A DNA stretch of 64,000 nt from IMG/VR virus record IMGVR_UViG_3300013947_000035, positions 1-64,000 of that record; one strand, written 5' to 3'. This stretch comes from a virus (Duplodnaviria > Caudoviricetes). Positions 1 through 64,000 of the stretch are shown here, piece by piece. Made by a program: the position numbers and the translations under genes. Each line of letters opens with the position of its first letter. Positions within the stretch are counted from its first letter, which is position 1. The notes beneath the pieces were generated by a model that worked only from the letters and a program-made list of their open reading frames with translations, was not told the DNA's origin and made no database searches.

Positions 1-62
1 TCCACCCACACCTCGCACCGCGAAGGACGGGAACGAGGGGGGGGGGGGGGGGGGGGGGGGGG

Positions 63-650
63 ATGCTTGAACAAAAAGGTATCCGAAACATGTTCGATAA
101 CTTGGTCGAAAACGATATAACCAAATCATTCGATTTCGGAATTCTTAAAGAACTCGACCGTATTATGAAGAAGCGCAATATCTATATTTGGTGCAATAAA
201 CTTCTCATACCGAAACTGTTTGAATATTATAAAGGTTCGCTTTTTGATATAATCAGTTGGCATAAAACAAACGCTATGCCGTTGTGTGGAAGCAAATACC
301 TAACCGATACCGAGTATTGTCTATACTTCCACGATACGATGAAACTTAATACAACTTATGATACGGCTAAAACGCATTACGAACAGCCTATAAATATCAA
401 AGACAAACAAAAATATGGGCATCCGACTTGCAAGCCCGTCAACATTCTCGAAAACTTGATAATCAACAGCTCGAACGAAGGTGATATCGTATTCGACGCC
501 TTCGCGGGTTCAGGCTCGACTTTGGTTGCGGCTAAAAACCTTAATCGACAATATCTTGGATTCGAAATCGACCCGAAATGGGCGCAGGTCGCACAAAATC
601 GTCTTAATAACATTGACGCCGACGGGCAAATGTCATTATTTACATTCTAA
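63..650 (+). CDS. DNA N4/N6 methyltransferase (beta class), 5' end uncertain or truncated
   Basis: HPTCKP and DAFAGSGSTLVAA...GFEID motifs; start abuts a poly-G run. Confidence 0.85.
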   Translation: MLEQKGIRNMFDNLVENDITKSFDFGILKELDRIMKKRNIYIWCNKLLIPKLFEYYKGSLFDIISWHKTNAMPLCGSKYLTDTEYCLYFHDTMKLNTTYDTAKTHYEQPINIKDKQKYGHPTCKPVNILENLIINSSNEGDIVFDAFAGSGSTLVAAKNLNRQYLGFEIDPKWAQVAQNRLNNIDADGQMSLFTF

Positions 651-670
651 AAATAAAAGGAGCAATTAAT

Positions 671-1282
671 ATGAAAACTTGGGCAGAAAACGAAATCGAA
701 CTCGCCATCAAAAAAGAAACAGCAAAAAAAGATTCTATGGGCGAATATGTAAAAATGTGTCTTGAATCCGCACTCGAAGCATATAAGGTGCTTTGCGTTC
801 AGGGACATTCTGGTATGAGCATAAAAATAACACAAGACATACTCAATCGCCTTATCGACGGAAACCCTTTGACCGCAATCGAGGACACGCCTGATGTTTG
901 GGTAGAAACTCGAACAGAAGAAAACAGTACAAAACATTTTCAATGCAATAGAATGTCGTCTCTATTCAAAACCGTGGACGGAAATGGAAACGTATCTTAT
1001 GATGATATCCATCGTGTCCTTTGCAAAGCCGTAGATAGTGATATTCGCTATTTTTCTGGGCTCGTATCAGACGTAATAAATAAAATGTATCCTATCAAAA
1101 TGCCTTATTATCCCGCCGATAGAAGCTATGTGGTTTTGGTCGAAGAAGCGAATTGCTATAAACATCTTATCTCTGTTACTACACCTGAAAACGAGGTTAT
1201 CCCTATAGAACGATACTTCAACGATAAGGGAAAAGAAATCGGCGAAGAAGAATTTACAAATTACAAAAATACGTTGGAATAA
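671..1282 (+). CDS. hypothetical phage protein
   Basis: 203-aa ORF with AAAAGGAG RBS. Confidence 0.8.
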   Translation: MKTWAENEIELAIKKETAKKDSMGEYVKMCLESALEAYKVLCVQGHSGMSIKITQDILNRLIDGNPLTAIEDTPDVWVETRTEENSTKHFQCNRMSSLFKTVDGNGNVSYDDIHRVLCKAVDSDIRYFSGLVSDVINKMYPIKMPYYPADRSYVVLVEEANCYKHLISVTTPENEVIPIERYFNDKGKEIGEEEFTNYKNTLE

Positions 1283-1301
1283 AACATTTTTAGTAACCCT
1301 A

Positions 1302-1330
1302 TTGACAACGACTTTGTGCTTTGCTATAAT
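1302..1330 (+). promoter_or_regulatory. sigma70/sigmaA promoter
   Basis: TTGACA-N17-TATAAT with TG extension. Confidence 0.85.
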
Positions 1331-1365
1331 CTAAGTACAAAGTCGAAATCAAAGGAGTGACAACA

Positions 1366-1689
1366 ATGAAAGTTAGTGAAATGAATCGCAGACAGAAAAA
1401 AGCGTTTTACAATATCAAATACGCGGCAGACGACCTTCTCGGTGGACTCGAAAATACACTTTTGGATTATTCCGAAGATAGTGACGAATACAAATCCGCT
1501 AATGCACTGATTCACGACCACGACAGGCTCGTGAAAAGATTGTATTCAGATGCAACCACTTGTGTGTACGGTCCAGGCTATTGCGGATTCGGTCCCGAAC
1601 ACGAGAGATTCATACGCGATATACGTTTCTGCGGCAAAGAATGGCTTATGGAACGCTGCGAAAAGAGAATAACAAAGGAAGGATATTGA
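1366..1689 (+). CDS. hypothetical protein
   Basis: AAAGGAG RBS before ATG 1366, downstream of promoter. Confidence 0.8.
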   Translation: MKVSEMNRRQKKAFYNIKYAADDLLGGLENTLLDYSEDSDEYKSANALIHDHDRLVKRLYSDATTCVYGPGYCGFGPEHERFIRDIRFCGKEWLMERCEKRITKEGY

Positions 1690-1695
1690 TTATAT

Positions 1696-2190
1696 ATGCC
1701 ACAACAACTAAAAACTTGCAGAAGAAAAACATCAGACGATGAGTTCTTTACAATGTATAAAGATGCCGTCCGAGAACTGCACAAATATGATTTGAGGGGT
1801 AAACGCATAATTTGCCCCTGCGACAATCGCGAAAGCAATATATACAAGTATCTGAAAGACTGTTATTACAATGTGAAATGCGATGCTACAGAATGGAGGG
1901 ATATCGATTACAGCCAGTATGACGTTGTAATTACGAATCCGCCGTTTTCTCAGGCGCGAGAGTTTATTCGGTATTTAGTCCGTTGCAATGTCGATTTCAT
2001 TATAATCGTAAGCGATGTGATGAGATATAGTATCAAGAACGGGAAATGCTCTTTTGGGCGCAAGATATATATAGGAAAAGACGCACAAAAGTTTTATAGA
2101 CCAGACGGCTCAATCTATCCTGTCCATTGCGGGTGGATTTCGTCTTTTCAAGACGATTGGGGCGAAAATGAACTAATAGAGACCGAATAA
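1696..2190 (+). CDS. adenine-specific DNA methyltransferase, EcoRI-MTase-like (short)
   Basis: IICPCD...VVITNPPFS motif. Confidence 0.7.
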   Translation: MPQQLKTCRRKTSDDEFFTMYKDAVRELHKYDLRGKRIICPCDNRESNIYKYLKDCYYNVKCDATEWRDIDYSQYDVVITNPPFSQAREFIRYLVRCNVDFIIIVSDVMRYSIKNGKCSFGRKIYIGKDAQKFYRPDGSIYPVHCGWISSFQDDWGENELIETE

Positions 2191-2218
2191 AATTCGGTCT
2201 TTTTCTTTCTTAACCCCA

Positions 2219-2247
2219 TTGACAACGGTTTTATATTTTGGTATAAT
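2219..2247 (+). promoter_or_regulatory. sigma70/sigmaA promoter
   Basis: TTGACA-N17-TATAAT. Confidence 0.85.
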
Positions 2248-2283
2248 ATAAATACAAAAATGAAACAAAAGGAGATATACAAA

Positions 2284-2607
2284 ATGAAACATTTTGATAG
2301 TGTAAAAGAACACGCAGAATATACGACTATAACCGAATATCTGCAACAAAAATGCGAAGCCGTATTGAACACGATTAAGCCGATATGCGACGCGTTCGGT
2401 ATCAAAGATTATGACTATGTTGTCGACGACAGACTCTCTGAACGTCTTGTACTCGAAGGCACTAAAATCGGATGCACTTCGGATTCTATCGCCACAATCG
2501 TAAACGAACTCGTCATATATCTGTTCGTGAACTATGCGGCAAATAGGTTTTATAATTTTAAGAAGCAAAGTCTGAACGAACTGACTCGATACTGGATAAA
2601 GGATTGA
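2284..2607 (+). CDS. hypothetical protein
   Basis: AAAGGAG RBS before ATG 2284. Confidence 0.75.
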   Translation: MKHFDSVKEHAEYTTITEYLQQKCEAVLNTIKPICDAFGIKDYDYVVDDRLSERLVLEGTKIGCTSDSIATIVNELVIYLFVNYAANRFYNFKKQSLNELTRYWIKD

Positions 2608-2611
2608 TTTT

Positions 2612-3136
2612 ATGGACGATAAGATAAAATTTGAAGAATTTGCAATCGGGAAACCGACGCCAGAAGACGACAAAAAAATACAAGATACTACGATTTGGTG
2701 GGCGAGAGAACTCATAAAGGCGCAGGAAATCGCGATAAGAGAAAAAATATTCGCCAACACCGTAATTATCAATGAGAACTATATTAAGACCGCTTCTATA
2801 CCGTTTTCTTACGGCTATGAAATTCCTCCGATGATATGCGGACTCGAAATACATCCAACAAAAACGTTCTTGCCCGATAATGTCGCTTTTGCGCTCGTAA
2901 AAGCGCCTACAACCGAATTTGAGCGCAAACTCGAAGAAGGAATCGAAAAGTTTTCGGATATGGTTGCAAAACACCTCGCGGATGTTTTCGATTCGCCCTG
3001 CAACTATTCACCGCTCGACGAAGAAATGTTCGACTACTGCGGCGGTGTCGAGGGCGAATGCGAATGCGATGATGCCGTCGAGTGTTGGAAACGCGTTTTC
3101 AAAATGTGGAGTATCGAAAATGAACGAAAAATATGA
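2612..3136 (+). CDS. hypothetical protein
   Basis: ORF tiled within operon. Confidence 0.75.
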   Translation: MDDKIKFEEFAIGKPTPEDDKKIQDTTIWWARELIKAQEIAIREKIFANTVIINENYIKTASIPFSYGYEIPPMICGLEIHPTKTFLPDNVAFALVKAPTTEFERKLEEGIEKFSDMVAKHLADVFDSPCNYSPLDEEMFDYCGGVEGECECDDAVECWKRVFKMWSIENERKI

Positions 3137-3602
3137 AAGACTTACCGCAACAACATCAGACGGCAGTGTCGGTATCAGACGCGGTTACACCAAAGACGAT
3201 TTGATTGCGCGTTTGGTCGAACTTGAAAACAAAATCGAACATAACAATATCGCTATTCTTCCATACAATGTAGGTAGCTTCGTTAATTACGGTGACGAAA
3301 ACGCGCTCATAAGTGGATATGTAATTCAAGGCGCACAATTATATATTCAACTCTGTGCGTATGAGAGACCAGATGAGAAATATTGGTATTTCTGGATAGA
3401 ACCCGACGACGAGAAATTGGTTGTCCCCGAACAAAAACCGTTTTCGCACATTCCAGAAGGCGTAGAAGTAGTGAAATTCGAATTCAAAGACGAAGACAAA
3501 AAAAAGTTCTTTTATCCTGACTTCGATTTCGATAACGATATCAAACCTGTAAAAGAACAGGATATAAAAATAGGATATTTTCGCAACGGAAAGGAGAAAT
3601 AG
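3120..3602 (+). CDS. hypothetical protein
   Basis: ATG 3120 overlaps upstream gene; tiles to RtcB. Confidence 0.7.
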   Translation: MNEKYERLTATTSDGSVGIRRGYTKDDLIARLVELENKIEHNNIAILPYNVGSFVNYGDENALISGYVIQGAQLYIQLCAYERPDEKYWYFWIEPDDEKLVVPEQKPFSHIPEGVEVVKFEFKDEDKKKFFYPDFDFDNDIKPVKEQDIKIGYFRNGKEK

Positions 3603-3603
3603 A

Positions 3604-4737
3604 ATGAAAATTTTTGCAAAAACAGTAGAGCAAGAGGCTCTCGACCAAATAAATAAAATGGCAAATTCGCCCGTCGGACAAAATGCACATATCCGTATTA
3701 TGCCCGATTGTCACGCTGGCGCAGGTTGCGTTATCGGCACAACTATGCGTATAATAGATAAGGTTTGTCCGAATCTCGTCGGCGTTGATATCGGCTGTGG
3801 TGTAGATTATGTCGAGACCGATATCGATTTCGCTTCGAGATGTGACGAACTCGATTCCGTTATCAGACAAAATATACCCTGCGGAATGGAAACGCATAAA
3901 ACCCCGCAAGATTACGATTTTAGCGACCTTCGTTGTTGGGATAAACTCAAAAAAGAAACCCAAGACCTCGCTAAAACCGCTCTCGGAACACTTGGTGGCG
4001 GAAACCACTTCATCGAAGCATACGATAACGGCGGGCTTTCCGTTCATAGCGGCTCTCGAAATATCGGTTGGCGCGTTGCCGAATACTATCAAAATCTCGC
4101 AATCAAGCATTGCAATCACGATTTGTATTTGAAACAGCTCGAACAACTCAAAAATATAGAACCGCAAAATCGTCAACAGTGGCTCAATGAACACAAACTC
4201 AAAGTCGATAAAGAACTCGCTTATCTCGAAGGCGACGATATGCAGGACTATCTTCACGACATCGCCGTTATGCAACGTTTTGCGAATGCGAACAGAAAAC
4301 GTATGCTTGATGTAATCGTTTCAAAAATGGGCGGCGTCATTAAAACGCATATAAACTCGATTCACAACTATATCGATGTCGAGAACAAGATTCTTCGCAA
4401 AGGCGCAATTTCGGCGCTTGACGGGCAAATACTCGTGATTCCGCTCAATATGCGCGACGGATTGCTCATATGCAAAGGTAAAGGCAATCCCGATTGGAAT
4501 TTTTCTGCGCCTCACGGGGCTGGAAGACTCTATTCGCGTAAAAAGGCAAAGGAACTCTTTACCGTTGACGATTATGCGAAAGCAATGGACGGAATCTATA
4601 CCACCTGTGTGAATGAAGATACTCTCGATGAAGCGCCGTTCGCGTACAAGGACTACAAGGAAATAATGGAATGCGTCGAACCCACTGTCGAGATTCTCGA
4701 AAGACGAATTCCGATATATAATTTTAAGGCGAACTGA
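3604..4737 (+). CDS. rtcB: RtcB family RNA ligase
   Basis: IMPDCHAG, GVDIGCG, GTLGGGNHFIE, HSGSR, HGAGR, DEAPFAYK motifs. Confidence 0.95.
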   Translation: MKIFAKTVEQEALDQINKMANSPVGQNAHIRIMPDCHAGAGCVIGTTMRIIDKVCPNLVGVDIGCGVDYVETDIDFASRCDELDSVIRQNIPCGMETHKTPQDYDFSDLRCWDKLKKETQDLAKTALGTLGGGNHFIEAYDNGGLSVHSGSRNIGWRVAEYYQNLAIKHCNHDLYLKQLEQLKNIEPQNRQQWLNEHKLKVDKELAYLEGDDMQDYLHDIAVMQRFANANRKRMLDVIVSKMGGVIKTHINSIHNYIDVENKILRKGAISALDGQILVIPLNMRDGLLICKGKGNPDWNFSAPHGAGRLYSRKKAKELFTVDDYAKAMDGIYTTCVNEDTLDEAPFAYKDYKEIMECVEPTVEILERRIPIYNFKAN

Positions 4738-4748
4738 GAAGGTGTAAA

Positions 4749-5321
4749 ATGAACAATAGGTTAAATCTTTACAAAAAACCGCAATATGCGGGACCGTTTG
4801 CAAAAGAACTCGAACTCATTCAAGGGCGATATATCCGCGAACAAACCCGTCTCGCAATCGAACATTTTCCTAAATATTTCTACGACGTGATGTCGAGTTC
4901 AACGGGGAAATATCACGCGGAAGGCGAAACGCTTTATCTTCATACTCGGCGCGATGCCATACTCGGCGCAGATATTGTCAATCTCAAAATGTTTGAACTG
5001 TCGCCCGTCGAAAAAGACCTCGTAATCGCGGCACTCATTCTTCACGACTGTTGTAAGTACGGTATGAACGATACCCCGTCTGAATACGTTTTGCATTCGC
5101 ATCCGATACTGGCAAGCCAATTCGTATGGTCCGTATGCGAACCCGAATTCGCAGAAAAAGTCGCGCCACTTGTTGCCGCACATTCGGGGCAATGGACGAG
5201 TTCGAGATATTCCGAAATCGAATTGCCCGAACCGAAAACGAAACTGGAAAAAATCGTACACCTTGTCGATTATATTGCTTCACGCAGATATATCGAAATA
5301 AAAATAGAGGAGAAACTATGA
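4749..5321 (+). CDS. HD-domain phosphohydrolase
   Basis: SSTGKYH...H...LHDCCKYG...H...HLVD pattern. Confidence 0.85.
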   Translation: MNNRLNLYKKPQYAGPFAKELELIQGRYIREQTRLAIEHFPKYFYDVMSSSTGKYHAEGETLYLHTRRDAILGADIVNLKMFELSPVEKDLVIAALILHDCCKYGMNDTPSEYVLHSHPILASQFVWSVCEPEFAEKVAPLVAAHSGQWTSSRYSEIELPEPKTKLEKIVHLVDYIASRRYIEIKIEEKL

Positions 5322-6403
5322 ACAACGAACAAAGTATTTTTGACCTCTTGCCCGAAGATGATAAAATGAAAAATCATTTGGAGAGAGAAAAATCAATAGA
5401 TTGGAAATGGAGATTCGCCGACTATCCTCCTAAAAATGGCTTGAAAGTTTTTTCTTGCTTTGCTTGTGGTGGGGGTAGTACAATGGGATATAAACTTGCA
5501 GGGTGCGATGTAATTGGAGATTGTGAACTCGACAAAAGGATGAACGATGTCTATGTCAAAAACCATCATCCAAAGTACAACTATCTTATGGATATTCGAG
5601 ATTTTAACAATCTTGACAACCTACCCGAAGAACTTTATCATCTTGATATTCTTGATGGCTCACCGCCTTGCTCAACATTTAGTATGGCAGGAGAACGAGA
5701 GAATGCTTGGGGTAAAGAAAAGAAATTCCGAGAGGGGCAAAAAGTGCAAACTCTTGATGACCTTGTGTTTGTCTTTATAGAAACTGTTGCAAAATTAAGA
5801 CCAAAGGTTGCGATTATGGAGAATGTGGAGGGATTACTTTTAGGCAGTGCTTGGAAGTATGTCAAACAAATCTATAAAATGTTCCACGATATAGGCTACA
5901 AAGTGCGGCACGAACTCTTAAAAGGCGAAGATATGGGCGTACCACAAACTCGACATCGTGTATTCTTTGTAGCAACAAGATTAGACTTTGACTTGCAAGA
6001 TATTGACCTCAACTTCTACTATGAGCCTATAAAATATGGCGATTTTAAGACCGACCACGAAAAGATTGCAAAGGGCAAGATGAGCGAGGCAATAAAACAA
6101 ATTCGCCCAAATGAAGCCGTAAACGAATGTATGATGCGTGTCTATGGTGTTAATAGTGGCATAACCCATAGAGTGGTTAGAGAAAGCGATATATATCCCA
6201 CACAAATAGCAGGACACGGAGATATATGGACAGAAAAAGGCAATCACCCAAGCGATGAAGATGTACTTCACGCACAATCATTCCCCGAAGATTACGATTT
6301 GGGCAAAGAAAAATCTGAATATATATGCGGAATGAGTGTGCCACCACTAATGATTAAAAGGCTTGTAACAAGACTTATCGATAGCGGAATATTCAATAAA
6401 TGA
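5318..6403 (+). CDS. DNA (cytosine-5) methyltransferase
   Basis: FACGGG, GSPPC, ENV, QTRHRVF and GMSVPP motifs; GAGGAG RBS before ATG 5318. Confidence 0.93.
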   Translation: MNNEQSIFDLLPEDDKMKNHLEREKSIDWKWRFADYPPKNGLKVFSCFACGGGSTMGYKLAGCDVIGDCELDKRMNDVYVKNHHPKYNYLMDIRDFNNLDNLPEELYHLDILDGSPPCSTFSMAGERENAWGKEKKFREGQKVQTLDDLVFVFIETVAKLRPKVAIMENVEGLLLGSAWKYVKQIYKMFHDIGYKVRHELLKGEDMGVPQTRHRVFFVATRLDFDLQDIDLNFYYEPIKYGDFKTDHEKIAKGKMSEAIKQIRPNEAVNECMMRVYGVNSGITHRVVRESDIYPTQIAGHGDIWTEKGNHPSDEDVLHAQSFPEDYDLGKEKSEYICGMSVPPLMIKRLVTRLIDSGIFNK

Positions 6404-6414
6404 GGAAGATATAT

Positions 6415-6600
6415 ATGAAAAGGACTCAAAAACTTATTATTGTAGCAACATTACTTATTGTAATAGCACTTCTTACACTCGTGGCTTGTGACGTGGGTAA
6501 ATCCGCGAACGAAAAGATGAACGAGGGTGTGCAAAACGCAATGAACTCTGGTGCAAATATCGTTGAGAACCAACCCGCACCAACCGACACGGAGGGTTAA
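6415..6600 (+). CDS. small putative lipoprotein
   Basis: hydrophobic signal ending LVAC lipobox. Confidence 0.65.
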   Translation: MKRTQKLIIVATLLIVIALLTLVACDVGKSANEKMNEGVQNAMNSGANIVENQPAPTDTEG

Positions 6601-6603
6601 AAA

Positions 6604-6996
6604 ATGAAAAACGCAATACTTATAACGCTTGTTGTAATACTTGTTATCGCAATCATAGGTGTTTCCATCTTCTTCGGTGCAACACCGCTTGGCAGAACGA
6701 TTATAAAAAAATGGAAAGAATCTCTGCACAAAGCCGACGACAGCTCTTCTTATGGAACACAAAAAGAAGTCGAAAATACTTGCAGAGCAATGATTTCGAG
6801 TTATAATCAAGACAAGCTTATTTATGAACAATATAAAGATAGCGCCGACAAATCACAAGTCGAGTTGGCAAATAACGCTAAAATTCGAGCAAACAATACG
6901 GCAAGCACATACAACAACTATATCCTAAAAAATAGTTATGTGTGGCAAGACAACGTGCCGAGCGACATTAAAATGAAACTTGATTACATCGAATAA
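6604..6996 (+). CDS. membrane-anchored hypothetical protein
   Basis: N-terminal TM helix. Confidence 0.75.
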   Translation: MKNAILITLVVILVIAIIGVSIFFGATPLGRTIIKKWKESLHKADDSSSYGTQKEVENTCRAMISSYNQDKLIYEQYKDSADKSQVELANNAKIRANNTASTYNNYILKNSYVWQDNVPSDIKMKLDYIE

Positions 6997-7011
6997 AAAG
7001 GATATAAAAAA

Positions 7012-7530
7012 ATGTGTTTCAAAGTAGAGATTCTCAAGCATCCAACCGACGAGGATTGGATGCTTTGCAAACAATGTACACTCGTTACAATCGGCAAAGA
7101 AGCAAAACAGCCGCCGACAGACGAGTGGAAGCACAAAATACTCGCGTCCGAACATAGTCCCATTCGTGTTCTTCAATTCGTATTCAGAATCACGAATTTA
7201 CCGTATTGGGTATCTGTTCATCTTTGTCGTCATGTTATGGCAACACCTTTTGTTAAAACACAGCGCAATGACAGACAACAAAATTTTGACCGCAATTCTG
7301 CACCTCAAGACTCTCCTGTGGATATGTGTTGGAGCATGAATGCACAAGAACTGATGACTATTGCGCATAAAAGATTGTGTAATCAAGCAAGTCCTGAAAC
7401 AAAAGAGGTTGTTAAAGAGATTTGCAGACAGGTAGAAGAAATAAATCCCGAATTCAAAGGCTTGCTCGTTCCTAATTGCGTTTATCGCGGCGGCAAATGC
7501 ACCGAATTCTATTCTTGTAAGGAGAAATAA
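7012..7530 (+). CDS. thyX: FAD-dependent thymidylate synthase
   Basis: EHSPIR, HLCRH, QRNDR, NAQEL...KRLC motifs. Confidence 0.85.
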   Translation: MCFKVEILKHPTDEDWMLCKQCTLVTIGKEAKQPPTDEWKHKILASEHSPIRVLQFVFRITNLPYWVSVHLCRHVMATPFVKTQRNDRQQNFDRNSAPQDSPVDMCWSMNAQELMTIAHKRLCNQASPETKEVVKEICRQVEEINPEFKGLLVPNCVYRGGKCTEFYSCKEK

Positions 7531-7532
7531 TT

Positions 7533-7862
7533 ATGAAAAAGAAACTTATTGTATCAATCGTTCTCGCACTCGTCATCGTTACCGTTCTCGCTGTATGTCT
7601 GAGCGGTTGTGACTCTAACAATAAAAAGTCAGCCGTTGTTATCAGAGAATATGCTGGCGACGGATATAGCGAAATTTATGCGAAACTTCCTAATGCTGTT
7701 TCGGGTTGGGTTAAAGTTGATTCTTACTGCATTTACGATAACGGCGTTATCGTCATCGAATCAAGTTATGTCACAGGGTATGGCGAAATACAAAAACGCA
7801 AATTCGTTACAGACGTTAGCCAAGTCACATTCCAGTGTACAAACAACGGTCTGTTGCTGTAA
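7533..7862 (+). CDS. putative lipoprotein
   Basis: signal peptide with LSGC lipobox. Confidence 0.7.
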   Translation: MKKKLIVSIVLALVIVTVLAVCLSGCDSNNKKSAVVIREYAGDGYSEIYAKLPNAVSGWVKVDSYCIYDNGVIVIESSYVTGYGEIQKRKFVTDVSQVTFQCTNNGLLL

Positions 7863-7903
7863 CACTTTTCCCCAAAATCTATTCAGAAGCCTTGTTAACC
7901 TAC

Positions 7904-7932
7904 TTGACAAGGCTTTTGTATTTTAGTATAAT
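7904..7932 (+). promoter_or_regulatory. sigma70/sigmaA promoter
   Basis: TTGACA-N17-TATAAT. Confidence 0.85.
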
Positions 7933-7970
7933 ATATTTGTCAATAAGATAAATCAGAAGGAGAATAAAAT

Positions 7971-8396
7971 ATGAGACTTTGGCATATCGATATATTGCCG
8001 CGCTTGCCTCAATCCCAGCTCGTGGCTCAATGGCGAGAACTTAATTCAATCTACAAAGACGAGCCGAACCACATACTTATCAACTACATATACAAATATC
8101 CGAAGTCATATTTGAGAACATATTCGAACGCTGTTATAGTGGAAATGCGCAAACGCGGTATCGCTATTCGTTCAATGGACAAATTCGATACCTATTTCGC
8201 AGGCGTCACCGCTTCTGGCAAAGAGCGATTCCCTGAACACAATGAGGAGTATTATCAAATCTGTTTCTGGAACCTTCGCGAAAAATATCTTCGCGGTCAA
8301 AAAGATTTCACAAAAGAACTTTCCGATGCCTTAATTGTGAATTTTATTTTAAGAGATGGATGCAATCATTATAAGGAGATTTGTGATGAAAACTAA
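7971..8396 (+). CDS. pyrimidine-dimer DNA glycosylase / endonuclease V-like
   Basis: MRLWH..LP.LP..QL.AQWRE N-terminus typical of this family. Confidence 0.8.
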   Translation: MRLWHIDILPRLPQSQLVAQWRELNSIYKDEPNHILINYIYKYPKSYLRTYSNAVIVEMRKRGIAIRSMDKFDTYFAGVTASGKERFPEHNEEYYQICFWNLREKYLRGQKDFTKELSDALIVNFILRDGCNHYKEICDEN

Positions 8397-8886
8397 ACAA
8401 GAACAAATAAATAAACTTGCAAGCATTATCTTTGAAACCATAAATCGAGAAAACATAGACCGATTTATCGAAGATAAGAACGGCAATCTTGTGAGTGTGG
8501 AAACGGTCGGTATCGAGGGTATAGCCGAAGCTATTATCAACTCAGGCTATGGCGATATATCTGAGTACAAAGCCGAGATTAAGCGGTTGAGACTTGAGAA
8601 CGCGCTTTTTGAAAAAGACGTATTAAGAATGCGCGATGAGATTAACGAATATAAGTCCGAAATCGAGCAGCTGGAAGAGAAATTACCGAGAACTCTCTTG
8701 GACGCACTCAATGCCGAGACGAAAGAACTGATACTATCTATGTATAGCAAAAAAATGCAACAAGCGGTGGATGAACAATATCTCGAAGACGGTCACGCAG
8801 CTGCCGATTCTGTCTTGTGTGAGTTGCTCACGCTTCTCGGATACGATAAAGTCGTCAAAATCTACAATACGAGGTGGCAAAAATGA
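8386..8886 (+). CDS. hypothetical coiled-coil protein
   Basis: AAGGAG RBS before ATG 8386. Confidence 0.7.
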   Translation: MKTKQEQINKLASIIFETINRENIDRFIEDKNGNLVSVETVGIEGIAEAIINSGYGDISEYKAEIKRLRLENALFEKDVLRMRDEINEYKSEIEQLEEKLPRTLLDALNAETKELILSMYSKKMQQAVDEQYLEDGHAAADSVLCELLTLLGYDKVVKIYNTRWQK

Positions 8887-9083
8887 TGCTGAAATCTGAT
8901 TGCCCTTGCAAGGGCTGCACCTCTCGCCATCTTTCTTGCCACGCTTCGTGTTCGGGCTATGCCGAGTTCAAACAAAAACGCGCTACCGCTCTCGCTAACG
9001 AGCGCGCAGAAAAATACGATAAAGCCGCATATGTTCGCAGAGTTATTAACCGCTCGTGGGCGGCGGGAGGTAACAAAAAATGA
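8883..9083 (+). CDS. small Cys-rich protein
   Basis: CPCKGC...CHASC; ATGA overlap with upstream gene. Confidence 0.65.
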   Translation: MMLKSDCPCKGCTSRHLSCHASCSGYAEFKQKRATALANERAEKYDKAAYVRRVINRSWAAGGNKK

Positions 9084-9283
9084 ACCCAGATATAAACTCA
9101 CAGAAATGGGAACTCGTAGAAATTCTAAACAAAAACGTTCTTAGCGTCCAAAACACTCTACGCATGATTACGAACAACCCCGATGTCTCAATCGAGACGC
9201 TAAAATCCATCGCTTCGCTTCTTGTGGAAAGCGATATCGCGAATCTAACCAACTCAATCGAGAAAATCTCGAAAATAAAATAA
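9080..9283 (+). CDS. hypothetical protein
   Basis: GGGAGG RBS, ATGA overlap. Confidence 0.65.
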   Translation: MNPDINSQKWELVEILNKNVLSVQNTLRMITNNPDVSIETLKSIASLLVESDIANLTNSIEKISKIK

Positions 9284-9297
9284 AAGAGGTAATTTAT

Positions 9298-9582
9298 ATG
9301 GCAACAAAGAAAAATACAGCAGTTTACGATTCAGTTGACGAAAAAATAAAATCGGTTGACGATTCGGTTGACGACAATACAAAAAAAGTTGAAGATAACG
9401 ATACAGATGTCGTTCAAGCAGTTACCGAGAAGCCGCGTATCATCCGCGTTATACGCGTCGAAAATAAGGACCTCGAAGCCACTTTGCAACGGGTCGGATA
9501 CGGAAACGTCGCCCAAATCCTTGTCGAACCCTCTCTCGGATTCGCGCTCTTTAACGTAATCTATTGGGAAAGCGAGGATTAA
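9298..9582 (+). CDS. hypothetical protein
   Basis: AAGAGGT RBS. Confidence 0.7.
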   Translation: MATKKNTAVYDSVDEKIKSVDDSVDDNTKKVEDNDTDVVQAVTEKPRIIRVIRVENKDLEATLQRVGYGNVAQILVEPSLGFALFNVIYWESED

Positions 9583-9584
9583 AA

Positions 9585-9788
9585 ATGGACGAAACAATGA
9601 AAAATATTAAAATCGGTGTGAGCTATTCTGGTCTCGAAGAAAAATGGGTAATTGACGGTCGGGTCGTTCCCATTAACCGTTACCCCATCGACTGGAAGAA
9701 AGCGACGTCACCGATGTACACCGAACGCAATTCGCTCACGTCCGCTCAAAAGAGAGCGCTTGGGCTGTATCGCGTTCCGAAAAAATGA
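9585..9788 (+). CDS. hypothetical protein
   Basis: GAGG RBS, tiled in operon. Confidence 0.6.
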   Translation: MDETMKNIKIGVSYSGLEEKWVIDGRVVPINRYPIDWKKATSPMYTERNSLTSAQKRALGLYRVPKK

Positions 9789-9809
9789 TTTTTGAGAGGT
9801 AAAAATTTT

Positions 9810-10031
9810 ATGAAAAAAGAAACACTTAAACAACAACAAATTCGACTCGACGGCGAAAAGTGGATGCGTAGTATCGCAACCGCTTGCGACCAATCGGGAA
9901 TGATGTACTACTGCGAGGGATGTTCTCATTCCAACGGCTATCATTGTGATGTCACTCAAGACGAACGCGTTGCGGGTTCGCTCTGCGCTCGCTCTTGCAG
10001 ACGAGTCAAAGGGGGTAGCGATAATCAATGA
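9810..10031 (+). CDS. small Cys-rich protein
   Basis: six Cys; GAGAGGT RBS. Confidence 0.65.
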   Translation: MKKETLKQQQIRLDGEKWMRSIATACDQSGMMYYCEGCSHSNGYHCDVTQDERVAGSLCARSCRRVKGGSDNQ

Positions 10032-10699
10032 AGAAAGATGAAAAACTCAAAAAGTATTTCGCCGAACTCGAAATCCCCGACGAAGATATAATCGGTCACA
10101 GATTCGGGCTTTATACAGTAACGAGCCGTTGCGCGTCCGTTAACGAAGGCAATTCCGTTACCGAACCGACATATGTCGTAACTTACGGTGAGGGCGAAGA
10201 CGCTCTTATCTCGCAATCGGACCTTCTCGCTTGCCGATTCTTGTCTCGCAAAGACGGTAACCCGCCTACTATTCGTCGCTACTGTGTGAAGAATTACGGC
10301 TCACTCACCAACTTCGACTATGCGAAATACGGCATCGAGACTTGTTCGTATTGCGGTCTGCCGTCCGTCTACGCAAAAGGCTTGTGCAGACCTTGCCACT
10401 CTCGCGCTCATACTCGCGTCGGACTCGAATACCAAGCCGATGACGCGCCGCACAACAAACTCACCCGACTTTCAAAGGACAGCCCCGAATACGAAGTCAA
10501 GAAGGCAATGCTTATGCTCTCGAAGTCGGCGCCGTATGCAGACGAGATGCGCAATCTCTATCTCGACGGATACACCTATCAACAAATCGCAAACAAATAC
10601 GGCGTCACCCGCCAACGTGTATATCAGATTCTACACAAGGTCTATGTGAACGGTGGCAAAGTCGGTCGTCCGCCGAAGAAGAAAGACGGCTTGCTGTAA
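10028..10699 (+). CDS. Zn-finger plus C-terminal sigma70-region-4-like HTH regulator
   Basis: CSYC...CRPCH; GYTYQQIANKYGVTRQRVYQIL. Confidence 0.75.
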   Translation: MKKDEKLKKYFAELEIPDEDIIGHRFGLYTVTSRCASVNEGNSVTEPTYVVTYGEGEDALISQSDLLACRFLSRKDGNPPTIRRYCVKNYGSLTNFDYAKYGIETCSYCGLPSVYAKGLCRPCHSRAHTRVGLEYQADDAPHNKLTRLSKDSPEYEVKKAMLMLSKSAPYADEMRNLYLDGYTYQQIANKYGVTRQRVYQILHKVYVNGGKVGRPPKKKDGLL

Positions 10700-11001
10700 T
10701 CGATTTTAAGGCTATGTTGAGGGCAAGGTCGATAACTTATTCGATTTTGCCCTCAATTCACGATTTTGGGCTATTAGAGAGGCTAAAATGCAATTCGAAA
10801 ACATAAATTTTAAGACGCAAAAAGATTTAGAGACGTGCGGGAACGATTGGGCGAAGTACGATATGACTCTTGACAAATACAAGGGCGAGCTAAAATGTTT
10901 TAAGTCCTGTAATCGATTTTAAGACGGTGTTGGCTTCGAGGTCGAACAAGTTGTCGATTTCGGGGCTAACGCTTGATTTTGGGCTATTACAGACGCTCAA
11001 A
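10694..11001. repeat. two ~95-bp direct repeats with covarying 16-bp hairpins, flanking a small ORF
   Basis: units at 10694-10788 and 10907-11001, both CTGTAATCGATTTTAAG...hairpin...GATTTTGGGCTATTA. Confidence 0.85.
10788..10922 (+). CDS. 44-aa ORF between the repeats (MQFENINFKTQKDLETCGNDWAKYDMTLDKYKGELKCFKSCNRF)
   Basis: GAGAGG RBS; below the ORF-track length cutoff. Confidence 0.5.
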   Translation: MQFENINFKTQKDLETCGNDWAKYDMTLDKYKGELKCFKSCNRF

Positions 11002-11034
11002 CGCTATATTGCAAACTATTTTTGAGGTGAAACT

Positions 11035-11622
11035 ATGAACGAAAACGAAATTTTTAACGAAAATGTTGAGGATTGCGGTCCTGCGGGCGGCAAATATGGG
11101 CAGAAGGGTCCTGTCGGCATCTGCTTCGACCAAACAAAGAAAAAGTATAAAGCCTACGTCGATATCTTTGGAATCCGTATCAATCTCGGTTCCGCTTTCC
11201 CGACCTATCAGGACGCCCTCAACGCCAGATGCGCTTATCTCAATAAAATCTTTGTCACCTACACTATCGAACTCGGCGGCAATATCGAACGATTCCCACT
11301 CCCCAAATTCCTACAACTCTATTTCGGACTCTCTTCTTCCGAATCCGTCCGCATACCCCTCGCTTGCATCAAAACCTATCTCGACCTTCCCCCTAAGCAA
11401 CGCAAAGTCTTCCCCAACTTCGTCATCGATTGCGTCAAGAAAGGAACCGTTCCCGATTCCGAACCCGCTGACCTCTCTCGCTTCAGCTACTATTCTTATC
11501 CCGCTGCCGCCGCCGTCGTCTTCGGTCTCTATCCCTTCCGCCTCGCCCGCCTCATCTACTGCGCCCGATACGAGGATATCATCCAACAAATGCAGGATAT
11601 CGTCGATAGCGGCTGTTGCTGA
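11035..11622 (+). CDS. AP2-domain DNA-binding protein
   Basis: GICFDQTKKKYKAYVDIFGIRINLGSAFPTYQDALNAR matches the AP2 consensus; GAGGTG RBS. Confidence 0.7.
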   Translation: MNENEIFNENVEDCGPAGGKYGQKGPVGICFDQTKKKYKAYVDIFGIRINLGSAFPTYQDALNARCAYLNKIFVTYTIELGGNIERFPLPKFLQLYFGLSSSESVRIPLACIKTYLDLPPKQRKVFPNFVIDCVKKGTVPDSEPADLSRFSYYSYPAAAAVVFGLYPFRLARLIYCARYEDIIQQMQDIVDSGCC

Positions 11623-11930
11623 CGTCGCGCTACTCTTTGATTGCTATCGACTATCGGTTATAAAACGGTCCGAACTGAATCCTACACTCTCATCGTCACC
11701 GTCGCCCCCGTTCTCGCGGTGGTGTCGGTGGCGATGAGAGTGTTGTTTTTCGTCCATCTTTCTTTTCTCTTCCTTTATTCTTTGCAAGGTTTCTTGTTTC
11801 CTTAACATCCACTCTTTTCTTTTTCCCTTCTTCCTCTTTCCCCTTCTTCCCTCTTTCCTTATTTTTCACTAATGTGGCTTTTCGTACAAATGTCAATTAA
11901 ATGCCCATAAAAAACACTTTTCGTGTTCCG

Positions 11931-12680
11931 CAAGAAAAAGAAATCGTAGAAAAAGAATCCCCCAAAAGAAACAAAAGAAAAATACCGCGTAGCGGTACAA
12001 AAAGAAAACCAAAGAAAAGGGGGTATTTTGACGACCTAAATAGTTTACTTGTTTACCAATTTTAGCCACTTTTTTAAGAAAACCACCCCTTCACCCCAAA
12101 AGAACTCATTCTCTCAGTAGAAGAAAAAGGGCGATACTATGTATCGCCCCAAAAAGAAGAAATTCCCCCTTTCTCAAATACGATTCGTGTTCCGAATTTC
12201 CCCCTAAGGGGGGAAATTTAAGACGGGTCAAATCCGTTCCCAAAAACCACATCTTCCGAGTTCTTTTTTTGATTATTAATTGAAAAATGTAAATATTATA
12301 TACTTCGTATATATTATTTACTTTTTTCTGTTAATTTTGTGCCTCTTTGTAAATTTTCTGCGCGCGAGGAGACTTTTTTTTCTTCAACTTCCCTCTCGAT
12401 TTTTTCTTCCTTGCGTACGGATAATTTATAAAACTACTAAAAATTAACTGAAAAATGTAAATATATATATTTCATATATATTATTTACTTTTTTCAATTA
12501 ATAATCAAAAAAAATTCTCGGAAGATGTCTTCTCAATTCCGCCTTTTATATACATAGTATATAACTTCGCTTTTTCAAAAAATGTTTCACAACTTTTCTT
12601 ATCTTCTTTCTTTTTCTTTCTTCTGTTCTTTTGATTCTTTTGTCGTTAACTTTTCTTAAAACAGCCTTTTTGTGAAACAT
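11931..12680. repeat. nested-palindrome element A (non-coding, AT-rich)
   Basis: ~90-bp inverted arms 12249-12338 / 12439-12528 with internal triloop hairpins; homologous to element B. Confidence 0.9.
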
Positions 12681-12726
12681 CTTAACCCCCTTTACAACCG
12701 CCCTGCCCCTGTGTTATAATCCCCTT

Positions 12727-13221
12727 ATGAAATCAGACTACAAAATCCCACCAGTTTCAACCAAGGACCCCTTCGCTATGTTGCGCTACTTCGGCTGCAA
12801 CGCCGTCCCCATTCCCGATAACGACCCCCTCAAACGCCGTAAACTCAATTACTCTATTCGCGTGTTCGATTCAACCCGCCTCCCCCGTATCGCTTGCCCT
12901 CTCACTAACAACCCCAACTCCCTCATCGTCATCTCTTTCCCTGGTCCACCTTCTTTCGGCGCCCAGTCTTTCGCTTTCGACCCCGAATCTATCCTGCCCG
13001 CTATCTCGGACTCGAAATCGGACAAGAATATCAACTTGTCCGAACGCCTGCTACAACCGCAATCCTCACCCTTCCTCGACTTCGTTCTCGATAACTTCTC
13101 TATCTCGCCCACTATCATTAATCGCCTCTATAACCATAAACGCGGCTACCTTAAACTCGTCCTCAACCCCTCTATCACTAAATTCAACTACTTCGTCAAC
13201 GCTCAAAATCTCAAAAAATAA
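12727..13221 (+). CDS. hypothetical protein, apparently leaderless
   Basis: ATG 6 nt after TATAAT (12715-12720), no SD. Confidence 0.7.
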   Translation: MKSDYKIPPVSTKDPFAMLRYFGCNAVPIPDNDPLKRRKLNYSIRVFDSTRLPRIACPLTNNPNSLIVISFPGPPSFGAQSFAFDPESILPAISDSKSDKNINLSERLLQPQSSPFLDFVLDNFSISPTIINRLYNHKRGYLKLVLNPSITKFNYFVNAQNLKK

Positions 13222-13349
13222 TTTTTTTTACACTTCCCTATTGACATCACCGCTTTTGTGTGTTAACATATATCCAGAAAAAAGTCTTAACGATTACCGC
13301 CGTTAATACCCGCTTTACAGCAGGTCTTAATGATTCTAAAAGGAGATAT

Positions 13350-13844
13350 ATGCCTTCAAGAAAAAACAACCTACAATCCAGCGGCTCTCCCGCCCCTAAA
13401 AAAAATCCGCTTCCGAAAGTCTCTCTCGCCGATACTCCCCATACACCCGACGGGTCTTCTCTCGGTCGCGTTATCTATTACGACGACTTCCTCGAACCTA
13501 ATCGCAAAAATCATAAAGTCGAAGGCTTCTACTTCGACCAAGATACCTTCGAAAATATCGTCGCTAACTGGGCTGACTTCGAGGATATCCCCATCATCCT
13601 CAAAACATCCGTCGAACAACTCGATATCTTCTGCAAAGCCCTCTACGGTCAATCCTTCAGAGAAGCTTTTAACCGTATGCGCGCCGTCTCTCGTATGCGC
13701 GCTCGCCAAATTATCGACAAACTCGCTTCAAACGGCAACGCTACCGCTGTCTCTATCGCTAAAACCCACTACGCTCGCCTCCTCGACGACGACGGCTCTA
13801 AACCTATCAATATCACTATCAAAAACGACCTCAAATCAGACTGA
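13350..13844 (+). CDS. probable terminase small subunit
   Basis: AAAAGGAG RBS; basic N-terminus, helical core, C-terminal INITIKNDL; upstream of portal. Confidence 0.6.
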   Translation: MPSRKNNLQSSGSPAPKKNPLPKVSLADTPHTPDGSSLGRVIYYDDFLEPNRKNHKVEGFYFDQDTFENIVANWADFEDIPIILKTSVEQLDIFCKALYGQSFREAFNRMRAVSRMRARQIIDKLASNGNATAVSIAKTHYARLLDDDGSKPINITIKNDLKSD

Positions 13845-14015
13845 GCAAGGGTAGCTCTCTAAAGAAATCCCGTACGATGATATGGTGCGCTGTCGGTCAC
13901 ACCTCTTAAAGATTCCCGACTTCTAACGGCTTATTCGACTTTTAGAATGCCGTTTTTTTATGCCCTCTTTTCCGCCTCTTTTTATGTACCAAAAATGGTA
14001 CATTGCGCCCCTAAT

Positions 14016-14116
14016 TTTTGGTTTACCACAACTATACTTTTGGCTTAATATCACTATACCTTACCGCTCGTTTTTCGGTTTAATATCACTATACAACAAG
14101 TTTAGAATTACTATAC
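14016..14116. repeat. four 22-bp direct repeats (consensus TTTYGGTTTAATATCACTATAC)
   Basis: copies at 14016, 14038, 14073, 14095, all ending ACTATAC. Confidence 0.8.
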
Positions 14117-14260
14117 TTTCGCCGTTTCACTCCGACTCCGAATCCGTCTCTGGTCTTGGTCTGACCTCATCCCCACATAAACTATTTACCCTACCGCCCT
14201 TGACACCGCTTTGTTACTGTGTTATACTTTCTTTATTATTATAAAGGAGGCGTTTTTTAT

Positions 14261-14842
14261 ATGCTTTTGGATGCGCTCAATAGGGAAATGGCGGCGTCCA
14301 CAGAAACAGACACCTTCTACGCGCGCATGTTGGTCAGAACAGACGAAAATCTTGTCCTTGATTACTGCAATCCGATGTATAATAAAGACTATTTAGAGAT
14401 AACTGCAGGCAAATTTTTGCTGATGTACAGACCAAGAAATGACCGTCCGAAATATCAAGGAAAACCGTACGTATTGGTAATGCCGACGGGCATTACGGTG
14501 CGAAGACGGTATGTAGATTGGGCAGATTTTTGTTCCGAATGCGAGCGCGAACCGCAGTTGAGATGGCTAAAGAAGTGGAGCAATTTGAATGAACAGTTTT
14601 TTGCGATGGCTAAGCGAAATATTGGGTTGCTATTCCCGATTCTGATACATCTTTTGGAATACGAACAACATTTACAAGAAGTATATCGAGAGCGATTCGG
14701 AGAAGACCCAGGCGAGAAAGCGTTGTTGTGTTCGCCTTATGAAGGCGAGGCAAGCGCCATTGTCGAAGACAACTATAATAATCAGTTATACCAAAACAAT
14801 AAAGAAACAAAGTTATCCAAAAATAAAAAAGGAGACAAATAA
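14261..14842 (+). CDS. hypothetical protein
   Basis: AAAGGAGG RBS; promoter TTGACA...TATACT at about 14200-14228. Confidence 0.75.
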   Translation: MLLDALNREMAASTETDTFYARMLVRTDENLVLDYCNPMYNKDYLEITAGKFLLMYRPRNDRPKYQGKPYVLVMPTGITVRRRYVDWADFCSECEREPQLRWLKKWSNLNEQFFAMAKRNIGLLFPILIHLLEYEQHLQEVYRERFGEDPGEKALLCSPYEGEASAIVEDNYNNQLYQNNKETKLSKNKKGDK

Positions 14843-16525
14843 ATGACGATATTAGAATGGCTGCGCGCGCGCGTACGTAACGTAGCGGGTTCGGTCGTAA
14901 AAACGAAGCGACCCGACGATGAGCGAATGACGTTCATTAACGATAACGAAGCTATGGGGCGAATGAAGCTGAAAGAGTACGACGTGTGGTACGACGGCGA
15001 CGGCGACGAGTTATTGAACTTTTACACAAGGCAGAACTATATCGGCTTCAATTACGAACCGTTTTATGCCCGCAACAAGAAGAATTATTTTTGGGCGATA
15101 TCGAGTACAGAAGCGCAGATAAAGCGAACGCATAGCGGACAGCCGCGAAACATAGTCGATACGTTGGTGAACATAATGCCGTTTCCTTTGGTGTCGTGTT
15201 CGGAATCGGACAAGTTGAAAGCGGTGATAACCGAGAGCGGATTGGAACAAGTATATAAAGACGAACAGTTGCCGCTGACGTTGGTCGAGGGCTGGGGCTG
15301 TTGGAAGATAAATTGGGACAAAGACATAAGCGACTATCCGAGCGTCGAGTATGTATCGGCAGAGAACGTCGACTTCATATATAAGAACGGGAAAGTGATA
15401 GGGATTGTGTTCAAGAACTATTACACAAGCGAGAAGAAACGATACGTGCTGATGGAAACGAGGAGTATCGAATGGAAGCCGAAAGACGAAACTCTCACGC
15501 GCGCGCGTACGCATGCGTACAATATATATAATGGCGGGGGTGAAGGAGAGAGAGTGTTGGTAATCACGAACGAATTGTTCGAATTGCCTGCGAACATGTC
15601 AACGGACGATAATACGCCGCTGAAGAAAGTCGAGTTAGGAACTGTTTCAGCGCTGGCAGACGTCGAAGAAAGAATCGAAATCGGACCGTTTGATAAGTTG
15701 TTCGCCGTTCCTTGCATATTGTTAGGTAATACGAGCAAGCAGTGGGGTTATGGACGAAGCATATTCACAGGGAAAGTTGACTTGTTTGACGATTTGGACC
15801 AAGCGTTGTCACAGTCGTCGAATGCGGTAAGGTTGTCGACGCCGATAGAATACATAGACGAAGAATATCTTGACCGCGATAAGAACGGGTTGCCGAAGAA
15901 GCCACAATCATATGACAGAAAGTACGTTATGATGAAAGGACAGAGGAACGGAGACGGAACGACGACAGGACAGCCCGTACAAGTGACACAGCCGAGTGTA
16001 GATTTTTCTCGATATAGCGACCACGCGATACAGATATTGTTGCAGATACTGAACGGCATATTGTCACCCGCGACGTTGGGAATCGACATAGCAAAGAAAG
16101 ACAATGCCGCCGCCCAGCGTGAGAAAGAAAAGGTGACGATATTCACACGAAACGCGTTGATAAGCGGCGAAGAACGGATACTGCGTTCGCTTATGGAACA
16201 GTTGCTGATGGCGAAAGAGTTTATGGATACGGGAGCGGTAAGTGTTCATTCGTATGACATCTCGGTAAAGTTCAACGAGTTTGCGGACGACAGCTTCGAG
16301 AACAAGTTGGAAGCGTTGGGGAAAGCATACGATATGGAAGAAATATCGACGGATATGTATCTGAACAAGTTGTATGGCGACACATTGAGCGACGAAGAAC
16401 GGGCGGCGGAAAAAGAGTTTTTGGAATCGGCTCGTCAAGCGCGAACGGAAGCGTACTCGAACGCAGACGGCGGCGGGGCGAATACACAAGGGATGATAGA
16501 CAACATCTTCGACAGAAAGAGGTGA
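14843..16525 (+). CDS. portal protein (SPP1/A118-like)
   Basis: 560 aa; GWGCWKINWD, YGRSIF, LDQALSQ, LSPATLGID patterns. Confidence 0.85.
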   Translation: MTILEWLRARVRNVAGSVVKTKRPDDERMTFINDNEAMGRMKLKEYDVWYDGDGDELLNFYTRQNYIGFNYEPFYARNKKNYFWAISSTEAQIKRTHSGQPRNIVDTLVNIMPFPLVSCSESDKLKAVITESGLEQVYKDEQLPLTLVEGWGCWKINWDKDISDYPSVEYVSAENVDFIYKNGKVIGIVFKNYYTSEKKRYVLMETRSIEWKPKDETLTRARTHAYNIYNGGGEGERVLVITNELFELPANMSTDDNTPLKKVELGTVSALADVEERIEIGPFDKLFAVPCILLGNTSKQWGYGRSIFTGKVDLFDDLDQALSQSSNAVRLSTPIEYIDEEYLDRDKNGLPKKPQSYDRKYVMMKGQRNGDGTTTGQPVQVTQPSVDFSRYSDHAIQILLQILNGILSPATLGIDIAKKDNAAAQREKEKVTIFTRNALISGEERILRSLMEQLLMAKEFMDTGAVSVHSYDISVKFNEFADDSFENKLEALGKAYDMEEISTDMYLNKLYGDTLSDEERAAEKEFLESARQARTEAYSNADGGGANTQGMIDNIFDRKR

Positions 16526-16649
16526 AAAGAAAGGCGAAAAAGAAAAGGTTGCGCTTGCAACCTTTTTCTTTTGCCGTCTTTCCTTTTACCATATTCATTA
16601 CCGTGCTGGGGTTCGGGTCGGATAGGGAGTACCGTGCTAATGCGGGGAT

Positions 16650-16870
16650 AAGAAAAGAAGGAAGCACAACGGCTTCCTTCTTATATATTTGCGGCGGGCG
16701 GGTGGGTGATTGATGAGTTTAGAAGGGATACCGCTCGCCGCGATATTGGGGTGCAAAAGGAGTGCAAAAAGGCGATAAGGAAATACGAAGTATCACCGAC
16801 AGCTGTTTTGTGGGGGATGGGGTACGGCTGGGTGTCAGCGTCGCCTAAATCCCTATCGCGATTTTGTAAG
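16650..16870 (-). ncRNA. candidate sRNA (ORF-less promoter-terminator cassette)
   Basis: minus-strand TTTACA...TATAAT at about 16905-16876, terminator GAAGGAAGC/GCTTCCTTC plus U-tract, no RBS-ATG. Confidence 0.4.
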
Positions 16871-17130
16871 ATAATTATAGCATAAACGGCGGCGGCTGTA
16901 AAGGGGGTTAGAGCAAAAATTTACGTCTACAAAATATCTACAAATGTATATTTATGCAGTATTTATGTATAATTATACATTAAGTACCGTGCCATATTCA
17001 CCCCTATACCGTGCTCGAATATATACCCGAAAAGGCGCGATTCCGATACCGTGCTAACATCATAAAAGAAAACAGCCGCCCTCGTGGACGACCGTTTTCC
17101 CTTTTAGGAGATATGCCAATGAATGAGCAA

Positions 17131-17316
17131 TCAGATGAATACGACGCGCGCCATTCCGTTCTCGCGATAGAACAGGACCTCGCCCGTTTCCGCGTCGATA
17201 ATGTCAACGACAGCGGGGTCGGATATGAGCGCGTAATAGATTGATTTCGTGTGTTCGATGTACCCGTCGCGATTCTTGAATCGGACCAGGATATTGTTGC
17301 TTTTGTTAGTAGCCAT
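17131..17316 (-). CDS. early cassette hypothetical protein
   Basis: AAAGGAGG RBS, own promoter and terminator. Confidence 0.7.
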   Translation of the reverse strand: MATNKSNNILVRFKNRDGYIEHTKSIYYALISDPAVVDIIDAETGEVLFYRENGMARVVFI

Positions 17317-17564
17317 AATGCCGCCAACCTCCTTTCGTATCTTTATTATACCATAATTATACCACGCAAGCCCGACGCTGTAAAGGGGGTTAGCGAAAAT
17401 AATTGAGATAAAAATCGGCTATCTATGGGGTATTTTATTACCGTGCTATATATACAGCAAGTTACGAGCAAGTACGATTTCGGTATTCTAACCGTGCTAA
17501 TTTGGCAAAAAGAAAAGCGACGGCAAGTAATCGTGCCGCCGCCGTTCTCGTTTCGCGATTGCCT

Positions 17565-17837
17565 TCATCTCAGACTATTCGCGAGTTCGAAGCCTCTTGC
17601 GTGTCCGCAGTAGAAAATGTCGAGAAGTGTTTGCCACATTTCGTACGCGCTTCTGAAGTCGTTCGCGTTTCCGACGAATGTCGCTTCGGGGTTGTCGTCG
17701 GTATCGGTTTCATACTTCGTCAGGGTAAAGTAGAACGTTTCTGTGCCGTCGCCTGCCTTCTTCATTTCAAGAACGTTTCTGTGCCCCTTTAAGAGTCCGA
17801 GGTCTTTTGCTGCAATGATTTCATTTGGTTTGAACAT
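17565..17837 (-). CDS. early cassette hypothetical protein
   Basis: AAAGGAG RBS, own promoter and terminator. Confidence 0.8.
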   Translation of the reverse strand: MFKPNEIIAAKDLGLLKGHRNVLEMKKAGDGTETFYFTLTKYETDTDDNPEATFVGNANDFRSAYEMWQTLLDIFYCGHARGFELANSLR

Positions 17838-18066
17838 AGTGATGTTCTCCTTTGGTTTGATTTTGTACTCTCATTATATCATAATATCAAGCCGTTGTAA
17901 AGAGGGTTAGCAAAAATATTTCATACAATTTTTATACATTTTTTATACATATATGCACCGTGCAAAATATGCACATTGCTTCGGGCGCGATATAGTACCG
18001 TGCTATGTTTTTGGATATGGAAAAGCGACAGATTCAATTCTGTCGCTCTCTCGTCATATGAAATCC

Positions 18067-18354
18067 TTAATACGGCAATCCATAACCGCAAAGCAATGTT
18101 TGAGCGTTTGCGATTTGCTCAATATGCTCAATAAAGTTTCTTGAAATAGCAAAATCAACGGGGATTCTTGCGCTTCCGATATGCGTATTCCAGTCGAAAT
18201 CCGCTTTGGAATTGACTTTCACACAAGCAGTGAAAACGTTTTTGTTGACTTCGATATAAACGGTTTTGCGTCCGACTTTGGCTTCAAAACGAGTTCTGCC
18301 AGAATCAAGTCCGTCGATATACAGTTGACCATAATTGAAATTGTGTTGCTTCAT
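18067..18354 (-). CDS. early cassette hypothetical protein
   Basis: AAAAGGA RBS, own promoter. Confidence 0.75.
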   Translation of the reverse strand: MKQHNFNYGQLYIDGLDSGRTRFEAKVGRKTVYIEVNKNVFTACVKVNSKADFDWNTHIGSARIPVDFAISRNFIEHIEQIANAQTLLCGYGLPY

Positions 18355-18543
18355 AAAAAGTATATCCTTTTGTTTCTTTTGATACTCTTATTATACTACA
18401 ACAACAAATCGTTGTCAATAGATTTATAAAAAGAAAATTCGGAATTTTCGAATTATCTTATACCGCTACCGTGCTACTATGCCGTATCCGCCACGAGAGC
18501 GGATACGGAAAGCGACGGATTCTTGTTCCGCCGCCTTTTGATT

Positions 18544-18873
18544 TTAGTCTTTCCACGAGATTGAAGCAAAATCGATACTGCCGTCGCTGTTTAGTATCCG
18601 ATAGACTTCTGCGTGTTCTCTGATGTCCGCGATTTGTTCCGCGATAATCTCGTTCACGCGTTCGAGTCCGATTTTGTCCTCGTACTCTTCGATATATGCT
18701 TCGTACTTATATGAGTCTTTTCCGAGGTCGGATTCGTCGCCGTACGCGATAATTGAGTTTATCATTTGTCGCAGATACATTTCGTCCCTCAATCTGTATA
18801 TTTCGGGGGTGCGCTCGTGTTTTGGCAAGCGAAAGGTCGATTTTAATTTTTCTTGAATTTGTTTGTCTGTCAT
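18544..18873 (-). CDS. early cassette hypothetical protein
   Basis: GAGGTG RBS, terminator downstream. Confidence 0.8.
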   Translation of the reverse strand: MTDKQIQEKLKSTFRLPKHERTPEIYRLRDEMYLRQMINSIIAYGDESDLGKDSYKYEAYIEEYEDKIGLERVNEIIAEQIADIREHAEVYRILNSDGSIDFASISWKD

Positions 18874-18888
18874 AATACCACCTCTCTT

Positions 18889-19353
18889 TTATACAGATAG
18901 AACGTGATATGTTCCGAATTTTGCATAGAAAAAGTTCGTTTGCGTTATAATAAACTCTTTCAGTTCTTCTTCGGACATATTTCGCAATGTTTCGGCATCT
19001 TCTTTGCTGAATGCGTCACTGCTTGCAAGTTCTTCTATAAGGTCATATATGTTTTTGCTTGCCTTGCAATAATCGAATCCGATACAATCGAAAACTTCGT
19101 CGATGGTCTTGCATTTTTTGATAACGTCGATAACGTATTTTTCAAAGTCGTCGTCATCGAATACGTCTTTGTCGATATAGTCAACGTATATGCCGTTTAC
19201 CCATATAAAGCAACCATATTCGTCAAGCGGTCTTAAAACTTTATTATAACTGTTTCTGCCTTGTTTTACAAGATAATTGAATTCGTTTTCGGTGTTGTCT
19301 TGCGGTTCGCTGATAACGACATCGAGGTCGTCGCTGATTTTAATTTGTTTCAT
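18889..19353 (-). CDS. early cassette acidic protein
   Basis: AAAAGGAG RBS before ATG 19353. Confidence 0.8.
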   Translation of the reverse strand: MKQIKISDDLDVVISEPQDNTENEFNYLVKQGRNSYNKVLRPLDEYGCFIWVNGIYVDYIDKDVFDDDDFEKYVIDVIKKCKTIDEVFDCIGFDYCKASKNIYDLIEELASSDAFSKEDAETLRNMSEEELKEFIITQTNFFYAKFGTYHVLSV

Positions 19354-19526
19354 AATCGTATCTCCTTTTGTTTCGGGGTTATCCCCTTTGATTGTCTTCA
19401 TTATATCATAATAGAAAACGCTTGTCAATAGGTTTATCAAAATTGTTTCGCAGATTTTCTCGGATAATATGTTACCGTGCTAAAAGGGTATAAGAAAAGA
19501 ACGGCTTGCCGTCGCCGTTCTCGTTC

Positions 19527-19982
19527 TTAGTCTTCATATTCTTCGACTACTTGATTTTCAAATCCCCACTTACCAAAATACAAATTGTCTGCTCGTGGGG
19601 CTACAACTCGATTGTCCTCGTCGAGCATTGATTCCCATTCTGCGTACATATTCCAAATTGAAAACGCTCTCGATACATATCTTTGTCCTTTGCTGTTCGT
19701 ATCATACAATCCAACACAAACGGAAGCGGGGCAGATTGCTCTATCTTTGCCGTACTTGTTCTTAATCCAGCGTACGCAACGTCCAAACTCGATTCTGCAG
19801 CTGTCGCCAACGATGTCGTTGAATTCTTTGTTGATTTTCGCAAGCGTTTTTTCACCGCATTTCTTGCCGTCGTATTTCTTCAATACAAACTCGATAATAG
19901 GCGCAAGCTTGTGGAAGGTCGTCAAGTAAATAAGCGGGACTTCTTGGGTGCCATAGGATGCTGTGATTTCGTTCTTAATCAT
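19527..19982 (-). CDS. early cassette hypothetical protein
   Basis: AAAAGGAG RBS, own promoter and terminator. Confidence 0.8.
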   Translation of the reverse strand: MIKNEITASYGTQEVPLIYLTTFHKLAPIIEFVLKKYDGKKCGEKTLAKINKEFNDIVGDSCRIEFGRCVRWIKNKYGKDRAICPASVCVGLYDTNSKGQRYVSRAFSIWNMYAEWESMLDEDNRVVAPRADNLYFGKWGFENQVVEEYED

Positions 19983-20183
19983 AATGGTTATCTCCTTTTG
20001 TTACGAGGTTTTCTTAACCTCTTTACATTTACAATTATAATACAATATCAAATGTTTGTCAATGGATTTTTATAAAGTTTTCAAAAAAATCGAGATTGTT
20101 TCGTCGTCGTTTCGTCGTCGTTTCGTCACCGTGCTATATGCGGCAGAGAAAACGGCGGGAGTTTTGTCCCGCCGCCGCCGTTC

Positions 20184-20423
20184 TCAAAATATTGCACCTG
20201 TCGCAAACTTGTATGCGAGGTCTTCGATTTCGATTTCGTTATCGCCCACGTTCACAAACTCGTCAAAGCACCTGATGGCTTTCTGATGGTTGTGCCCAAA
20301 GCGTTCTATCCATTCGCCCGTTCTCGGGGAATAACGCGTTACGATTGCGTTGCCGTTCTTGATGTCGACTTCGTACCTTACGTTGACTTTGGTTGCTTCG
20401 TCATAGCTTACTTTGATTATCAT
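20184..20423 (-). CDS. early cassette hypothetical protein
   Basis: GGAGG RBS. Confidence 0.75.
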   Translation of the reverse strand: MIIKVSYDEATKVNVRYEVDIKNGNAIVTRYSPRTGEWIERFGHNHQKAIRCFDEFVNVGDNEIEIEDLAYKFATGAIF

Positions 20424-20426
20424 TGC

Positions 20427-20810
20427 TTACGCCTCCTTTGCGGTAATATTTACTGTCGCTACCCAACACACACTTCTAAACATAGCGTCGAGGTTGAGGC
20501 GGGGCTTGTTGATGTTCTTACGCACCCATTCGTACCATACCGATTTCGGCGTTTCGGTGTGCATTCTATAAAGCTTCGAGTCAAAGAATTCGTCGAGGTC
20601 TTCAAGATTGCGCTTCAATTCGCCAATCTTGCGCCCGCTACGATTTGTCTTTTTAAGCTCTTTTGCGAGGTCGTAAGAAAAGTTGTAAAGGTCTTTGACG
20701 GATTGCATTAGAATTGCGCCGTAAAGCGTCTCAGCGGCTTTGTCGTCTACGATATAGCTGCCGAAGCTTTGGTCGTCTTGTTCGATTGCTTGCGTTGTGA
20801 TGTCTTTCAT
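20427..20810 (-). CDS. early cassette hypothetical protein
   Basis: AAGGAG RBS, own promoter. Confidence 0.8.
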   Translation of the reverse strand: MKDITTQAIEQDDQSFGSYIVDDKAAETLYGAILMQSVKDLYNFSYDLAKELKKTNRSGRKIGELKRNLEDLDEFFDSKLYRMHTETPKSVWYEWVRKNINKPRLNLDAMFRSVCWVATVNITAKEA

Positions 20811-20996
20811 AAGTTATATCTCCTTCCGATTTCGGGCTTCGTTCGTTCCCTTATCTTCCCCTCCATTGTAATACCATACAAAATAATTGTCAAGCGATTT
20901 TTACAAAGTTTTTTTGCGATTTTGAAAATTTCTTTTTCGGCGGCGGGACAGTGATATTAATAGCACGGTGGCAGGATGAAAAGAAAAGCGGATGGC

Positions 20997-21389
20997 TTAT
21001 ACCTCCGCTTTCTCGTCTTCGTCTTCCTCGTCGTCAAGGATTTCTCTTATTTCGCTTCTTCCGAAGTCCTCGTCGTATTCAACTGCGTATTCGGCGATTT
21101 CACAAGCGAACCATCCGTCTGCATTGTCGGGGAAGTCGCTCGATACGACGTTGCCGTAACCATTGAACCAGAACCACATATGGTACGGATTGTAGTCACC
21201 GAACGCAACCATATTCGCAATTTCGCTGGGCGTTTTCCCCGTCATAAGTTCGTCGAAGTCGTCTGTTGAATAGATATATTTCTCACCATTCACACTCTCT
21301 TGATATGCGTTGTTGACGTCTACGAGTTCGTTGTCGCTGAGTTCGTCGAGGATTGCTTCAATTGCTTTCATTTTTGTTTCTTGTGTCAT
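20997..21389 (-). CDS. highly acidic early protein (DNA-mimic candidate)
   Basis: D/E-rich, WFNGYGN motif, acidic tail. Confidence 0.8.
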   Translation of the reverse strand: MTQETKMKAIEAILDELSDNELVDVNNAYQESVNGEKYIYSTDDFDELMTGKTPSEIANMVAFGDYNPYHMWFWFNGYGNVVSSDFPDNADGWFACEIAEYAVEYDEDFGRSEIREILDDEEDEDEKAEV

Positions 21390-21561
21390 AATAATAACTC
21401 CTTTTGTTTCGGTTGCTGTTTCTCAACCTCTTTACACTTAGGATTATATCACCATAGCAAACCGTTGTCAAGGGGTTTAGTAAAAATATTTTAGATTTTT
21501 TGAAAATTATTCCGAAGCCACTAAACGCGATTTAAGCACGGTTACGGTTAAATTCGATAAC

Positions 21562-22011
21562 TTATTCGGAATCGATGCCAAAACCGCCTTGCTGTCGCTT
21601 ACATTCGTTTCCCGAGTATGTTCCGATGATTGACAAGAACTCTTTCGTATAATTCGCTACGATTGTCTTCACTGCGTCTCTGTAAATTTCTTCAAGGTCA
21701 AGCATATTGCAAGAATGAGCAAGGTAAACGCAAATCATATTCCAAATCACCGCACCCGTAAACAGCACACCAAAAAAAACAGCGAATACGATTCCGCCAA
21801 TGCGTTCGCCTTTGATAAAAAACAATGCCGATATACCTGCGACTACAAGCATAAACACGAGCCACTCTATCCAAACTCTAACGATGACTTTTCTACGTTG
21901 CTTTTTCATACCGTGCTGGATTATGTCGTATTTGATTGCAGCTGCCGCCAATTCGTCTTTGAACTTCTGCGTTGCGATTCTGCATAAAATATCTTTTGCT
22001 GTCGTTTCCAT
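21562..22011 (-). CDS. two-TM membrane protein, near-leaderless
   Basis: two hydrophobic helices; ATG 9 nt after TATAAT, no SD. Confidence 0.7.
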   Translation of the reverse strand: METTAKDILCRIATQKFKDELAAAAIKYDIIQHGMKKQRRKVIVRVWIEWLVFMLVVAGISALFFIKGERIGGIVFAVFFGVLFTGAVIWNMICVYLAHSCNMLDLEEIYRDAVKTIVANYTKEFLSIIGTYSGNECKRQQGGFGIDSE

Positions 22012-22116
22012 AGTGCTGATATTATACCACAAAGCCGCCGCCTTGTAAATAGGGTTAGCACGGTAACTTATATAAAAAAAGAACGGCTCGTCGCCGTTCT
22101 CGTTTTTTTGTTGTTA

Positions 22117-22365
22117 TTATTCAAGCGATATTGTTCTGATTTCGATTTCAATGGTTTCGTCATTGAATCCTTCTTCTGCCGTCCAATAAAAATACCTGTC
22201 GTTATTGTCTTCGATAACGCCGCTGTTGCCGCAACCATAATCGTTGATATACGTCTTTTTCATCGTTTCAAAAAACGCTTTCGCTTTCTCTTCCGTCGTA
22301 AATGCGTTTATGGTTGTGTTGCTTGTTCCGTCCGTTTCTGTTATCACTATGGCGTAAATGTCCAT
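22117..22365 (-). CDS. early cassette hypothetical protein
   Basis: AAAAGGAG RBS. Confidence 0.8.
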   Translation of the reverse strand: MDIYAIVITETDGTSNTTINAFTTEEKAKAFFETMKKTYINDYGCGNSGVIEDNNDRYFYWTAEEGFNDETIEIEIRTISLE

Positions 22366-22541
22366 TGTTATTTCTCCTTTTGTTTCGGGGACTCTTGTTC
22401 CCCTTTGAACAATTATATATTACCATAATATCAAATCATTGTCAAGCATATTTTGAAAATATTTTAGAATTTCTCAAAAACTTTTTGCCGCTCTCGATTC
22501 ATAGCACGGCTGATAGGCAAAAAGAAAAGCGGCGACTTTCG

Positions 22542-23066
22542 TCAACCGCCTATCGATATGAGATTGTCAAGCCAAACGGTGATAAGTGTCGGCGCACCCG
22601 ATTTCGATTGCTTGCCAACCACTTTCTCGATGTCGTCTTTGTTGGTGAACTCCGCACCATTCACAAACCATTTCGATTTCGTCTTCGTTGCCGTTTTGCT
22701 GTTGAACAACTTCACCTTGTACTTAATCTCGCCCTCTTTCTCGTTCTTGATAAGCAAGTTTTCGTAACCGCTCAATGGTGTGTCATATGCGCTCGTTCTC
22801 GATGGTGTGTCCTTATCCGCCGCCACAACTCTTGTGAGATAGTCCGATGTGTGTCTATAATCGATTCCAAGCCTTGCCACGCACTCGCTATACTTCTCAA
22901 CCATTGTTGCCCCGTTCTCTTTCTCGTATCCTTTCAAAGCCCTTTTCTCGCTCTTGTACGCAACCTTAACATATGCGCCTTTCTTGATTTCGTTGCTATC
23001 AAACATCGATTTAATGGTGTTCAATCTCTCGTCTGCGGTCATTCCGTCAAAAACAACTTTTTTCAT
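22542..23066 (-). CDS. early cassette basic protein
   Basis: AAGAGGT RBS. Confidence 0.8.
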   Translation of the reverse strand: MKKVVFDGMTADERLNTIKSMFDSNEIKKGAYVKVAYKSEKRALKGYEKENGATMVEKYSECVARLGIDYRHTSDYLTRVVAADKDTPSRTSAYDTPLSGYENLLIKNEKEGEIKYKVKLFNSKTATKTKSKWFVNGAEFTNKDDIEKVVGKQSKSGAPTLITVWLDNLISIGG

Positions 23067-23268
23067 AATCATACCTCTTTTGTTTTATTCCGTTGTCGGT
23101 CTTTCAACCTCTAACACTTACGATTATAATACCATAACAAATAAATGTCAAGCATATTTCGCAATTATTTTAGACAATTTCATTTTTACCCCTACTGATG
23201 GGTAAAATCGATTCATAGCACGGCTACTATTATAAAAAGAAGAACGGCTTGCTACCGTTCCTCTTATA

Positions 23269-23595
23269 TCAATCTGTTGTTCTCAAATAGTATTTTATAT
23301 CTTCGCCTTTGAGATTGTTCATACACCATTCGTCAATGCGTTCCCATAGTTCGTTATAAACTCTTGCCAGTTTTTCGTTTCTTTCGTAGTGTTCCCAAAT
23401 CTTCCAGTTCGTTGCCATTGACAATTCGGTCACATACACAACATTGTCTTTCCAGCTCTCGAACGCTCTCTCGAACGTTTCTTTTACCGCTTCGATACCA
23501 AATCTTTCCGCTATCGAAAAGTCCATATAAAAAGTCGTTTGCGGTTTGTAGCCTGTCATTTCTTCGATGTTCCAGTTCTTAAAAGCTTGTAGCAT
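23269..23595 (-). CDS. conserved phage hypothetical protein
   Basis: TTFYMDFSIAERFG...NWKIWEHY; AAAGGAG RBS. Confidence 0.85.
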   Translation of the reverse strand: MLQAFKNWNIEEMTGYKPQTTFYMDFSIAERFGIEAVKETFERAFESWKDNVVYVTELSMATNWKIWEHYERNEKLARVYNELWERIDEWCMNNLKGEDIKYYLRTTD

Positions 23596-23759
23596 AATTT
23601 TAACTCCTTTCGTTTCGAGGTTCTTATGTCCTCTTTGATTGTTTTTATTATAACATAGTATCAAGTCGTTGTCAATAGATTTTGATAAAATATTTTTACA
23701 ATTTCATTTTTGTGTCCTGCCGATACAAGCACGGTTGCCGCCACTGTATCCGCCGCCGA

Positions 23760-23900
23760 ACAAAGAAAGAGGACGGTCACCTTTCGATGCCGTCCTGCCT
23801 TTCGTTGACTTGTTGATTCCAGCGGTCTGACTCGCTGCGGATGGGTGTCAACTGTCCTCGCCTGTCCATTGAGTCGTAACAATTTCTTTCTTTTTCCCTT
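23760..23900 (-). ncRNA. candidate sRNA (ORF-less cassette)
   Basis: TTGACA promoter at about 23941-23912, GTTGAC/GTCAAC and CAGCG/CGCTG stems, terminator AGGACGG/CCGTCCT plus U-tract. Confidence 0.45.
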
Positions 23901-24007
23901 TGCTACGTCTATATATTATCACAACAACCAACCATTGTCAAGCGGATTAACAAAGTTTTTAATTTATTTTAATTCTTTTTAATTCGTTTTAATTTTTGGC
24001 TCGTTTT

Positions 24008-24855
24008 TAAGAAAATACTCTCTTTTGAATCTCACAAAAGAACCAAAAGAACAATAGAAAGAAAACGTGTACGTAGTACACGCAAAAGAAAGAACATAAG
24101 AAAAGGTACAAATAACCATATTGACAAACGCTAAACGCTATCGACAAATGATTGATATGCCCTGCGCTGAATCCGTTCTCATACCCACTTACACTATATA
24201 TAAGTAATATCTACTACTATGCACGGTTTCACAAAATCTCTATCCGCAAGAAAAGGTGCCCCAAAAGAATCAAAAGAACAATAGAAAGAAAAAGGTATAC
24301 GTAGTATACCTACAAAGAAAGAACATAAGAAAAGTTATGAAACATTTTTTCAAAAGGCAAAGTTATATACTACGTATATAAAAGCAAAATTTCCAAAACA
24401 TCTTCCGAGTTCTTTTTTTGATTATTAATTGAAAAAAGTAAATATTATATACTACGTATATATTATTTACATTTTTCAGTTAATTTCGGCACGTTTTGTA
24501 AACTGTCCGCGCGTAAAGGAGCTTCTTTTTTTTATCTTCCCTCACGATTTTTCTTCCTTGCGCGTAGATAATTTATAAAAACACTAAAAATTAACTGAAA
24601 AATGTAAATAATATATACGTAGTATATAATATTTACTTTTTTCAATTAATAACCGAAAAAAATTCTCGGAAGATGTCGGTTTTATCAAATCCTTTATATA
24701 CAAAGTATATAATCCGAAAATCTGTCAAGTAGGTTTAGCACTCTTCTTATGTTCTTTCTTTTGAGGACGATACATAGTATCGTCCTTTTTCTTTCTATTG
24801 TTCTTCTGCTTCTTTTGTTGTTATCTTTTCTTGCAACAGTCTTTTTGTGAAACAT
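24008..24855. repeat. nested-palindrome element B
   Basis: ~88-bp inverted arms 24398-24486 / 24588-24676 plus outer purine/pyrimidine arms carrying triloop hairpins. Confidence 0.9.
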
Positions 24856-24932
24856 TGCACGGCTGCCTCAAAACATAAAAAACGACGACGGATTCATTCC
24901 CGTCGCCGCTTCCGATTCTTGCTTGTGTTTGA

Positions 24933-25361
24933 TTAGTATTCAAGCAAATCTTCTAACTCGTATTCGAACCAATGCGCTATTGTCGCCATTGCAAACTCGA
25001 ACTGCCATTGCGCCAACCTTATCTTGTTAAATGCGCCGTAACACAATGGGTCATTCTTGTCCATTCCGTCAATGTCCATAGGATTGATTCCGCCGTCGTC
25101 TGCGAGGTTATCGTTAATTTCAAGACGATGCTTCTCAAAGTAGTCGATTGCGAACTTGATGTCACCATACATTTCTGTTCTGACTTTTTTACCATTCGCA
25201 CTATCGACAATGAGTTGTGTCAAATCGTCAAGGTTGTGTTCGATTGCCTCATTGTTCAAATACAAAACTGCTTCCGATACTGCATCGTCGCACAAAATGG
25301 AATCGTAACCATTGCCGTTTGCTGTTGCGTTAAGTTGTTCTCTGCTGATTTTTTTCGCCAT
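24933..25361 (-). CDS. acidic early protein (Ocr-like DNA-mimic candidate)
   Basis: D/E-rich; YFEKH..EI...DPL....N...LA.W.FE pattern. Confidence 0.75.
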   Translation of the reverse strand: MAKKISREQLNATANGNGYDSILCDDAVSEAVLYLNNEAIEHNLDDLTQLIVDSANGKKVRTEMYGDIKFAIDYFEKHRLEINDNLADDGGINPMDIDGMDKNDPLCYGAFNKIRLAQWQFEFAMATIAHWFEYELEDLLEY

Positions 25362-25515
25362 ATGGCATTTCCTCTGCGTTCGTGGGCTTCATTCGTTCCC
25401 TTTGAACAATTCTATATTATCACCATATCAAATAATTGTCAACTACTTTTTTGTCATTTTCGTAAACTTTTTTCAAAATATTGTATTTCGGCGGCGGCTA
25501 TGGTAAAATACTCGT

Positions 25516-26286
25516 ATGAAAAAGCAAACTTACACCCCAACCAAAGCAACCACACAACTGATGGCGACCATAGCAAAAGGCGTAAACGAGAACCGCCGCC
25601 TGTCCGATATTGACGATGCGATACGCACGGTCGTGAACTCGTATACGGGATTGAATCGTCGCGAACGCTCTCGTCTGATGCATAATGCGTTCGATATGGC
25701 TCGTCGCGTTAAGGCTAACGGCATTGACGAACTCGCTTCCCGAACTGCTTACGACTCGTTTATGGCTACTTCTCGAAAGGTTATGGCTACGGCTGACACT
25801 CGGAATAAAATGGTTACGCTCTCGTCCGATATTGCTGACTTCGAAAACGAAAGAGGCTATGAACCGATATTCTTTGCTTGCTCGTATCATTCGAACTGCT
25901 CTTGCGGTCACGACGATTATCAAGGCAAAATCTACGTCGATAGGTTTTGGCGTACAAAAGTCAATGGCACGGATTATTATCGCGTACTCTCGTATATCAA
26001 GAATCGCAATATCAAAACCGTTCAATCCGTCGTCAAGTCGCCGATATGGCTGACGACTCGTCCATACTGCCGCCATTACTTCGTCCCTGTTTCGACTGCT
26101 GATGTTCTCGGCTCGTCTCCGAAAAAGATACTCCACGACTACAACGCTTACCATTACACACCCGACTACTACACCAACGATGAATACTTCCGCATTCGTT
26201 CTGATGTGTATACTGAACTGAACCGACTCGTTCCTGCACCTGAATTCAAGACGATGATAGAACGCAGTCGCCGCCGCAGACATTAA
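25516..26286 (+). CDS. minor capsid / head morphogenesis protein (MuF/gp7-like), leaderless
   Basis: CSYHSNCSCGHDDYQGKIY...TRPYCRHYF; ATG 6 nt after TAAAAT. Confidence 0.75.
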   Translation: MKKQTYTPTKATTQLMATIAKGVNENRRLSDIDDAIRTVVNSYTGLNRRERSRLMHNAFDMARRVKANGIDELASRTAYDSFMATSRKVMATADTRNKMVTLSSDIADFENERGYEPIFFACSYHSNCSCGHDDYQGKIYVDRFWRTKVNGTDYYRVLSYIKNRNIKTVQSVVKSPIWLTTRPYCRHYFVPVSTADVLGSSPKKILHDYNAYHYTPDYYTNDEYFRIRSDVYTELNRLVPAPEFKTMIERSRRRRH

Positions 26287-26339
26287 GCACGGCTGACGAC
26301 GTAAAAGAAAAGCGACGGATTTGCTGCCGTCGCTCTTTT

Positions 26340-26591
26340 TTATTCCTCATCATCCTCCTCGTCTTCGTCCTCGTTGCCGATTCCCAACCATTCGTAAACA
26401 GTTTCGGAATCGAACCTTAGTAAGTCGTTCAACTCTGTTTCGGTGATTCCGTCGGGATACATTTCTTCGAGAATGTTTTCGAGTTGTTCCCAACCGTCTT
26501 CGCCCTTTTCTTCCCAAATACGATTTGCCGTATCGACTGCGCCGCTCCAAAACTTAAAATTCGCCAAACTTGTTTCGCTGATAATTTTCAT
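26340..26591 (-). CDS. small highly acidic early protein
   Basis: FWSGA...YPDGITETELNDLL...EWLG, poly-acidic tail. Confidence 0.8.
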   Translation of the reverse strand: MKIISETSLANFKFWSGAVDTANRIWEEKGEDGWEQLENILEEMYPDGITETELNDLLRFDSETVYEWLGIGNEDEDEEDDEE

Positions 26592-26889
26592 AATGATTTT
26601 CTCCTTTCGTTTCGGGACTCTTTCGTTCCCTTTGAACGATTATATATTATCATAATACCAAACCGTTGTCAAGAGGTTTTTGAAAATATTTTAGATAATT
26701 TCATTTTTGCCCATTCAACGGGTAAAAATCACTTGTCGCTTTCGACAACGCTTTGCACGGGGCTTGTTTTCCAGCGACAAATTTTTTTTTGATGCGCGTT
26801 TCCAGCGACAAGGGTTTTGCACGGTTGCGTTTTTCAAAGACAAAAAAAATAGCGGTCGATTTTCTCAACCGCTACTTCCTATTGTTTTT

Positions 26890-27189
26890 TTATGCAAGCA
26901 ATGCAATTTGCGCTTCCGCTTTCTTCGATGTCATTATGCAACCTTTACCAAACACAACTTCGCCCGCTTTCTTTGCTTTTTCGATGTTCCCAACGAGTTC
27001 AAGAGGTACGATTCCGTAAACCTCATAATCGCCAACACCCTCAACCCAAAAGCCCATATTAGTTTTGTTGTCGTAACATCTTCCGAGTTTGCAACCCCAT
27101 TGAATTGCCCATACGTTATAAAGTCTTGAATCGATAACCATTGTGATGTCACCTTTGAAAAATCCTTTGTTACTTGTGATTGATGTCAT
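26890..27189 (-). CDS. early cassette hypothetical protein
   Basis: AAAGGAG RBS before ATG 27189. Confidence 0.75.
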   Translation of the reverse strand: MTSITSNKGFFKGDITMVIDSRLYNVWAIQWGCKLGRCYDNKTNMGFWVEGVGDYEVYGIVPLELVGNIEKAKKAGEVVFGKGCIMTSKKAEAQIALLA

Positions 27190-27484
27190 AATCGTATCTC
27201 CTTTCGCTTCGGTTGCTGATTCCCTCAACCTCTTTACATTTACAATTATATCACCATAGCAAATATTTGTAAAGCGATTTTAGCATATTAAATCAAAAAA
27301 AATAATTTTTTTTCGAGCCCGTATCTGCGCCCGATTCCGCCGACGCACTCAAAGCCGATTCCTTGCACGGTAGCCGTTGAGACGAACACTTTATCTATGC
27401 CACGCCGACACTGCCCTAATGCTCGCTACAAGCCGTTATATGCCCACACAAGCCCACAAGCGCAAGACCAAATAAGGACCGATA

Positions 27485-27561
27485 GGGGGTAGGGGTAGCA
27501 AGGGGTTTCGAGAGGGGGGGTGGGTATCATATAATGCTTCCCCGTCCCCGACCCCACCCCC
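27485..27561. other. G-tract cluster followed by C-tract cluster (G-quadruplex potential on both strands)
   Basis: five G-runs of 3-6 nt, then four C-runs of 4-5 nt. Confidence 0.6.
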
Positions 27562-27846
27562 GCGAACGGATTTGACACACAGAGGGTATGCGTCAGCGTA
27601 CTCTCTTGGATTCAGCTCACCCCGTCTCGAAAATTTTGCAGGTCGGGAATGAGAACGAATTTGACCCAAAGGCGCAAGTGCAACGAAGCGGGAAAATATA
27701 CAAAAATGGGGCATAAATATACACGAAGCCAAAAAAGTTTGAAAAAAGTATTGCGTTTTTGAGATTAGTGTGTTAGGATTGAGGGTAGACAGGACCGAAG
27801 TCGTAAAAATCGGGTATAACTCTAAATTTTAACGAGGTGTAGCAGA

Positions 27847-28605
27847 ATGAACGAAGAAGAAAAGAAGAGACTGAGTGACACTGAAGTCGATAGTGGCGAG
27901 AACGCGAATGGCGCGGAATCGTCAGTAGCGAGTTCAGAAGTTGCGAACGGACAACCCGAACCGCAAGCAGAAACGGAAACGGAACCCACAACGGAACCCG
28001 AAGCGGAAGCGGCGTCAGTCTCAGATGATAGCGTTGACGGAAGCGAGAACGGACAACCCGAACCCGAACAGGAACAGCAACCGACGGAAAAGATGCTTAC
28101 TCAGAGCCAAGTGAACGAACTTGTAGGCAGGGCGAGGCAAGAGGGGAGAGAGAGTGCCTTGAAAGAGCTATATGGACGTTATGGTGTAAGCGACGATACG
28201 GAGTTGAATGACGTGTTTGGACGTGGACAAGCGTATATGTCTTTGGATGACGATTACAAAGTACAGCAAAGCAGCAACAAAGCGTTGTTGGCAGAGAATG
28301 CGTTATTGAAGACGAAAGTCGACGAGAGCAGGTGGGAAGATATAAAAGCAATCCTCGGCAGCAAGAATTTGGACATCACGCCTGAGAACATTGAAGCTGA
28401 AATCCCGACGCACCCCGAATGGCGACAAGGCAATAGTGTCAATGTGGTGCAAGATTCACAACAGCAAGCAGTACCGCAACAGCAGCAACAGCAACAGCAA
28501 GCGGTATTGAGAAAGCTTGGAAGCGAATCGACGACAAACGGCGACGGTAGCGAAGAAGAGGAAGAACAAGAACGAGCATTTAGATTGTTCGGCTTTAATA
28601 AATAA
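27847..28605 (+). CDS. capsid scaffolding protein
   Basis: acidic disordered N-terminus, LTQSQVNELVGRARQEG, coiled coil; upstream of capsid gene. Confidence 0.8.
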   Translation: MNEEEKKRLSDTEVDSGENANGAESSVASSEVANGQPEPQAETETEPTTEPEAEAASVSDDSVDGSENGQPEPEQEQQPTEKMLTQSQVNELVGRARQEGRESALKELYGRYGVSDDTELNDVFGRGQAYMSLDDDYKVQQSSNKALLAENALLKTKVDESRWEDIKAILGSKNLDITPENIEAEIPTHPEWRQGNSVNVVQDSQQQAVPQQQQQQQQAVLRKLGSESTTNGDGSEEEEEQERAFRLFGFNK

Positions 28606-28627
28606 GAGAAGAAGGAGAAAGCGAATT

Positions 28628-28990
28628 ATGACTCTTGAAGAAGCGAAAGCGGCTATCGAGGATTTGAAAGCTCAAGGCGAAACCGAAGACGATATACTCA
28701 AAGTTTTGTATCTTATGTTCACAAAAGGTGAATATGATGTCGAGACATTGAGAGCGCTTATCGGCATTTTGGGCTACGAGTTCACAGACGAATTCGAGGC
28801 TATGTCGGACGACGACAAGAAGACGAAAGGCTGGGAAAAAGACGATAAGCCCGCAGAAGGCGTTGACAAAGAAGACGTTGAAAAGGCGAAAGAGTTCGGT
28901 GACGACAAAGGCGAAACGGCTGACTCGAATCCGAAGCTGTCCGAAGACGACGAAAGAGAAAAAGCAAAGAAATTGTTCGGACTTGCATAA
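28628..28990 (+). CDS. acidic head-associated protein
   Basis: AAGGAG RBS; ends EKAKKLFGLA. Confidence 0.75.
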   Translation: MTLEEAKAAIEDLKAQGETEDDILKVLYLMFTKGEYDVETLRALIGILGYEFTDEFEAMSDDDKKTKGWEKDDKPAEGVDKEDVEKAKEFGDDKGETADSNPKLSEDDEREKAKKLFGLA

Positions 28991-29091
28991 GCCCGATAAA
29001 AGATAAAGGGAAAATACGGCACATAGAAGACGCAGACCTCGTGACAAGATAAAATCAATATAAAATAAAATAAAAAAACGAGGTAAACTTT

Positions 29092-30354
29092 ATGCCTAAC
29101 AGCAACATTGAACTTGTAACCAAGTATAGCACTGAGGCTTGGGATACTGTGTATAAACAAGAATCCGTTACGAGCCTTTTGGACACAAACCCCGCACTTG
29201 TCAGATTTACTGGCGCAAAGACAGTTAAAGTCGGCAAATATCAAAACGGTGGTTTGAGCAACTATTACAGAAACAACAACGCAGGCGGTCTCGGCGACAC
29301 CAGAATTCCGCAACCCGCAGGCACAGAAAAATTCGTAGGCGCATCCGACTTTGGTTATCAAAAGAGCGGTATGAGACTTGTCTGGGAAGAGTTCACGCTC
29401 AGATGTGACCGCGCGGCGGCATTTGAAGTTGAGCAATTCGATAACGAGGAAAGCGGCGGCGAGCTTGTTGGTCTCGGCGTAACCGAAATCAGCAGAACGA
29501 CAATCGTTCCCGAAGTCGACGCATATTGTTTGAGTACAATCGCAGGTTATGCACTTCCGAGCGCAGTCGTATCTGGCGATTATTCGGCAGACGGCGCGAC
29601 GCCGTTGAAAGCATTGAACGCGGCGTTCCAATATTTTGAGGAACACGAAGTCCCCGCAGACGACCAAATCGTTTTTGCATCACCCGCGTATATGAACGCA
29701 CTTCGTAACACGAAGGAAGTCACGAAATTCCTCGCGCAAGAAGACTTCACCGCAAACAAGGATATCCGCTTCAAGATTGAAAAATATGAAGGCAGAACAA
29801 TCGTTACGGTTTCCCCGCAAAGACTTCGTACGGATATTCATCTTTATGACGGCGGTTATGAATGGGAATCTGGTTCGAAAGCAATCAACTTCATCATCTG
29901 CGCAAAGAGTGCGATTATGCACGTTGTCAAATATGAGAAAGTGAAAGTTATCGGCGGCGATACCAACCTTGCGGCACGTGGCTTCGACGGCTATACCATC
30001 TTTGCAAGAATTTATCACGACGTATTCGTACCCGACAACAAGAGAGTTGCGATTTACGTCAATACCGTTTCTGAGGAGGCTGCGGCACCTGGTATGGAAC
30101 TCAATATCCAACTCACGAAGGAAAACAAGATTAAGTCGATTACGACCGTTCCTGGCAATGAACTTTGCTTCGTTGGTAAATCCACCGACACGAAGTCTGA
30201 CGGCGGTAGCGGTACGACCACAAAAGATGTTGGTGATACTCTCAGCAACTTCACTTTGGCACATATCGGCGACGCGGTTTCGGCAACGACCAAATTCTAC
30301 GCAATCGATAGCAGCAAGAAAGTCTTGGCGACCTACACTGTTACTATCGGCTAA
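29092..30354 (+). CDS. major capsid protein with C-terminal extension
   Basis: 420 aa; DRAAAFEVEQFD, IVPEVDAY, INFIIC...FARIYHDVFV patterns; follows scaffold. Confidence 0.85.
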   Translation: MPNSNIELVTKYSTEAWDTVYKQESVTSLLDTNPALVRFTGAKTVKVGKYQNGGLSNYYRNNNAGGLGDTRIPQPAGTEKFVGASDFGYQKSGMRLVWEEFTLRCDRAAAFEVEQFDNEESGGELVGLGVTEISRTTIVPEVDAYCLSTIAGYALPSAVVSGDYSADGATPLKALNAAFQYFEEHEVPADDQIVFASPAYMNALRNTKEVTKFLAQEDFTANKDIRFKIEKYEGRTIVTVSPQRLRTDIHLYDGGYEWESGSKAINFIICAKSAIMHVVKYEKVKVIGGDTNLAARGFDGYTIFARIYHDVFVPDNKRVAIYVNTVSEEAAAPGMELNIQLTKENKIKSITTVPGNELCFVGKSTDTKSDGGSGTTTKDVGDTLSNFTLAHIGDAVSATTKFYAIDSSKKVLATYTVTIG

Positions 30355-30444
30355 TAACCAAATAGCGGCGTAAACTAATCGCTTGGGGCGAATTCGATAA
30401 AGGGTTCGCCCCTTTGATTAAAAAGACGGCAAAGGAGCGCAAAT

Positions 30445-31347
30445 ATGGCGACAGAAAAAAAGATTTGGAAAGATGTCCATTCGTCCTCGGCAAAGGAAAG
30501 AAAGACACCTGAAATAGGTCAATTTGAAGAAGCGGCGGGTGGTGGTACTCCGATGGCGAAAGGTCAAAAAATTGACCACGTAGCAGATTCGCCGAAAGAA
30601 GCTGCTGAATATAGAGCGCATCATCCTGGTGCGTTGGTGAGAGTGAAACAACCGCGTGATACGGACGGACAATTCACATATAATTCTGCGAATAAGCGTG
30701 AACTCGAATACGGACCGTCACGAGGAAAGACGACGCCTCCGTTCTTGACTGGTTTCAAGGTCACGTTTGCGAAGAAGTCGGGCAAAGGCGTTGTTATCAC
30801 ACCAGACAATAAAATGTTCAAAATGCCCGATAGTATTAAGAGCAAAGACGATTTTGAAAGGGCATACATGGAATATCGCAAAAAAGGCGATAAGTTCATG
30901 GGCGTTAGTAAGGAAGGCAAGGAAATTGAAGCAGGTTCTTTGGAAGATAGAGCCATAGGACGTGGCGGAAAAGCGGGCAAGGACGTAAGAGAGGTCACTC
31001 GTGGACGTCTCGAATCGTATGTTGAATCGGCGAAGAAGATGAAGATGGCTAAGAACTTCCGCAAAAAAGCAGAAAGCACTACGCCAGCACCGACGCCGAC
31101 GCCGACATCGGCAACAACACCGTCTCCGACACCGAAAACAGAATCCACATCGCCTAAAGGCAGTGTCGATTATTCGTTGGCAAAATCCGACCCCGATAGA
31201 TTCATTGAAGAAAATATGGGCGAAATCGATAAGCTTATTCAAGAAGCGGACGCGGCTGGATACGAACTCGATGCAGACGCTATGGTTGACGCGATTGCGA
31301 GCGGCGAATTCAAAGACTTTGACGCAATTAGGGCGACTCTCAAATAA
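30445..31347 (+). CDS. putative virion-internal protein with PRDxxGQF motif and Pro/Thr linker
   Basis: QPRDTDGQFTY; TPAPTPTPT linker. Confidence 0.7.
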   Translation: MATEKKIWKDVHSSSAKERKTPEIGQFEEAAGGGTPMAKGQKIDHVADSPKEAAEYRAHHPGALVRVKQPRDTDGQFTYNSANKRELEYGPSRGKTTPPFLTGFKVTFAKKSGKGVVITPDNKMFKMPDSIKSKDDFERAYMEYRKKGDKFMGVSKEGKEIEAGSLEDRAIGRGGKAGKDVREVTRGRLESYVESAKKMKMAKNFRKKAESTTPAPTPTPTSATTPSPTPKTESTSPKGSVDYSLAKSDPDRFIEENMGEIDKLIQEADAAGYELDADAMVDAIASGEFKDFDAIRATLK

Positions 31348-31413
31348 TGGGGTGAGGACGATAGAGAGGCGAGCAATACTGTGTTTGCCTCTTTATTTTT
31401 TCAAAGGTGAGTT

Positions 31414-32613
31414 ATGGCAGAAAACAAAGACATAAAAGACGTGACCGAAGAAGTTATTAAATCGGATAATGAGAAAGGTAATCCATATCACAAGGGCAAA
31501 GGTTCACCCGAAGGCGGTCAATTCACATCAAAAGATAGTGCGGATTCGGGTAGTAGAGACGGGAAAACATTGCCTTCATTTTTGAAAAAGAAAGGTGAGG
31601 CTGTCGCTTCGGACAGCGATAAAACTCTTCCGAGTTTCTTGAAGGAAAAAGCAAAAGACGGGGAAAAGAAAAAAAGCAGACTCGACATTATTCGAGAAAG
31701 AACACAGGCACCGTCGCTTAAGAACTTCTTAAAATATAGGCAACAACGGCTCGAAAAGATGCGTAAACGGGGCGATTTTAATGCCCGCGTAGACGAACAC
31801 ACAGAAAAACTTGTCAACGAAAAAATTACAGAACTTGCAAAATCGTCGAGATTATGCTCAAATGTAAAATTGGAAAGTTTGGATTCGGTTTTGAAAACGG
31901 GGCTTAAAAATCAATTTGAGATTCAATCAAGTCGCGGTATGTATAGACCGACGGAAAGAATGAAGGCTACAAATTTGCTGTTCGGGACAGATAAGATTCA
32001 GGTTTTTGAAGACGGCGATGAAAAACACATGGGTTGGTTTGATTCTGGAACAGGGAAAATCAATCCTGAAACATTCGCATTTGAAAAGTATGGGAATCTT
32101 GAAGCCGCAGACCTAAAAACTGCTATAAAAAACACGTCTTGTTCTCATTATGGTGAAACAAAAGTCTTTTTTAAGGATTATATTAGAGATAGGACCACAT
32201 TTACTCTTAATGATTCATTGAATGAAAAAGACGAATCTCAGCCAGGTTATTTGAATAGCCCCGCAGATATAGGCGTCTGGGGGGGCGCGTGGATGAAAAA
32301 CGATAAATTGGATAGAATCAAAAAATGTAAGACATTGCACGAAGCGGCGAGCATTATGGGGTCGAGTGCTGGCTATGACGAAGCTCAAATTCACGGCGTA
32401 TTAAAGCCCGAAGATGTTGCCTATGTAAGTTTTATGTATGAGAGTGATATGAGTACATATAACGGCGTTAGGGCTATAAAAACGGCGACGGATATGGGGA
32501 TACCTGTTCTGTTCTGCGACAGTGAAGGGCAGGTAAAACGAGTAACAAACGGAAGCGAACTGACAGAGTTTTATCGCCAAATCGAGAGCGAACCATATGA
32601 AGAACAAAAATAA
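31414..32613 (+). CDS. DUF3626-like protein (possible ADP-ribosyltransferase fold) with N-terminal GNPYH..GGQFTS motif
   Basis: KNQFE...LFG...KYG.L...HYG...RTTFTLNDS...YDEAQIHG. Confidence 0.65.
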   Translation: MAENKDIKDVTEEVIKSDNEKGNPYHKGKGSPEGGQFTSKDSADSGSRDGKTLPSFLKKKGEAVASDSDKTLPSFLKEKAKDGEKKKSRLDIIRERTQAPSLKNFLKYRQQRLEKMRKRGDFNARVDEHTEKLVNEKITELAKSSRLCSNVKLESLDSVLKTGLKNQFEIQSSRGMYRPTERMKATNLLFGTDKIQVFEDGDEKHMGWFDSGTGKINPETFAFEKYGNLEAADLKTAIKNTSCSHYGETKVFFKDYIRDRTTFTLNDSLNEKDESQPGYLNSPADIGVWGGAWMKNDKLDRIKKCKTLHEAASIMGSSAGYDEAQIHGVLKPEDVAYVSFMYESDMSTYNGVRAIKTATDMGIPVLFCDSEGQVKRVTNGSELTEFYRQIESEPYEEQK

Positions 32614-32689
32614 AAATCTTAACCCCATTGACAGCAATCAGTGGGGTTTGATATTATAAAAAAACAAAAAACAGAAATGGAGGCAGAAA

Positions 32690-33016
32690 ATGAACGATTT
32701 GAAACTTGAATACGCATCGCAGGGCGAGCCTGGTAATTATAAAAATTACGTTTTTAAGACTCGTTTCGGCGATTATTATATGGCAATGAGAGCAGAAGGT
32801 AATGTTATGTTCTTGGGTAAAGAAATTTTTATAAAAGTTATGGACACTCTCACGCCTGTTACAGACGAAGATTATAACGAAAACGCAAAAGAAGCAGAAA
32901 GACTTTTGGTCGATGTTATATCAAAAAAAGATATGAAAAGAATTAAAGTGATTGTCGTGAGTAGTTTGTACCCGAATTATCAGGGTGACAAAGACAATCT
33001 TTTGTTTAGAATCTAA
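32690..33016 (+). CDS. hypothetical protein (immunity-like position)
   Basis: own TTGACA promoter at 32628; GGAGG RBS. Confidence 0.75.
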   Translation: MNDLKLEYASQGEPGNYKNYVFKTRFGDYYMAMRAEGNVMFLGKEIFIKVMDTLTPVTDEDYNENAKEAERLLVDVISKKDMKRIKVIVVSSLYPNYQGDKDNLLFRI

Positions 33017-33039
33017 AGTAAAGGAAGGGAAAACACAAT

Positions 33040-33834
33040 ATGTTAGGAGCAATTATCGGCGATATTGTGGGTTCAAGATTCGAATTCCACAATATAAAAA
33101 CAAAAAAATTTAAGTTATTCACAAAAGATTCGCGTCCTACTGACGATTCAATTATGACGGCGGCAGTTGACGATTGTTTGCTCAGAGGTTATCAAAACAA
33201 TCCCGCAGACATTGTAAACACGCTGAAGGAATGGGGCGAGGGATATCCGAATGCAGGATATGGTGCACGTTTCTATTACTGGGTGCTTGGCGATGAGACA
33301 GAGCCGTATTATAGCTACGGTAACGGAGCGGCAATGCGCGTGAGCGGTGTCGGCTGGTTCGCAAAATCTGAAGAAGAAGTAAAAATGTTGTCGAAAGCGG
33401 TTACGGAAGTGACTCATAATCATCCCGAAGGTTTGAAGGGTGCGGAAGTGACAGCTATGTGTGTATATTATGCACGAATCGGAAAGAGTAAAGAGTTCAT
33501 CCGCGATTATATTTATTCGCAATATCCCGAAACGGCGACGCTCGATTATGAAGAATTGAGAAGAACGTATTATCACGGTGAAGAAATTTGTCAGAATACG
33601 GTCCCGCAAGCATTGTTTTGCTTCTTGATTTCGGACTCGTTTGAAGATTGTTTGAGAACGACTATATCTATTGGCGGCGACTGCGATACGACGGCGGCGA
33701 TTTCGTGCGCGGTTGCGGAAGCGTTTTACGGGATTCCGCGAGATATTGTAGACGAAGCTTGGGAATATATTCCGCAAGATATAAGAAAATTGCTGACTGT
33801 TTGTTATTGGAATTATCGTACTATAAGAAAGTAA
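33040..33834 (+). CDS. ADP-ribosylglycohydrolase (DraG/ARH family)
   Basis: GAIIGDIVGS, TDDSIMT, SYGNGAAMR, THNHPEG, GGDCDTTAAI motifs. Confidence 0.93.
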   Translation: MLGAIIGDIVGSRFEFHNIKTKKFKLFTKDSRPTDDSIMTAAVDDCLLRGYQNNPADIVNTLKEWGEGYPNAGYGARFYYWVLGDETEPYYSYGNGAAMRVSGVGWFAKSEEEVKMLSKAVTEVTHNHPEGLKGAEVTAMCVYYARIGKSKEFIRDYIYSQYPETATLDYEELRRTYYHGEEICQNTVPQALFCFLISDSFEDCLRTTISIGGDCDTTAAISCAVAEAFYGIPRDIVDEAWEYIPQDIRKLLTVCYWNYRTIRK

Positions 33835-33898
33835 GAGATTGACAATCGATTTTGCCTTTTGTATAATAATCATATAAAATATTCACGAGGAATAGTAT

Positions 33899-34513
33899 AT
33901 GATTTCAAGCAATACAGAAGGCAATCGTTATCACGACGAAGATGGGAAATTTGCGAGCGCACCGAATGGCGGGGCGAAAACAGACGATAAAAAGATAAAA
34001 GCTAATACAGCGTTCAAGAAGATTGTTACGCCCTCTACGTCGACATCGCAATCGGGAACGGTAACGGCGGCAACCAACGGTCCGAGAAAAGAAAATCCCG
34101 AACTAAAAGCAAAATTGAAAGGCACGATAAATATGCTCGAAGGTTATCGTGGCAAGCCCGAAGGTACATATAATTTGTTGACGGGTGAAATGGTGAACTT
34201 GTCTGACGGTTTTATGGTGACATTTCACCAAAATGAAGCCGACGAAAACGGACATTATAAGAGCCATTTCGGAAGATATACAAGCGATGAGTATGACCAA
34301 ACCGCATATGATTTTGCTATGGATAACGATGCAGAAGTTTTCGTGGGTGTTTTTGATAATGAACCCGAAATCAGTTTCAAAGTAAAAACAAAAGCGCAAG
34401 CAAAAGCACTTGCAGAAAAGTATCACCAAGACAGTTATTGGGATAATGCGGCGGGGAAACTTAAAAAGAATAAAAAACGCGATATAAGAAAAAATCCAAT
34501 GCAAGGAGAATAA
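33899..34513 (+). CDS. putative virion protein with GNRYH..GKFAS motif and SAM-lyase-like C-terminus
   Basis: FVGVFDNEPEISFKVKTKAQAKALAEKYHQDSYW. Confidence 0.55.
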   Translation: MISSNTEGNRYHDEDGKFASAPNGGAKTDDKKIKANTAFKKIVTPSTSTSQSGTVTAATNGPRKENPELKAKLKGTINMLEGYRGKPEGTYNLLTGEMVNLSDGFMVTFHQNEADENGHYKSHFGRYTSDEYDQTAYDFAMDNDAEVFVGVFDNEPEISFKVKTKAQAKALAEKYHQDSYWDNAAGKLKKNKKRDIRKNPMQGE

Positions 34514-34517
34514 AAAA

Positions 34518-34775
34518 ATGGACGCATATGAAAGATATCTTGAATATGAAGATAAAATATATGAACTCGAAGACGCAGAGAGGTGGGATGAAGCAAAGAA
34601 ACTCGAAGACGAACAACTTGCCATTCGCAACAATGAATTCACAAGAAAAGATTGGGAACGTTTGATTGACGACGCAAAATTCGATAAGCGTGCTAAATTC
34701 GAATATACCAAAATGATGAACGCAAAATTCCCCGAAGAAGATGAGGCAATGCGTTTGTTCGGATTCAAGAAATAA
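34518..34775 (+). CDS. small acidic protein ending EAMRLFGFKK
   Basis: AAGGAG RBS. Confidence 0.75.
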   Translation: MDAYERYLEYEDKIYELEDAERWDEAKKLEDEQLAIRNNEFTRKDWERLIDDAKFDKRAKFEYTKMMNAKFPEEDEAMRLFGFKK

Positions 34776-34814
34776 GTTCTTGACAGCGTTTTGTGTTTGG
34801 TCTATACTTGAATT

Positions 34815-34988
34815 ATGGACGAAATGACAACGACAACAGAATCGACCTCGAACTCGACTTCGAATCATATTGATTTAATTTCGGCTCATTTGGCGAAATT
34901 GAAGAAAACCACAGATAGTATGCCCGAGAACGTATTAAAGTTGTTCGGGCTTTTGCCTAAAAAGAAATCAGATAAGGAAGATAAGTAA
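34815..34988 (+). CDS. 57-aa leaderless protein with KLFGL motif
   Basis: TTGACA-N17-TATACT, then ATG 6 nt later; fills the gap to the next gene; not in ORF track. Confidence 0.6.
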   Translation: MDEMTTTTESTSNSTSNHIDLISAHLAKLKKTTDSMPENVLKLFGLLPKKKSDKEDK

Positions 34989-34990
34989 CG

Positions 34991-35896
34991 ATGCCTTTCA
35001 TTGACAATATTAAGTTTAACGAAATCTTGAATGCGTCTCGTAACGGCAACGAGAAAGCGATGGCTATAATGCAGAGTATGCGCAAAGGCGGCACGCAAGA
35101 CGACATAGACCGCCTTGTAAACGCTTATTACGACATTTCGACCGTTCCTGAACAACAACAGCAACAAGCTGTTGTTGCCGCTGGAGACGAGTCTCAACCG
35201 AGCGTAGAAGCCGTTATGGACGACGTAGCGCCCCTTATACCCGAAGGCGAAGAAAACACGGGTGAAATTGACGAGTCGCTCGTGACCGAAAATGATGTAG
35301 AAGCGGATACGCAAGAAGTCGATATTTCGGATATACTCGGTAAAGAGACTGAAGGCTTGTTTGATGAAGACGAATACGAAAACGTGTCCTTTGGCGATTT
35401 CTTGAAGAATAAGAGGTCGGACGCGAACAGAGCGGTAAAGAACGCAGATTATTTCAAAGCGTTCGATATGGACGGCAGGAATAAATATGCGGACGGACTT
35501 ATCGACACTTATCGTCACAAGTTCGACGGCAATCTTCGCGACATCGAAAGAGATTACGCTGACAAGAATCAAGCGATTGCGGGATATACACAATCCGTGA
35601 ACGATATGCTCGACGACGATATCGAATTTGCGTCGGATTCGGCAACGAAAGCGTACAATGATTTGATTGACAACGACTCGGCAATGAGTGCTTTCGGTCG
35701 CTATTGGGATTCTGACGACACCAGCGCGGTTTTAAGCACACTTCAAGAGTTGGTAGGTCAATACGGTAAGGCAAACGTTATCGCGGCTCTAAACGTCATT
35801 AAAGGCGATAACGACGCGCATAGGGATTATCTCAACAACTCGGTCGACGCGAATATAAGCAAGTATTCGAAAGCGGTCGATAAAATACTTCGGTGA
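34991..35896 (+). CDS. acidic putative virion protein
   Basis: 301-aa D/E-rich ORF in the structural region. Confidence 0.75.
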   Translation: MPFIDNIKFNEILNASRNGNEKAMAIMQSMRKGGTQDDIDRLVNAYYDISTVPEQQQQQAVVAAGDESQPSVEAVMDDVAPLIPEGEENTGEIDESLVTENDVEADTQEVDISDILGKETEGLFDEDEYENVSFGDFLKNKRSDANRAVKNADYFKAFDMDGRNKYADGLIDTYRHKFDGNLRDIERDYADKNQAIAGYTQSVNDMLDDDIEFASDSATKAYNDLIDNDSAMSAFGRYWDSDDTSAVLSTLQELVGQYGKANVIAALNVIKGDNDAHRDYLNNSVDANISKYSKAVDKILR

Positions 35897-36176
35897 AAAT
35901 TTGGCTTTTGGGTGTTTTTAAGCCATAGTGGTATACTCCTCCTGGAAAAACTCACAATATGTTGTGGGTTTTTTCATTTTTTGCTTGATTTTTCCACAAA
36001 TGTATACTATTATAATGATAGCAGGTATGCGCATTCTTGTGTATATTTGTGTTTTCCCTTTGCGTGCGGGCTTGGTTAATATCCGAGTCCGTGCTATTTT
36101 TTTAGGAAGTTTTTGATAAAGGGTTGAAATTTGCGGATTAGTATTGTACAATTATGTTTATAAGCGAGGTGCGAAT

Positions 36177-36581
36177 TTGGCGAACGTGAGTTTATTGCCA
36201 GCAAGTCTCGAATCTTCGAGCAATGATGTAGGCATTGAAAGTCTAAAACAGAGTTTGGCAAGAATCTTGGCAGACGAATTTCGTAATGAATTCAGGACCA
36301 TACATTTTTCGGGTCAGTTGCTAAAAAGCATAAAGGTATCGAGAGATGATTCGGGCAATTATATGATTAGAATACCCCCTCAGATATACGATATCGCGTT
36401 TTATCGCAGGTATAAAGTCATAAAAAACATAAGCACTGACAGCTATGCGATTGACGTAAATCTTGGGGGCGGATTCAGTGGATTGCATAAAGACTACATA
36501 CAAAAGTGCCTTAGCATTGCAATACAAAAATGGGCGGCACAAAACAATATAAAATATAAAATAGACGCAAAGGTGAATTAA
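36177..36581 (+). CDS. putative neck/tail-completion protein
   Basis: GAGGT RBS before TTG; SGQLLKSI motif typical of gp10-like neck proteins. Confidence 0.5.
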   Translation: MANVSLLPASLESSSNDVGIESLKQSLARILADEFRNEFRTIHFSGQLLKSIKVSRDDSGNYMIRIPPQIYDIAFYRRYKVIKNISTDSYAIDVNLGGGFSGLHKDYIQKCLSIAIQKWAAQNNIKYKIDAKVN

Positions 36582-36582
36582 T

Positions 36583-37716
36583 ATGGCAACAGACGACGTG
36601 CAAAAACTAAATCTCGACGATATTTTGACTTTGATTCAAGGTCAGTTGCTCGAATATATGAATTCGGAAGAAAATTATGAGACTTACAAGAATCTCAAAA
36701 TATACTTATCGAAAGAGCAACAATTCATAAAGTTAAAAGATAAGGACCCGAACGCATTATATATTGTGGTCCGTTTCGGCGCGGCAGATGTCATATTCGG
36801 ACAAACGGTATTGCCCGCGAGTATAATTGCACTCGGTCCTCAAAATAAGCTTGATATTGTGCAATCATTGTTCTTTGAGTATGTGCAAAAATATAATCAG
36901 GCGCGTGCTTTGAATGATACAGTACAACAATTTTACGATTCGCCTGAGATTCTGGAAAACTTCAACCAATTATATGAAGGCTATCGCAATACGCTTTCGA
37001 TGTCGGCTGCATTCGTTATCGGCACGAATGCGAATAATTATACCGTTTATTATTATTATAATGAGAACGGTCATACTTATGCGGACGAAGTGCCTATCAT
37101 TTCGACTTCCTTTGCTTATGTGGCGAATCCAGATACGCAAGCGTTTTATAATTCAAACGATTTTACCAAGAGCGTTATAGGTTTTGGTGGTGTTACCGTA
37201 GGATTCTCGACTTTTGTTTTGTCCGATAACAGACTAATAAACGATATCTTGGATGTGTTCGGTTGCGTAGACGGTAGCGAAAACGCGCCTTATGTTTATC
37301 TTTTGGGCGATTACACATCTAAATTCCAACTTGATAAAGGTATATATCCAACAGACACGGCTATAAGGGAAACTCTCAAAGCTCAAAAAAACGAAAAAGG
37401 AGAAGCTTTGTATCCTGAAAGTATGTGGGATAATTTGTCGGTAATAGCCCAAAAAGATGATACGCTTTGGCGATATGAAGACAAAATATGGGTTGAAAAA
37501 AATCAACTAAAAAAAGTCCCGACACTTAGCAAATATCCAGAAACGAATCAAGATGCAAAGAAGAATGTCGAATCACCTGTTGATAAGACATTCCGACTTG
37601 GAATCAAATTTAGAGACGGGAAGCACGCAAGAATGGGGAATTATAAACTTGTGAATATGACGAGTTCACAAGAATTAGAACAAATACCTACAATAGCAGT
37701 AGCATTCGTGGAGTAA
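36583..37716 (+). CDS. tail structural protein
   Basis: position and size; no firm family motif. Confidence 0.6.
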   Translation: MATDDVQKLNLDDILTLIQGQLLEYMNSEENYETYKNLKIYLSKEQQFIKLKDKDPNALYIVVRFGAADVIFGQTVLPASIIALGPQNKLDIVQSLFFEYVQKYNQARALNDTVQQFYDSPEILENFNQLYEGYRNTLSMSAAFVIGTNANNYTVYYYYNENGHTYADEVPIISTSFAYVANPDTQAFYNSNDFTKSVIGFGGVTVGFSTFVLSDNRLINDILDVFGCVDGSENAPYVYLLGDYTSKFQLDKGIYPTDTAIRETLKAQKNEKGEALYPESMWDNLSVIAQKDDTLWRYEDKIWVEKNQLKKVPTLSKYPETNQDAKKNVESPVDKTFRLGIKFRDGKHARMGNYKLVNMTSSQELEQIPTIAVAFVE

Positions 37717-37719
37717 TAT

Positions 37720-38340
37720 ATGGCAAACGGCGATATTAAAATAACAATTATCGGCGGCGGTGACGGAAGTGGCGGCAGTGACGGCGGTGGGCGTAAGAAA
37801 AAAGAAAAAACGTCTGCTGATATGATGCTCGACAGTATCAAAAAACTTCTGCACCCCGTCCAAACTGCAAAATCAGTTGCAGAAGAATCGGCGATAAATG
37901 TTCTTGGCGGTAGTGGGAAATCTGCAATGGTTGTCGGATTAAGCGCCAAAATTGTTGCTGATGTCGCGCAAGAAGCATATTCTATTGCGATGATGGAACA
38001 CAATAGATATTTTACACTTCGTGAAGATTATATCGGTCAAAACAAAATGAATGCGATTCAAACGCAGATAGGTACGGCGAAATCTTTGTTGTCTTCTATC
38101 GTAGGAGGAGCAATAGCAGGCGCAGCTATTGGAACATCGTCAGCAAATCCTTTGGGTGTTGCAGTTGGCGCCGTCGTAGGTGGTGTTACAAGCGGTGTAA
38201 AAGCTGGTCTGAATCTGAGAGTACAACGCGACCAAAAAATTGAACAATATAATATGCAACTTAATGCAACAAACGCGCAGACGCAGTTTATGGCTTCACG
38301 AGCGAGTCTCGTAAATGGTGGTAGAGGAACGGAATATTAA
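37720..38340 (+). CDS. very short tape-measure-like protein
   Basis: Gly/Ala-rich hydrophobic GGAIAGAAIG segment; precedes the large tail gene. Confidence 0.5.
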   Translation: MANGDIKITIIGGGDGSGGSDGGGRKKKEKTSADMMLDSIKKLLHPVQTAKSVAEESAINVLGGSGKSAMVVGLSAKIVADVAQEAYSIAMMEHNRYFTLREDYIGQNKMNAIQTQIGTAKSLLSSIVGGAIAGAAIGTSSANPLGVAVGAVVGGVTSGVKAGLNLRVQRDQKIEQYNMQLNATNAQTQFMASRASLVNGGRGTEY

Positions 38341-38341
38341 T

Positions 38342-41300
38342 ATGAATCTCACAGTTAGAATTCACGATAAAGAATATAAAGAAGAAGTTGCACAAGGTAT
38401 AACTTTTTCAGAAGAATACAATGAAACGCTTGATAGCGGTACGGTTAGACTTACGCACGTTATAGGACAAATTAAGGACCTAAAACCTTATGATGATGTT
38501 TACATTTATGATAGTGCTTATGATTTTGACGATAATATATCGCAATGGCGAATAGGCGGCAATTTGAAAGATGAACCGTTTTATCGGCATTTACTTGTAG
38601 ACCAGTTTTCGGAAGAAATTATCAACCTTTCCGAAGGCATTTTCGCATACACAATCGAGCTTTTCAGCGAAACGAAAGGTCTCGAAACTGTACAATGCCC
38701 GAACATTTCGGTTACGCAACCGTTGAATGTCAAGAAAAAAGTCGATATTTATACATATTTGGTACGTTTTACTAATCTGTATTCGCCAAAATATAAAACA
38801 CTGGACCGTAATAATGCTGGCTGTTGGGTATATGCTCAAAAATATACGATATCGCCCGAACTCGAAGAAGTTTTTAGCGGATTCTATTCGCAAGATTTTA
38901 CATTATCGAATCCTAATTTGCGTGATATTTTGTCAACTTTGATGATAACAAAGGATATGATTCCATATGTCAAAGACAATGTGATTTACGCAAAAGATAT
39001 ATCTAAACGTACAGACACATATGATATTGTCGAAGAACAAAATGCGGGCAGAGTTAACCGTATTGTTGGACAAATGTCAAGTGCTGATTATTGTGATGGT
39101 GTGCGTAGACAGTATTCGGACGCATTGTCATCCGATGGCATTTGCAATTTTGTCGAATATTTGGGTTTCAGAAACAATGATAATGCTTTAATGACTTTGG
39201 ACAACATGTGCGTAAATACTACAGGCAAAATTTATACTGTAGATGAGTTTTTAGCTTGCTATTATAAAAAAGGTCAAATTTATTATGCTGGGACTGGTGA
39301 ATGGACAGACGTTTATTTTTTGTGCGAACAAGATATTACGCCCTTGATAAAACTTGATACAGAATGGAATATGCTCAATCAAGATTGGAGAGAGCTGGAA
39401 GAGTCTGCTCCGCCTATCACAATAGAAGAGCTTTCAAGATATAAAATAGGGACTGTTTATTATTCTATAGGAAGTAATAAAATACTGGGATGGGGTACAC
39501 GATACAATAAATATAAAGCTAATGATTTAAGTGTCGTTGATATAACCAAAACATATATAGAAAACATTATTAGTTTTGTGGATAAATATAATCCGTTGGG
39601 TACATCTACTCCAAATGGAATCATAGAAAACTATATTAAGACAAATAATTTAGATTGGGATTCAGAGCTGTGTAAATTCGCAGCTTCCAATGACATGTCA
39701 ATATATGGTTTTAATAACTTAACATCGGTATCCAAATTAAAAACAATAGCTTTTAAGATAAAATATAAAGGTTTTTATGATGGGGCAATAGTGCATTCTC
39801 GTGATAAAGGGAAAGATATTTTTTATCAAAATGATAATGTGTCGTCCTCTTTAACACTACTTGAAAAAGATGGCATAAATCAAAAAGAAAAACTTAATCG
39901 TTTTGCGAATAAAACGCATATTATAAACGGGCGTCTCGATGGCGTCAATTATAGCGTTAAGAATCTGCTTCAACTTGGTTATACAGGGTCGATTGGAGAC
40001 GACGATGATGTTATTATTTATCGCCGAGAGTATTCTTTTTATAACAATTACATTTCGGTTTCATATGCGGGGGTACAAGATTATGTGTTGAAAAATTTCT
40101 ATACAAGCGTATACGCGAAATATAGAATTAATCAACTTATGTCTTATAATGAAAGCGTAAGCAGAGCAGAAAACAAAAAAATTATTTTGCTTTTATCTAA
40201 AAATAAAAAATACAAAGATGAACAAACTTTTTTTAAGATAATTGATGATAATGAGCAACGAGTTGAATCGAAAGAATTTTTTAGTGCTTTCGTAGGACAA
40301 AATGAGAGTTCTAATATCAATACTGTATTGATAAAGTCTGGCATGGGCAAACAATATTTTGTAGATGGCAAAACATTTACAAGCGGAAATAATCTTTGTT
40401 TCAATATGTTTATGCCAGACAATATATCTGGTGGCAATAGCATAACAAAATACATGTCTAACTATCAGCTTTTGTCTGAAAAACCAAGCGAGGATGGAGA
40501 ATATTATGTCGGTTCTTTACAAGAATGGTATGATATAGTGGACGACAACGAAACAGGTTCCATAGCGGAGCTTTCTTTTGAGTTAAGCAATCGGAAAGTT
40601 TCTCCAATAAAAGTAATTAGTGCCGATAACACTTCAAAAATTGATATATTCTATCAATATTCAATGAGTTTGCCGAAAAATGAAGTTGTTGTTTCTAATG
40701 AAACGAGAAATGTTATAAAAATTTCTTCTGAGAAATATTATAAAGACAATAAAGAACGCATCAATTTAACATTGCAAATAGAACCAATATCCATAGAAAA
40801 AAATGATATTATCATGGGGAATTACTTTGTTAAGTTAAGTAATCTTATATTCCCATATGATAATGGTAAAAATGAGCAAGATATTGAAATACCTACCAAA
40901 GATGTAGACGAAGGATATTCAATGAATGTTTATTTCTATTTTTTGGGATTAGGCGAAAGAGGAACTCAAATTTCAATAGCTGCGAGTCCTGACACTGCTG
41001 GAGACGAGGATGCAGATGATGAATTTTATCAAAGTTTATTGGGATTGATTTGGTCGAATACGATAAGTGGCGACCCTCAATATGTATACAGGATTCCATT
41101 CGAAGCAAATATAACGTTCACTGGAAATAATAATAGTAGGTTTACTTTTAATGCAACACATATTGGCTATATTGATGCCGATGGTAAGGGCGTTGAGCCA
41201 TCTCCTGGTCCTGGTTATCCTATATACCTTTGGGGAAATGGTATGGACGGTGGAACTCCTATCGGAGGGTCACCTGCTATCCGTTTTACAACTATTTCTT

Positions 41301-42706
41301 CTCCATCGACTGATGGCGGTCATGCTTATTATCGTTATACTGCAAGCAATGTTCCGAATGAGGCAGATGCAGACATTCCCTATCAAGAAGAAATTGTTTC
41401 TAAACAAACTACTTCGACATATCAGACTATAACTAAAAATATGTTTTTAGAATATAATACCGATTATATAAACACGAATAAAGAATCGGAAATTTTGCCA
41501 TTAAACACGCATAAAATTTTCAGTGATAAAAAGGTGTCCGATGTATTTTTTATTATAGGCGGCGGAGATGAATCTATACTTAGAATTGATGTCACAGACA
41601 TTACGAGTATTAATAATGGTGGCAATGTTGAAATTTTGGACGGTATAAAATCAATCAATTATTGGTATTTTGATTTTAATGCTGCATATAAAAAGGATTA
41701 TTCTGAAAGAAACGACATAGTATATACCTACATGCCTGAAAAATCAGGATATCATTTTGTGTTCGGAATTAATATCTACACAAAAGATATAAAGAAAGAA
41801 GGTGACAAACGTTATATAGATATTTATATCACAAAAATGACAAACAGAGATGAACGCATATTTGATAATATGGGAAGGCAGATTGGAATTATACATAATT
41901 GTATAGATTCAAATGGCAAATATTCTGTTCCAACAAAACAAAAATATGACGAGATATTGGAAATCCCTATCGATTATGATAGAGCTAATTTTATTACTTT
42001 TGGCGGAGACAAAAATGTATTTATAGAAGCAAAAAGAATCGATTCCCCAAATAAGCATGCGCCAACAGGGATATTGGAAGACGGAACAAAAATATATTAT
42101 GGGGACACAATAGAGCTAAATATTACACCCCAAAATCCACAATATTTATTAGGGTATGTCGAAATTAATAATGTAATAGAGGCACAAGATGCTTTGAGAT
42201 ACACAACCACAATTAATATTGTAGGCTCTGTAGATATAAAAGTATATTCTGATAAAATGACATTAATTGGATGGAAGACAGTGTTTATTGGTTCGCAGAC
42301 AAAAACGGTAAACATGGAACTTATAAACGACCCGTTAACGCAGGAAATGCCGACAGTAGGCACAACTTCAGCTGATATTCTACTTTCAGATTTTGGCATC
42401 GATAAAAACGTTATAACAAATCCCATAAGAATAACAGGTATTATTTCTATCGGTGTCGGTGGGGCTGAAATTAACAAGACAGAAGATATTGCATTGTCGG
42501 AATCTGAATTGACTAATGAATATGTTCTAAAAACAAATAAAGTAACAACAACAGTAGGAATCAATAATTATAGCGTAGGAGCGTCCATAAGCATGAAAGC
42601 GGTCGATGGGAAATTAAGTATACGACTTAATATGAACAAAGCAAGAAATCTTACAATCGCAAACAGCTCTGCGGAAATCATGATAACCAAAGTTGAGCAA
42701 ATCTAA
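38342..42706 (+). CDS. large tail/baseplate hub protein
   Basis: 1454 aa, beta-rich, N-terminal EYNETLDSG hub-like motif. Confidence 0.7.
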   Translation: MNLTVRIHDKEYKEEVAQGITFSEEYNETLDSGTVRLTHVIGQIKDLKPYDDVYIYDSAYDFDDNISQWRIGGNLKDEPFYRHLLVDQFSEEIINLSEGIFAYTIELFSETKGLETVQCPNISVTQPLNVKKKVDIYTYLVRFTNLYSPKYKTLDRNNAGCWVYAQKYTISPELEEVFSGFYSQDFTLSNPNLRDILSTLMITKDMIPYVKDNVIYAKDISKRTDTYDIVEEQNAGRVNRIVGQMSSADYCDGVRRQYSDALSSDGICNFVEYLGFRNNDNALMTLDNMCVNTTGKIYTVDEFLACYYKKGQIYYAGTGEWTDVYFLCEQDITPLIKLDTEWNMLNQDWRELEESAPPITIEELSRYKIGTVYYSIGSNKILGWGTRYNKYKANDLSVVDITKTYIENIISFVDKYNPLGTSTPNGIIENYIKTNNLDWDSELCKFAASNDMSIYGFNNLTSVSKLKTIAFKIKYKGFYDGAIVHSRDKGKDIFYQNDNVSSSLTLLEKDGINQKEKLNRFANKTHIINGRLDGVNYSVKNLLQLGYTGSIGDDDDVIIYRREYSFYNNYISVSYAGVQDYVLKNFYTSVYAKYRINQLMSYNESVSRAENKKIILLLSKNKKYKDEQTFFKIIDDNEQRVESKEFFSAFVGQNESSNINTVLIKSGMGKQYFVDGKTFTSGNNLCFNMFMPDNISGGNSITKYMSNYQLLSEKPSEDGEYYVGSLQEWYDIVDDNETGSIAELSFELSNRKVSPIKVISADNTSKIDIFYQYSMSLPKNEVVVSNETRNVIKISSEKYYKDNKERINLTLQIEPISIEKNDIIMGNYFVKLSNLIFPYDNGKNEQDIEIPTKDVDEGYSMNVYFYFLGLGERGTQISIAASPDTAGDEDADDEFYQSLLGLIWSNTISGDPQYVYRIPFEANITFTGNNNSRFTFNATHIGYIDADGKGVEPSPGPGYPIYLWGNGMDGGTPIGGSPAIRFTTISSPSTDGGHAYYRYTASNVPNEADADIPYQEEIVSKQTTSTYQTITKNMFLEYNTDYINTNKESEILPLNTHKIFSDKKVSDVFFIIGGGDESILRIDVTDITSINNGGNVEILDGIKSINYWYFDFNAAYKKDYSERNDIVYTYMPEKSGYHFVFGINIYTKDIKKEGDKRYIDIYITKMTNRDERIFDNMGRQIGIIHNCIDSNGKYSVPTKQKYDEILEIPIDYDRANFITFGGDKNVFIEAKRIDSPNKHAPTGILEDGTKIYYGDTIELNITPQNPQYLLGYVEINNVIEAQDALRYTTTINIVGSVDIKVYSDKMTLIGWKTVFIGSQTKTVNMELINDPLTQEMPTVGTTSADILLSDFGIDKNVITNPIRITGIISIGVGGAEINKTEDIALSESELTNEYVLKTNKVTTTVGINNYSVGASISMKAVDGKLSIRLNMNKARNLTIANSSAEIMITKVEQI

Positions 42707-42761
42707 ACTAACACTTGCAATCCGCGCCCCATTGTGTTAGACTTAAAGCGAGGTATAGATA

Positions 42762-43199
42762 ATGGGACAAGTTCTAACAAAATACATAACACCAGACGAG
42801 TTCAGGGACTATTTCGGAATCGATTTAGCCCTTGAACTTCCTGACGATACGAATCCGAGTAACAAAGCGATGGCGTTTTTGAAGCGAATCGAAGATAGGG
42901 TCGAAGCGATAGTAGATACAGAATGCTTCAGACAAGTCAATCGCGAGTACCCGAATTTTTCCGATTACCAAAAAATACACTATAAGAGAGCATTGTTGGA
43001 ACAGGCTATTTATGTATTTCAAAACGGTGACATTTCGGTTGATAGCGGCTACGACCCCGAAAAAGGAATCGTTATCGACAGAACGAAAGTTCAAGAATTG
43101 TCTCTTGCACCGAACGCAAAGCGCGAACTTCAACTTTGCGGGCTTTGGTGCAAAAAAATCAGAATGAGCGATTGGGCTAATTCAGGGCTTTGGTGGTAA
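42762..43199 (+). CDS. head-tail connector (SPP1 gp15-like)
   Basis: YITPDEF...KRA..EQA.Y...LAPNAKREL..CGL. Confidence 0.7.
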   Translation: MGQVLTKYITPDEFRDYFGIDLALELPDDTNPSNKAMAFLKRIEDRVEAIVDTECFRQVNREYPNFSDYQKIHYKRALLEQAIYVFQNGDISVDSGYDPEKGIVIDRTKVQELSLAPNAKRELQLCGLWCKKIRMSDWANSGLWW

Positions 43200-43202
43200 A
43201 AT

Positions 43203-43577
43203 ATGGCGTCGGGAATCAATATTTATCATTCGAGACGAATCAATTATAATCGTTGCATATATTGGGAAAGAGACGAAGATGGCGTCGGAAACGAAGAAAA
43301 CCTCATCTACCAAAAGAAACCCGCAGGAATTTTTTATGCAACCGAAAGCAATGCAGAAACGAATAGCGCAAATATGCTCGCAGGCGTTTTTATGACTGAG
43401 CAATATGACATTCTTCTCGAAAGTACGGATTGGCTTGACGGGTTGCACAAAGATTGCCTCGTAAAATACAACGACCAACTCTGGCGCGTAAACGAAGTGC
43501 AAAAGAGACCGTATAAAAAAGAGAGCGCATTCAGGAATAAAAAGACCTATAAATGGTTCATAGGTTTGATAAGGTAA
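43203..43577 (+). CDS. head-closure/stopper protein
   Basis: beta-rich 124 aa, DCLVKYND..WRV..V; follows connector. Confidence 0.6.
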   Translation: MASGINIYHSRRINYNRCIYWERDEDGVGNEENLIYQKKPAGIFYATESNAETNSANMLAGVFMTEQYDILLESTDWLDGLHKDCLVKYNDQLWRVNEVQKRPYKKESAFRNKKTYKWFIGLIR

Positions 43578-43581
43578 TAAA

Positions 43582-44787
43582 ATGTATCTGTATTTCGATA
43601 ACAAAGGGGTCTTACTCGAAATCATAAATGATGAAGCGTTAAGACAATATAATCACCAAGTAAATACGATGTATGTATACATCGAAAATACGCCTACGAC
43701 AGAATTTCCAAAGGGGTTAAACAAACTACAATATTGGTTTGAGCGTCCTAACGGCGATGTTACGGCTGTATACGATGCGTTGTCACATCCTGGTGATGTT
43801 GTTGTTACCGAGACGATTCCGTTCGATATTAAGCGTGACGTAAGAAAATTTCAATATGGCGTCAAATATAAGATGTTCAAGATTGAAATTCCGAGTGGGC
43901 GCATTATCGGTCAAGACAAAAGCGGCAACTCCGTTTATGAATACAATATCTTTAAAGATGACGGACTCGTACAGCTTACGATAAAAGCTATTTTCATTGA
44001 CGGCGCGAAGGAATTGACGCTTGGAAAAGTTGTATTCACAATCGAAAAAGAAGTCGTAATTCCTTCGGACTCGATTTCGGTTTCGCAGTTTGAATATATC
44101 TTGCGAGCAATAGACGCGTTGACATTCACAGTCGGTAAAGTGACTACGGAAACGCTCGACCCGACTGCGGAAGCGGCAGTAAAAGTAACGCAAGACAAAT
44201 CGAGTACGGAATTGAAGAATTATCCTGTCGATTTCGAGTTCGGGATTCCGAGAGGTGCGACTTTTACACCGTCCGTAGACGAAAACGGTAATTTATCGTG
44301 GACCAATGACGGCGAATTGGAGAATCCCGAAACAGTCAATATCAAAGGTGAAACGGGTGCGACGCCGAATATAGAAGCGAACGCGACCGTAAACGATACT
44401 GTCGGCACACCCGAAGTCGAGGTTGTAAAAACGGGAACAGCTGAAAATCCTACGCTCACGTTCAATTTTAGGAACTTACGTGGTAAAGATGCCGTAATAC
44501 CTTCGGACTTGACGGACCACCTTACGGATTATAATAACCCGCATAAGACTACGGCAAAGCAAGTAGGTGCAGTACCCGTTGATTTCAGGTCGTTTTCGGT
44601 TGCTCCGACGGCTACAAAGAGTTTTAGACAATCTGCCGAGGTATTTGTCGGTAACAATGGCAACGGTTTTAGAATGACGTTACAAGACGTTAAAAATATG
44701 GGGACAAAAATAGTTAGTATAAAAAACAAAAATGATGTAGATTCCAGTCAACTTGATATTGGCGACTACATATTTAGCGAGGATTAA
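43582..44787 (+). CDS. baseplate-upper/tail-fibre protein (paralog of 57928)
   Basis: [22 protein letters not shown] start, collagen-like GATP repeats. Confidence 0.7.
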   Translation: MYLYFDNKGVLLEIINDEALRQYNHQVNTMYVYIENTPTTEFPKGLNKLQYWFERPNGDVTAVYDALSHPGDVVVTETIPFDIKRDVRKFQYGVKYKMFKIEIPSGRIIGQDKSGNSVYEYNIFKDDGLVQLTIKAIFIDGAKELTLGKVVFTIEKEVVIPSDSISVSQFEYILRAIDALTFTVGKVTTETLDPTAEAAVKVTQDKSSTELKNYPVDFEFGIPRGATFTPSVDENGNLSWTNDGELENPETVNIKGETGATPNIEANATVNDTVGTPEVEVVKTGTAENPTLTFNFRNLRGKDAVIPSDLTDHLTDYNNPHKTTAKQVGAVPVDFRSFSVAPTATKSFRQSAEVFVGNNGNGFRMTLQDVKNMGTKIVSIKNKNDVDSSQLDIGDYIFSED

Positions 44788-44790
44788 TAT

Positions 44791-46149
44791 ATGGCAACAG
44801 AAAAAAGACGTATATGGCGTGTTACAGATGTAGACGGGAACGTAGTACAAGTTCTTCCTGAAACTTCAGCCGAGCAAGTTACTATTGCTGACGCAGGGGA
44901 TAAGTTTACTTCTGGCAATGTAGAAGGCGCGTTGCAAGAGTTGGCGCAAGGCATTGCTGGTGCAGGTAAAGTTGATGACGTCGTAAATGCGGACGGGTCT
45001 TCTATCGTAGACGAAAATAAAAAGGCACAACTTAAAGACGCTGTTGTAAAAGAGGCAGGAAAAGTTACACAAAAGTTGCGTATGGTAGGCACGCTCGAAG
45101 GTGGCGGTCTAACATCTGTTCCTTATGACGGGTCCAAAGACACTTCGGTCACAATGAGCGGTGACGATTTCACAATGGGCGGTGATTCTGCAAACGGGTC
45201 GCAATCCGTATCGTATTCGCTTAAAAAGACAGGTGTAACCGCGGGCACATATCAAGGCATCACCGTTGATGAAAAAGGACGCGTTACTGCCGCAGAAGAT
45301 AAAGCGTATGCGACTAAACAAGAGTTGCAAGAAGCGGTCGCTGGCAAGACGGAAACTATGGTATATGACAATTATCAAGCTTTTGTTACGGCTACGGACG
45401 CATTGGCAAAAGCGGCTATGGGTGTTAACTGGAACGTTCTTATCCGCGCGTTGGGTGTTCCTGATATGTGGGTAACCCGTGTTAATGATGTAAGCACTCA
45501 ATATGTATATACAAACGACCAAGCAATAGTTGACGCACTCAATTCGCAATATGGCTTGACTGTCGGTTATTTCACTTTTTCACAGTTGGAAACGACAAAA
45601 GTTGATTTGTCGGAATATCAGAAGAAAACCGATGACGGTCTTCTTACCGATGATAAAACCGTTGTTGGCGGTATAAACGAAGTCAGAAGTAAAGCAAGCG
45701 ACGCGTTGTCAAAATCGATTGCTAACGAAACTGCAATTTCAAATATTGAGGACGGTACAACGGTTGTTCCTAAAGCTACAAATGCCGCTGAAGCTTCAAA
45801 AGTCGCAAATAAAATTTTGATAACGACTCCAGATGAATCAGATAAAAATGCAATAACGCATAATGCCTATGACGGTTCCGAGAAAAAAGTATTAGCATTT
45901 GATAAAGACGATTTCTATGGCGCGCCCGTATCCGACAATACTTATGACGATTCAGAATATACTGGCGTGAATATGGCATTGCGCCCGACGGGTGTTGCAG
46001 CAGGTCAATATAGCGCAGTGAACGTAGACTCAAAAGGTCGTGTTACAGCAGGAGGCAAGTCGATTGAGTGGGGGACAAGCGGGCAGACAGAACCGAGTGA
46101 TGATTTAATGGTTGGCGGTTTCTTTATGGAATTTATATCACAATCGTGA
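44791..46149 (+). CDS. tail fibre protein
   Basis: two TGVxAG.Y...VD.KGRVTA repeats. Confidence 0.75.
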   Translation: MATEKRRIWRVTDVDGNVVQVLPETSAEQVTIADAGDKFTSGNVEGALQELAQGIAGAGKVDDVVNADGSSIVDENKKAQLKDAVVKEAGKVTQKLRMVGTLEGGGLTSVPYDGSKDTSVTMSGDDFTMGGDSANGSQSVSYSLKKTGVTAGTYQGITVDEKGRVTAAEDKAYATKQELQEAVAGKTETMVYDNYQAFVTATDALAKAAMGVNWNVLIRALGVPDMWVTRVNDVSTQYVYTNDQAIVDALNSQYGLTVGYFTFSQLETTKVDLSEYQKKTDDGLLTDDKTVVGGINEVRSKASDALSKSIANETAISNIEDGTTVVPKATNAAEASKVANKILITTPDESDKNAITHNAYDGSEKKVLAFDKDDFYGAPVSDNTYDDSEYTGVNMALRPTGVAAGQYSAVNVDSKGRVTAGGKSIEWGTSGQTEPSDDLMVGGFFMEFISQS

Positions 46150-46161
46150 GAGGAAAGTATA

Positions 46162-48549
46162 ATGTTACTATATAGACCAAAACAAAAGATAAGTACAACT
46201 GAGAGCGAGGAAGTAAAATTCCCCGCTTCTTCTATTGACGGCTTAGCTTCCGTTGCGACTTCGGGCTCATATAATGATTTAACGGATAAGCCAACAGTAC
46301 CAGGTGTGCCAGATGTCGTTCAAACAACAGGCACATCAACAACATCAGTAATGAGCCAAAAGGCAACGACTGACGCTGTTAATAGCAGATTAAGCAAAAC
46401 AGATAATACAGATATAGAAGTTCTTGGCACTAAAAAAGCAACTACCACTTTAGGCGGGAACCAATTATATTCTCCTAACGGAATGATTTTTGGCGGTACA
46501 GCTGCAGCTGCAGGATTAGTAACCAGAGGTATTTGTGGTGTGTCTACGCCATCAGCTGGTGGTGCTTGTTCAAAGGATAACGTGTATGTAAACTATGACG
46601 GTAATAATGATTTTAACGCGAATCGCCAAATAGTCCTTAACGCAGGTACACCAGGTAGCCATTTAGGTTCAAACATGTACCAGTATGCAGTCCCTCGTGG
46701 TGATGTTGTCAAGAATTGGGTTGAAGCTAAAGATTACGTAACAAGCGTTAAAGTCAATGGCAATACGGTTGCGTCGTCAGGTGGTGTTGTCGATATCGGC
46801 ACGGTTGTTACAGATGTTTCGGGTAAACAAGACAAAATCACGTCAAGCAATAAGTTGGCTGCGTCGTTAGTCAGCGGTTTGTCGACGGTAGCGACATCGG
46901 GTTCGTACAATGATTTGAGCAATAAACCGACGGACTATGTAACAACGGCTGATAAGGCACAAACAGTAAACGGTGTTAAAACGTTTGTGCAAGATATAGT
47001 TCGCAAATCAAGCAATATTGACATAAGTAAAGACCCGACTAAAGCACAGTATGCTTATATAGACTTCTGGGATAAAAACGATAAACGCATAGCGGTGATT
47101 GGTTCTCATCACGCGGAAGGTAAATATAGTGGTGCTTATTTGCAAGCAAAAAATGTATCCTCAATGGGTATTATGGCAGATGACAAAGACAACGTGAAAA
47201 CATTTGCCCCAACACCGCCAGATACCGATAGTTCAACTCAACTTGCAACAACAGAGTGGGTGAGACGTTTTGCGAATCCTGCCTATTTAAGAGGAGCGGA
47301 TAGCAATACTACTTATAAGGGGTATTACAAAATAGCAGAAGCAACTCTAAATGAGTGGTACAGAACTTCGGTCGCAAGAATATTTGTACAAGACGTCGAT
47401 TCCACCGAAAATGGCGTTCTTAATGTTAGCGTCTATGCGGGCGGCGATGGTAAGACACCTCCCACATCGGTCACTACCGTGAATATGGGCTTTTTAGAGG
47501 GTATTAATCCGAATGCTTATTTTGGGGATTTCTTTGTTGTTGTTAGAAAAAAGAGTTTGACAGTAAGAGGCTCAATGAAAATTGAATTATGGTATCGTCA
47601 ACCAAACGAATGGGGTCGGATATCTTTTTCGTTCCTTACCGATATTCCAGATTCAAGAAACGTTTCCGTTACAAACAAATGGACAAAATTCTCCCGAACA
47701 TCAGCACAAGAACGCGCCTATATTAGCAAAAATGTGGTTGATTTGGATAATGGCTTCATTCCATATGACAGTTTCAATGAATCTGCTTTCACGACGGAAG
47801 ACTATCCTGTTGCCGAAATTTACGATAATTCGACTAACCAAGCACAATTCTCTGCTGGTGCTCTAAGAATAGCAAACAGTGAATATGCGAGAAGCGACAA
47901 GCCTACAACAGCGTCCAAACGAAATATTATATTCACAGATAAAAATAATGCGTCGATTGCTACTATTCAATCCTCTGTTGGTAGCACTTGGAATGGCTTA
48001 AATTTTCTCTTGACAAACAAAAGCGGTGGCGGCAATAGTATCGAGTTTGTACACGATACAAACAGAAGCGTTTGGCGTTTTAACCCAGCGTCGTCAAGTT
48101 TACCTATCGAGTTAGGAGAACCAAATAGACCGTGGAACAACGCCTACATAAAGAACATCGTTGCAGATAGTGTGACGGCTGACAACCTACTAACATCCGA
48201 TGACCTACCGTTTACTTCCGACGGCTTGTCAACAGGCACGCTCGGTAGCACTGGACTTTCACTCGGCAGAGATTATTATATCGAGAAAACAGTCGGTTCA
48301 AGCCTTATTTCGTGTGTAATTAGGACGTATACACAACAAGGGTCAAGTATATCCACCTCAATTCCCAGTATATATAATACGGTTGTTCCTGTTATTATAA
48401 GCAACACATTGTATTTTGTTGTAGTTAAAGGTCTTGGAGACGTAGGTGGTAACACCGTTCCAGTTACATTTTCGCTTAAAAACACAAGCGGTGGAACTGT
48501 AACTAACACAACTGTAACGTCTGGCACATTCAAGTATAAGCGCATTTAA
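46162..48549 (+). CDS. tail fibre / receptor-binding protein
   Basis: two VATSGSYNDL..KP repeats; STQLATTEWV. Confidence 0.8.
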   Translation: MLLYRPKQKISTTESEEVKFPASSIDGLASVATSGSYNDLTDKPTVPGVPDVVQTTGTSTTSVMSQKATTDAVNSRLSKTDNTDIEVLGTKKATTTLGGNQLYSPNGMIFGGTAAAAGLVTRGICGVSTPSAGGACSKDNVYVNYDGNNDFNANRQIVLNAGTPGSHLGSNMYQYAVPRGDVVKNWVEAKDYVTSVKVNGNTVASSGGVVDIGTVVTDVSGKQDKITSSNKLAASLVSGLSTVATSGSYNDLSNKPTDYVTTADKAQTVNGVKTFVQDIVRKSSNIDISKDPTKAQYAYIDFWDKNDKRIAVIGSHHAEGKYSGAYLQAKNVSSMGIMADDKDNVKTFAPTPPDTDSSTQLATTEWVRRFANPAYLRGADSNTTYKGYYKIAEATLNEWYRTSVARIFVQDVDSTENGVLNVSVYAGGDGKTPPTSVTTVNMGFLEGINPNAYFGDFFVVVRKKSLTVRGSMKIELWYRQPNEWGRISFSFLTDIPDSRNVSVTNKWTKFSRTSAQERAYISKNVVDLDNGFIPYDSFNESAFTTEDYPVAEIYDNSTNQAQFSAGALRIANSEYARSDKPTTASKRNIIFTDKNNASIATIQSSVGSTWNGLNFLLTNKSGGGNSIEFVHDTNRSVWRFNPASSSLPIELGEPNRPWNNAYIKNIVADSVTADNLLTSDDLPFTSDGLSTGTLGSTGLSLGRDYYIEKTVGSSLISCVIRTYTQQGSSISTSIPSIYNTVVPVIISNTLYFVVVKGLGDVGGNTVPVTFSLKNTSGGTVTNTTVTSGTFKYKRI

Positions 48550-48561
48550 GGAGGGTATACT

Positions 48562-49071
48562 ATGTATTTTAACTATATAACCAACTCGTTTTCACCAAGT
48601 CCGAAAGAAAAGACGAGAGAAGAAACAGTCATTGAAACCGTGAAAGAACTCGTAACCGAAAACGAAATAGACGAGGACGGCAACGAACACGAAGTTCAAA
48701 AAGAAGTTGAGAAAGAGGTTGAAAAAACTGTAACGGTAGAAATTCCCATACCCGAAGATTGTGTTGAAGTTGATGATGAATTGTGCGAAACAATGTTTAA
48801 CGAGGTAGACACAAGCACGACACCGAAAGCGATTTTCGCCAACGAATACACGCATTATCCCGAAGTTCGAGAACTTGAAATCGTGGTTGACCCGATTGCA
48901 GAAAAACAAGCACGCATTGCCGAACTCAAAAGCAAACTTGACGAAACCGATTATCAAGCAATAAAGTGGGCGGAGGGCTTCATAAGCGAAACCGACTATG
49001 CGCCGATTAAGGCACAACGACAAGCGTATCGTGACGAAATCAACCAACTCGAACTTGAAATCGGCGAATAA
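48562..49071 (+). CDS. tail-fibre assembly-like protein
   Basis: RIAELKSKLDETDYQAIK...RQAYRDEINQLE. Confidence 0.7.
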   Translation: MYFNYITNSFSPSPKEKTREETVIETVKELVTENEIDEDGNEHEVQKEVEKEVEKTVTVEIPIPEDCVEVDDELCETMFNEVDTSTTPKAIFANEYTHYPEVRELEIVVDPIAEKQARIAELKSKLDETDYQAIKWAEGFISETDYAPIKAQRQAYRDEINQLELEIGE

Positions 49072-49248
49072 AACTTTTTCAAAGAAATTTGGCATAAAGT
49101 ATTGACTTTCTCGGGCAAAGGGTATAATATCGTATCATAACCTCGTATTATTGAGTAGTGCCGATAATTCGAGAAATACTAATAATGCGAGGGCAATCCT
49201 CTAATCAAGACCACGCACTACAATAGGTCAAGATTGGAGGATTTTTTT

Positions 49249-50316
49249 ATGAAAGCATTCAAGACCAGAATATACCCAAATGCGGAACAAACCGTTTTAA
49301 TCGAAAAGACTTTCGGTTGTTGTCGCTTTGTCTATAATAATGGTCTTGAATGTAAAATTGATGCCTATAAGAAAGATAAAACGAACCTATCTGCTTATGA
49401 TTTGATAAAAAGAATCACAACTCTTAAAAAAGAATTCGAGTGGTTGAAAGAAGTCGAATTGCACACATTGCAGCAGTCGATTCTTGATTTAGAAAAAGCA
49501 TATAAGAACTTTTTTAGAGAACATAAGGGATTCCCTAAATTCAAGAAGAAAGGCGACAAAGATAGTTTTAGGACGTTTAATATGCGTTTTGTATCACGTC
49601 ATTTCATTTATCTTCCGAAAATTGGAGCGGTAAAAATTGCCGAAAAGATAAAAAAGAAGTGGAGCATACATAATGCGACTATAAGCAAAAGAGCAGGGAA
49701 GTATTTTATCTCGCTATTAATCGATTACGAATCACCAAAAGTCCAAAAGACAGGTGAAGTTGTCGGAATCGATTTAGGCATTAAGACATTTGCGACCTTG
49801 TCAGATGGAACTAAATATGAGAACCCAAAGACATTAAGCAAATACGAGGACAAGATTGCAAGATATCAACGACAATTAAGTCGAACTCAAAAAGGAAGTA
49901 ACAATCGCAAAAAGGTTAAAGAGAAATTAGCCCGATTGCATTTGAAAGTATCTAACATTCGGCAAGACTATTTGCATAAAATGAGCCGCGAGATAGCCAA
50001 TCGTTACTCGTTTGTTGCGATAGAGGATTTAAATATTGCAGGAATGGTTAAGAATCACAATTTAGCCAAGAGCATATCCGATTGCAGTTGGGGCGAATTC
50101 GTCCGTATGCTCGAATATAAATGCTCGTGGTATGGTTGTGAACTGCGTAAAATCGGTCGATTTGAACCCAGTAGCAAGTTGTGTTCAAATTGCGGATATA
50201 AGATGAACGAAATTCCGTTAAATATCCGAAAATGGACTTGTCCTAATTGCGGGACGCACCACGACCGAGACGTAAACGCCGCAATAAATATTTTGAATAT
50301 AGCACAAGAAAAATAA
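49249..50316 (+). mobile_element. tnpB: TnpB RNA-guided endonuclease (IS200/IS605 or IS607 OrfB type), no TnpA nearby
   Basis: RIYPN HTH, GIDLG, IEDL, CSNCG/CPNCG Zn finger, HDRDVNAA; RuvC D-E-D intact. Confidence 0.95.
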
Positions 50317-50341
50317 TCTTTTTATAAAATTAAAAAAAGCC

Positions 50342-50369
50342 TTGACATTATGGATTATTGTGCTACAAT
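50342..50369 (+). promoter_or_regulatory. promoter between the tnpB stop and the omegaRNA-like RNA
   Basis: TTGACA-N16-TACAAT with TG extension. Confidence 0.7.
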
Positions 50370-50374
50370 AAAAA

Positions 50375-50490
50375 TTGAAAAGAAGAATGACATAGCACTC
50401 TCAGGTAGAGAGGAAGAGCCTGTTGATACTGTGGACATTAGTTCACTTGAGCAGGAAAATCTTGAATAGGTTACGACCGAAAGAGAACCT
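50375..50490 (+). ncRNA. omegaRNA-like guide RNA
   Basis: GCCTGT...GAGCAGGAA pattern typical of TnpB right ends; CTCTC/GAGAG stem. Confidence 0.55.
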
Positions 50491-50509
50491 TAATATATTG
50501 AGGTATATC

Positions 50510-51217
50510 GTGACAAATTTTGACGAAATCGAGAAAGAGCAAGAGCAAAAAACCGAAAGCGAGAAATCGTTGACGGCGAAAACTGCTAACGTTCCCGAAC
50601 TCGCAACCGAAAAGCGAACGGCTGAATCTGTCATCGAAGCACAACGCCAAATCAACTACGAGAAGATTTCCGAAAACAAGGACTTCCAAGAACGCTCGGC
50701 AGTAATCGATACTCGTGCTGTCGGCGCAAAACTTGACAAGGCTGACAACGAAACCTACCAACAGGAACTCGAAAACCAGTACGCTCGATACGAACTCGAC
50801 AAAAAGAAAGAGGCTCTTGACTACCGAATGAAACTCGAACGCAAGACGACCAAAGAAAAGGTCAAAGCGGACGTGGCAGAGGTCAAGAGAACGATTGCGC
50901 TTCAACGCTATGGCTACCTTTACAAGCCCACAAAAAAAGAAGTGTTGGACGCGGACGGTAACACTGTCAAAGACGAGAACGGAAACGTAGTGTACCAAGA
51001 GATACCCGCAAAAGACTTCACGCCCAGCAAATTCATAAACTGGACGAAAGAGTTTGCGAACTGGTACGGGAACTTGTCAAAATCAATGCAAAACGTAATC
51101 AAAACCACACTCAAAATTCTGTTTTTCGGTGGAATTGCGGCACTGCTCGTTTGGGGTGCTGTATCTGGAATCAAATGGCTCATCGATAGCGGAATCTTGG
51201 TCGGAATTGCTAAATAA
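50510..51217 (+). CDS. coiled-coil protein with C-terminal TM
   Basis: GAGGT RBS, GTG start. Confidence 0.75.
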   Translation: MTNFDEIEKEQEQKTESEKSLTAKTANVPELATEKRTAESVIEAQRQINYEKISENKDFQERSAVIDTRAVGAKLDKADNETYQQELENQYARYELDKKKEALDYRMKLERKTTKEKVKADVAEVKRTIALQRYGYLYKPTKKEVLDADGNTVKDENGNVVYQEIPAKDFTPSKFINWTKEFANWYGNLSKSMQNVIKTTLKILFFGGIAALLVWGAVSGIKWLIDSGILVGIAK

Positions 51218-51240
51218 AATATAATTAGGAGATGAGATAT

Positions 51241-51561
51241 ATGGAAAACGTAAACAGCGTAGAGATTGTCGACTTTGACGAACGTATGCGAATCAAGCTT
51301 GCGGAATGTGACAAGTTCTTCAACGGCAAAGATGCCGCTATTGAAAGAGTCGAACAAGCACGAACTGAACTTGAAGCCGCAGAAAATGCGCTCGCAGAGT
51401 ATGATAATGTCGAATATGTAGAAAAACTCACAGCATATCGTGCTGATTTGGCTCGTAAACTCGGCGTAGTAGAACCCGAAGTCGTAGCGGAGGCGTGTGA
51501 TGAACAAGTTGTCGAACAAGAACCCGCACCCGTCATCGAATCTGTGGCACCGCTTTTCTAA
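51241..51561 (+). CDS. acidic coiled-coil protein
   Basis: AGGAG RBS. Confidence 0.75.
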   Translation: MENVNSVEIVDFDERMRIKLAECDKFFNGKDAAIERVEQARTELEAAENALAEYDNVEYVEKLTAYRADLARKLGVVEPEVVAEACDEQVVEQEPAPVIESVAPLF

Positions 51562-52498
51562 TACACATCATCAAAACAGGGGAAGTTTTAGTTCTTGGCT
51601 AAAAACATTTTGTAAGGGATTCGGATTACTTCTGACTTACGAAATCATAGAGGAACTTCTCGAAGAAGCAATAGCCTACACTATAACAGCCATCATCGCG
51701 AAAGCGGTATCATTTTTGTTAGTGGTATTGCTAACGCAAACAGTAAAAATAACAGCAAAGGGAATAGCAAAGGGAATCACAATAGCACTTAAACCTGCGG
51801 TTAAACAGCTTACCTACAAAGAAGGTAACGACAAAATAACTAAAATATTGAGGTTTATAAATATGTGTAAGGAAAAAATCAAGGAAAATAAATTCTTGAA
51901 CTTTTTGAAGAGAAATCCCAAATCGATTTTGGGTATTATTTCTGGTTTTATTGCTTCTCTTGCAGCTGGCGCAGGCACAACTTGCGGTCTCGTTATCGGT
52001 AATGTTGAACTTCCGCTTTGGGCAAATATTTGCTTCGGCGTTATCGTTTGGCTCGTATTGTTTATTGTCACCGCAATCGGCGTAAAAAATGCAGGTTTTG
52101 AAGGCGTTGCAAAATATCGGTTGAGAAAACTTGCCGAAAAACTTGGTTTTGGCAAAGCGGCAGAAGAACTCGAAAAAGTCGAAAAAGCAATCGAAGCCGA
52201 AGATGAGGCAAAAGCAGAACAAGAAAAACTCGCTCTCGAACAAGCAAAAGCGAAATATCAAGAAGCTTGGAGAATCGACATTACAAGCAAAAAAATTGAT
52301 ATAAACGTTTCGCTTGAAGATTATATCGCCCAAAGACAAGCCGAAGAAAAAGAAGCGGCTGAAAAAGCAGAGCAAGAGAAACTCGAAGCCGAAGCAGAGC
52401 AAGAGAAACTCGCAGTCGAAAACGCGTTCTTGGCGGCAGTTTCAAACGGATATGCGGGCTCGTTCGATACTTGGAAAGCAGAGCAAGTAACTAAATAA
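51500..52498 (+). CDS. membrane protein with C-terminal coiled coil
   Basis: GGAGG RBS, 3-4 hydrophobic segments. Confidence 0.75.
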   Translation: MNKLSNKNPHPSSNLWHRFSNTHHQNRGSFSSWLKTFCKGFGLLLTYEIIEELLEEAIAYTITAIIAKAVSFLLVVLLTQTVKITAKGIAKGITIALKPAVKQLTYKEGNDKITKILRFINMCKEKIKENKFLNFLKRNPKSILGIISGFIASLAAGAGTTCGLVIGNVELPLWANICFGVIVWLVLFIVTAIGVKNAGFEGVAKYRLRKLAEKLGFGKAAEELEKVEKAIEAEDEAKAEQEKLALEQAKAKYQEAWRIDITSKKIDINVSLEDYIAQRQAEEKEAAEKAEQEKLEAEAEQEKLAVENAFLAAVSNGYAGSFDTWKAEQVTK

Positions 52499-52576
52499 GA
52501 TACCAAACCTAATCCCCTAATGATGAAATCTCGCAGATAGATTCGTTAGGGGATTTTCATAACCAAAAGGGAAAAT

Positions 52577-53311
52577 ATGAATAAGAAAGTTTTGCATACG
52601 ATGATAATCCTCTGCTGGGTGTTTCTTGGCGCATATGCGTTATTAAAATTAATCCCGCAGTTGGCTGATAAATTTGTGATTGCTGTCAATAACGAGCGTA
52701 TAGTTGAGGCGGGTAATTTTGTTGACGAACACGTTTGGTTACAACAAATCGTATATGGACTGACGACATTGCTTACATATCATTTCTATTTATGCGCTTG
52801 TTGTCATAAATGGCGTTTGTCTTGGAAACAATACATCGTACTTATTGTTGCCATTATTGCCGCAAACACATTGAAATATTATGTCTCTGAAATCGCTGTC
52901 CAAGTAAATGTATTAATAATGGTAATTTATCCGTTCTTATTGAAAAGCGATTATAGAACATTTATAATTATATTCATAACACATTCTGTTGGGCAATTAT
53001 TGATTAGTTTTATTCGAGGGGCAGAAATGTCGCTTGCAGACTGCAATACATTGACGTGCCTAATATGTTGTTTAGATATGTATGTATGGCTATTGCTATA
53101 CTACTTATATGCAAATCTATATAAAGGAGAAAAATTTATGGGTAACGTTGCGCCTCCGTTTTGGGGCAAAATGAACAAAGAAATCGACGCAGAAATTGCG
53201 TCTCTCGACAAAAAGATTGCCGAGTGCAAGGACACAGAACAACGCAAGAAATACGAAGCTAAAAGGGCTGAATATGAAGAAATGCGCGTTAAAACTTCTG
53301 ACGAGAAGTAA
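52577..53311 (+). CDS. multipass (~6 TM) membrane protein with charged C-terminal tail
   Basis: hydrophobic segments; internal AAAGGAG-ATG at about 53138. Confidence 0.8.
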   Translation: MNKKVLHTMIILCWVFLGAYALLKLIPQLADKFVIAVNNERIVEAGNFVDEHVWLQQIVYGLTTLLTYHFYLCACCHKWRLSWKQYIVLIVAIIAANTLKYYVSEIAVQVNVLIMVIYPFLLKSDYRTFIIIFITHSVGQLLISFIRGAEMSLADCNTLTCLICCLDMYVWLLLYYLYANLYKGEKFMGNVAPPFWGKMNKEIDAEIASLDKKIAECKDTEQRKKYEAKRAEYEEMRVKTSDEK

Positions 53312-53924
53312 AATCGTTATAAAGCACGCCCTGCACTGGTTATCGGTGCAGGGTAAACTTTATTTGCGAGGGATTCCACAATTATTCTTGGTAACAATAT
53401 TGTTGATTCCTGCCGCATATTTTACAGGCAAATATATCGAAGCAATTTTCCAAATTATTGCGTTGTTTGCGCTTCGGTATAAATTCCCTAAAACTTATCA
53501 CGCCGATACGACTATGAAATGTACTTTTGTGACGTTAAGTATCGGGTATCTTGCAATTCCGAGAGTTTTGCCTACGAACGTTGCTTTGTTTAGCGCGATA
53601 TTTGTCAGTTTCGTTATCGCATTTCTCTCGTGGTTGGCACAAGAATTTATCGACCGAAAGAAACGCATAGCCGAACTCGAAGCCGCGCCTGTTTCCGAGC
53701 CATTATCGTTCACAACTTGTTCGCGAGAAGAATTCGATATGTTGTGTGTAAATAACGGAATCAAGTCAAGCCGCATAGAATATGTTTGGGATTTACTTCG
53801 AGGCAAATTATCAACATCTGAAATGATGGACAAATATTGCGTAGCCGAAAAAACAATTAGTCAAGACCGTTGGCGATACAGAAAAAGATTTTCTAACCCT
53901 ATTGACAACGGCGAATTGAAATGA
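53274..53924 (+). CDS. AgrB-like membrane peptidase fused to a C-terminal HTH
   Basis: LRYKFPKTYHADTTMKC (His...Cys+7) within a 4-TM region; C-terminal STSEMMDKYCVAEKTISQDRWRYRKRF. Confidence 0.7.
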   Translation: MKKCALKLLTRSKIVIKHALHWLSVQGKLYLRGIPQLFLVTILLIPAAYFTGKYIEAIFQIIALFALRYKFPKTYHADTTMKCTFVTLSIGYLAIPRVLPTNVALFSAIFVSFVIAFLSWLAQEFIDRKKRIAELEAAPVSEPLSFTTCSREEFDMLCVNNGIKSSRIEYVWDLLRGKLSTSEMMDKYCVAEKTISQDRWRYRKRFSNPIDNGELK

Positions 53925-53930
53925 TATTAT
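53902..53930 (+). promoter_or_regulatory. promoter of the RNA island
   Basis: TTGACA-N17-TATTAT with TG extension. Confidence 0.8.
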
Positions 53931-54008
53931 AAACGTGTCGAAAGCGCAATACGAGGTCTTCTAAAAGTTCTCCCCAGCCTCGTTCGACGCAAAAAAAATT
54001 GCGCGTAT

Positions 54009-54064
54009 CGGCGACTCGCATCTTGTAGTGCGAATTGTAGGGGCAGTACCTACGTTGCCGACCA
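54009..54064 (+). ncRNA. 56-nt D-armless tRNA-like RNA
   Basis: CGGCGAC/GTTGCCG acceptor stem plus ACCA, TCGCA/TGCGA arm, GTAGG-GGCAGTA-CCTAC T-arm. Confidence 0.65.
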
Positions 54065-54231
54065 GTAACCCTGCGGGTAGTGCGCATACCCGTTGTCCGA
54101 AGCTATTGGCGGATAGAGTTTAATATGGCATCGTGTTCGCGACCGATGCTATGACCACGCAAGCAGTTTTGTACTATGCACTATATGTAACATAGCCTGA
54201 ACGGTTCTCGACAAAAAGTAAGCTTGCATTT

Positions 54232-54312
54232 GGGGTTGAGAATGGTTTCGATTGCACATAAAGCCGAAGCGCACTGTGCAAGAAACGAGTTCGATTCTCG
54301 TCAACTCCACCA
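54232..54312 (+). ncRNA. 81-nt tmRNA-like RNA: tRNA-like domain only, no tag ORF
   Basis: GGGGTTG/CAACTCC acceptor stem with G3-U70, GGTTTCGA D-loop, TTGCACA/TGTGCAA helix, ACGAG-TTCGATT-CTCGT T-arm, ACCA. Confidence 0.8.
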
Positions 54313-54502
54313 GCGGGTTTTTCACTGTTTCCAAGCCGTCAAAAAAACAGCGCGGGGCGTATTGATGTTTGCGCTCTGTAAAATAACATCATCGCACTTT
54401 GTCCGTTTCGGCGAATAAATGTGATAACGGAACGAAGCGCGAGGGGCGACGATAGCCCTGCAGTATCGCGTATAGAAAGGTGACACGCTATTCCTTTCAA
54501 AT

Positions 54503-54578
54503 GCAGGTATGGCGCAATCGGCAGCGCAACTGATTTGTAATCAGTCGGTTGTCTGTTCGAGTCAGACTTCCAGCACCA
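54503..54578 (+). tRNA. tRNA-Thr(UGU), two acceptor-stem mismatches
   Basis: GCGC D-stem, ACTGA-TTTGTAA-TCAGT anticodon arm, GTCTG-TTCGAGT-CAGAC T-arm, CCA. Confidence 0.85.
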
Positions 54579-54810
54579 CCACTTTCACAATTCGAGAGAG
54601 CCGACTGTTTTTCGAAAAATTTTGGTCGATTTTCTCATTTCTATTGATTTATTTATGAATTTGTGTTAATATAAGTTTGTGTGAAGTGCTTATCAAGTAT
54701 AAACCGTGCCGCCATTGCAGTGGCGACCAAAACACACTGTACTATGCACTATATGGGAGCATAGCCGAACAGACTGCACCTTGCGCTAAATATTAGTGAA
54801 GGTCAAGATA

Positions 54811-54845
54811 AACCTGACACTATATGTGTCGGGTTTTTCTTTTTT
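54811..54845 (+). terminator. intrinsic terminator ending the RNA island
   Basis: AACCTGACAC/GTGTCGGGTT hairpin plus T-tract. Confidence 0.75.
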
Positions 54846-54955
54846 TATACTTTTTGTAGATTATTTTTGCCGTTTGTAGACCTTTTGTAGGTAAACATTC
54901 GGCATTTTTTTCTTTTATCATCAAATTAGCAAAAAACGATAAGGCGGTGTGCTTT

Positions 54956-55069
54956 ATGGATATTTTTGAAGAATTAGGTCTAATCCAAGTCGAGCCGAAT
55001 TCAATATATATCGTGCTTGATGACGATGAACATATATTTCTAATTTTGGAGGAAAACTCAAATGGTTAA
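54956..55069 (+). CDS. 37-aa acidic ORF
   Basis: AAGGCGG RBS; overlaps the start of the next gene. Confidence 0.45.
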   Translation: MDIFEELGLIQVEPNSIYIVLDDDEHIFLILEENSNG

Positions 55070-55538
55070 TTTCGGAAACAATTACGGTTTTGGTAACACG
55101 ATGCCGACAGCAACTCAGCCATATGGATATCCGTTCAGTATGGCACAACAGCCTTCAATGCAACCGCAAATCAACACAAATAAAACATATGTCAGTGGCA
55201 TTGAAGACGTGAGAATGCGTCCGCTTCCGCCCAATAGTGAATTTATATTTTTGGACAACGAAAAATCACTTTTATATCAAAAGAAAGTCGACGCAAACGG
55301 TCAGTTCGAAGTCAAGGCTTACGAAATAACCGAATACAACGCCGATACCGCGCCAACAGCTCAACCGCAAGTGGATTTGTCAGGATATGTGCCAAGAGCT
55401 GAATTTGAGGCATTACAGAGCGAAATTAAGGCTTTGAGCGACAAAATATCAAATATAAGGAGCGTAGCACAAAATGGAACAGCAACTGGAACTGGAACAA
55501 CAACAGCCCAAGCAAAGCCCGCAACAAACAGCATATAA
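55062..55538 (+). CDS. Gln/Pro-rich N-terminus plus small beta domain
   Basis: GGAGG RBS; NKTYVSGIE...FLDNE. Confidence 0.8.
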   Translation: MVNFGNNYGFGNTMPTATQPYGYPFSMAQQPSMQPQINTNKTYVSGIEDVRMRPLPPNSEFIFLDNEKSLLYQKKVDANGQFEVKAYEITEYNADTAPTAQPQVDLSGYVPRAEFEALQSEIKALSDKISNIRSVAQNGTATGTGTTTAQAKPATNSI

Positions 55539-55637
55539 GCGAGTCGTTGCCGAAAACAAACGCTTGAAAGAACGCGTTGAAGAACTCGAACGCGAACTCG
55601 AAATACTCAAAACTTTTGTCGGTATAGGAGATAAAAA

Positions 55638-55883
55638 ATGAACATTCTCGGTAACGGTGGCGGCGGCGGATTGCCCCCACAATTAATGCAAAGTATACAG
55701 CAAGTCAAAGGGATTATGGGAATGGCAAGAGGCGGAAATCCTATGTCTATGCTTCAAAATGACCCAAGATTCGCTCAAGTTATGCAAATGTGCAAAGGGC
55801 AGAACCCGCAAATGGTTTTGGAAAATATGTGCAGACAGCAAGGTATTAATCCACAAGATTTGATAAATGCACTGAAACAATGA
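55638..55883 (+). CDS. Gln/Met/Asn-rich small protein
   Basis: AGGAG RBS; NPMSMLQ...NPQ repeats. Confidence 0.8.
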   Translation: MNILGNGGGGGLPPQLMQSIQQVKGIMGMARGGNPMSMLQNDPRFAQVMQMCKGQNPQMVLENMCRQQGINPQDLINALKQ

Positions 55884-55947
55884 TACAACTCGGCAAATGA
55901 CGTCTATGCCTTGTGTATAAAATAAAATTAAAAAGGAGAAACAAACA

Positions 55948-56499
55948 ATGGAAGGTAATGGCATTCAACCTGTTATGAGTATGAATCCTGGTTACGGCTA
56001 CGGCAATGGCGGAATCTTTGGCGACGGAGCCTTCGCGATATTTGCTATACTTGCTCTTATGTGGGGCGGCAACGGCTTCTTCGGTCGTGGCGCAGACGGC
56101 AGATGTGCAACAGTTGAGGATTTGAACAACAGCGCAAACTTCACCAGACTCGAAAGCCAAGTTATGAACAACGGTAACGTGGTCGAACGCAAGACGGACG
56201 CGATTCAAAACGGACTTTGCAGCCTCGGCTACGAGATGGCACAGCAATTCGGCTCGACCTATTCTCGTATCGACCAATCCACCGCGCTCATCAATGCGAA
56301 CGTCACGGCGCAAACTCAAAAGATTCTCGACAGACTCTCTGAGGACAAGATTAGCGCATTGCAAGGCAAAATCAGCCAACTCGAATTGCAACAAGCACTG
56401 TCTGGCGTAGTCCGCTATCCGCAAGCGATTACATACAACGCGGGTGCATCCCCGTTCTGTAGCGGTTGCGGCTGTGGCTACGGTTACGGCACAATCTGA
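55948..56499 (+). CDS. Gly-rich single-TM coiled-coil protein
   Basis: FGDGAFAIFAILALMWGG TM, coiled coil, C-terminal CSGCGCG. Confidence 0.85.
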   Translation: MEGNGIQPVMSMNPGYGYGNGGIFGDGAFAIFAILALMWGGNGFFGRGADGRCATVEDLNNSANFTRLESQVMNNGNVVERKTDAIQNGLCSLGYEMAQQFGSTYSRIDQSTALINANVTAQTQKILDRLSEDKISALQGKISQLELQQALSGVVRYPQAITYNAGASPFCSGCGCGYGYGTI

Positions 56500-56600
56500 T
56501 TTGGGTCTAAAACTGAATTAAGGCTCTGTTAGCCGATTGTATAAGAGGGGCAGGGCATAACCTGCCTCTCTTTCTAAAAAAAATATAGGAGAAATAAAAT

Positions 56601-57017
56601 ATGTCTTGTAATTCATTGATTGATGTTGCAACAACGACTTCGACGTCGGTATTGGCAAATGCGGCGATTCCGTTCAATACGATTGTGCGCAGACGTGGCA
56701 GAGAGATAGGTCAATCGGGTACAGCCGTTGCTATTAGCGATTGCGGTTCCAACTTCTATCTCGTGAACGTTACGGTTGCATTCACGGCACCTGCGGCGGG
56801 TACGGTTACGGTCGCGCTTCAACAAAACGGAGCGGCAGTCGTTGGCGGTACTGCGAGTACAACGATTACTACGGCAACGACAGAAGTTCGTAGCTTGTCG
56901 TTCTCGGCGATTGTCAGAACGTACAACAGCCAAAACATCGTCGACACGCTTACGCTCTTGAACAGCGGCGTTGCGATTACGGTCTCGAACGCAGATATGA
57001 CCGTTGTAAAGCTCTAA
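56601..57017 (+). CDS. BclA-C/C1q-like beta-sandwich protein
   Basis: AIPF...FYLVNVTV...VALQQNG...SFSAIV pattern. Confidence 0.6.
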   Translation: MSCNSLIDVATTTSTSVLANAAIPFNTIVRRRGREIGQSGTAVAISDCGSNFYLVNVTVAFTAPAAGTVTVALQQNGAAVVGGTASTTITTATTEVRSLSFSAIVRTYNSQNIVDTLTLLNSGVAITVSNADMTVVKL

Positions 57018-57037
57018 GTTCATAGGCGGTTGCCAGT

Positions 57038-57235
57038 ATGGATAACTGGAATTTAGATTTTTTAGACGTGATTACCGTATTGTCATTCGTGTTAGGGATT
57101 GAGAACCTAAGATTGAATCAGCAACAATCGGGCGACGTTATGGATGAACTCCGTAAGAACCAGAATGCTATGCTGGCAACCATCATAAAACAAAACGAGG
57201 AGATAATTAGGCTCCTAAGGGGACAAGAAAAATGA
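57038..57235 (+). CDS. small TM/coiled-coil protein
   Basis: tiled in operon. Confidence 0.7.
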   Translation: MDNWNLDFLDVITVLSFVLGIENLRLNQQQSGDVMDELRKNQNAMLATIIKQNEEIIRLLRGQEK

Positions 57236-57681
57236 TGCTAAAAAACGATATTAGGCACATAATCGAACACGGTAAGCCCGAAGATATGTACAAACTCGAA
57301 GAATTGTTCAACGACGTAGTAGAAGATTTGCGTGAAAGCGATAAGGATGAGTATTGCGAAATCGTTTACAAAGTTCACAAAATCGCTCACGGCGGACATC
57401 TCGGCGAAGAACTCGCAAAGAAGTGGGTCGATTCTATGGAAAACAAAGACGGCACACACGGTGCGCATTGGTCGTGGGATGAAGTCGATAAAGTACGCAA
57501 ACAATATGCGCCCGAAGCAGACGAAGGCGATTTCTACGCCGCAATTTCGATGATGTATTCGGATTACTATAATTCACGTTTCGATACGGCAACATACGCA
57601 CAACTCGCGAAAGACTGGCTCGACGACAAAGACGTCGGCAGTTGCAAAACGCTCAAATACTATATGAAGGTTGTTAAATAA
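57232..57681 (+). CDS. conserved helical phage protein
   Basis: GAHWSWDE...DFYAAISMMYSDY...LAKDWLDDKD. Confidence 0.8.
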   Translation: MMLKNDIRHIIEHGKPEDMYKLEELFNDVVEDLRESDKDEYCEIVYKVHKIAHGGHLGEELAKKWVDSMENKDGTHGAHWSWDEVDKVRKQYAPEADEGDFYAAISMMYSDYYNSRFDTATYAQLAKDWLDDKDVGSCKTLKYYMKVVK

Positions 57682-57721
57682 AGGGGTTGACTTCTTGTTG
57701 TGTTTGAGATAAAATAAAATT

Positions 57722-57862
57722 GTAGTTTGGGATATATACTACGTTTATGTTACGGCGAGCGAGTTATCTAATCTTGCCACGAAACCGTAACAAGCCGCTC
57801 TGTTCGAAGTAGGTCGCTCGCTTTCCGAGCCGCCAATGACTTCGGCGGGGCGGTTTTTGTTT
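57722..57862 (+). ncRNA. candidate pseudoknotted sRNA or attenuator
   Basis: TTGACT-N17-TAAAAT promoter at 57687-57715, paired stems, terminator, no ORF. Confidence 0.5.
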
Positions 57863-57927
57863 TCTTATTGACTTTATGTGCCGTTTGTTTTATACTTAAA
57901 GTCGATAAAAATCTGAGGTGCAATATT

Positions 57928-60396
57928 ATGTATTTGTATTTTGATTATAAAGGCACATTGCTCGAAATCATAAACGATGAAGCGCTTAGACAATATAACA
58001 AAGGCGTGAATATGGTTAATATCTATATCGAGAGTGCGCCCGATTCCGTAACTGGTATCGTTCCCGATGACGGGAAGATTCCGAGTTATATTACTGGCAT
58101 ACAATATTGGTTCCAACTCGCGAACGGTGATAAACTCAACGACAAAGTATATGATACTTCGAGTAAAATCAAAAAAACGATTCCTTTTGATAGAAATCGC
58201 GATTTGAGACATTTCAGATACGGGAAAAGTTATGAGTTTTTCTCGTTTCAAGTTCCGAGCGGCGATTATAAAAAAGAAAAAAATGATAATGTAATCGATT
58301 TTGTAGGTGAAGGCGATGTTTTTAAGAGTAGCGGACTTGTTTTGATGACAGTTCAAGCGCGGACTGCGGGAACAAACGCTGACGGAACCCCGAAAGATGG
58401 TGCGCTTTCTCTTGAACGCGTTGCGTTTACTGTTGAAGACGCAGTTATTCTTCCTGATGATATAGTAAATACTTCCGAATTTAACTGGCTTTTGCAACAG
58501 TATGCGTTCGGTGATTATCTGCGTGCGCAACTTGTTTATATGAAAGTCGATAAGATTACGGCTTCGCACGCGTTTACTATCGATGGCGATAAATATAGTA
58601 TTGACCTCGATACGAATTTGTTTAATCGCATTCCTAAAATCGGGGACGCTTTCTTGTACGTGTACGAAAACGGCGCCGATAAAGAAAGCAACATAACAAT
58701 GGCTGTTGTCGATAAAATTACAGGTGATGTTACTGAGTGCTCGTTCTCAATATCGAATACGATTTCGATTAAGGGCGAAAAAGGCGATACAGGTTTAACA
58801 CCTAATATAACCGCAACTGCGACGGTCGACGAGAATGTAGGGACACCAGAAGTTTCGGTGTCGAGAACGGGCACAAATGAGAATCCGAATTTTGCATTTG
58901 CGTTCAAAAATCTGAAAGGTGCGGCTTTTAAGCCGTCCGTAGATGGAAACGGGAATTTATCGTGGACCAATGACGGTGAATTGGATAATCCCGAAACAGT
59001 CAATATCAAAGGTCCAATAGGAATTACCCCTAATATAATTGCAACTGCGACTGTAAACGATAATGTTGGTACACCTACAGTATTAGTTTCAAAAACAGGT
59101 ACAAATGAGAACCCAAATTTTGCATTTGCGTTCAAAAATTTGAAAGGTAGACCTGGAGATATGCCTGAAATAAGCGCAGTAGCGACAATAGACCACAATA
59201 TAGGTGTTCCAGATGTTTCGGTATCGATATTAGGAACAGTTGCTAATCCAGAGCTTAAATTCGACTTTAAGAATCTAAAAGGCGCAACGGGAACTGCAGG
59301 CGCAGATGCTCTTTTTGCAGATAGAGCAGACCTTGTAGCAGATATTCCGCCACAAATAGGTAGCACATATAATTTTGAGTTCTCACATTTCAACAGAACA
59401 CCAATACAGGGTGAAAAGGTATGGCAATATTTTTCTTCACCAGAAGTTAATCGCCGCTCTCTGTATGCTTGTAATTGTACAGTAAGTGCTATCCATCAAG
59501 GCACATCTGCTACATCATATGCAATACTTCGCGTCGATATGGTGTATTCTCTAAAAGGCGAAAAAGGTTATACGGGCGACAAGGGAGACGATGGCGAAAC
59601 AATAAATTCAATCGAAACAGGTGTTTCCACGCAGGAAGGGGCTTATACAAAAACAAATATCAATGTAACCACAAACAAAAAAACCGTTACTTTTGAAGTT
59701 TCGGCAAAAAATGGTGCCGATGGTAAGCAAGGTCCAAGAGGCAATGATGTTCTTATGTGTTCACGTATGTTATCATATATGTTACCCGAAACATTATCTC
59801 TTGGAATCAGTATTTTTAACAGAGAACCAACAACAGGAGATTATTGTGTTTTTTATAGTGAGCAAGGTCAATATGCAAATTATCGATTTTCCCATAGAGA
59901 CGGAGAATACGATGTTTACTCGTATGTTTTTACCATAGCCTCTTCTATTGTAACTACAAAAGGACCAACAGGTGACAGAGGGGTAGGCATTTTGGACGCG
60001 GGTATAAAATCGACATCGGAAACGGAAGAATATACGTCCACGACAGTAAGTTTTGCCAAGACGGATTCTACCACGTCCGAAGTCGTGATTAAGGCTAAAA
60101 ACGGAATCAATCCGAATACGGTATCGTTCATAGGAACGGTAGCGGTCAGTGATTGGCAAGATTCAATAGCATATTCGGCATATGGTTATAAATACAGTGC
60201 ATTAATGCCGTTTACAGGCGGTGTATATGCTACTGATACATATGTTCCCGACGTCGTGCCATCAGCAGTTGCAGACGTCGTTAGCGGCAACTTTGCACCG
60301 TTTGCGAATTCGCTTTCGACGGGTGTCCAAATATATGCAAAGACAAAACCGACAGAGACTACGAATTTTAATGTATCATTGTCACACGTGCAATAA
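57928..60396 (+). CDS. second baseplate-upper/tail-fibre protein with collagen-like repeats
   Basis: paralogous N-terminus to 43582; repeated TPNI.A.ATV...GT.ENP.F.F.FKNLKG. Confidence 0.75.
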
Positions 60397-60407
60397 GGAG
60401 AAGTGCG

Positions 60408-61718
60408 ATGTTAGGTAAACTATTATCTATGGTAGTAACGAGTGGAGCAAATAATCCATGGAGACCTACGAACCAAGAACAATTTGACGAAATGGTTGCT
60501 GATAAAGATAAGGCTGGCAACTATATTGAATATGCAGGCGGTACATATCGAGTTGAGCCAGAAGAATACAAGGGTAAGATTGCGGTTGGCGATGTATTGG
60601 CTGGATTTTATTTTGATATTTCAAAAACGCCGAAGTCATCCTATTCGCCCACATTCGACGTACCAAGAATCCATCTTTATACGTCTTCAGATGGAACTGT
60701 TGTTACTGTAAAATCTCAATATCTAATGGTAAAAGACGAGACAGCTCTTGTCGGCACCACAAATGATAAAACAACCGTAAGACAAGGTTTGCAAATATGG
60801 CAGTCAAATAGCAGTAACGCATATGCTATTGTGTGGGTAATAGGTGACGGTGAACTCGACGCCTTGTATGACCATGGGCTGATAGCATATCCCGACAAGT
60901 GGTTGATTGGAACAAATTATGTGCAAAACTCTATTGGTTTCATTCCTACATATGTTCTTGAAGATAACAATAGTAGTTATGGTAGATGGAATGGCGTAGG
61001 AGGTTTCATTTGTTCCACTCTGGCGCCTCAATATGCGAAAAGATATTATGCTTTATCTTCGTTGACAAACCCTGCGTCAAGTAGAGATATTGCAAATGGG
61101 AAAGTGGCATATGGCGATACAGGGTATAGAATTGAAGGGACATATCAAAAAGAACCGAATCCGTTAAACCCTACAACCGAAGCCCAATATAATAAACTAC
61201 TTATACCAGATAATATCGGAAAATTTATTGATTATAATAATAAATTTTGGAGAATCGAAAATATTTCGTTTTCGGGAACATTTTCGGCAAATGATTCAAT
61301 TTCTGCAGTTTATTTTGATACAACAAAAACGCCGACTATTCCTGATTTTACTACCGAATATGAAGAATATGAAGGGGTTAAATTAAAATATTTATTTAAG
61401 ACTGCAGAAGACGCGGTAGAAGGAATGCCGTCTGCTGGATTGTTTTTTATGCACGACGATTCGGAAGATAATAGTGGCGAGATTCTATGCTTTCTTTCTG
61501 GCAAATCTTTTTATTCTGTATGGTCTAATGTATTAATTGAGGGGTCAATAGGCTGGGTTTTAGATGAATTTGGTGGTAACGATACAACCGCTTGTAGCCT
61601 TACATTGCCAGAAGCAAAAACTGTTTCGTCAATAAATGCTAATGATAACTGGAATGGCGTATATGTATTCAAAAATAGAGAAGTTCAAATCGATGAATAT
61701 ATTAAAGCCACAAATTAA
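60408..61718 (+). CDS. putative receptor-binding/tail-tip protein with two internal repeats
   Basis: P..PT..EQ...L...GNYIEY / GKFIDY repeats; AAGGAG RBS. Confidence 0.55.
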   Translation: MLGKLLSMVVTSGANNPWRPTNQEQFDEMVADKDKAGNYIEYAGGTYRVEPEEYKGKIAVGDVLAGFYFDISKTPKSSYSPTFDVPRIHLYTSSDGTVVTVKSQYLMVKDETALVGTTNDKTTVRQGLQIWQSNSSNAYAIVWVIGDGELDALYDHGLIAYPDKWLIGTNYVQNSIGFIPTYVLEDNNSSYGRWNGVGGFICSTLAPQYAKRYYALSSLTNPASSRDIANGKVAYGDTGYRIEGTYQKEPNPLNPTTEAQYNKLLIPDNIGKFIDYNNKFWRIENISFSGTFSANDSISAVYFDTTKTPTIPDFTTEYEEYEGVKLKYLFKTAEDAVEGMPSAGLFFMHDDSEDNSGEILCFLSGKSFYSVWSNVLIEGSIGWVLDEFGGNDTTACSLTLPEAKTVSSINANDNWNGVYVFKNREVQIDEYIKATN

Positions 61719-61812
61719 AACAAATTCAAAAAAATTCAAATTTATTATGCTAACCCCATTGACAGTAGTCGGTGGGGTTTGGTATTATATAGGCACCGAA
61801 AACGAAAGGAGA

Positions 61813-62055
61813 ATGAAGATGAAAACAACAATCGAATGGTTCACACCCAAAGAGAAAACACCCAGAAACGGAGAAGTGCTCGCTTTGTGCACGCCAGGTT
61901 ATATTACTACGTTGAATGTCTATGACGGGCATTTCAACTGCTCGTGCGGTGATAGTTTCGAAACCGAAATCGAAGTCGTAGTGTGGGCGTATACTCCAAA
62001 AAAACTCGAAGATATCGCAAACGTGAGATGGATGGTGAAATACGATGAAAACTGA
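61813..62055 (+). CDS. small phage protein (DUF551-like)
   Basis: EWFTPKEKTP..GEVL...VVVWAY; own TTGACA promoter at 61759. Confidence 0.65.
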   Translation: MKMKTTIEWFTPKEKTPRNGEVLALCTPGYITTLNVYDGHFNCSCGDSFETEIEVVVWAYTPKKLEDIANVRWMVKYDEN

Positions 62056-62347
62056 ACAAGCGATAGCAGAGATTATCAAGGCAAAATATAAGGAATGGCT
62101 CGACACGACAGGCGTTATTCCCGAAGGCACAACTTATTATGCAGAATGCTTGAGTGTTGGTGACGACTGCGCCGAAATCATTATCGATACCGTTTACGAT
62201 GTCATTATAAAACAAGCGCAAATCGAAGTGCTGAATAGGTTGAAAAAACGCAGTTATTGTGATAACGATTTTATGGACGGCAAGTGGCATAGATATGTGT
62301 TTGTTGAAGATATCGATAAACTCATCGAAGAGGTGCAAGAACAATGA
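62045..62347 (+). CDS. hypothetical protein
   Basis: tiled ORF. Confidence 0.7.
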   Translation: MKTEQAIAEIIKAKYKEWLDTTGVIPEGTTYYAECLSVGDDCAEIIIDTVYDVIIKQAQIEVLNRLKKRSYCDNDFMDGKWHRYVFVEDIDKLIEEVQEQ

Positions 62348-62580
62348 TACGTCATCTTAGTCTTAGTATCGAAGGCGCGCTCAAAAACGCAAAAGATTTC
62401 GTCGGCTGTATCGAAACCGAAGACGGCAAGACCCTGAATACGGTTGCGGAAGTGAAAGCGTTTTTCAAAGAGCAACTGGATATGGGCAGAAAATATCTCC
62501 CTTACGGCGAATGTGATAATTTCGATTATCAACACGGTTGCAAAGGACACCCAAGCGAGAAAAAGGAAACGGGGCAATGA
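62344..62580 (+). CDS. hypothetical protein
   Basis: CDNFDYQHGCKGH; ATGA overlap. Confidence 0.75.
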   Translation: MIRHLSLSIEGALKNAKDFVGCIETEDGKTLNTVAEVKAFFKEQLDMGRKYLPYGECDNFDYQHGCKGHPSEKKETGQ

Positions 62581-62825
62581 ACGCGAAGAAGATAATGGAT
62601 TTCGCCGAACAACACGCAAGCGATGAGAATATGTTCAATGATTTGGAAGAAGAATTGGACCAAGAAAAGTATGATGTACTTCTCGAACTCGAATCGGACC
62701 CAAACAACAAAACGCTTAATAGACAATATGTGGATATCTGCGAAAAGCAGAGAATGGTCCATATAATGAGACAGCAAAGACTCGAATTGTTTTTGCAGGC
62801 TCAAAAACACGGAATAATAAATTAA
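62577..62825 (+). CDS. hypothetical protein
   Basis: ATGA overlap. Confidence 0.65.
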   Translation: MNAKKIMDFAEQHASDENMFNDLEEELDQEKYDVLLELESDPNNKTLNRQYVDICEKQRMVHIMRQQRLELFLQAQKHGIIN

Positions 62826-62849
62826 CGGAATTAAAAAGGAAAAAAAACT

Positions 62850-63383
62850 ATGAAAAAACAAAATGACAATCTTACACCTGCTCAATTTTTGACGGTAATA
62901 AAAACCGAACCCAATCGAAATTGGAACGAATATGTATTCATTATTTTGGGGAAATCGGGTCCGACGGGCAAAACTTGGTTAAAGGAACAGATTACGAAAT
63001 TGGGTTTTAAGGCTTTCGAAATAACAGACTCCCTCTATCCCTTTGTCGGATATCACGATAGCCAAAATCATTATACTGTTGATGAGCCAGAAAAACAAGT
63101 AACCATTATTCTGAATGAAACACTTGCTCAATATCGCCCGAAATTCAACGGTTCAAGTAGAGTTCGTGTTAAAAGTTGGGAAGAAGTGGGCAAAATGTAT
63201 GGCGGCGAAAATAGCGAAGAATTTTTGGGCGAATCAGACCGTCTATATGCGGTAATTAAACCTATTTGCGGCAAAAGCGGAGAAATTATGGAAGAGCTTG
63301 GACGCCATTATCGCATCAAATTTGACGGTTCTTCTTCCGAATATAAATGGTACATTGATAAAGATTTGTTGATAGAGGAATAA
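62850..63383 (+). CDS. hypothetical protein with P-loop-like motif
   Basis: ILGKSGPTGKT. Confidence 0.65.
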   Translation: MKKQNDNLTPAQFLTVIKTEPNRNWNEYVFIILGKSGPTGKTWLKEQITKLGFKAFEITDSLYPFVGYHDSQNHYTVDEPEKQVTIILNETLAQYRPKFNGSSRVRVKSWEEVGKMYGGENSEEFLGESDRLYAVIKPICGKSGEIMEELGRHYRIKFDGSSSEYKWYIDKDLLIEE

Positions 63384-63384
63384 T

Positions 63385-63735
63385 ATGATACGCAAAAAAG
63401 ACATAAACGAAATCAATTCCAAACTCGACGCGCTTTCGGGACAAGTTATTAAAAAAGCGACAGCATACGATAGGGAACACGATTTCTTGAAAGAAATCAA
63501 AGTCAATATCGCAAAATGTTCGGTCATTTTCGATGAAAAGTCAATTCGATATGCAGTCAAAATCGAATACGATTTCGCCCCGACAATACTTTATATCGAA
63601 GACGACGGCGAGGCTACGCTCAACGAAAGATTGCGAGCGATAAACGAATTGAGATTGATTCCGACAAATCAACTCGACCAAATTCAATTTGCAATCGAGA
63701 GGGCAAAAAAATTAAATGCAGGAGGAACAGAGTGA
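63385..63735 (+). CDS. hypothetical protein
   Basis: GAGG RBS. Confidence 0.7.
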   Translation: MIRKKDINEINSKLDALSGQVIKKATAYDREHDFLKEIKVNIAKCSVIFDEKSIRYAVKIEYDFAPTILYIEDDGEATLNERLRAINELRLIPTNQLDQIQFAIERAKKLNAGGTE

Positions 63736-63983
63736 ACGCGAAAAAATTTGGAACATATGTCAAGTCGAATCGATTTGCAAAAGGTTTTTCTTTGGCAGAC
63801 GCGGCTGACAAGATAGGGCTTTCGCAACAGCAACTTATCAACATTGAGAAAGGAACGAATAGCCCGCAACCTGCCACTTTTATGAAGATTGTGAACGGAC
63901 TCGGCTTGAATTTGAGAGAAGCGATAATAATGTTGGAGGACGAAGGCGATGACGCCGTTGACAAAAGAGAATTACAGAACTAA
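63732..63983 (+). CDS. XRE-family HTH transcriptional regulator
   Basis: FSLADAADKIGLSQQQLINIEKG..SP. Confidence 0.85.
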   Translation: MNAKKFGTYVKSNRFAKGFSLADAADKIGLSQQQLINIEKGTNSPQPATFMKIVNGLGLNLREAIIMLEDEGDDAVDKRELQN

Positions 63984-64000
63984 TCACGATTATATGTCGT

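Follow-up and report, generated by a model that had tools for sequence, protein, structure and literature searches.

A strict nine-base site beside cassette terminators forms two opposed zones in the early-gene array of a gut phage

The repressors of phage P1 (C1) and of Bacillus phage phi105 bind non-palindromic operators at many places in one genome, and these operators overlap or adjoin promoters. Cluster A mycobacteriophages carry 20-30 asymmetric repressor sites per genome that block elongation, the stoperators, which are bound by a monomeric helix-turn-helix repressor of the L5 gp71 type (PMC6550527; complex structure PDB 7R6R). Stoperators are 13 bp long, occur genome-wide and are aligned with transcription. 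Tus-Ter, RTP-Ter and the R6K Ter pair combine a polar barrier protein with asymmetric sites of 20-30 bp, fewer than about ten in number, which form two opposed groups opposite a known origin. Chi and KOPS/SRS are short strand-polar words of the host, replication-skewed and present in hundreds to thousands of copies per genome, and their direction flips at a defined point. Integron attC sites are long imperfect palindromes, one per cassette 3' end, that point in one direction and have an integrase gene adjacent.

The site described here resembles stoperators in being short, asymmetric and present in many copies, mostly in intergenic gaps rather than at promoters. However, it is 9 bp long, belongs to one 11-kb array, is tied to terminators and has a direction that ignores transcription. 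Unlike the operators of P1 C1 and phi105, it stands off promoters at a fixed distance from terminators. Opposed groups are found as in the Ter systems, but the sites are locked to transcription terminators. With Chi and KOPS/SRS the site shares its strand polarity and a flip, yet the phage avoids the word elsewhere. Like attC, it is found once per cassette 3' end in arrays whose content varies between relatives, but it is a non-palindrome that occurs in two directions.

Phages keep functions of host takeover and anti-defence in arrays of self-contained small early genes, and the insulation, timing and reshuffling of such arrays are poorly known. We analyzed the array in the whole genome of an uncultured gut phage (78,008 bp, single contig); the window is the stretch of 64,000 nucleotides that forms positions 1 to 64,000 of IMG/VR record IMGVR_UViG_3300013947_000035. 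The array comprises about 18 units, each consisting of a promoter, a small gene and a terminator, on the minus strand nearly throughout (Table 1). The initial annotation had placed all cassettes on the minus strand, which is right for 16 strong promoters of the TTGACA-17-TATAAT type but not for one gene, 25516-26286, on the plus strand. Promoter, leader and terminator sequences recur from cassette to cassette, the promoter and leader repeats being roughly 100 bp long. No Pfam or PHROG function was found for the array proteins. Between 24.0 and 24.9 kb lies a palindromic stretch without genes. Tandem YNNGG five-base repeats, which define VIPR guide-RNA arrays (bioRxiv 10.64898/2026.04.26.720920), never exceed three units in the whole genome.

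A strict 9-base site, TAGCACGGT, is found at the end of each of the small early-gene cassettes. Its fuller consensus is about tTAGCACGGTa, with a strict hexamer GCACGG and weaker flanks, and it lies between a terminator and the next promoter, as had been claimed. Copies are written '<' where CCGTGC and '>' where GCACGG stands on the plus strand. The site is without dyad symmetry, and no second conserved element was found within +-40 bp, information beyond positions -2 to +7 being at most 0.5 bit. A strict hexamer with weaker flanks and no neighbouring element fits a single short asymmetric site. A two-part sigma-factor promoter was rejected, since a second element at fixed spacing is missing and half of the sites face away from the next gene. 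The genome holds 30 copies of GCACGG, 27 of them within the array (16601-27370), and 22 of these 27 lie in untranscribed gaps. All 24 positions listed in the initial annotation, and an in-gene exception at 21911, proved exact; two in-gene copies, at 25625 and 25967, had been missed.

Table 1. Array, flanking genes, individual sites and candidate binder. Coordinates are those of the window; relatives are designated by L numbers.
Feature	Coordinates	Strand	Remarks
Candidate binder (guess only)	10028..10699	+	223 aa; CxxC...CxxC zinc-ribbon-like stretch
Portal gene	14843-16525	+	phrog_533 match
Cassette array	16526..27846	-	between portal gene and scaffold and major head genes
Left-boundary pair '<' 16601, 16632	16601..16637	-	between portal terminator 16543-16566 and last-cassette terminator 16655-16682; relatives hold 2-4 '<' copies at this place
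Three '<' sites 16987, 17009, 17049	16987..17054	-	17049 is 9 bp from A-tract, terminator of gene 17131-17316
Two '<' sites 17441, 17492	17441..17497	-	17492 is 9 bp from A-tract, terminator 17516-17543
Two '<' sites 17958, 17998	17958..18003	-	17998 adjoins terminator of gene 18067-18354; this gene's cassette is missing from L002, a single site being left at the junction
'<' site	18469..18474	-	adjoins hairpin 18483-18509, downstream of operon 18544-19353
'<' site	19475..19480	-	11 bp from A-tract, terminator 19497-19522
Last '<' site	20129..20134	-	12 bp from A-tract, terminator of operon 20184-20810
First '>' site	20963..20968	+	10 bp from A-tract, terminator of gene 20997-21389; flipped in the orthologous spacer of L001, L002 and L005 (alignment A1)
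'>' site	21536..21541	+	20 bp past stop codon of gene 21562-22011
In-ORF '<' copy	21911..21916	-	inside gene 21562-22011; sole out-of-order copy in window; matched in L006 at 5905
'>' site	22058..22063	+	10 bp from A-tract, terminator 22079-22101; 8 bp from next -35; terminator spacing kept, promoter spacing not; hexamer invariant in distant relatives despite diverged spacer (alignment A3)
'>' site	22504..22509	+	9 bp from A-tract, terminator 22531-22550; flipped in L002 (17317) and L005 (18115)
'>' site	23218..23223	+	10 bp from A-tract, terminator 23237-23265 (gene 23269-23595); in L007 this gene's cassette lies within the '<' zone, with a '<' site
'>' site	23729..23734	+	beyond hairpin (about 23769-23797) of ORF-less cassette; promoter at 23941
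'>' site	24221..24226	+	within the gene-free palindromic stretch
'>' site	24857..24862	+	7 bp from A-tract, terminator 24878-24913
Two in-ORF '>' copies 25625, 25967	25625..25972	+	inside plus-strand gene 25516-26286; retained in L002 at 20449 and 20791
'>' site	26287..26292	+	immediately 3' of stop codon of the plus-strand gene; 10 bp from A-tract, bidirectional terminator 26308-26337
Two '>' sites 26755, 26819	26755..26824	+	26819 adjoins terminator 26844-26880
Right-boundary '>' site	27365..27370	+	92 bp upstream of first array promoter (27273); no terminator close by
Scaffold and major head genes	27847 onward	+	head protein matches phrog_422

Order 1-3 Markov models predict about 3-4 copies for the array, against the 27 observed, and GCACGG is the most enriched hexamer there. 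Outside the array only three copies are found, which include 36089 and 54704, both '<', while 16-19 were expected; the word shows a 5-6-fold deficit and takes rank 21 of 1910 when hexamer pairs are ordered from the most depleted. Words one substitution away from GCACGG have 9-48 copies each outside the array, all more than GCACGG itself. A similar density and bias across the whole genome, considered initially as an objection, was thus not observed; enrichment is restricted to the array and depletion prevails elsewhere. GCACGG was likewise confined to the array in each of five whole records of relatives that were checked, which include two complete genomes of 76 kb. The word could be a target for a restriction, BREX-like or methylation system of the host; the phage would then have purged most of its genome of the word, with the array copies serving as decoys, protected sites or methylation-read switches. 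Such enzymes typically use strict, short, asymmetric words, the word is depleted outside the array, and the genome carries at least four methyltransferase genes and strongly avoids several palindromic restriction-type hexamers. However, 27 conserved copies fixed beside terminators are the opposite of avoidance, and the presence of head-to-head pairs (27365 '>' with 36089 '<'; 21536 '>' with 21911 '<') means that the layout offers no escape from a type III enzyme. We consider such a target very unlikely.

Each cassette terminator in the window is accompanied by one copy located 7-12 bp past the U-tract, whichever orientation the site has. Across 11 arrays this gap measured 7-12 bp with a mode of 9-10 in both orientation classes, with no conservation of its sequence. 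The next -35 element lies at a variable distance (8 to about 150 bp). The fixed terminator spacing, which was absent from the initial annotation, connects the site with transcription-unit ends. Other terminators of the genome carry no such site and, hence, it is not needed for termination as such.

We tentatively favor, at somewhat less than an even chance, an asymmetric site recognized by a putative sequence-specific DNA-binding protein, which would insulate the cassettes at their terminators or silence them there, loosely in the manner of stoperators. The binding, its action on transcription and the identity of the binder are what we infer from the sequence. TAGCACGGT would be a cis-acting recognition site in double-stranded DNA for a single protein, monomeric or bound asymmetrically, that could be encoded by the phage or by the host. 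With one copy in the untranscribed gap past each intrinsic terminator and extra copies at both outer borders of the array, the bound protein would form a boundary. An RNA polymerase arriving at the U-tract would already be in contact with this protein and would thus be held where the transcript is released, so that neither the next cassette nor the portal gene would be reached by read-through. Bound sites could also seed shut-off of the entire early array. Avoidance of the word outside the array would fit harm from a bound site inside an operon, although the in-gene copies sit uneasily with this idea. A polar block on RNA polymerase is contradicted either way round, because the copies inside late genes that run rightward differ in direction, with four '<' in the portal gene of L007 and two '>' in gene 25516-26286. 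A homologue of the stoperator repressor was not found (7r6r, E = 0.95), and we saw no evidence of lysogeny.

The site is kept in ten related loci (portal 69-94% identical). Its hexamer is invariant where the flanking spacer has otherwise diverged (alignments A1, A3), and in L007 the intergenic copies of the left boundary are replaced by the four '<' copies, which lie inside the 3' end of the portal gene. The site might be a functionless passenger of a duplicated terminator module, the two blocks representing two old module families. Neighboring sites share direction, as from local duplication, and the cassettes share their promoter, leader and terminator repeats. But the hexamer is constant while both flanks, including the 7-12 bp gap, have diverged beyond alignment, and flipped sites are found at the same spacing in orthologous spacers. 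Moreover, L007 has gained its copies within coding sequence, and the word is avoided in the rest of the genome. A passenger is already unlikely, and we regard this origin as barely credible.

The sites are ordered in two zones. From 16601 to 20129 all 12 copies are '<', and from 20963 to 27365 there are 14 '>' and one '<', the in-gene copy at 21911. None of 200,000 shuffles in a permutation test on the window was equally ordered. The '<' half lies near the portal gene and the '>' half far from it; this layout is retained in all relatives, with the same order in five lineages. In-gene copies mostly obey the polarity of the zone and not the strand of the gene, and the same cassette bears opposite sites in different phages. 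Polarity tracks array position, not gene identity or transcription, in the five lineages. These data confirm the initially described strand-polar motif, which is real and conserved and whose flip is independent of transcription direction. A flip by inversion, which had been raised as an objection, was rejected, since genes on both sides remain on the minus strand and orthologous spacers hold opposite sites in relatives. Comparison of the flip point between relatives, as suggested earlier, revealed that its exact position shifts and that it carries no conserved element. The polarity is real and is without explanation under the boundary-site model. It may be either a second requirement of the same putative protein, through directional contacts or looping between the halves, or inherited order.

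Tus-Ter and RTP-Ter traps are typified by short asymmetric sites in two opposed blocks, and replication-linked polar signals have to be considered. In a Ter-like fork trap, forks could pass two opposed sets of barriers on the way into the array but not on the way out; alternatively, the sites could be single-stranded start sites for the phage primase-polymerase, with synthesis proceeding outward from the array middle. Such signals would agree with a polarity that obeys array position, with the extra same-direction copies at the borders, in L007 even selected within the portal coding sequence, and with the avoidance of stray sites elsewhere. The genome encodes a primase-polymerase-helicase with an NrS-1-type helix-bundle domain, and CCGTGC contains GTG, the template core read by pRN1 and NrS-1 enzymes (PMC8718748). 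However, replication leaves the terminator spacing in both orientations without account, and known Ter sites are much longer. Pfam scans of 46 phage ORFs revealed no relatives of Tus or RTP, and no contrahelicase gene was recognizable in this phage, although an unrelated protein could substitute. The mobile flip point without a conserved element also argues against replication, and no consistent direction of forks emerged from strand composition. In the window, same-strand genes have a GC3 skew of -0.35 in the left and -0.05 in the right zone; the L002 group is similar, L003, L004 and L007 lack this split, and spacer skew is weak. By the logic of a trap, the '<' copies at 36089 and 54704 would stall a leftward fork towards the array, if such a fork exists. 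We consider replication signals unlikely. More broadly, two opposed sets of polar protein-DNA sites could be directed at some machinery that tracks along DNA and is not RNA polymerase (a replication fork, a loop-forming complex or a helicase-nuclease, for instance), which we find rather doubtful. The early region would then hold a Ter-like trap or directional loading zone whose sites are shielded from transcription by the terminators. If the polarity reflects control of a fork or translocase, tailed phages would thereby gain their first described trap of this kind.

Cassette content and order vary among relatives, with junctions in the spacers, and a 0.5-kb cassette that has two flanking copies in the window corresponds to a single copy in L002. 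Together with the attC-like position at cassette 3' ends, this would be consistent with recombination signals for cassette exchange, either a Chi-like helicase-nuclease hotspot or short crossover points at the borders. If the signal is read as 5'-GCACGG-3', an enzyme that comes in from outside the array meets either half in the orientation in which Chi is active, and the phage has a PDDEXK nuclease (DUF3799) and an SSB-like gene. We nevertheless hold recombination signals to be distinctly improbable. Homology breaks between relatives do not fall exactly at the hexamer, the promoter/leader repeats already supply ordinary recombination substrates, and the terminator spacing is again left without account. 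Opposite sites would invert the intervening DNA, but no inverted segment was found in 11 arrays, and there is no recombinase or integrase among the scanned ORFs. Integron-like sites were rejected on the same two findings and on the non-palindromic sequence in two directions. The initially proposed Chi/KOPS-type host signal was not borne out either, the word not being over-represented: in five Clostridia genomes, picked via an RtcB match as a candidate host clade, AGCACGGT occurs in 2-59 copies per 1.3-2.6 Mb, similar to or at most about twice a control word, a result that is only indicative with the true host unproven.

A single 9-base word is kept across phages with differing cassettes, under a positional polarity rule for which transcription cannot account. 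If a binder were found, regulation of the entire array would become accessible, and metagenomes could be searched for such arrays with a simple sequence tag. As a guess from its conservation, the protein encoded at 10028-10699 is a putative binder. Its AF2 model (pLDDT 71) has no significant fold match, and homologues are found in this phage group only. The C-terminus carries a helix-turn-helix of the sigma-region-4 or resolvase type (Pfam HTH_7, Sigma70_r4) that resembles many helix-turn-helix proteins, 7r6r included, with non-significant scores. In relatives with an overall identity of only about 35%, the recognition helix, SRQRV[Y/H]QI, hardly varies.

The hexamer GCACGG occurs 30 times in the phage genome (78,008 bp, one contig), and 27 of these copies lie in the array between the portal and head genes (16526-27846), where order 1-3 Markov models predict 3-4. 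Outside the array the same models predict 16-19 copies and only 3 are observed. Within the array no hexamer is more enriched than GCACGG; outside it, where its single-letter neighbours occur 9-48 times, the word takes rank 21 of 1910 hexamer pairs ordered by depletion. In support of the initial annotation, the genome-wide k-mer check thus revealed that density and bias are not genome-wide. No degenerate copies were found, and the array shows no enrichment of variants with one mismatch; therefore, the word is strict. All coordinates reported initially for GCACGG and CCGTGC were correct on recount, although the list was incomplete: it lacked the + strand occurrences at 25625 and 25967. Both lie within a + strand gene, which is also the exception to the claim that all cassettes are on the minus strand; the claim holds for nearly all of them. 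The 160 distinct aligned copies from the window and seven relatives yielded the consensus t-T-A-GCACGG-T-a, with no other conserved position within 40 bp of the site. Several palindromic hexamers are strongly avoided outside 16526-27846 (observed vs. expected: TTTAAA 4 vs. 71, TTCGAA 42 vs. 121, CAATTG 4 vs. 47, CTCGAG 2 vs. 32, ATGCAT 0 vs. 23), and the non-palindromic CTCTTC is likewise low there. This hexamer avoidance outside the array is a restriction-avoidance signature. The phage genome carries at least four methyltransferase genes.

In ten related loci recovered from metagenomes of the human gut and other sources (portal identity 69-94%), the same word follows the portal gene, and the 10 kb before that gene are free of it in every case. 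AGCACGG was confined to the array in all five relatives scanned as whole records, a set that includes two complete 76-kb genomes. Where distant relatives have orthologous spacers, these retain the hexamer, the -10 box and the terminator, and the remainder has diverged. Profile searches for more distant relatives, using the portal and a 127-aa protein, returned the same small group only.

The 11-kb block between the portal and head genes contains 16 near-consensus minus-strand promoters (TTGACA-17-TATAAT type), intrinsic terminators and small genes without assigned function. Along the transcribed (minus) strand, the order at a cassette end is hairpin, U-tract, a gap of 7-12 bp, and the site. 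Across 11 arrays, the distance from the hexamer peaks at 8-11 bp to the U-tract and at 16-19 bp to the stem in both orientation classes, and the sequence of the gap to the U-tract is not conserved. The next -35 box follows the site at 8 to about 150 bp. Every cassette terminator of the window has a copy of the site; the terminators inspected outside the array have none. Longer spacers carry one or two additional copies, and two copies mark the left border in the window (2-4 in most relatives). A two-part promoter was rejected, since there is no second element and half of the copies are directed away from the gene that follows. An RNA-level signal is excluded, because both site directions are found at the same place. 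VIPR guide arrays were ruled out by the lack of five-base repeats, and the site coordinates, judged by eye, gave no clear period for a helical phasing of multiple sites.

Writing '<' for CCGTGC and '>' for GCACGG on the + strand, the window has 12 '<' copies first and then 14 '>' copies, a single copy being out of order. The identical order, with '<' on the portal side, is seen in five lineages (1, 1, 1, 3 and 3 copies out of order; permutation P from below 1e-5 to 0.02). Gene orientation is minus on both sides of the flip, which is indeed independent of transcription direction, as first proposed. A single inversion at 20.5 kb, which had been named as an explanation that could undo this polarity, was rejected: genes keep their strand on either side, the relatives align co-linearly with the window, and individual sites are flipped inside orthologous spacers. 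The spacer behind the 130-aa gene has '>' in the window where three relatives (L001, L002 and L005) have '<' at an unchanged spacing, and the one behind the 176-aa gene has '>' in the window where L002 and L005 have '<'. The 108-aa cassette, '>' in the window, carries '<' in L007, a further relative in which it sits in the '<' half. Site direction is therefore not inherited with the cassette. Site-specific inversion or integron-type recombination was also rejected; there are no inverted segments in the 11 arrays, no recombinase was seen among the ORFs scanned and homology breaks are not exact.

Copies within genes mostly match their zone, not the strand of the gene. The rightward portal gene of L007 has four '<' copies in its final 500 bp (7341-7762), which arose by changed codons (Arg-Ala) and a small insertion, and the site cluster that usually follows the portal is missing from this relative. 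Border sites seem to have been selected for here, even in coding sequence. The rightward gene of the window's array has two '>' copies, and in the '>' halves of the loci L003 and L004, where genes were called by eye only, the copies apparently inside leftward genes are '>' as well. The clear exception to the zone rule is a '<' copy in the '>' half at 21911, with a counterpart at 5905 in L006. Three convergent pairs, 25-26 bp apart, occur mid-array in L003 and L004, hence both directions can occupy one spacer. Two rules hold simultaneously: position is tied to terminators whatever the direction, and direction is tied to the place in the array whatever the transcription. An inherited order with slow mixing remains as the null explanation, weakened by the flips among closely related phages and by those copies in the L007 portal gene that agree with their zone.

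Replication-linked sites would account for the polarity, whether as a Ter-like trap or as starts of synthesis by the primase-polymerase. CCGTGC includes GTG, the core read by related primase-polymerase enzymes (PMC8718748). However, such models do not account for the terminator spacing, and strand-composition tests of fork direction disagreed among lineages. In the window, GC3 skew of the same-strand cassette genes is -0.35 in the '<' half (17131-20810) vs. -0.05 in the '>' half (21562-27190), the latter figure pooling the 130-aa gene (20997-21389) with the right half. This gene, the first of the '>' half, is left-like (-0.36). The L002 group has the same split, with the boundary between the 130-aa and 149-aa genes, and the split is absent from L003, L004 and L007. 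The suggested comparison with host Chi or KOPS words lent no support: in five Clostridia genomes of the candidate host clade, picked via the closest RtcB matches, the word is at background frequency without over-representation, and the true host may differ from these. A head-protein search of genome contigs revealed no prophage relative.

Our best explanation, held tentatively, is that the site is a putative protein recognition site on duplex DNA that acts as a boundary element. The word is strict, short and asymmetric, forms a conserved island in diverging spacers, is confined to one regulatory block and is avoided elsewhere, which argues for recognition by a protein; its fixed place just past the U-tract argues for a boundary. 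The footprint of RNA polymerase extends roughly 15-20 bp downstream of its active site. Therefore, a protein bound 7-12 bp past the U-tract would meet a polymerase whose active site is in the U-tract. This contact would favour release and block read-through, and the additional copies at the left border would shield the convergent portal gene. Binding itself is inferred, as are the protein behind it and any influence on transcription. In-gene copies of opposite direction in rightward genes contradict a polar block on RNA polymerase, and a non-polar block does not account for the polarity. The layout belongs with multi-copy asymmetric phage protein sites, and we consider a more unusual cause of the polarity rather unlikely. 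Among described systems, the stoperator array of Cluster A mycobacteriophages (PMC6550527) comes closest, but two of its defining features are absent here. The layout of this regulatory-type site is real, conserved and previously undescribed.

The only candidate binder, and a guess, is a conserved 223-aa protein (10028-10699) with a CxxC...CxxC zinc-ribbon-like stretch and a C-terminal sigma-region-4 / resolvase-type HTH. The recognition helix hardly varies among relatives with about 35% overall identity, and homologues were found in this phage group only. The AF2 model (pLDDT 71) gave no significant fold match. A single cassette protein (20427-20810) is common to all arrays; it is a simple bundle of helices without match.

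A wide pattern scan of viral contigs returned mostly coding matches or simple tandem repeats. Three 80-90-kb phages from the same sample have 16-bp tandem arrays with GCACGGTA, which are possibly coincidences; a full homologue of the HTH candidate is lacking from all three. IMGVR_UViG_3300037067_001196 (L013 / L128), an unrelated phage of 38.6 kb, carries about nine ttAGCACGGTa copies at 16,300-17,250, '<' copies first and then '>' copies, in a gene-free 1-kb stretch immediately upstream of an Sf6-type small terminase (terS) gene. It has no homologue of the HTH candidate, and tblastn, the only full comparison among these phages, found no protein common to it and the window phage. Its sites may be a coincidence or reflect a shared host factor.

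Coordinates of genes and repeat arrays
Feature	Record	Position	Strand
Portal	window phage	14843-16525	
Only + strand gene of the array	window phage	25516-26286	+
Major head protein	window phage	29092-30354	
Primase-polymerase-helicase, NrS-1-type helix-bundle domain	window phage	65878-68382	
Large terminase	window phage	70705-72246	
5-8 tandem 16-bp repeats GCACGGTACAGCTTGA, one intergenic region	L015 (80-90-kb phage)	8185-8290	
5-8 tandem 16-bp repeats GCACGGTACAGCTTGA, one intergenic region	L027 (80-90-kb phage)	613-740	
5-8 tandem 16-bp repeats GCACGGTACAGCTTGA, one intergenic region	L070 (80-90-kb phage)	4188-4260	

The contig is probably a circularly closed genome broken at an assembly artefact, because an N6/N4 methyltransferase gene is split across its ends beside poly-G runs (window 1-62 and genome 77,900-78,008). 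The product of the rightward array gene has a C-terminal Cys/His-rich stretch and no match in Pfam or PHROGs; this stretch may resemble SPP1 gp7 / MuF-type head proteins, which normally come after the portal gene. Two cassettes with consensus promoter and terminator are devoid of a credible ORF (16650-16902 and 23760-23941, both minus strand). Their predicted transcripts of about 200 and 150 nt, respectively, may be small RNAs. Rfam yielded nothing above noise for them and, across the array region, no match at its family's gathering score; the first showed no DNA-level conservation in L001, L002 or L005. The cassette at 21562-22026 (minus strand) has its -10 box 9 nt ahead of the ATG and no ribosome-binding site, which suggests a leaderless mRNA, and its translation looks hydrophobic by eye. 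Finally, the ORF at 671-1282 matches the Tad3 type I Thoeris inhibitor family (Pfam PF25185, E = 8e-27).

Follow-up and report, generated by a model that had tools for sequence, protein, structure and literature searches.

A cassette of three coding elements was analysed on an IMG/VR record of a gut phage, which has 78,008 bp and is rated complete by CheckV; the window, meaning the whole 64,000-nt stretch of DNA under analysis, corresponds to bases 1-64000 of this record. All three elements lie on the plus strand. X (52577..53137) encodes a membrane protein with six helices and was delimited by its open reading frame (ORF), an AF2 model and homologues. P (53138..53311) encodes a peptide of 57 aa, which is in frame with X here and is found as a separate gene in relatives; its ATG at 53138 is preceded by an internal Shine-Dalgarno sequence, AAAGGAG (53123..53129, plus strand), the GGAG of which stands 8 nt 5′ of the ATG. 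B (53274..53924) encodes 216 aa in which an AgrB-like domain is fused to a helix-turn-helix (HTH), as given by its ORF, Pfam and homologues. The ORF which contains X and P together (52577-53311, 244 aa) overlaps the ORF of B by 38 nt in a different frame. A TTG further upstream, at 53196, is not needed as the start of B because the homologues begin at the same MKKC as B does.

Several other elements were mapped around these genes, all of them on the plus strand. An inverted repeat with 13-nt arms, 92% complementary, was found by repeat search between the preceding gene and X (52511..52555) and may terminate that gene or act as a regulatory hairpin. In this search the repeats around the cassette were unremarkable, and no operator was identified. 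A GC-rich RNA hairpin of 11-12 bp was given by a terminator-like scan inside the 5′ end of B (53328..53354). It begins 17 nt past the X-P stop codon and is kept in 7 relatives, where its C-G, U-A and U-G changes fall on synonymous sites. A consensus scan gave a promoter-like candidate at the end of B, TTGACA-17-TATTAT with TG (53902..53930; 11/12 matches), which points toward the downstream RNA island. The gene for a 333-aa membrane/coiled-coil protein lies upstream (51497-52498) and is syntenic in several relatives. The phage as a whole is very poorly annotated; recognisable products are RtcB, a C5 methylase, an ADP-ribosylglycohydrolase and a second sigma-region-4 protein.

The AgrB-like part of B is a four-helix membrane domain at residues ~32-125 (53367..53648, plus strand), assigned by Pfam and hhalign. 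The Pfam AgrB model (PF04647) matches residues 36-117 of B; the score of 25.3 bits exceeds the cut-off of 23 (E 1.1e-5), and the matched part of the profile is confined to positions 31-116 of 185. Close relatives match this model in 29 of 30 cases and diverse relatives in 64 of 67, with a best E of 4.1e-12 among the latter. The AF2 model of B has an N-terminal helix (2-31) and membrane-length helices at 34-51, 54-70, 77-94 and 101-~122. The AgrB-type motif LRYKFPKTYHADTTMKC makes up residues 67-83; in it Cys83 stands seven residues past His76, and the putative catalytic segment is located at 53475..53522 on the plus strand (Arg68 at 53475-53477, His76 at 53499-53501 and Cys83 at 53520-53522). 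In AgrB itself, His77 and Cys84 (S. aureus numbering) are invariant and constitute the catalytic dyad, and R70 contacts AgrD (PMC10482373).

Conservation of these residues was followed in an alignment (A3) of 67 family members which are 18-38% identical to B. His76 and Cys83 are its sole invariant columns, and Arg68 is kept at 96%. Invariance of the His and the Cys at this level of identity argues that catalysis has been kept and that the domain is not merely a membrane anchor. The motif R-x2-F-x-K-[TQ]-[YFW]-H-x6-C is present in nearly all cluster representatives of B, while a few have H-x5-C or longer loops; the replacement of His by Pro in P0197 is the sole such variant among ~150 representatives.

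The sole hint about the host is a related contig in one MAG labelled uncultured Ruminococcus sp. The canonical set consisted of three AgrB genes, taken from genomes of the same bacterial family as this MAG. The B family matched these three proteins in hhalign with 94.9% probability (E 4.8e-8), and in the same profile alignment Arg68, His76 and Cys83 of B fall on the canonical Arg, His75 and Cys82. The C-terminal third of AgrB is missing from B: helices 5-6 and the conserved Pro/Lys loop, P-x3-P-x2-P...K (P123, P127, P130 and K137, invariant in the three canonical proteins), have no counterpart, so the activity of B may differ. Helix 4 of B is followed by an acidic juxtamembrane motif, in which D127 is Asp in 67% and Glu in 15% of members, and then by the HTH. 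The tether that joins helix 4 to the HTH varies and, D127 excepted, is poorly conserved. Since the match to AgrB stops after helix 4 and an HTH is in place there, B is a new architecture and not a canonical AgrB. By homology, B is built on the AgrB catalytic core; the prediction is a Cys/His membrane peptidase of the AgrB type, shortened and joined to an HTH. The profile search of the PDB with B returned no AgrB among its matches, and Foldseek with VIA-align on the model of B (pLDDT 67) returned generic helical bundles, weak sigma/TrpR/KorA rows and no AgrB; according to a 2023 review no high-resolution structure of AgrB exists (PMC10482373).

The C-terminal domain of B (residues ~147-216; 53712..53921, plus strand) was delimited from Pfam matches in relatives, from the family profile and from the AF2 model, where helices 151-160, 165-176, 181-188 and 192-205 form a compact four-helix domain (151-205, pLDDT ~80). 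The window's B alone gave no Pfam HTH match. Among its 67 relatives, Sigma70_r4_2 (PF08281) matches seven (4.9e-6) and GerE (PF00196) matches four (1.1e-4), and further Pfam matches among the relatives are to HTH_23, HTH_28, HTH_30 and KORA. The B family profile found the HTHs of EvgA, DevR, VraR, GerE, NarL and VpsT in the PDB with E values of only 0.008-0.2, and the top Foldseek rows for this domain, which are ECF sigma factors, TrpR and KorA, are weak. From these matches and the model, the C-terminus of B is classified as a putative HTH of the LuxR/GerE (sigma-70 region 4) type, and DNA binding is predicted. It resembles, via its relatives and its profile, the four-helix domains of LuxR/FixJ/NarL proteins and of sigma-70 region 4; it differs from the LuxR/FixJ/NarL proteins in that the HTH is joined to a membrane peptidase and not to a receiver or an autoinducer-binding domain.

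The X-P protein was modelled by AF2 with a pLDDT of 83.6 and a pTM of 0.70. The model has six membrane helices; the first outer loop contains two short ones besides, and in the tail a disordered junction (182-199) is followed by a helical hairpin (200-216 / 220-240). Homologues of X (n=77) are mostly 244 aa long; the distant ones have 183-184 aa and end exactly at the start of P. Invariant residues of X include C73, W79, P119, R147 and D167, together with the end motif YY-x-Y-x-N-x-Y. No relatives of X were found in Pfam, NCBIfam or the PDB, and the Atlas gave unnamed clusters only. The fold search gave no specific fold, its best rows being helical hairpins which match the tail only. X was also considered as a hidden second half of AgrB and as a relative of B; both were rejected, with hhalign values of 0.2% and 1.5%, respectively.

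The peptide translated from the ATG at 53138 begins MGNVAPPFWGK and carries the motif MG-x3-PP-hydrophobic-aromatic-G-K at its N-terminus, followed by a charged helical hairpin. Four lineages encode P apart from X, in an ORF which begins with its own ATG behind a GGAG and overlaps the start of B; it has 47 aa in L003/L004, 56 aa in L012/L013, 49 aa in L014 and 57 aa in L026, and its size across the module is 45-57 aa. In L011 and L016 an intact P gene is nested in another frame inside what appears to be an X-B linker. The GGAG before the start of P is kept in 17/17 places listed, whether P is fused or not (16 loci and the window, several of which are copies of one another). It is kept although the residues it encodes differ, being Lys-Gly-Glu in some and Lys-Glu-Lys in others, which points to selection on the ribosome site itself. 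Met188, with which P starts, is retained in the fused X-P forms. The predicted internal start of P is well supported by this comparison. Two stand-alone 57-aa P proteins from close relatives (P0262 and P0263) result from how the gene caller treated an intact X-P frame and were not taken as independent evidence.

P has a single Cys, for which some relatives have Thr, Ser or Gln and which is absent in L012; Cys216 of the tail was rejected as a thiolactone Cys because it is not conserved. P itself is absent in some lineages, L033 having a short X tail only and the L017 clade an unrelated acidic linker, and for this reason P cannot be the only substrate of B.

The order X-(P)-B recurs in the loci examined, and the stop and start codons of X, P and B overlap, by which translational coupling is predicted. 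In five representatives (P0188, P0228, P0251, P0253 and P0254), which are separate clusters at <50% identity, X, a linker and B form a true single chain with the invariant His and Cys. The N-terminal halves of these five match the X profile (hhalign 89.8%), and so do those of P0136, P0205 and P0232 (hhalign 99.8%). P0136 and P0232 were rejected as simple X-B fusions, their linker being the other-frame reading of a nested P gene, and they are thus weaker Rosetta-stone evidence than the L017 clade. The existence of true X-B fusions indicates that X, P and B form one module.

The exhaustive profile search of metagenomes with B gave 270 cluster representatives at 50% identity (E <1e-3), most of which have 180-210 aa and cover both domains. 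No match was found by tblastn of B against 50,697 deposited phage records (INPHARED), nor by megablast of 24 kb against the INPHARED phages, and no AgrB-HTH fusion was found in the papers searched, where phiCDHM1 is the nearest phage precedent. Three loci from the IMG/VR motif scan (L025, L030 and L034) are chance matches and were set aside from the real loci. As delimited by these homology searches, the B family is large, undescribed and widespread in uncultured phages.

An earlier sequence-only reading of this locus had described an AgrB-like domain of about four transmembrane segments followed by an HTH-like C-terminus in 53274-53924, an overlapping upstream gene with about six such segments, and an internal AAAGGAG-ATG which could yield a 57-aa peptide. 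Pfam AgrB, the AF2 model and the relatives agree with the first of these, the six membrane helices of the AF2 model with the second, and the kept GGAG and Met188, together with the independent gene in relatives, with the third. That reading had also made its case depend on conservation of the His and Cys in homologues and on co-conservation of the two genes; the residues are invariant in 67 diverse homologues, and the genes occur together recurrently, are coupled and are fused in some lineages. The earlier observation is thereby confirmed, and its interpretation is partly supported.

AgrB is known to cut the charged C-terminal tail off a membrane-associated propeptide of 40-50 aa at the cytosolic face (PMC10482373). 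The likeness of B to AgrB (PF04647) lies in the N-terminal two-thirds, which are homologous, with aligned Arg, His and Cys and the same His-x6-Cys spacing, in the small peptide gene which adjoins it, and in an active site which in B too would be at the cytoplasmic face. The difference is that B has four membrane helices only and is fused to an HTH. With respect to a canonical agr system, the peptide of X-P-B is encoded upstream and is not AgrD-like, a six-helix partner is obligatory, and the phages are apparently virulent. The layout of P differs from that of AgrD, which has an amphipathic leader, a core whose Cys or Ser closes a (thio)lactone, and a charged tail; P may be an analogue of AgrD, not a homologue.

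Matches to the Pfam models HATPase_c and LytTR were searched in the 78-kb phage record and none was found (no AgrC or AgrA), and the AgrD model (PF05931) gave no match there; this model also matched no control genome, and the AgrD negative is weak for that reason. The proposal of the sequence-only reading that an Agr-type (cyclic) peptide is processed found no support here, as P lacks the organisation of AgrD and its single Cys is not conserved. X-P-B, as predicted from its parts, is not a canonical agr system. The C. difficile phage phiCDHM1 carries host-derived agrB, agrD and agrC (PMC3901668) and shares with the present phage the carriage of an AgrB-family gene; the host origin of its agr genes is given by the account of that paper. 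They are ordinary agr genes, whereas B is shortened, fused to an HTH and accompanied by other partners. The relation to arbitrium (AimP/AimR) is one of analogy only: P has no N-terminal hydrophobic stretch by eye and is modelled as a hairpin, and the sensor part of B is AgrB-like.

Membrane-bound DNA-binding regulators such as ToxR, CadC and BcrR act without release, while pro-sigma-K with SpoIVFB and RseA with RseP are cases of proteolytically released factors, BofA and SpoIVFA being modulators of the sigma-K protease. B is comparable to them by analogy, as a DNA-binding or sigma-like domain would be held at the membrane in the company of small membrane partners. It is different in that the protease and the DNA-binding domain are one polypeptide, the protease is of the AgrB-type Cys/His kind and not a site-2 metalloprotease, and the HTH is of the LuxR/GerE type and C-terminal.

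We favour, with a probability of roughly 45%, the reading of B as a one-component transcription regulator, tethered to the membrane, in which AgrB-type cleavage would set the output. Under this mechanism the HTH of B must be cytoplasmic; with four helices before it, the Arg68/His76 loop and Cys83 at the start of helix 3 would then be on the cytoplasmic face, which is where AgrB acts. The basic N-terminus of X and its six helices would put the X tail and P in the cytoplasm too. This topology is based on the basic cytoplasmic loops and the C-terminal HTH, and it has the active site and the X tail with P on one side. That the catalytic residues are so strictly conserved speaks for B cutting something, and the tightness of the genetic coupling speaks for a part of X and P in it. 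The substrate would most likely be the juxtamembrane X tail together with P, which may take the role of AgrD, likewise a small peptide that is encoded next to its enzyme, associates with the membrane and has a charged helical C-terminus. An alternative substrate would be the tether of B itself near the conserved acidic motif after helix 4; this tether is poorly conserved apart from D127 and has no evident fixed site for self-cleavage. The cut would in turn release the HTH or switch its state. Counting against the mechanism are that P has no similarity to AgrD, that its Cys is not conserved and that P0197 has Pro in place of the His.

Other explanations of the same module were also weighed. B may cut P to yield a fragment, such as the N-terminal motif, which would be exported, perhaps via X, as an extracellular signal to phage or host, with the HTH autoregulating the cassette. 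This is unlikely, and it draws on the tight coupling of an AgrB-type enzyme to an adjoining peptide gene of AgrD size (45-57 aa), on the conserved polar intramembrane residues of the polytopic X and on phiCDHM1 as a known phage with agrB, agrD and agrC (PMC3901668). P, however, has neither a signal peptide nor an AgrD-like layout and is predicted to be a cytoplasmic helical hairpin, the Cys which a thiolactone would require is not conserved, some lineages are without P, and the receptor kinase and AgrA were not found in the phage record. Neither integrase nor resolvase was found in the phage genome, and a lysis-lysogeny switch for such a signal to decide is thus not evident. A wider proposal, to which we give an equally low probability, sees in X-P-B a device for proteolytic signalling which is self-contained and new to phages: the AgrB-type enzyme would cut P, either free or tethered to X, and thereby directly switch the transcription factor on its own chain, and a P fragment may also leave the cell as a signal between phages or between phage and host. 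If true, it would be a third kind of peptide-based decision system in phages, beside arbitrium and borrowed agr genes.

It is likewise improbable that B acts without regulatory proteolysis, the AgrB-like domain serving mainly as an anchor or assembly platform together with X, and the HTH binding phage DNA there in aid of replication, packaging or the organisation of transcription sites at the membrane. ToxR, CadC and BcrR do work without release, the tether from helix 4 to the HTH is variable, and in several phages the cassette is at the junction of the structural and DNA-metabolism modules; but a pure anchor would not keep Arg, His and Cys over such divergence, where a single His-to-Pro change was seen among ~150 representatives. 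More doubtful still is a module for the timing of lysis. X-P-B would then be part of the lysis cassette which closes the late operon, or would control it; a holin-like role would fall to X or to the membrane proteins encoded upstream, and late transcription would be coupled through B to the state of the membrane. The cassette does lie 3′ of tail genes and of two membrane/coiled-coil proteins, of which the 333-aa one is syntenic in relatives, in L016 it lies 3′ of a weak NlpC/P60-like gene and a 70-aa ORF, and no standard endolysin was found elsewhere in the genome, where Amidase_2, Amidase_3, GH25 and NlpC/P60 gave no match. No holin or endolysin family was detected adjoining the cassette in the window, however, the NlpC/P60 match in L016 is below the cut-off, and a protein such as X, with six helices and a compact fold that is modelled confidently, is not typical of holins. 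Very unlikely, in our estimate, is interference with quorum sensing of the host, where B would capture or cut AgrD-type propeptides of the host, silencing its agr system or reading its density and reporting through the HTH. The catalytic residues of B are those of AgrB, and canonical AgrB genes do occur in the bacterial family of the Ruminococcus-labelled MAG, but only in 2 of 61 sampled genomes of that family and not in the MAG itself; the AgrB regions past helix 4 are missing in B, and the phage's own conserved partners and peptide argue for a self-contained system.

AgrB is known for one dedicated task, the making of quorum-sensing peptides; here its catalytic core is present in a minimal four-helix form, always together with the six-helix X and usually with a small peptide. 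The novelty of the cassette, as predicted from sequence, is this catalytic core in a new fusion together with a new three-part module. B shows the AgrB fold used outside agr and offers a compact model for the recognition of substrates by AgrB. P, being fused, separate or nested in different lineages, is an unusually clear case of a small gene which annotation pipelines handle inconsistently. The size of the family, ~270 clusters at 50% identity, suggests that many uncultured gut phages may couple a membrane event to transcription.

Further features stand out around the cassette, which is formed by the six-helix membrane protein X, the 57-aa peptide P and B, the AgrB-like peptidase domain fused to an HTH, both in the window and in related loci. 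X is preceded by genes for two membrane proteins whose coiled-coil tails are long and rich in Glu, Lys and Ala, one at 50423-51217 and the other, of 333 aa, at 51497-52498. The conserved block may extend beyond the cassette, because the 333-aa protein keeps its place upstream of X in L001, L002 and L012, with weaker synteny in L026. A 360-aa ORF at 49234-50316 has by eye the appearance of a TnpB/IS605-family OrfB with a C-terminal zinc ribbon, and this insertion separates the tail genes from the membrane-protein block.

Two relatives have notable neighbours of the cassette. Immediately 5′ of it in L016 (1-618) are a gene that matches NlpC/P60 weakly (E 7.5e-4, under the cut-off) and a 70-aa ORF, and these adjoining sequences hint that the cassette of this locus lies near lysis genes. 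L017, which carries a true X-B fusion, has an Acb2/Tad1-hairpin (anti-defence sponge) family gene at 2788-3021, about 0.9 kb 5′ of the fusion with two small genes intervening.

Intact P genes with their own GGAG were found in another frame inside the long ORFs listed in databases as X-B fusions P0136 (L011:2182-2334) and P0232 (L016:about 1616-1750). The nesting reflects one of two things, dual coding or the read-through of a stop-poor, purine-rich stretch.

Shortly downstream of B, a near-consensus promoter-like site (53902-53930) precedes a tRNA-Thr(TGT) at 54503-54578 and, before it, a short match to the Rfam tmRNA model (54232-54312; 56.3 bits), in which 81 nt span positions 1-374 of the model. 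Elsewhere in the window an RtcB RNA ligase (3604-4737; E 5e-57), a C5 cytosine methylase (5126-6403), a protein of 223 aa that carries a sigma-70 region 4/resolvase-type HTH (10028-10699) and an ADP-ribosylglycohydrolase (33040-33834; E 1e-32) were recognised, and the majority of the remaining large ORFs gave no Pfam or PHROG match.

Shortly 3′ of the X-P stop codon and within codons 1-30 of B lies a GC-rich hairpin with an 11-12 bp stem (53328-53354), which is kept in 7 relatives. One stem pair varies among them as C-G, U-A and U-G via synonymous His and Ser codons; this variation suggests that the hairpin is under selection as an RNA structure, with attenuation or translational coupling control suggested as its candidate roles.

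Follow-up and report, generated by a model that had tools for sequence, protein, structure and literature searches.

Phages are known to carry tRNAs. A phage tmRNA reduced to its tRNA-like part was known before from one phage, DS6A. [quoted passage not shown] Such a molecule is stated to inhibit tmRNA strongly, perhaps via titration of SmpB (PMC4131195; PMC11915505). DS6A is a mycobacteriophage and belongs to another host group, whereas our locus comes from a gut phage. The mini-tmRNA of this gut phage also differs in its setting, a non-coding array in which it is one of several cassettes that can replace each other. Two homologous types exist: the T-loop is canonical in the first and mostly GGCRGUA-like in the second. 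Phages of 125–139 kb share this RNA.

Other parts of the locus resemble further small RNAs. RNAC and RNAD of phage T4 are about 120–140 nt long. These species 1 and 2 RNAs are small, stable RNAs beside tRNA genes, and their role is unknown (PMC3014915). Like the RNAs of our locus they adjoin phage tRNA genes, but T4's RNAs are larger, and the likeness is again one of description. In Lak megaphages tRNA genes contain introns, one of which “may itself encode a tRNA” (Devoto et al. 2019, PMC6784885). As described, these introns are small tRNA-shaped units comparable with the 56-nt RNA of our locus, which, however, lies outside any tRNA gene. Coliphage N4 carries an element (NC_008720, 32869–32934) that adjoins tRNA-Asn, tRNA-Thr(UGU) and tRNA-Pro. 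It has a 7-bp acceptor, a 5-bp T-arm, ACCA and a shortened core, as does the 56-nt RNA. The N4 element differs in its canonical UUCGAGU T-loop and its core of 31 nt instead of 21 nt, and the two have no sequence similarity.

In plant mitochondria, acceptor-stem-like stem-loops have been proposed as processing signals (Forner et al. 2007, PMC1920247). These stem-loops and the t-elements, tRNA- or acceptor-like structures that end where neighbouring RNAs end, are the best analogy for the short ACCA hairpins of our locus. They flank mRNAs, whereas our locus is without ORFs. Finally, the two-piece tmRNA of alphaproteobacteria (RF01849) has the same GGCRGUA T-loop closed by G-C pairs that we find in phage RNAs. 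The phage RNAs, in contrast, are one-piece and the resemblance is confined to the T-arm; the host of our phage is probably not an alphaproteobacterium.

An array of reduced tRNA-like units

The window that we analysed comprises 64,000 nt of an uncultured 78-kb gut phage (IMG/VR record IMGVR_UViG_3300013947_000035); all features described below lie on its plus strand. Between a regulatory gene on one side and the next operon on the other lies a promoter-driven island of 0.92 kb without protein genes. It is crowded with reduced tRNA-like units: a TLD-only tmRNA, a 56-nt “top-half” tRNA, a weakened tRNA-Thr and two small hairpins. All five A-CCA stems reported in the initial annotation are present, with ends at 54064, 54157, 54312, 54578 and 54729.

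The consensus promoter that had been noticed upstream of the island is also there. P1 (53902–53930; TTGACA, 17-nt spacer, TATTAT and a TG extension) matches at 11 of 12 positions and is kept in relatives (L002, L003, L131 and L132–L135). It is followed by a 5' leader (53935–54008) that folds in context into a hairpin (ACGAGG/CCUCGU within GUCGAA/UUCGAC, then an A-run and UUGCGC) and is about 86% identical to the islands of the L002 and L003 type. At the other end a shared tail with an intrinsic terminator (54796–54846; stem 54810–54836, then a U-run) is 90–93% identical in L002, L003 and L133. The suggestion that the island produces a polycistronic RNA is borne out in so far as the array is non-coding, lies on one strand and runs from promoter to terminator. 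A candidate second promoter, P2 (54644–54672; TTGATT, 17-nt spacer, TAATAT and a TG extension), precedes the last hairpin, however, and argues against one simple polycistron. P2 was read from the sequence and scores under the cut-off of our promoter scan (9 of 12 matches). In the nearest strain its -35 box is TTGACT, its -10 box is the same and an overlapping site on the minus strand is degraded.

The sole call by ARAGORN is tRNA-Thr(UGU) at 54503–54578. The Rfam covariance models proposed as a check match this tRNA (60.3 bits) and the tmRNA at 54232–54312 (56.3 bits), but leave the 56-nt RNA and the two hairpins, the minihelix and the microhelix, unmatched at E values up to 10. A distant BLAST search of the island against cultured phages returned matches to tRNA-Thr only. 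The modules persist in a joint fold of 300 nt. Of the 350 ACCA sites on the two strands of the window, 60 terminate a stem of 5 bp or more, a density of about 0.47 per kb and strand. For the island one would expect 0.43 such stems; it contains four plus the tRNA, about 10 times as many as expected by chance, and they are among the window's most stable per nucleotide. We regard the support as solid for the mini-tmRNA, the 56-nt RNA and tRNA-Thr, and as weak for the 34-nt minihelix and the microhelix.

In relatives the flanks of the island are kept and the sets of modules at the same site differ. Islands of the L002 type hold the 56-nt RNA, a mini-tmRNA of type B and mini C, which has no encoded CCA; these three units follow one another directly, separated by just 2–4 nt. 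The islands of L003 and L133 hold the same three units and in addition a leader with tRNA-Thr. Mini-tmRNA A is found in L004, tRNA-Asn in L137, and small RNAs only in L005, L006 and L007. Gut phages of 125–139 kb, which have up to 22 tRNAs, carry these modules too, within their tRNA arrays. Conservation of the stems in related phages, on which the initial annotation had staked its interpretation, holds for three of the five units; the two short hairpins are without comparative support as tRNA mimics. Sequence comparison indicates that most units of the island are real, conserved RNA genes exchanged between gut phages.

The explanation that we favour, with a probability of about one half, is that the island is a cargo slot for tRNA-derived RNA genes that host enzymes would release, with the mini-tmRNA likely soaking up SmpB. 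Its basis is observed: sequences, folds, conservation, covariation and the sharing of modules. The modules would come from a common stock that gut phages, those with large tRNA arrays included, share through recombination. Transcription would start at P1 and probably also at P2. The tRNA-like units would then be released by the tRNA maturation of the host, with RNase P generating the 5' ends and the 3' ends being trimmed back as far as the encoded CCA. Since the island is built like a tRNA operon, such processing is the natural expectation. That the island is transcribed and processed, that SmpB is titrated and that any of the RNAs has an effect in the cell is what we infer.

A tmRNA without a tag template

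The mini-tmRNA of the window (type A, 54232–54312) is 81 nt long. It matches positions 1–374 of the tmRNA model RF00023 with 56.3 bits (gathering score 47), and 308 internal positions of the model are replaced by 14 nt. The diagnostic parts of a tmRNA TLD are present: a D-loop analogue (GG..UUCGA; here AGAAUGGUUUCGA), a helix 2a of 7 bp with a conserved cap, and a canonical T-arm. The acceptor stem is GGGGUUG/CAACUCC with G3:U70, followed by A73 and ACCA. We found no mRNA-like domain, resume codon, tag reading frame or pseudoknots. Because only 14–16 nt cap helix 2, the mini-tmRNA is a TLD-only form and not a tagging tmRNA.

Homologues are found in L002, L003, L004, L133, L164, L165 and L169. 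Among the seven distinct sequences, 12 of 21 pairs show compensatory changes, 93.8% of the cells are paired, and none of 500 shuffles reached the score of the alignment. G3:U70 is invariant in all seven. Types A and B align without gaps and their loops co-vary: the D-loop AAUGG occurs with the T-loop UUCGAUU, and the D-loop AAAAG mostly with GGCRGUA-type T-loops (AGCAUUA in L002). As judged from this alignment, the structure of the family is under strong purifying selection, which extends to loops that are dispensable for processing. In L167 the mini-tmRNA is a chimera; its acceptor is broken and it lacks the CCA.

In this phage the mini-tmRNA would be the functional core of the island. It appears to retain all that is needed for alanylation (G3:U70, A73 and CCA) and for SmpB binding, and to lack the template for a tag. 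By analogy with what has been proposed for DS6A, it probably titrates SmpB. It could possibly also enter stalled ribosomes without offering a resume codon. In consequence, trans-translation of the host would be blocked or diverted. The phage encodes neither SmpB nor a CCA-adding enzyme. Titration of SmpB by a TLD-only tmRNA is, by analogy, the sole decoy function with precedent, and it was absent from the initial annotation. Several points speak against the cargo-slot explanation. Decoys would compete with a very large pool of host tRNAs, and the titration of SmpB is an analogy that was borrowed from a different system and from what two papers state. The modest structural support for the 56-nt RNA, the decayed copies in L131 and L167, the damaged acceptor stem of tRNA-Thr and the lineage-specific occurrence of the two short hairpins weigh against it as well.

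tRNA-Thr, the short hairpins and the RNAs between them

The one real tRNA of the island, tRNA-Thr(UGU) at 54503–54578, is a cloverleaf with a UGU anticodon called by two programs (ARAGORN, and Rfam with 60.3 bits). It has A73 and an encoded CCACCA. Its acceptor stem is not fully paired (A3xA70 and U6xU67); in L003 and L133 the acceptor stem of tRNA-Thr is perfect, with covarying pairs, and is followed by U73. Homology to the relatives stops at 54563–54566, within the 3' strand of the T-arm. A structured leader (54345–54502) travels with this cassette; its consensus fold includes three compensatory pairs and it is 89–96% identical in L003 and L133.

The initial annotation saw in the five units decoys that could titrate anticodon nucleases, tRNA-modifying toxins, synthetases or RelA, and that could protect against PrrC-, RelE- or PARIS-type defences. 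That phages carry tRNAs and that tRNA-Thr(UGU) or tRNA-Asn(GUU) occupy this slot in relatives is in line with such a role. Some toxins modify the CCA end of tRNAs, and by analogy it is conceivable that an acceptor helix with a CCA end keeps enzymes with activity on tRNA 3' ends engaged. Nevertheless, we consider this explanation very unlikely. Four of the five units are without an anticodon stem-loop. An RNA without this loop cannot be a substrate or decoy of an anticodon nuclease (PrrC, RloC or PARIS-type), nor can it enter the A site in a codon-dependent manner for RelA. Hence, both targets fall away for all units other than tRNA-Thr. The sole recognisable synthetase identity set is that for AlaRS, the G3:U70 of the mini-tmRNA. 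The pair G5.U68 of the 56-nt RNA is A-U in its other allele, and the only real tRNA has a weakened acceptor stem.

The two short hairpins are a different matter. The acceptor/T-type minihelix (54124–54157, 34 nt; fold -14.0, z = -3.4) ends in ACCA. Its 7-bp acceptor and 4-bp T-stem give 11 pairs with one bulged U, where 12 stacked pairs are standard. Its loop, UUCGCGA, has C in place of A58 (the standard being U54, U55, C56, R57, A58). The minihelix is identical in the nearest strain, a comparison that is uninformative there, and has no homologue in relatives or IMG/VR apart from chance matches. The microhelix (54710–54729) is a 20-nt hairpin, CGCCAU-UGCA-GUGGCG followed by ACCA (fold -8.3, z = -2.7), that lies about 30 nt downstream of the candidate P2. 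In the nearest strain (runs X1–X3, from one study) its ACCA is ACCC (54729 A>C), no change is listed within the hairpin and the flanks vary; elsewhere we found no homologue. Exact-core scans of IMG/VR for the minihelix and the microhelix returned unrelated coding DNA only, and both hairpins appear to be lineage-specific.

Each of these hairpins stands 8–12 nt before a copy of a module with a CUAUAUG loop. Copy 1 (54170–54203; stem CUAUG/CAUAG, 54174–54195) and copy 2 (54738–54766; stem CUAUGC/GCAUAG, 54742–54764) have in common an exact repeat of 18 nt, TGTACTATGCACTATATG (54738–54755 in copy 2), which occurs twice in the whole window. Copy 2 is 100% identical over 29 nt to L169, where the module lies 4 nt downstream of the mini-tmRNA, and over 26 nt to L137, where it lies about 10 nt past the -10 box of a promoter. 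We ruled out that the repeat is a T7-like phage promoter, since it has two copies only and is part of a hairpin module that in L137 follows the -10 box. In three contexts an ACCA-ended stem stands 4–12 nt before the module. The two short hairpins are probably not tRNA mimics; by analogy with plant t-elements, they most likely mark the cut site at the 5' end of a CUAUAUG-loop RNA.

One could extend this argument to the entire island. All units would then be pure punctuation, t-element-like signals at which RNase P and RNase Z cut to free the RNAs between them: the CUAUAUG-loop RNA, the leader (145 nt) and the tail RNA. These RNAs are themselves conserved and structured, ACCA stems lie directly 5' of the CUAUAUG module in the three contexts, and t-elements and acceptor-like stem-loops are proposed to act in this way in plant mitochondria (PMC1920247). 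However, the units of the L002 type are 2–4 nt apart, which leaves nothing to punctuate. Furthermore, G3:U70, the D-loop analogue and the conserved apical loop of the mini-tmRNA exceed what a cleavage signal needs. It is therefore quite unlikely that punctuation explains the island as a whole, and a cargo slot remains our preferred explanation.

The 56-nt RNA and its T-arm

The D-armless tRNA-like RNA at 54009–54064 is 56 nt long (fold -23.8 kcal/mol, z = -3.1). It consists of a 7-bp acceptor (CGGCGAC/GUUGCCG), an adjacent side hairpin (a 6-nt loop on 6 bp; alternatively, an 8-nt loop on 5 bp), an AUU linker, a T-arm with a 5-bp stem (GUAGG-GGCAGUA-CCUAC), A73 and CCA. Acceptor and T-stem are those of a tRNA (RF00005), with the T-loop GGCAGUA instead of UUCRANY. 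There is no D-arm, no anticodon arm (5-bp stem, 7-nt loop, U33) and no ARAGORN call. Because this RNA shows an acceptor/T-arm helix only, a target must read that end of a tRNA and not the anticodon. A second allele is found in L002, L003, L132–L135 and run X7, with three changes in stems, all of which keep the pairing. There are two alleles only and no double compensatory change, and the comparison lends the structure modest support.

Homology to relatives stops 4 nt past the CCA of this RNA, which marks the boundary of the cassette. The spacer that follows (54065–54123) folds into two hairpins. Positions 54070–54103 may be a decayed duplicate of the 56-nt RNA's 3' half that has lost the T-arm, a weak case with a local alignment score of 24.5 compared to 16.8 ± 3.6 for shuffles (reached by 21 of 500). 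In L131 there is a decayed 56-nt copy without inner hairpin, T-arm and CCA. We rejected the idea that the 56-nt RNA sits inside a degenerate host tRNA, as ARAGORN with introns allowed found no enclosing tRNA in the window, L002 or L003. A scan for its linker and T-arm returned known relatives only.

The initial annotation took the GGCAGTA T-loop for a signature of alphaproteobacterial tmRNAs, and it was right to do so: the T-arm is CCGGG-GGCgGUA-CCCGG in the Rfam alpha_tmRNA consensus and GUGGG-GGCAGUA-CCCAC in a tmRNA of Pelagibacteraceae. The 17-nt T-arm of the 56-nt RNA has identical copies in at least 119 viral contigs, compared to 24 in 596 Gb of cellular genomes. In the viral contigs it is the T-arm of phage tRNAs missed by ARAGORN and Rfam. 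A full-text literature search on GGCRGUA/GGCAGUA yielded no relevant paper, and a literature search on non-canonical elbows of phage tRNAs yielded none.

The build of the 56-nt RNA recurs as inserts in the anticodon loops of tRNAs in L008, L086, L088 and L092. Common to all are a 7-bp acceptor, a side hairpin, a short linker, a T-arm of the form NNNGG-GGCAG(U/C)A-CCNNN, A73 and CCA. The homologous tRNA-Leu(UAA) of L008 and L086 hold different minis at one site, with identical T-arms and unrelated acceptor stems. The 56-nt RNA may hence belong, as a gene that stands alone, to a family of “top-half” tRNA mimics that end in CCA and have a T-arm of the alpha-tmRNA type.

These inserts also suggest another explanation, namely that the units are selfish or decaying tRNA-derived cassettes, whose tRNA shape is kept only so that the host removes them without harm and which bring no gain to the phage. 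The 56-nt RNA would then represent a copy of an insert that has become “homeless”, and recombination in a hot spot for tRNA arrays would have left behind the small hairpins and the mismatched tRNA-Thr. Besides the shared build in unrelated phage tRNAs and the exchange of minis within tRNA-Leu(UAA), this could account for the decayed copies in L131, L167 and possibly at 54070–54103, for the recombination junction within a tRNA-Thr that has two acceptor mismatches, and for the microhelix CCA that was not retained. The decayed copies in L131 and L167 indeed mean that not every cassette is maintained. Yet we find the explanation unlikely for the island as a whole. The structure of the mini-tmRNA and its processing-dispensable loops appear to be under strong purifying selection, and a near-consensus promoter is conserved across relatives. 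The CCA is dispensable for excision, yet both solid minis of the window retain it, as do the inserts, with mini C as the exception.

The T-arms may tell us something more general. It is possible, and we offer this tentatively, that the GGCRGUA T-arm and the AAG-type D-loop define a phage-borne alternative tRNA “elbow” shared by three kinds of RNA. These may be full-length tRNAs that together serve many amino acids (at least 119 viral contigs), TLD-only tmRNAs, and CCA-ended top-half minis, the latter both as free genes and as inserts in tRNA anticodon loops. If this were true, phages would keep parallel translation RNAs whose elbow either escapes some host factor or is recognised by a factor of the phage. 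Within such a system, the minis could represent a mobile element or an effector that is set free.

What is new compared to DS6A is that reduced translation RNAs are cassettes exchanged between unrelated gut phages and kept by selection. With its 81 nt, the mini-tmRNA offers a clean candidate for a natural inhibitor of ribosome rescue that can be tested directly. Through the 56-nt RNA, a gene that stands by itself is connected with the puzzling tRNA-shaped inserts of phage tRNAs. The T-arm that they share reveals many phage tRNA genes missed by standard tRNA finders, and these missed genes affect tRNA counts and arguments about codon usage in viral metagenomics.

Anatomy of the island

The 78-kb IMG/VR virus record that contains the window is rated complete by CheckV. 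It has no credible ORF between 53.9 and 54.85 kb, and all tRNA-like features in this island lie on the plus strand. The promoter that the initial annotation placed ahead of the island is borne out by a near-consensus sigma-70 match (P1, 53902-53930); an intrinsic terminator follows at 54810-54836. ARAGORN calls a single tRNA in the window, the tRNA-Thr(UGU) of 54503-54578, which is also the sole tRNA found by Rfam across the entire record. Rfam further reports a tmRNA match at 54232-54312 (56.3 bits, gathering score 47), with 14 nt in place of 308 internal model positions. The phage encodes neither SmpB nor a CCA-adding enzyme.

Five stems, each followed by A-CCA, had been described here from sequence, and all five are present. 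For a chance estimate, we folded the bases preceding each ACCA of the window, with a stem cut-off of at least 5 bp. Such a stem is closed by 60 of the 350 sites, a density of about 0.47 per kb on each strand. Within the 0.92-kb island there are four stem-closing sites plus the tRNA, an excess over the 0.43 expected. Its ACCA-closed stems rank among the most stable per nucleotide, and the modules persist when 300 nt are folded jointly. Related phages conserve the stems of the mini-tmRNA, the 56-nt RNA and tRNA-Thr, not that of the minihelix.

The mini-tmRNA is an 81-nt form consisting of the tRNA-like domain (TLD) only. Its types A and B align without a gap across the full 81 nt. Covariation was scored on a structure that we specified, with 500 shuffles and slid structures as controls. 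In the alignment 93.8% of cells are paired, and compensatory changes occur at 12 of the 21 pairs; the covariation score is reached by none of the 500 shuffles, and pairing drops to 36-53% when the structure is slid. G3:U70 is invariant across the family, and conservation is higher in the helix 2 cap (UAAAsCCrAAGCGsAC) than in the stems. Type A combines a D-loop analogue AAUGG with the T-loop UUCGAUU; type B has AAAAG and a T-loop GGCGGUA, GGCAGUA, GGCAGCA or AGCAUUA. One copy, that of L167, is a chimera whose acceptor is broken and whose CCA is missing. The 56-nt RNA has only two alleles. Pairing is kept at all three stem differences (G.U to A-U, C-G to U.G, A-U to G.U), and the T-loop, GGCAGUA in the window, reads GGCAGUG in the other allele. 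Taken alone, this comparison offers modest support for the structure.

In two related contigs (L003, L133) tRNA-Thr has perfect, covarying acceptor stems and U73. The copy in the window has A3xA70 and U6xU67 mismatches, A73 and an encoded CCACCA, and its homology to relatives breaks off within the 3' strand of the T-arm. This suggests a recombination junction at which its 3' acceptor strand was replaced. The leader of this tRNA (54345-54502; 145 nt) travels with the tRNA-Thr cassette, is 89-96% conserved and has a four-hairpin fold in which three pairs are compensatory; it may act as a platform for processing or be a further small RNA. The nearest strain is identical to the window over 53900-54491 and carries (runs X2, X3) a 494-nt insertion at 54491/54498, directly 5' of tRNA-Thr.

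The minihelix (54124-54157; 11 pairs, one bulge, loop UUCGCGA) closely resembles a textbook acceptor/T minihelix, and no homologue was found in the relatives and IMG/VR sequences searched. The microhelix (54710-54729) lies about 30 nt downstream of a candidate second promoter (P2, 54644-54672). Three runs from one study show the nearest strain to have an improved -35 box in P2 and a degraded overlapping minus-strand site; the hairpin has no listed change, its flanks vary and ACCA becomes ACCC. Both hairpins stand 8-12 nt 5' of a copy of the CUAUAUG-loop module. It is the ACCA of a mini-tmRNA that lies 4 nt ahead of this module in L169, and in L137 the module begins about 10 nt past a promoter -10 box. 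We read the two hairpins from these positions as marks that would set the 5' end of a CUAUAUG-loop RNA. Acceptor-stem-like stem-loops in plant mitochondria (PMC1920247) are an analogue.

The CUAUAUG hairpins form a family in which stems differ and covary around a constant loop core. They occur in island-tail RNAs and in large-phage tRNA arrays (54174-54195 and 54742-54764 in the window; L137:2140-2200; L002:2835-2860; L004:3628-3655; L169 near 2890-2920).

Some further features were noted. Paired TTGTAGA motifs (54854-54880), which look like an operator, lie 3' of the island terminator, as do versions of the motif (e.g., TGTAGAT) in all relatives. A second pair is found on the minus strand near 16.9 kb (16926-16943), and the loop of the 56-nt RNA includes CUUGUAG; genome-wide, TTGTAGA is not enriched (9 found, 7.8 expected). 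A very stable 71-nt stem at 16521-16591 (-29.8 kcal/mol) ends exactly ahead of an ACCA. It overlaps the last few bases of a 560-aa ORF, extends beyond the ORF end and is probably a terminator-like hairpin.

A slot with exchangeable content

Relatives were located via the flanking genes, which yielded seven IMG/VR relatives and eight metagenome contigs. Flanks, promoter and terminator-bearing tail are kept, and the content in between varies. Four relatives (L002, L132, L134, L135) carry the 56-nt RNA, 4 nt, a type B mini-tmRNA, 2 nt and mini C, a tRNA-like unit without CCA; L003, L133 and run X7 add the structured 145-nt leader and tRNA-Thr to this set. L004 has a type A mini-tmRNA 93% identical to that in the window, and L137 two CUAUAUG-loop hairpins and tRNA-Asn(GUU). 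Only small terminator-ended RNAs fill the slot in L005, L006, L138 and L007, and L131 has a decayed hairpin without CCA at the place expected for the 56-nt RNA. The window and the L002 type are homologous up to a point 4 nt past the CCA of the 56-nt RNA, where the homology ends.

Searching with a pattern built on the conserved mini-tmRNA cap brought up the same modules in 125-139-kb phages that have as many as 22 tRNAs. Among these modules are the mini-tmRNA itself, mini C, CUAUAUG hairpins and the leader of tRNA-Thr, and the L131 phage has the same modules at a second locus too. Judged by this recurrence, we take the island to be a small outpost of a module pool common to gut-phage tRNA arrays.

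Mini C (L002:2663-2712, L003:3361-3412, L165:9649-9700) is a second D-armless unit, with an 8-bp acceptor, a 5-bp hairpin, a canonical T-arm (GAGG-UUCGACU-CCUC) and no encoded CCA. Among its three alleles one acceptor pair is A-U, G.U or G-C. Upstream of the mini-tmRNA in L004 lies a cloverleaf-like four-way junction without CCA (3356-3439, z -2.1), with an acceptor-like stem (ACGACGU/ACGUCGU) and three hairpins; ARAGORN makes no call on it. The terminator-ended tail RNA of L005 (1185-1215), L006, L007, L137 and L138 contains ACCUCCUUA, which we take to be identical to the 3' end of 16S rRNA (anti-Shine-Dalgarno region), whereas the tail of the island in the window has CACCUU only.

The alpha-type T-arm in phage tRNAs

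The initial annotation gave GGCRGUA as the T-loop signature of alphaproteobacterial tmRNAs. It indeed matches the T-arm of the Rfam alpha_tmRNA consensus (CCGGG-GGCgGUA-CCCGG) and of one Pelagibacteraceae tmRNA (GUGGG-GGCAGUA-CCCAC). The 17-nt T-arm GTAGGGGCAGTACCTAC has at least 119 exact matches in viral contigs and only 24 in 596 Gb of bacterial and archaeal sequence, several of these in tRNA-like contexts on MAG contigs. Nearly all of the viral matches listed form the T-arm of a cloverleaf of 69-72 nt. These GUAGG-GGCAGUA-CCUAC cloverleaves (L009-L126, e.g., L027:4324-4395, minus strand) are located in tRNA arrays, have AAG in place of GG in the D-loop, and have anticodons that include those for Asn, Gln, Lys, Met, Trp, Ile, Val and Phe. 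In the loci checked, they escape both ARAGORN and the Rfam tRNA model (E up to 1). The only GenBank phage with a similar sequence, Microcystis phage Mwe-JY26, carries it at an unannotated locus. Our literature search found no description of phage tRNAs with an AAG D-loop and alpha-type T-arm, which does not prove that there is none.

Viral contigs with tRNA arrays also carry extra RNA genes (L013:976-1255, L075:1002-1253, L068:800-836, L070:2097-2144): bacterial class A RNase P RNA (170.9 bits), abiF RNA motifs and cyanobacterial permuted tmRNA (115.2 bits).

A descriptor of the 56-nt type (7-bp acceptor, short core with a hairpin, 5-bp T-stem with 7-nt loop, NCCA) matched units inside the anticodon loops of tRNA genes in unrelated gut phages. 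With introns allowed, ARAGORN places a 52-nt insert in tRNA-Leu(UAA) of L008 (2870-3008), inserts of 47, 49, 56 and 76 nt in L086 (1866-1998; 877-1029) and L088 (5640-5771; 6489-6611), and one of 64 nt in L092. Every T-loop is GGCAG(U/C/G)A, and all inserts end in ACCA except the 76-nt one (GGCCA). The tRNA-Leu(UAA) genes of L008 and L086 are homologous and hold different inserts at the same site, with the T-arm alone in common; the acceptor stems are unrelated, each fully paired. "Enigmatic" conserved introns have been described in Lak megaphage tRNAs, and one of these introns may encode a tRNA of its own (Devoto et al.; PMC6784885). The 56-nt RNA of the window is a free-standing unit.

Possible roles and known systems

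Our observations on the island comprise sequence, folds, conservation, covariation and module sharing. In the mechanism we propose, transcription would initiate at P1 and P2, and host RNase P together with 3' trimming to the encoded CCA would release the units. The mini-tmRNA would bind SmpB and be alanylated; because it has no resume codon, host trans-translation would be blocked or diverted. The inhibition step is argued by analogy with mycobacteriophage DS6A, and from the statement that a similar molecule inhibits tmRNA strongly, perhaps via SmpB titration (PMC4131195; PMC11915505). The 56-nt RNA displays only its acceptor/T-arm face, so its target, if any, would have to read that end; it may just as well be a selfish element whose shape is maintained to allow its excision.

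The initial annotation had also suggested decoys for anticodon nucleases and titration of RelA. The minis have no anticodon loops. They are therefore unable to replace the substrates of anticodon nucleases, and codon-dependent A-site binding, the route to RelA, is impossible for them.

Parts of this picture are familiar. tRNA-like small RNAs in phage tRNA regions have long been known from T4, whose RNAC and RNAD have no assigned role (PMC3014915). In coliphage N4, a reduced tRNA-like unit adjoins Asn, Thr and Pro tRNAs and ends in ACCA. The mini-tmRNA joins the TLD-only tmRNA of DS6A, a kind already known and very rare. New here are the cassette behaviour of the slot, the two mini-tmRNA types with their coupled D-loop and T-loop changes, the link of a free-standing mini, the 56-nt RNA, to anticodon-loop inserts, and the phage-wide alpha-type T-arm.

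Follow-up and report, generated by a model that had tools for sequence, protein, structure and literature searches.

The window, i.e. the whole stretch of DNA that was analyzed (64,000 nucleotides), corresponds to the first 64 kb of a virus record of 78,008 bp, whose completeness was estimated by CheckV as 100%. The genome encodes a portal, a major head protein, tail proteins, a DNA methyltransferase and an RtcB RNA ligase, and neither a tyrosine integrase nor a resolvase-type (PF00239) serine recombinase was found in its 78 kb. Since the nearest portal relatives (28-31% identity) belong to phages of the Firmicutes Anaerostipes, Clostridium, Streptococcus and Solobacterium, a Firmicute host is likely, an assignment drawn from distant proteins only. 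The element that concerns us here, a mini-tmRNA gene of 81 nt, is located in a region of 1.1 kb that contains no long open frames, downstream of a TnpB-type gene and a gene for an AgrB-like membrane protein. The features of this non-coding RNA unit, together with the RtcB gene, are the following:

3604-4737, RtcB RNA ligase (phrog_1075, E 1e-127)
53902-53930, plus strand, sigma-70-type promoter-like site at the head of the RNA unit (consensus scan, 11/12, extended -10 TG)
54009-54064, plus strand, 56-nt ACCA-ended tRNA-like element (7-bp stem, then ACCA)
54124-54157, further stem-plus-ACCA element of the RNA unit
54232-54312, plus strand, mini-tmRNA gene consisting of the tRNA-like domain only (81 nt; direct reading, Rfam RF00023, family model R1)
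54503-54578, plus strand, tRNA-Thr(UGU), 190 nt downstream of the mini-tmRNA (ARAGORN; Rfam tRNA, 60.3 bits)
54810-54836, plus strand, intrinsic-terminator-like hairpin followed by a T run, at the end of the RNA unit (consensus scan)

The unit was compared with seven sister contigs, which were recognized through their neighbouring proteins (59-85% identity). The promoter-like site is conserved in the sister phages L158 and L159, and the terminator-like hairpin in L158, L159 and L165; much of the interior of the unit is conserved in sister phages as well. As promoter-like sites are no more numerous in the region than in shuffled sequences, the weight given to the one at 53902-53930 rests on its conservation and position. 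L158 and L159 have conserved the 56-nt ACCA element as well, and in both of them 4 nt separate its end from the mini-tmRNA-like gene. The idea that the unit forms an island of ACCA-ended RNAs was considered and rejected, because its three elements with a 7-bp stem plus NCCA are not significant when compared to shuffled sequences (mean 0.9, maximum 4).

The architecture of the mini-tmRNA gene was deduced by direct reading of the plus strand, and its parts are listed below:

54232-54238 / 54302-54308, plus strand, acceptor stem of 7 bp with G3.U70
54239-54251, plus strand, stemless D-loop of 13 nt with GGUUUCGA at its end
54252-54258 / 54275-54281, plus strand, helix P2 of 7 bp
54259-54274, plus strand, loop of 16 nt in place of the pseudoknots and tag frame
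54282-54284, plus strand, linker of 3 nt
54285-54301, plus strand, T-arm with the loop UUCGAUU
54309-54312, plus strand, discriminator A and encoded CCA (ACCA)

The initial annotation of this DNA had described the same acceptor stem, ACCA end, D-loop, 7-bp helix, linker and T-arm, and all of them were located where it had placed them. The alanine identity elements G3.U70, discriminator A73 and 3' CCA are all present. No mRNA-like domain (resume codon, tag frame and in-frame stop) exists in the gene, as just 16 nt separate the two strands of helix 2, and the 81 nt hold no sequence able to form the pseudoknots PK1-PK4. The proposed replacement of the pseudoknots and tag ORF by a 16-nt loop is borne out by the alignment to the Rfam tmRNA model RF00023, in which 308 model positions are reduced to 14 nt. 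The parts follow each other in the standard order and the permuted-tmRNA model RF04321 gives only 16.6 bits on the gene, against a cut-off of 47, in agreement with the annotation of the gene as not permuted.

The assignment to the tmRNA family is based on covariance models. RF00023 matches 54232-54312 on the plus strand over model positions 1-374 with 56.3 bits (E 2e-19), above its gathering score of 47, so that the Infernal/Rfam search by which the initial annotation had proposed to check its assignment gives a positive result. The posterior probabilities of this alignment are about 1 across the D-loop, the T-arm and the base of helix 2, and RF00023 is retained for this interval in the Rfam clan competition between the tRNA and tmRNA models. 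Additionally, a covariance model named R1 was built from a seed of 33 other viral mini-tmRNAs, with the window copy excluded; it gives the window copy 78.9 bits (E about 3e-17), a score far above chance. The unconstrained minimum-free-energy fold contains the acceptor stem and the 7-bp helix and lacks the T-arm (z -2.7), and when the region and the 81 nt were searched by BLAST against 50,697 phage records, only partial matches of the tRNA type were obtained.

ARAGORN, the second program proposed for the check, requires a tag frame and made neither a tmRNA nor a tRNA call at 54232-54312, the neighbouring tRNA-Thr being its only call. At other loci carrying such genes it either missed the mini-tmRNAs or, at L004, L020 and L034, stretched them into long "tmRNAs" with implausible tags, and its "tRNA-Glu" calls overlie mini-tmRNAs at L033 and L044. 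ARAGORN is consequently unusable for this class. That the gene instead encodes an aberrant tRNA-Ala, or that the sequence folds like a tRNA by chance, might be argued from the fact that the tRNA and tmRNA models share one Rfam clan, and from the sub-threshold tmRNA matches that were seen in archaeal control genomes. We consider this explanation extremely improbable: the interval contains no D-stem, anticodon arm or anticodon and draws no tRNA call from ARAGORN, the clan competition is decided in favour of the tmRNA model, both the helix-2 junction and the tmRNA-type D-loop motif GGNUUCGA can be recognized, and the true tRNA nearby, the tRNA-Thr, reaches only 18.8 bits with R1. The sequence at 54232-54312 is a complete, phage-encoded tmRNA tRNA-like domain with no mRNA-like domain; its identification as a tmRNA in the initial annotation is backed by Rfam, by the independent family model and by the covariation described below.

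In order to find homologs, a strict pattern was used that describes a tmRNA-type tRNA-like domain of 60-97 nt with acceptor pairs 1-4 and both loops fixed. At least 119 viral contigs were matched; a partition scan gave 26 matches, 22 of which were already among the 119, which brings the strict-pattern total to approximately 140. A second pattern, in which the acceptor stem was left free, added members with C-G at pair 4:69. Altogether, mini-tmRNA genes of 63-90 nt occur in at least about 150 viral contigs, and fall into length classes of 63-73 and 78-85 nt, with a few of 89-90 nt; the window copy belongs to the longer class. The Rfam tmRNA threshold was passed by all 44 tested carriers (49.6-81 bits). 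The strict pattern was found at 23 places in prokaryotes (one genome each of 185,579 species), most of which are contigs of metagenome-assembled genomes. In four Firmicute assemblies, a full-length tmRNA (351-390 nt) and mini-tmRNAs are present on separate contigs, and one viral record carries a full-length tmRNA plus a mini-tmRNA. At 16 of 60 other mini-tmRNA loci, the same strand carries a tRNA gene at a distance of no more than about 100 nt. In the literature searched we found no account of a broad phage mini-tmRNA family.

Partner genes were sought in the same carriers. No match to SmpB was obtained in the 78-kb genome of the window phage or in 44 other carrier records, no RF-1/ArfB-type or Pth protein was present in 45 carrier records, and RtcB was present in 2 of 44 other carrier records; no partner gene emerged from these co-occurrence searches (44-45 carrier records). 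Since the carriers encode no SmpB, RF-1/ArfB or Pth, the mini-tmRNA must rely on host factors.

Structural conservation was analyzed in a 33-sequence alignment. In this alignment 91.9% of the cells pair, compared to 66.5% in shuffles, and none of 500 shuffles reached 91.9%; when the partners were slid by 1-3 columns, pairing fell to 44-52%. Pairing is complete in the acceptor stem, with three covarying pairs, and in the T stem, with four, and helix P2 shows two-sided changes in all seven of its pairs. The same pairing picture was obtained with 89 model-aligned sequences, an alignment that is itself fitted to the structure. It is important to mention that the evidence for covariation is taken from the parts left unconstrained, i.e. 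acceptor pairs 5-7, T-stem pairs 1-4 and P2. The MAFFT alignments A1 and A2 had gaps at the 5' end and a misaligned acceptor strand and were excluded from the pair counts, which were taken from alignment A3 (one D-loop length class) and the model-fitted alignment A4. The homolog search with covariation that had been suggested in the initial annotation has thus yielded a viral family in which the acceptor, P2 and T stems covary.

The free-acceptor scan provided 65 distinct matches with a stem of at least 6 bp. G3.U70 is present in 63 of these 65 sequences, A73 in 64, G1-C72 in 64 and G2-C71 in 63, whereas pair 4:69 varies freely (GC in 50, CG in 12). A fixed wobble pair G3.U70 beside a covarying pair 4:69 is a mark of selection for recognition by alanyl-tRNA synthetase, the identity rules of which are summarized in PMC3968760. 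The most conserved parts across the family are the tmRNA-specific D-loop and T-loop. Taken together, the alignments indicate that the mini-tmRNA is a maintained gene under structural selection.

The sister phages offer a closer comparison. In L165 the syntenic position is occupied by a canonical mini-tmRNA (R1, 76.6 bits; Rfam, 56.9 bits), which differs from the window copy by a compensatory change of a P2 pair from A-U to G-C and by two changes to wobble pairs. L158 and L159 carry a derived form with the same acceptor logic and compensating changes at pairs 5-7, and the two are distinguished by three double changes in P2. Both keep the loop motif described below, and the outer pair of the putative helix P3 is swapped in a compensating manner when compared to the window; they have a non-canonical T-loop and an altered D-loop, and score under the Rfam cut-off. 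In the other four sister contigs, neither a mini-tmRNA nor a full-length tmRNA was detected in the approximately 4 kb that flank the neighbouring gene on either side, and no full-length tmRNA was found at the same place in any of the sister phages in which it was looked for. Its absence from four relatives marks the gene as dispensable and accessory within the lineage; where it is present, the compensatory changes indicate that it is kept by selection on structure.

These comparisons bear on the question of whether the gene could be a non-functional remnant, either a decayed host ssrA or a tmRNA piece carried in the phage attachment site. Integration often takes place at tmRNA genes, fragments of ssrA are found in prophages (PMC9004378, PMC10865867), and the gene is missing from some close relatives, as a remnant might be. 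Attachment sites, however, contain the 3' part alone, whereas the window copy comprises both halves, paired to one another, and the 78-kb genome has no tyrosine integrase or PF00239 serine recombinase. Moreover, about 100 distinct sequences share one trimmed architecture with its size classes and three covarying stems, one syntenic sister phage differs by a compensatory change, and a full-length tmRNA and a mini-tmRNA stand together in one viral record. DS6A, a mycobacteriophage with a comparable gene, integrates at tRNA-Lys and not at ssrA (PMC10865867). The initial annotation had named ssrA decay or an attachment-site origin, with no compensatory changes among homologs, as the finding that would speak against its interpretation; compensatory changes were found instead. 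The covariation, the lack of integrase, resolvase and SmpB genes, and the conserved promoter-to-terminator unit point to a maintained gene and not to scrap or a decayed ssrA. The remnant explanation is largely refuted by the covariation, and we regard it as very unlikely.

The loop that takes the place of the mRNA-like domain begins with UAAA in the window copy, followed by a GCC...GC mini-hairpin, tentatively named helix P3. An "AA..CC" motif at the start of the loop occurs in 46 of 65 longer-class members, compared to 4.8 +/- 2.0 in shuffled loops, a contrast in which independence is overstated because the members are related. Similarly, 54 of the 65 members have a stop triplet (TAA, TAG or TGA) among the first 7 nt of the loop (19.1 +/- 3.4 in shuffled loops), again among related sequences; in the window it is UAA (54259-54261), and it is missing in 11 of the 65 and in DS6A. 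The P3 hairpin has no statistical support, as it pairs in only 57-64% of the cells and, when the best stems were compared in a crude test, did not exceed shuffled loops (3.15 vs 3.21); its outer pair shows one compensatory change between the window and the sister phage L158. The loop motif is similar to a UAAA segment conserved downstream of PK1 in the four full-length Firmicute tmRNAs and the Rfam consensus, and the same segment is present in E. coli tmRNA (primer sequence, PMC2481249). This likeness may reflect either homology or mere A-richness. The loop, with its conserved motif, is more than filler.

With regard to function, all partners of tmRNA except S1 bind the tRNA-like domain, SmpB requires the D-loop/T-loop elbow, and helix 2 projects like a long variable arm (PMC3968760). 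The mini-tmRNA retains these partner-binding surfaces of the tRNA-like domain and nothing else. Since it has no resume codon, tag frame or pseudoknots, trans-translation is impossible for it. The best reading, which we rank first and hold with about as much belief as doubt, is that the RNA would compete with host tmRNA for SmpB and stalled ribosomes. It would be transcribed together with the tRNA-Thr from the conserved promoter-to-terminator unit and trimmed as a tRNA is; the host alanyl-tRNA synthetase would recognize G3.U70 and A73, and host SmpB would bind the D-loop/T-loop elbow. Competition could then occur by titration of SmpB and, once the RNA is charged, by dead-end entry into stalled ribosomes, with less tagging and degradation of proteins during infection as the outcome. 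In this reading the window copy would be expressed, charged and inhibitory in its own host.

This reading has an experimental counterpart. According to the accounts given in PMC4131195 and PMC11915505 of the work of Mao et al. (2009), a DS6A-type RNA strongly inhibited E. coli tmRNA whether it was chargeable or not, "perhaps by titrating SmpB". The initial annotation had offered two functions, sequestration of SmpB and release of stalled ribosomes without tagging; both are reasonable, and sequestration agrees with the DS6A experiment. A pure sponge would need no alanine identity set, yet the set is fixed in the family, which suggests that charging and ribosome entry probably matter in nature. 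Several points do not fit competition easily. The conserved loop motif has no role in a simple sponge, the odd T-loop and D-loop of L158 and L159 should weaken the SmpB elbow, the gene is dispensable, being absent from four relatives, and blocked ribosome rescue brings no evident benefit to the phage.

A possible, though not probable, alternative is rescue without a tag, in which the charged mini-tmRNA would enter the stalled ribosome with host SmpB and EF-Tu and the nascent chain would move to its alanine. Release would follow through host ArfA, ArfB or Pth, through drop-off, or through a release factor reading the stop triplet at the start of the loop; ribosomes would be recycled and phage proteins spared the degradation tag. 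This would account for the alanine identity set and the CCA end being strictly conserved, for acceptor and T stems that stay compatible with EF-Tu, and for the excess of early-loop stop triplets over shuffled loops, with UAA in the window. Natural tmRNAs with two-residue tags do exist (PMC11915505), and the gene is often located in tRNA arrays, that is, among translation-supporting genes. On the other hand, the triplet is missing in too many members, and in DS6A, for an essential codon, and helix 2 points off the decoding centre (PMC3968760), so that the A site is probably out of reach for a loop 7 bp away from the elbow. None of the 45 carrier records encodes a phage RF-1/ArfB-type or Pth protein, and the sole experiment on such an RNA, in the accounts cited above, showed inhibition and not rescue. 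The specific proposal that the loop triplet acts as a "zero-length tag", so that a release factor would free the protein with one added alanine and no degron, is in our opinion unlikely.

The RNA might also act outside trans-translation, as a CCA-ended, alanine-accepting tRNA mimic that would serve as decoy or substrate and divert a host factor directed at tRNA acceptor ends or at tmRNA (a defence toxin, a nuclease or RNase R, for example), and it may do so together with the other ACCA-ended RNAs of the unit and the phage RtcB. The further stem-plus-ACCA elements at 54009-54064 and 54124-54157 suggest such a role, and the former is conserved beside the mini-tmRNA-like gene of L158 and L159. 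These two phages keep the acceptor, P2 and the loop by compensation yet lose the canonical T-loop, as if SmpB were irrelevant, and RtcB is encoded both by the window phage and by DS6A (gp76). However, the number of stem-plus-NCCA elements is inside the range of the shuffles, RtcB is rare among the other carrier records (2 of 44), and no target is known. As the D-loop and T-loop are the most conserved parts of the family, they point to SmpB and the ribosome, and we judge the decoy explanation unlikely; competition with host tmRNA remains the preferred reading.

Trans-translation is the main bacterial pathway of ribosome rescue and quality control, and a drug target. A small phage RNA plugged into this pathway would be a natural, genetically encoded modulator, either by blocking tagging or by tag-free rescue. 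If it proved to be a minimal rescue RNA, phages would carry a tag-free form of trans-translation that protects their proteins while recycling ribosomes. The fixed alanine identity and the conserved loop motif are not explained by the published idea of SmpB titration. The window adds an example from a probable Firmicute phage, in which the transcription unit of the gene is defined and syntenic sisters keep, alter or lack the gene.

Among known systems, SsrA (RF00023) has the same tRNA-like domain, with the alanine-identity acceptor, the D- and T-loop motifs and the base of helix 2. Compared to SsrA, the window copy lacks helix 2b-d, the four pseudoknots, the resume codon, and the tag frame with its stop (the 308 model positions mentioned above); as these mRNA-like parts are missing, the mini-tmRNA cannot act as a messenger. 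Full-length and two-piece tmRNAs of phages (Bxz1-type mycobacteriophages, Bacillus phage G, Melnitz) are likewise phage-borne members of the ssrA family, often near tRNAs (PMC4131195, PMC9004378); they encode a tag and presumably perform trans-translation, whereas the mini-tmRNA of the window cannot. The tag-less organellar tmRNAs (jakobid and oomycete mitochondria; forms of ~65 bp in plastids, Mallomonadaceae) consist likewise of the tRNA-like domain only and likewise use SmpB encoded elsewhere (PMC11915505, PMC4131195). In contrast to the phage RNA, which is an extra beside the full-length tmRNA of the host, each of these is the sole tmRNA of its organelle and arose by reductive evolution.

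The closest known counterpart is found in a phage. The initial annotation cited only mitochondrial tag-less tmRNAs as precedents and missed "Mycobacterium phage DS6A (TLD only)", listed by Hudson, Lau and Williams in 2014 (PMC4131195); the DS6A form is also discussed, together with the CDS-less plastid forms of ~65 bp and the tag-less mitochondrial tmRNAs, in the tmRNA database paper of 2025 (PMC11915505). R1 finds the DS6A gene at 28478-28560 of JN698994 (83 nt, 60.5 bits; tmRNA Website tmID 11587). Both RNAs are phage-encoded, about 80 nt long, and have an acceptor with G3.U70 and A73, a stemless D-loop, a T-arm and a short helix 2 whose A-rich closing loop contains a small CCG..CGG hairpin, and both lack a tag frame and pseudoknots. 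In neither phage was an SmpB-like gene present in what was searched or annotated, and both have an RtcB-type ligase. They differ in host, which is Mycobacterium for DS6A, whereas the portal relatives of the window phage come from Firmicutes; in the 3' end, as the window encodes CCA and DS6A, without it, ends in ACTA; and in the D-loop, which has GGUUUCGA in the window and GGUGGUCGA in DS6A. The window copy, with U-A as its first P2 pair and GAA as its linker (C-G and GAC in the majority of the family), is located in a non-coding RNA unit with a tRNA-Thr, unlike that of DS6A, and DS6A is temperate, whereas no integrase was detected in the genome of the window phage. A TLD-only phage tmRNA has been known since DS6A (Mao et al. 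2009), and the window copy is a further member of this group.

Derived mini-tmRNA-like genes were identified in two sister phages of the window phage, at the loci L158 and L159:

L158:2580-2660, derived mini-tmRNA-like gene
L159:4881-4961, derived mini-tmRNA-like gene

Both genes retain the acceptor (G3.U70 plus G4.U69), the 7-bp helix P2 and the loop motif, and three double compensatory changes can be observed between the two copies. Their T-loop is non-canonical, and the GG of the D-loop is replaced by AG. With R1, the covariance model built from 33 viral mini-tmRNAs (window copy excluded), the L158 and L159 genes score 52 and 47 bits, respectively, and neither reaches the Rfam tmRNA cut-off. 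These genes may represent a variant that has lost the ability to form the SmpB-binding elbow.

Three ACCA-ended elements are located near the mini-tmRNA of the window:

54009-54064 (+), 56-nt tRNA-like element in which ACCA comes after a 7-bp acceptor-type stem
54124-54157 (+), short hairpin ending in ACCA
54710-54729 (+), short hairpin ending in ACCA

The interior of the 56-nt element consists of one hairpin with UGU in its loop and a T-arm-like hairpin. The element is also kept in both sister phages, where the changes preserve the pairs and its end lies only 4 nt upstream of the mini-tmRNA-like gene. In number, ACCA-ended hairpin elements in the region are not in excess: 3 were observed, whereas shuffled sequence gives 0.9 on average and at most 4. 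The stretch of about 170 nt that separates the mini-tmRNA from tRNA-Thr (54330-54500, +), which has no match in Rfam, is roughly 90% identical to that of L159 and may be a further small RNA or a processing spacer.

The following protein-coding frames were found in the neighbourhood of the RNA unit:

49234-50316 (+), TnpB-type protein with OrfB_IS605, Cas12f1-like TNB and HTH domains
53196-53924 (+), membrane protein that matches AgrB weakly (25 bits against a cut-off of 23)
54956-55069 (+), open frame of 37 codons with a sequence resembling a ribosome-binding site

No TnpA-type transposase was detected among the ORFs scanned against Pfam at 49.2-57.7 kb of the window. The AgrB-like gene adjoins the RNA unit on its upstream side, and its product shows 59-83% identity across five sister contigs. 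The 37-codon frame, nearly unchanged in the sister phages, overlaps the beginning of the gene that follows it (start at 55062).

Among the other viral carriers, one 98.8-kb contig (locus L003, IMGVR_UViG_3300007515_000003) contains a full-length tmRNA together with a mini-tmRNA:

88065-88440 (-), full-length tmRNA, 128 bits
41861-41933 (+), mini-tmRNA, 73 nt

ARAGORN stretches the mini-tmRNAs of L004, L020 and L034 to "tmRNAs" of 324-343 nt with implausible tag peptides, and places a 91-nt "tRNA-Glu" over each of those of L033 and L044; at all these miscalled places, Rfam identifies mini-tmRNAs of 67-85 nt.

The window phage additionally encodes an RNA ligase:

3604-4737 (+), RtcB-type RNA ligase (phrog_1075, E 1e-127)

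RtcB is present in only 2 of the 44 other carrier records. An RtcB-like ligase (gp76) is likewise present in mycobacteriophage DS6A, the carrier of a published "TLD only" tmRNA.
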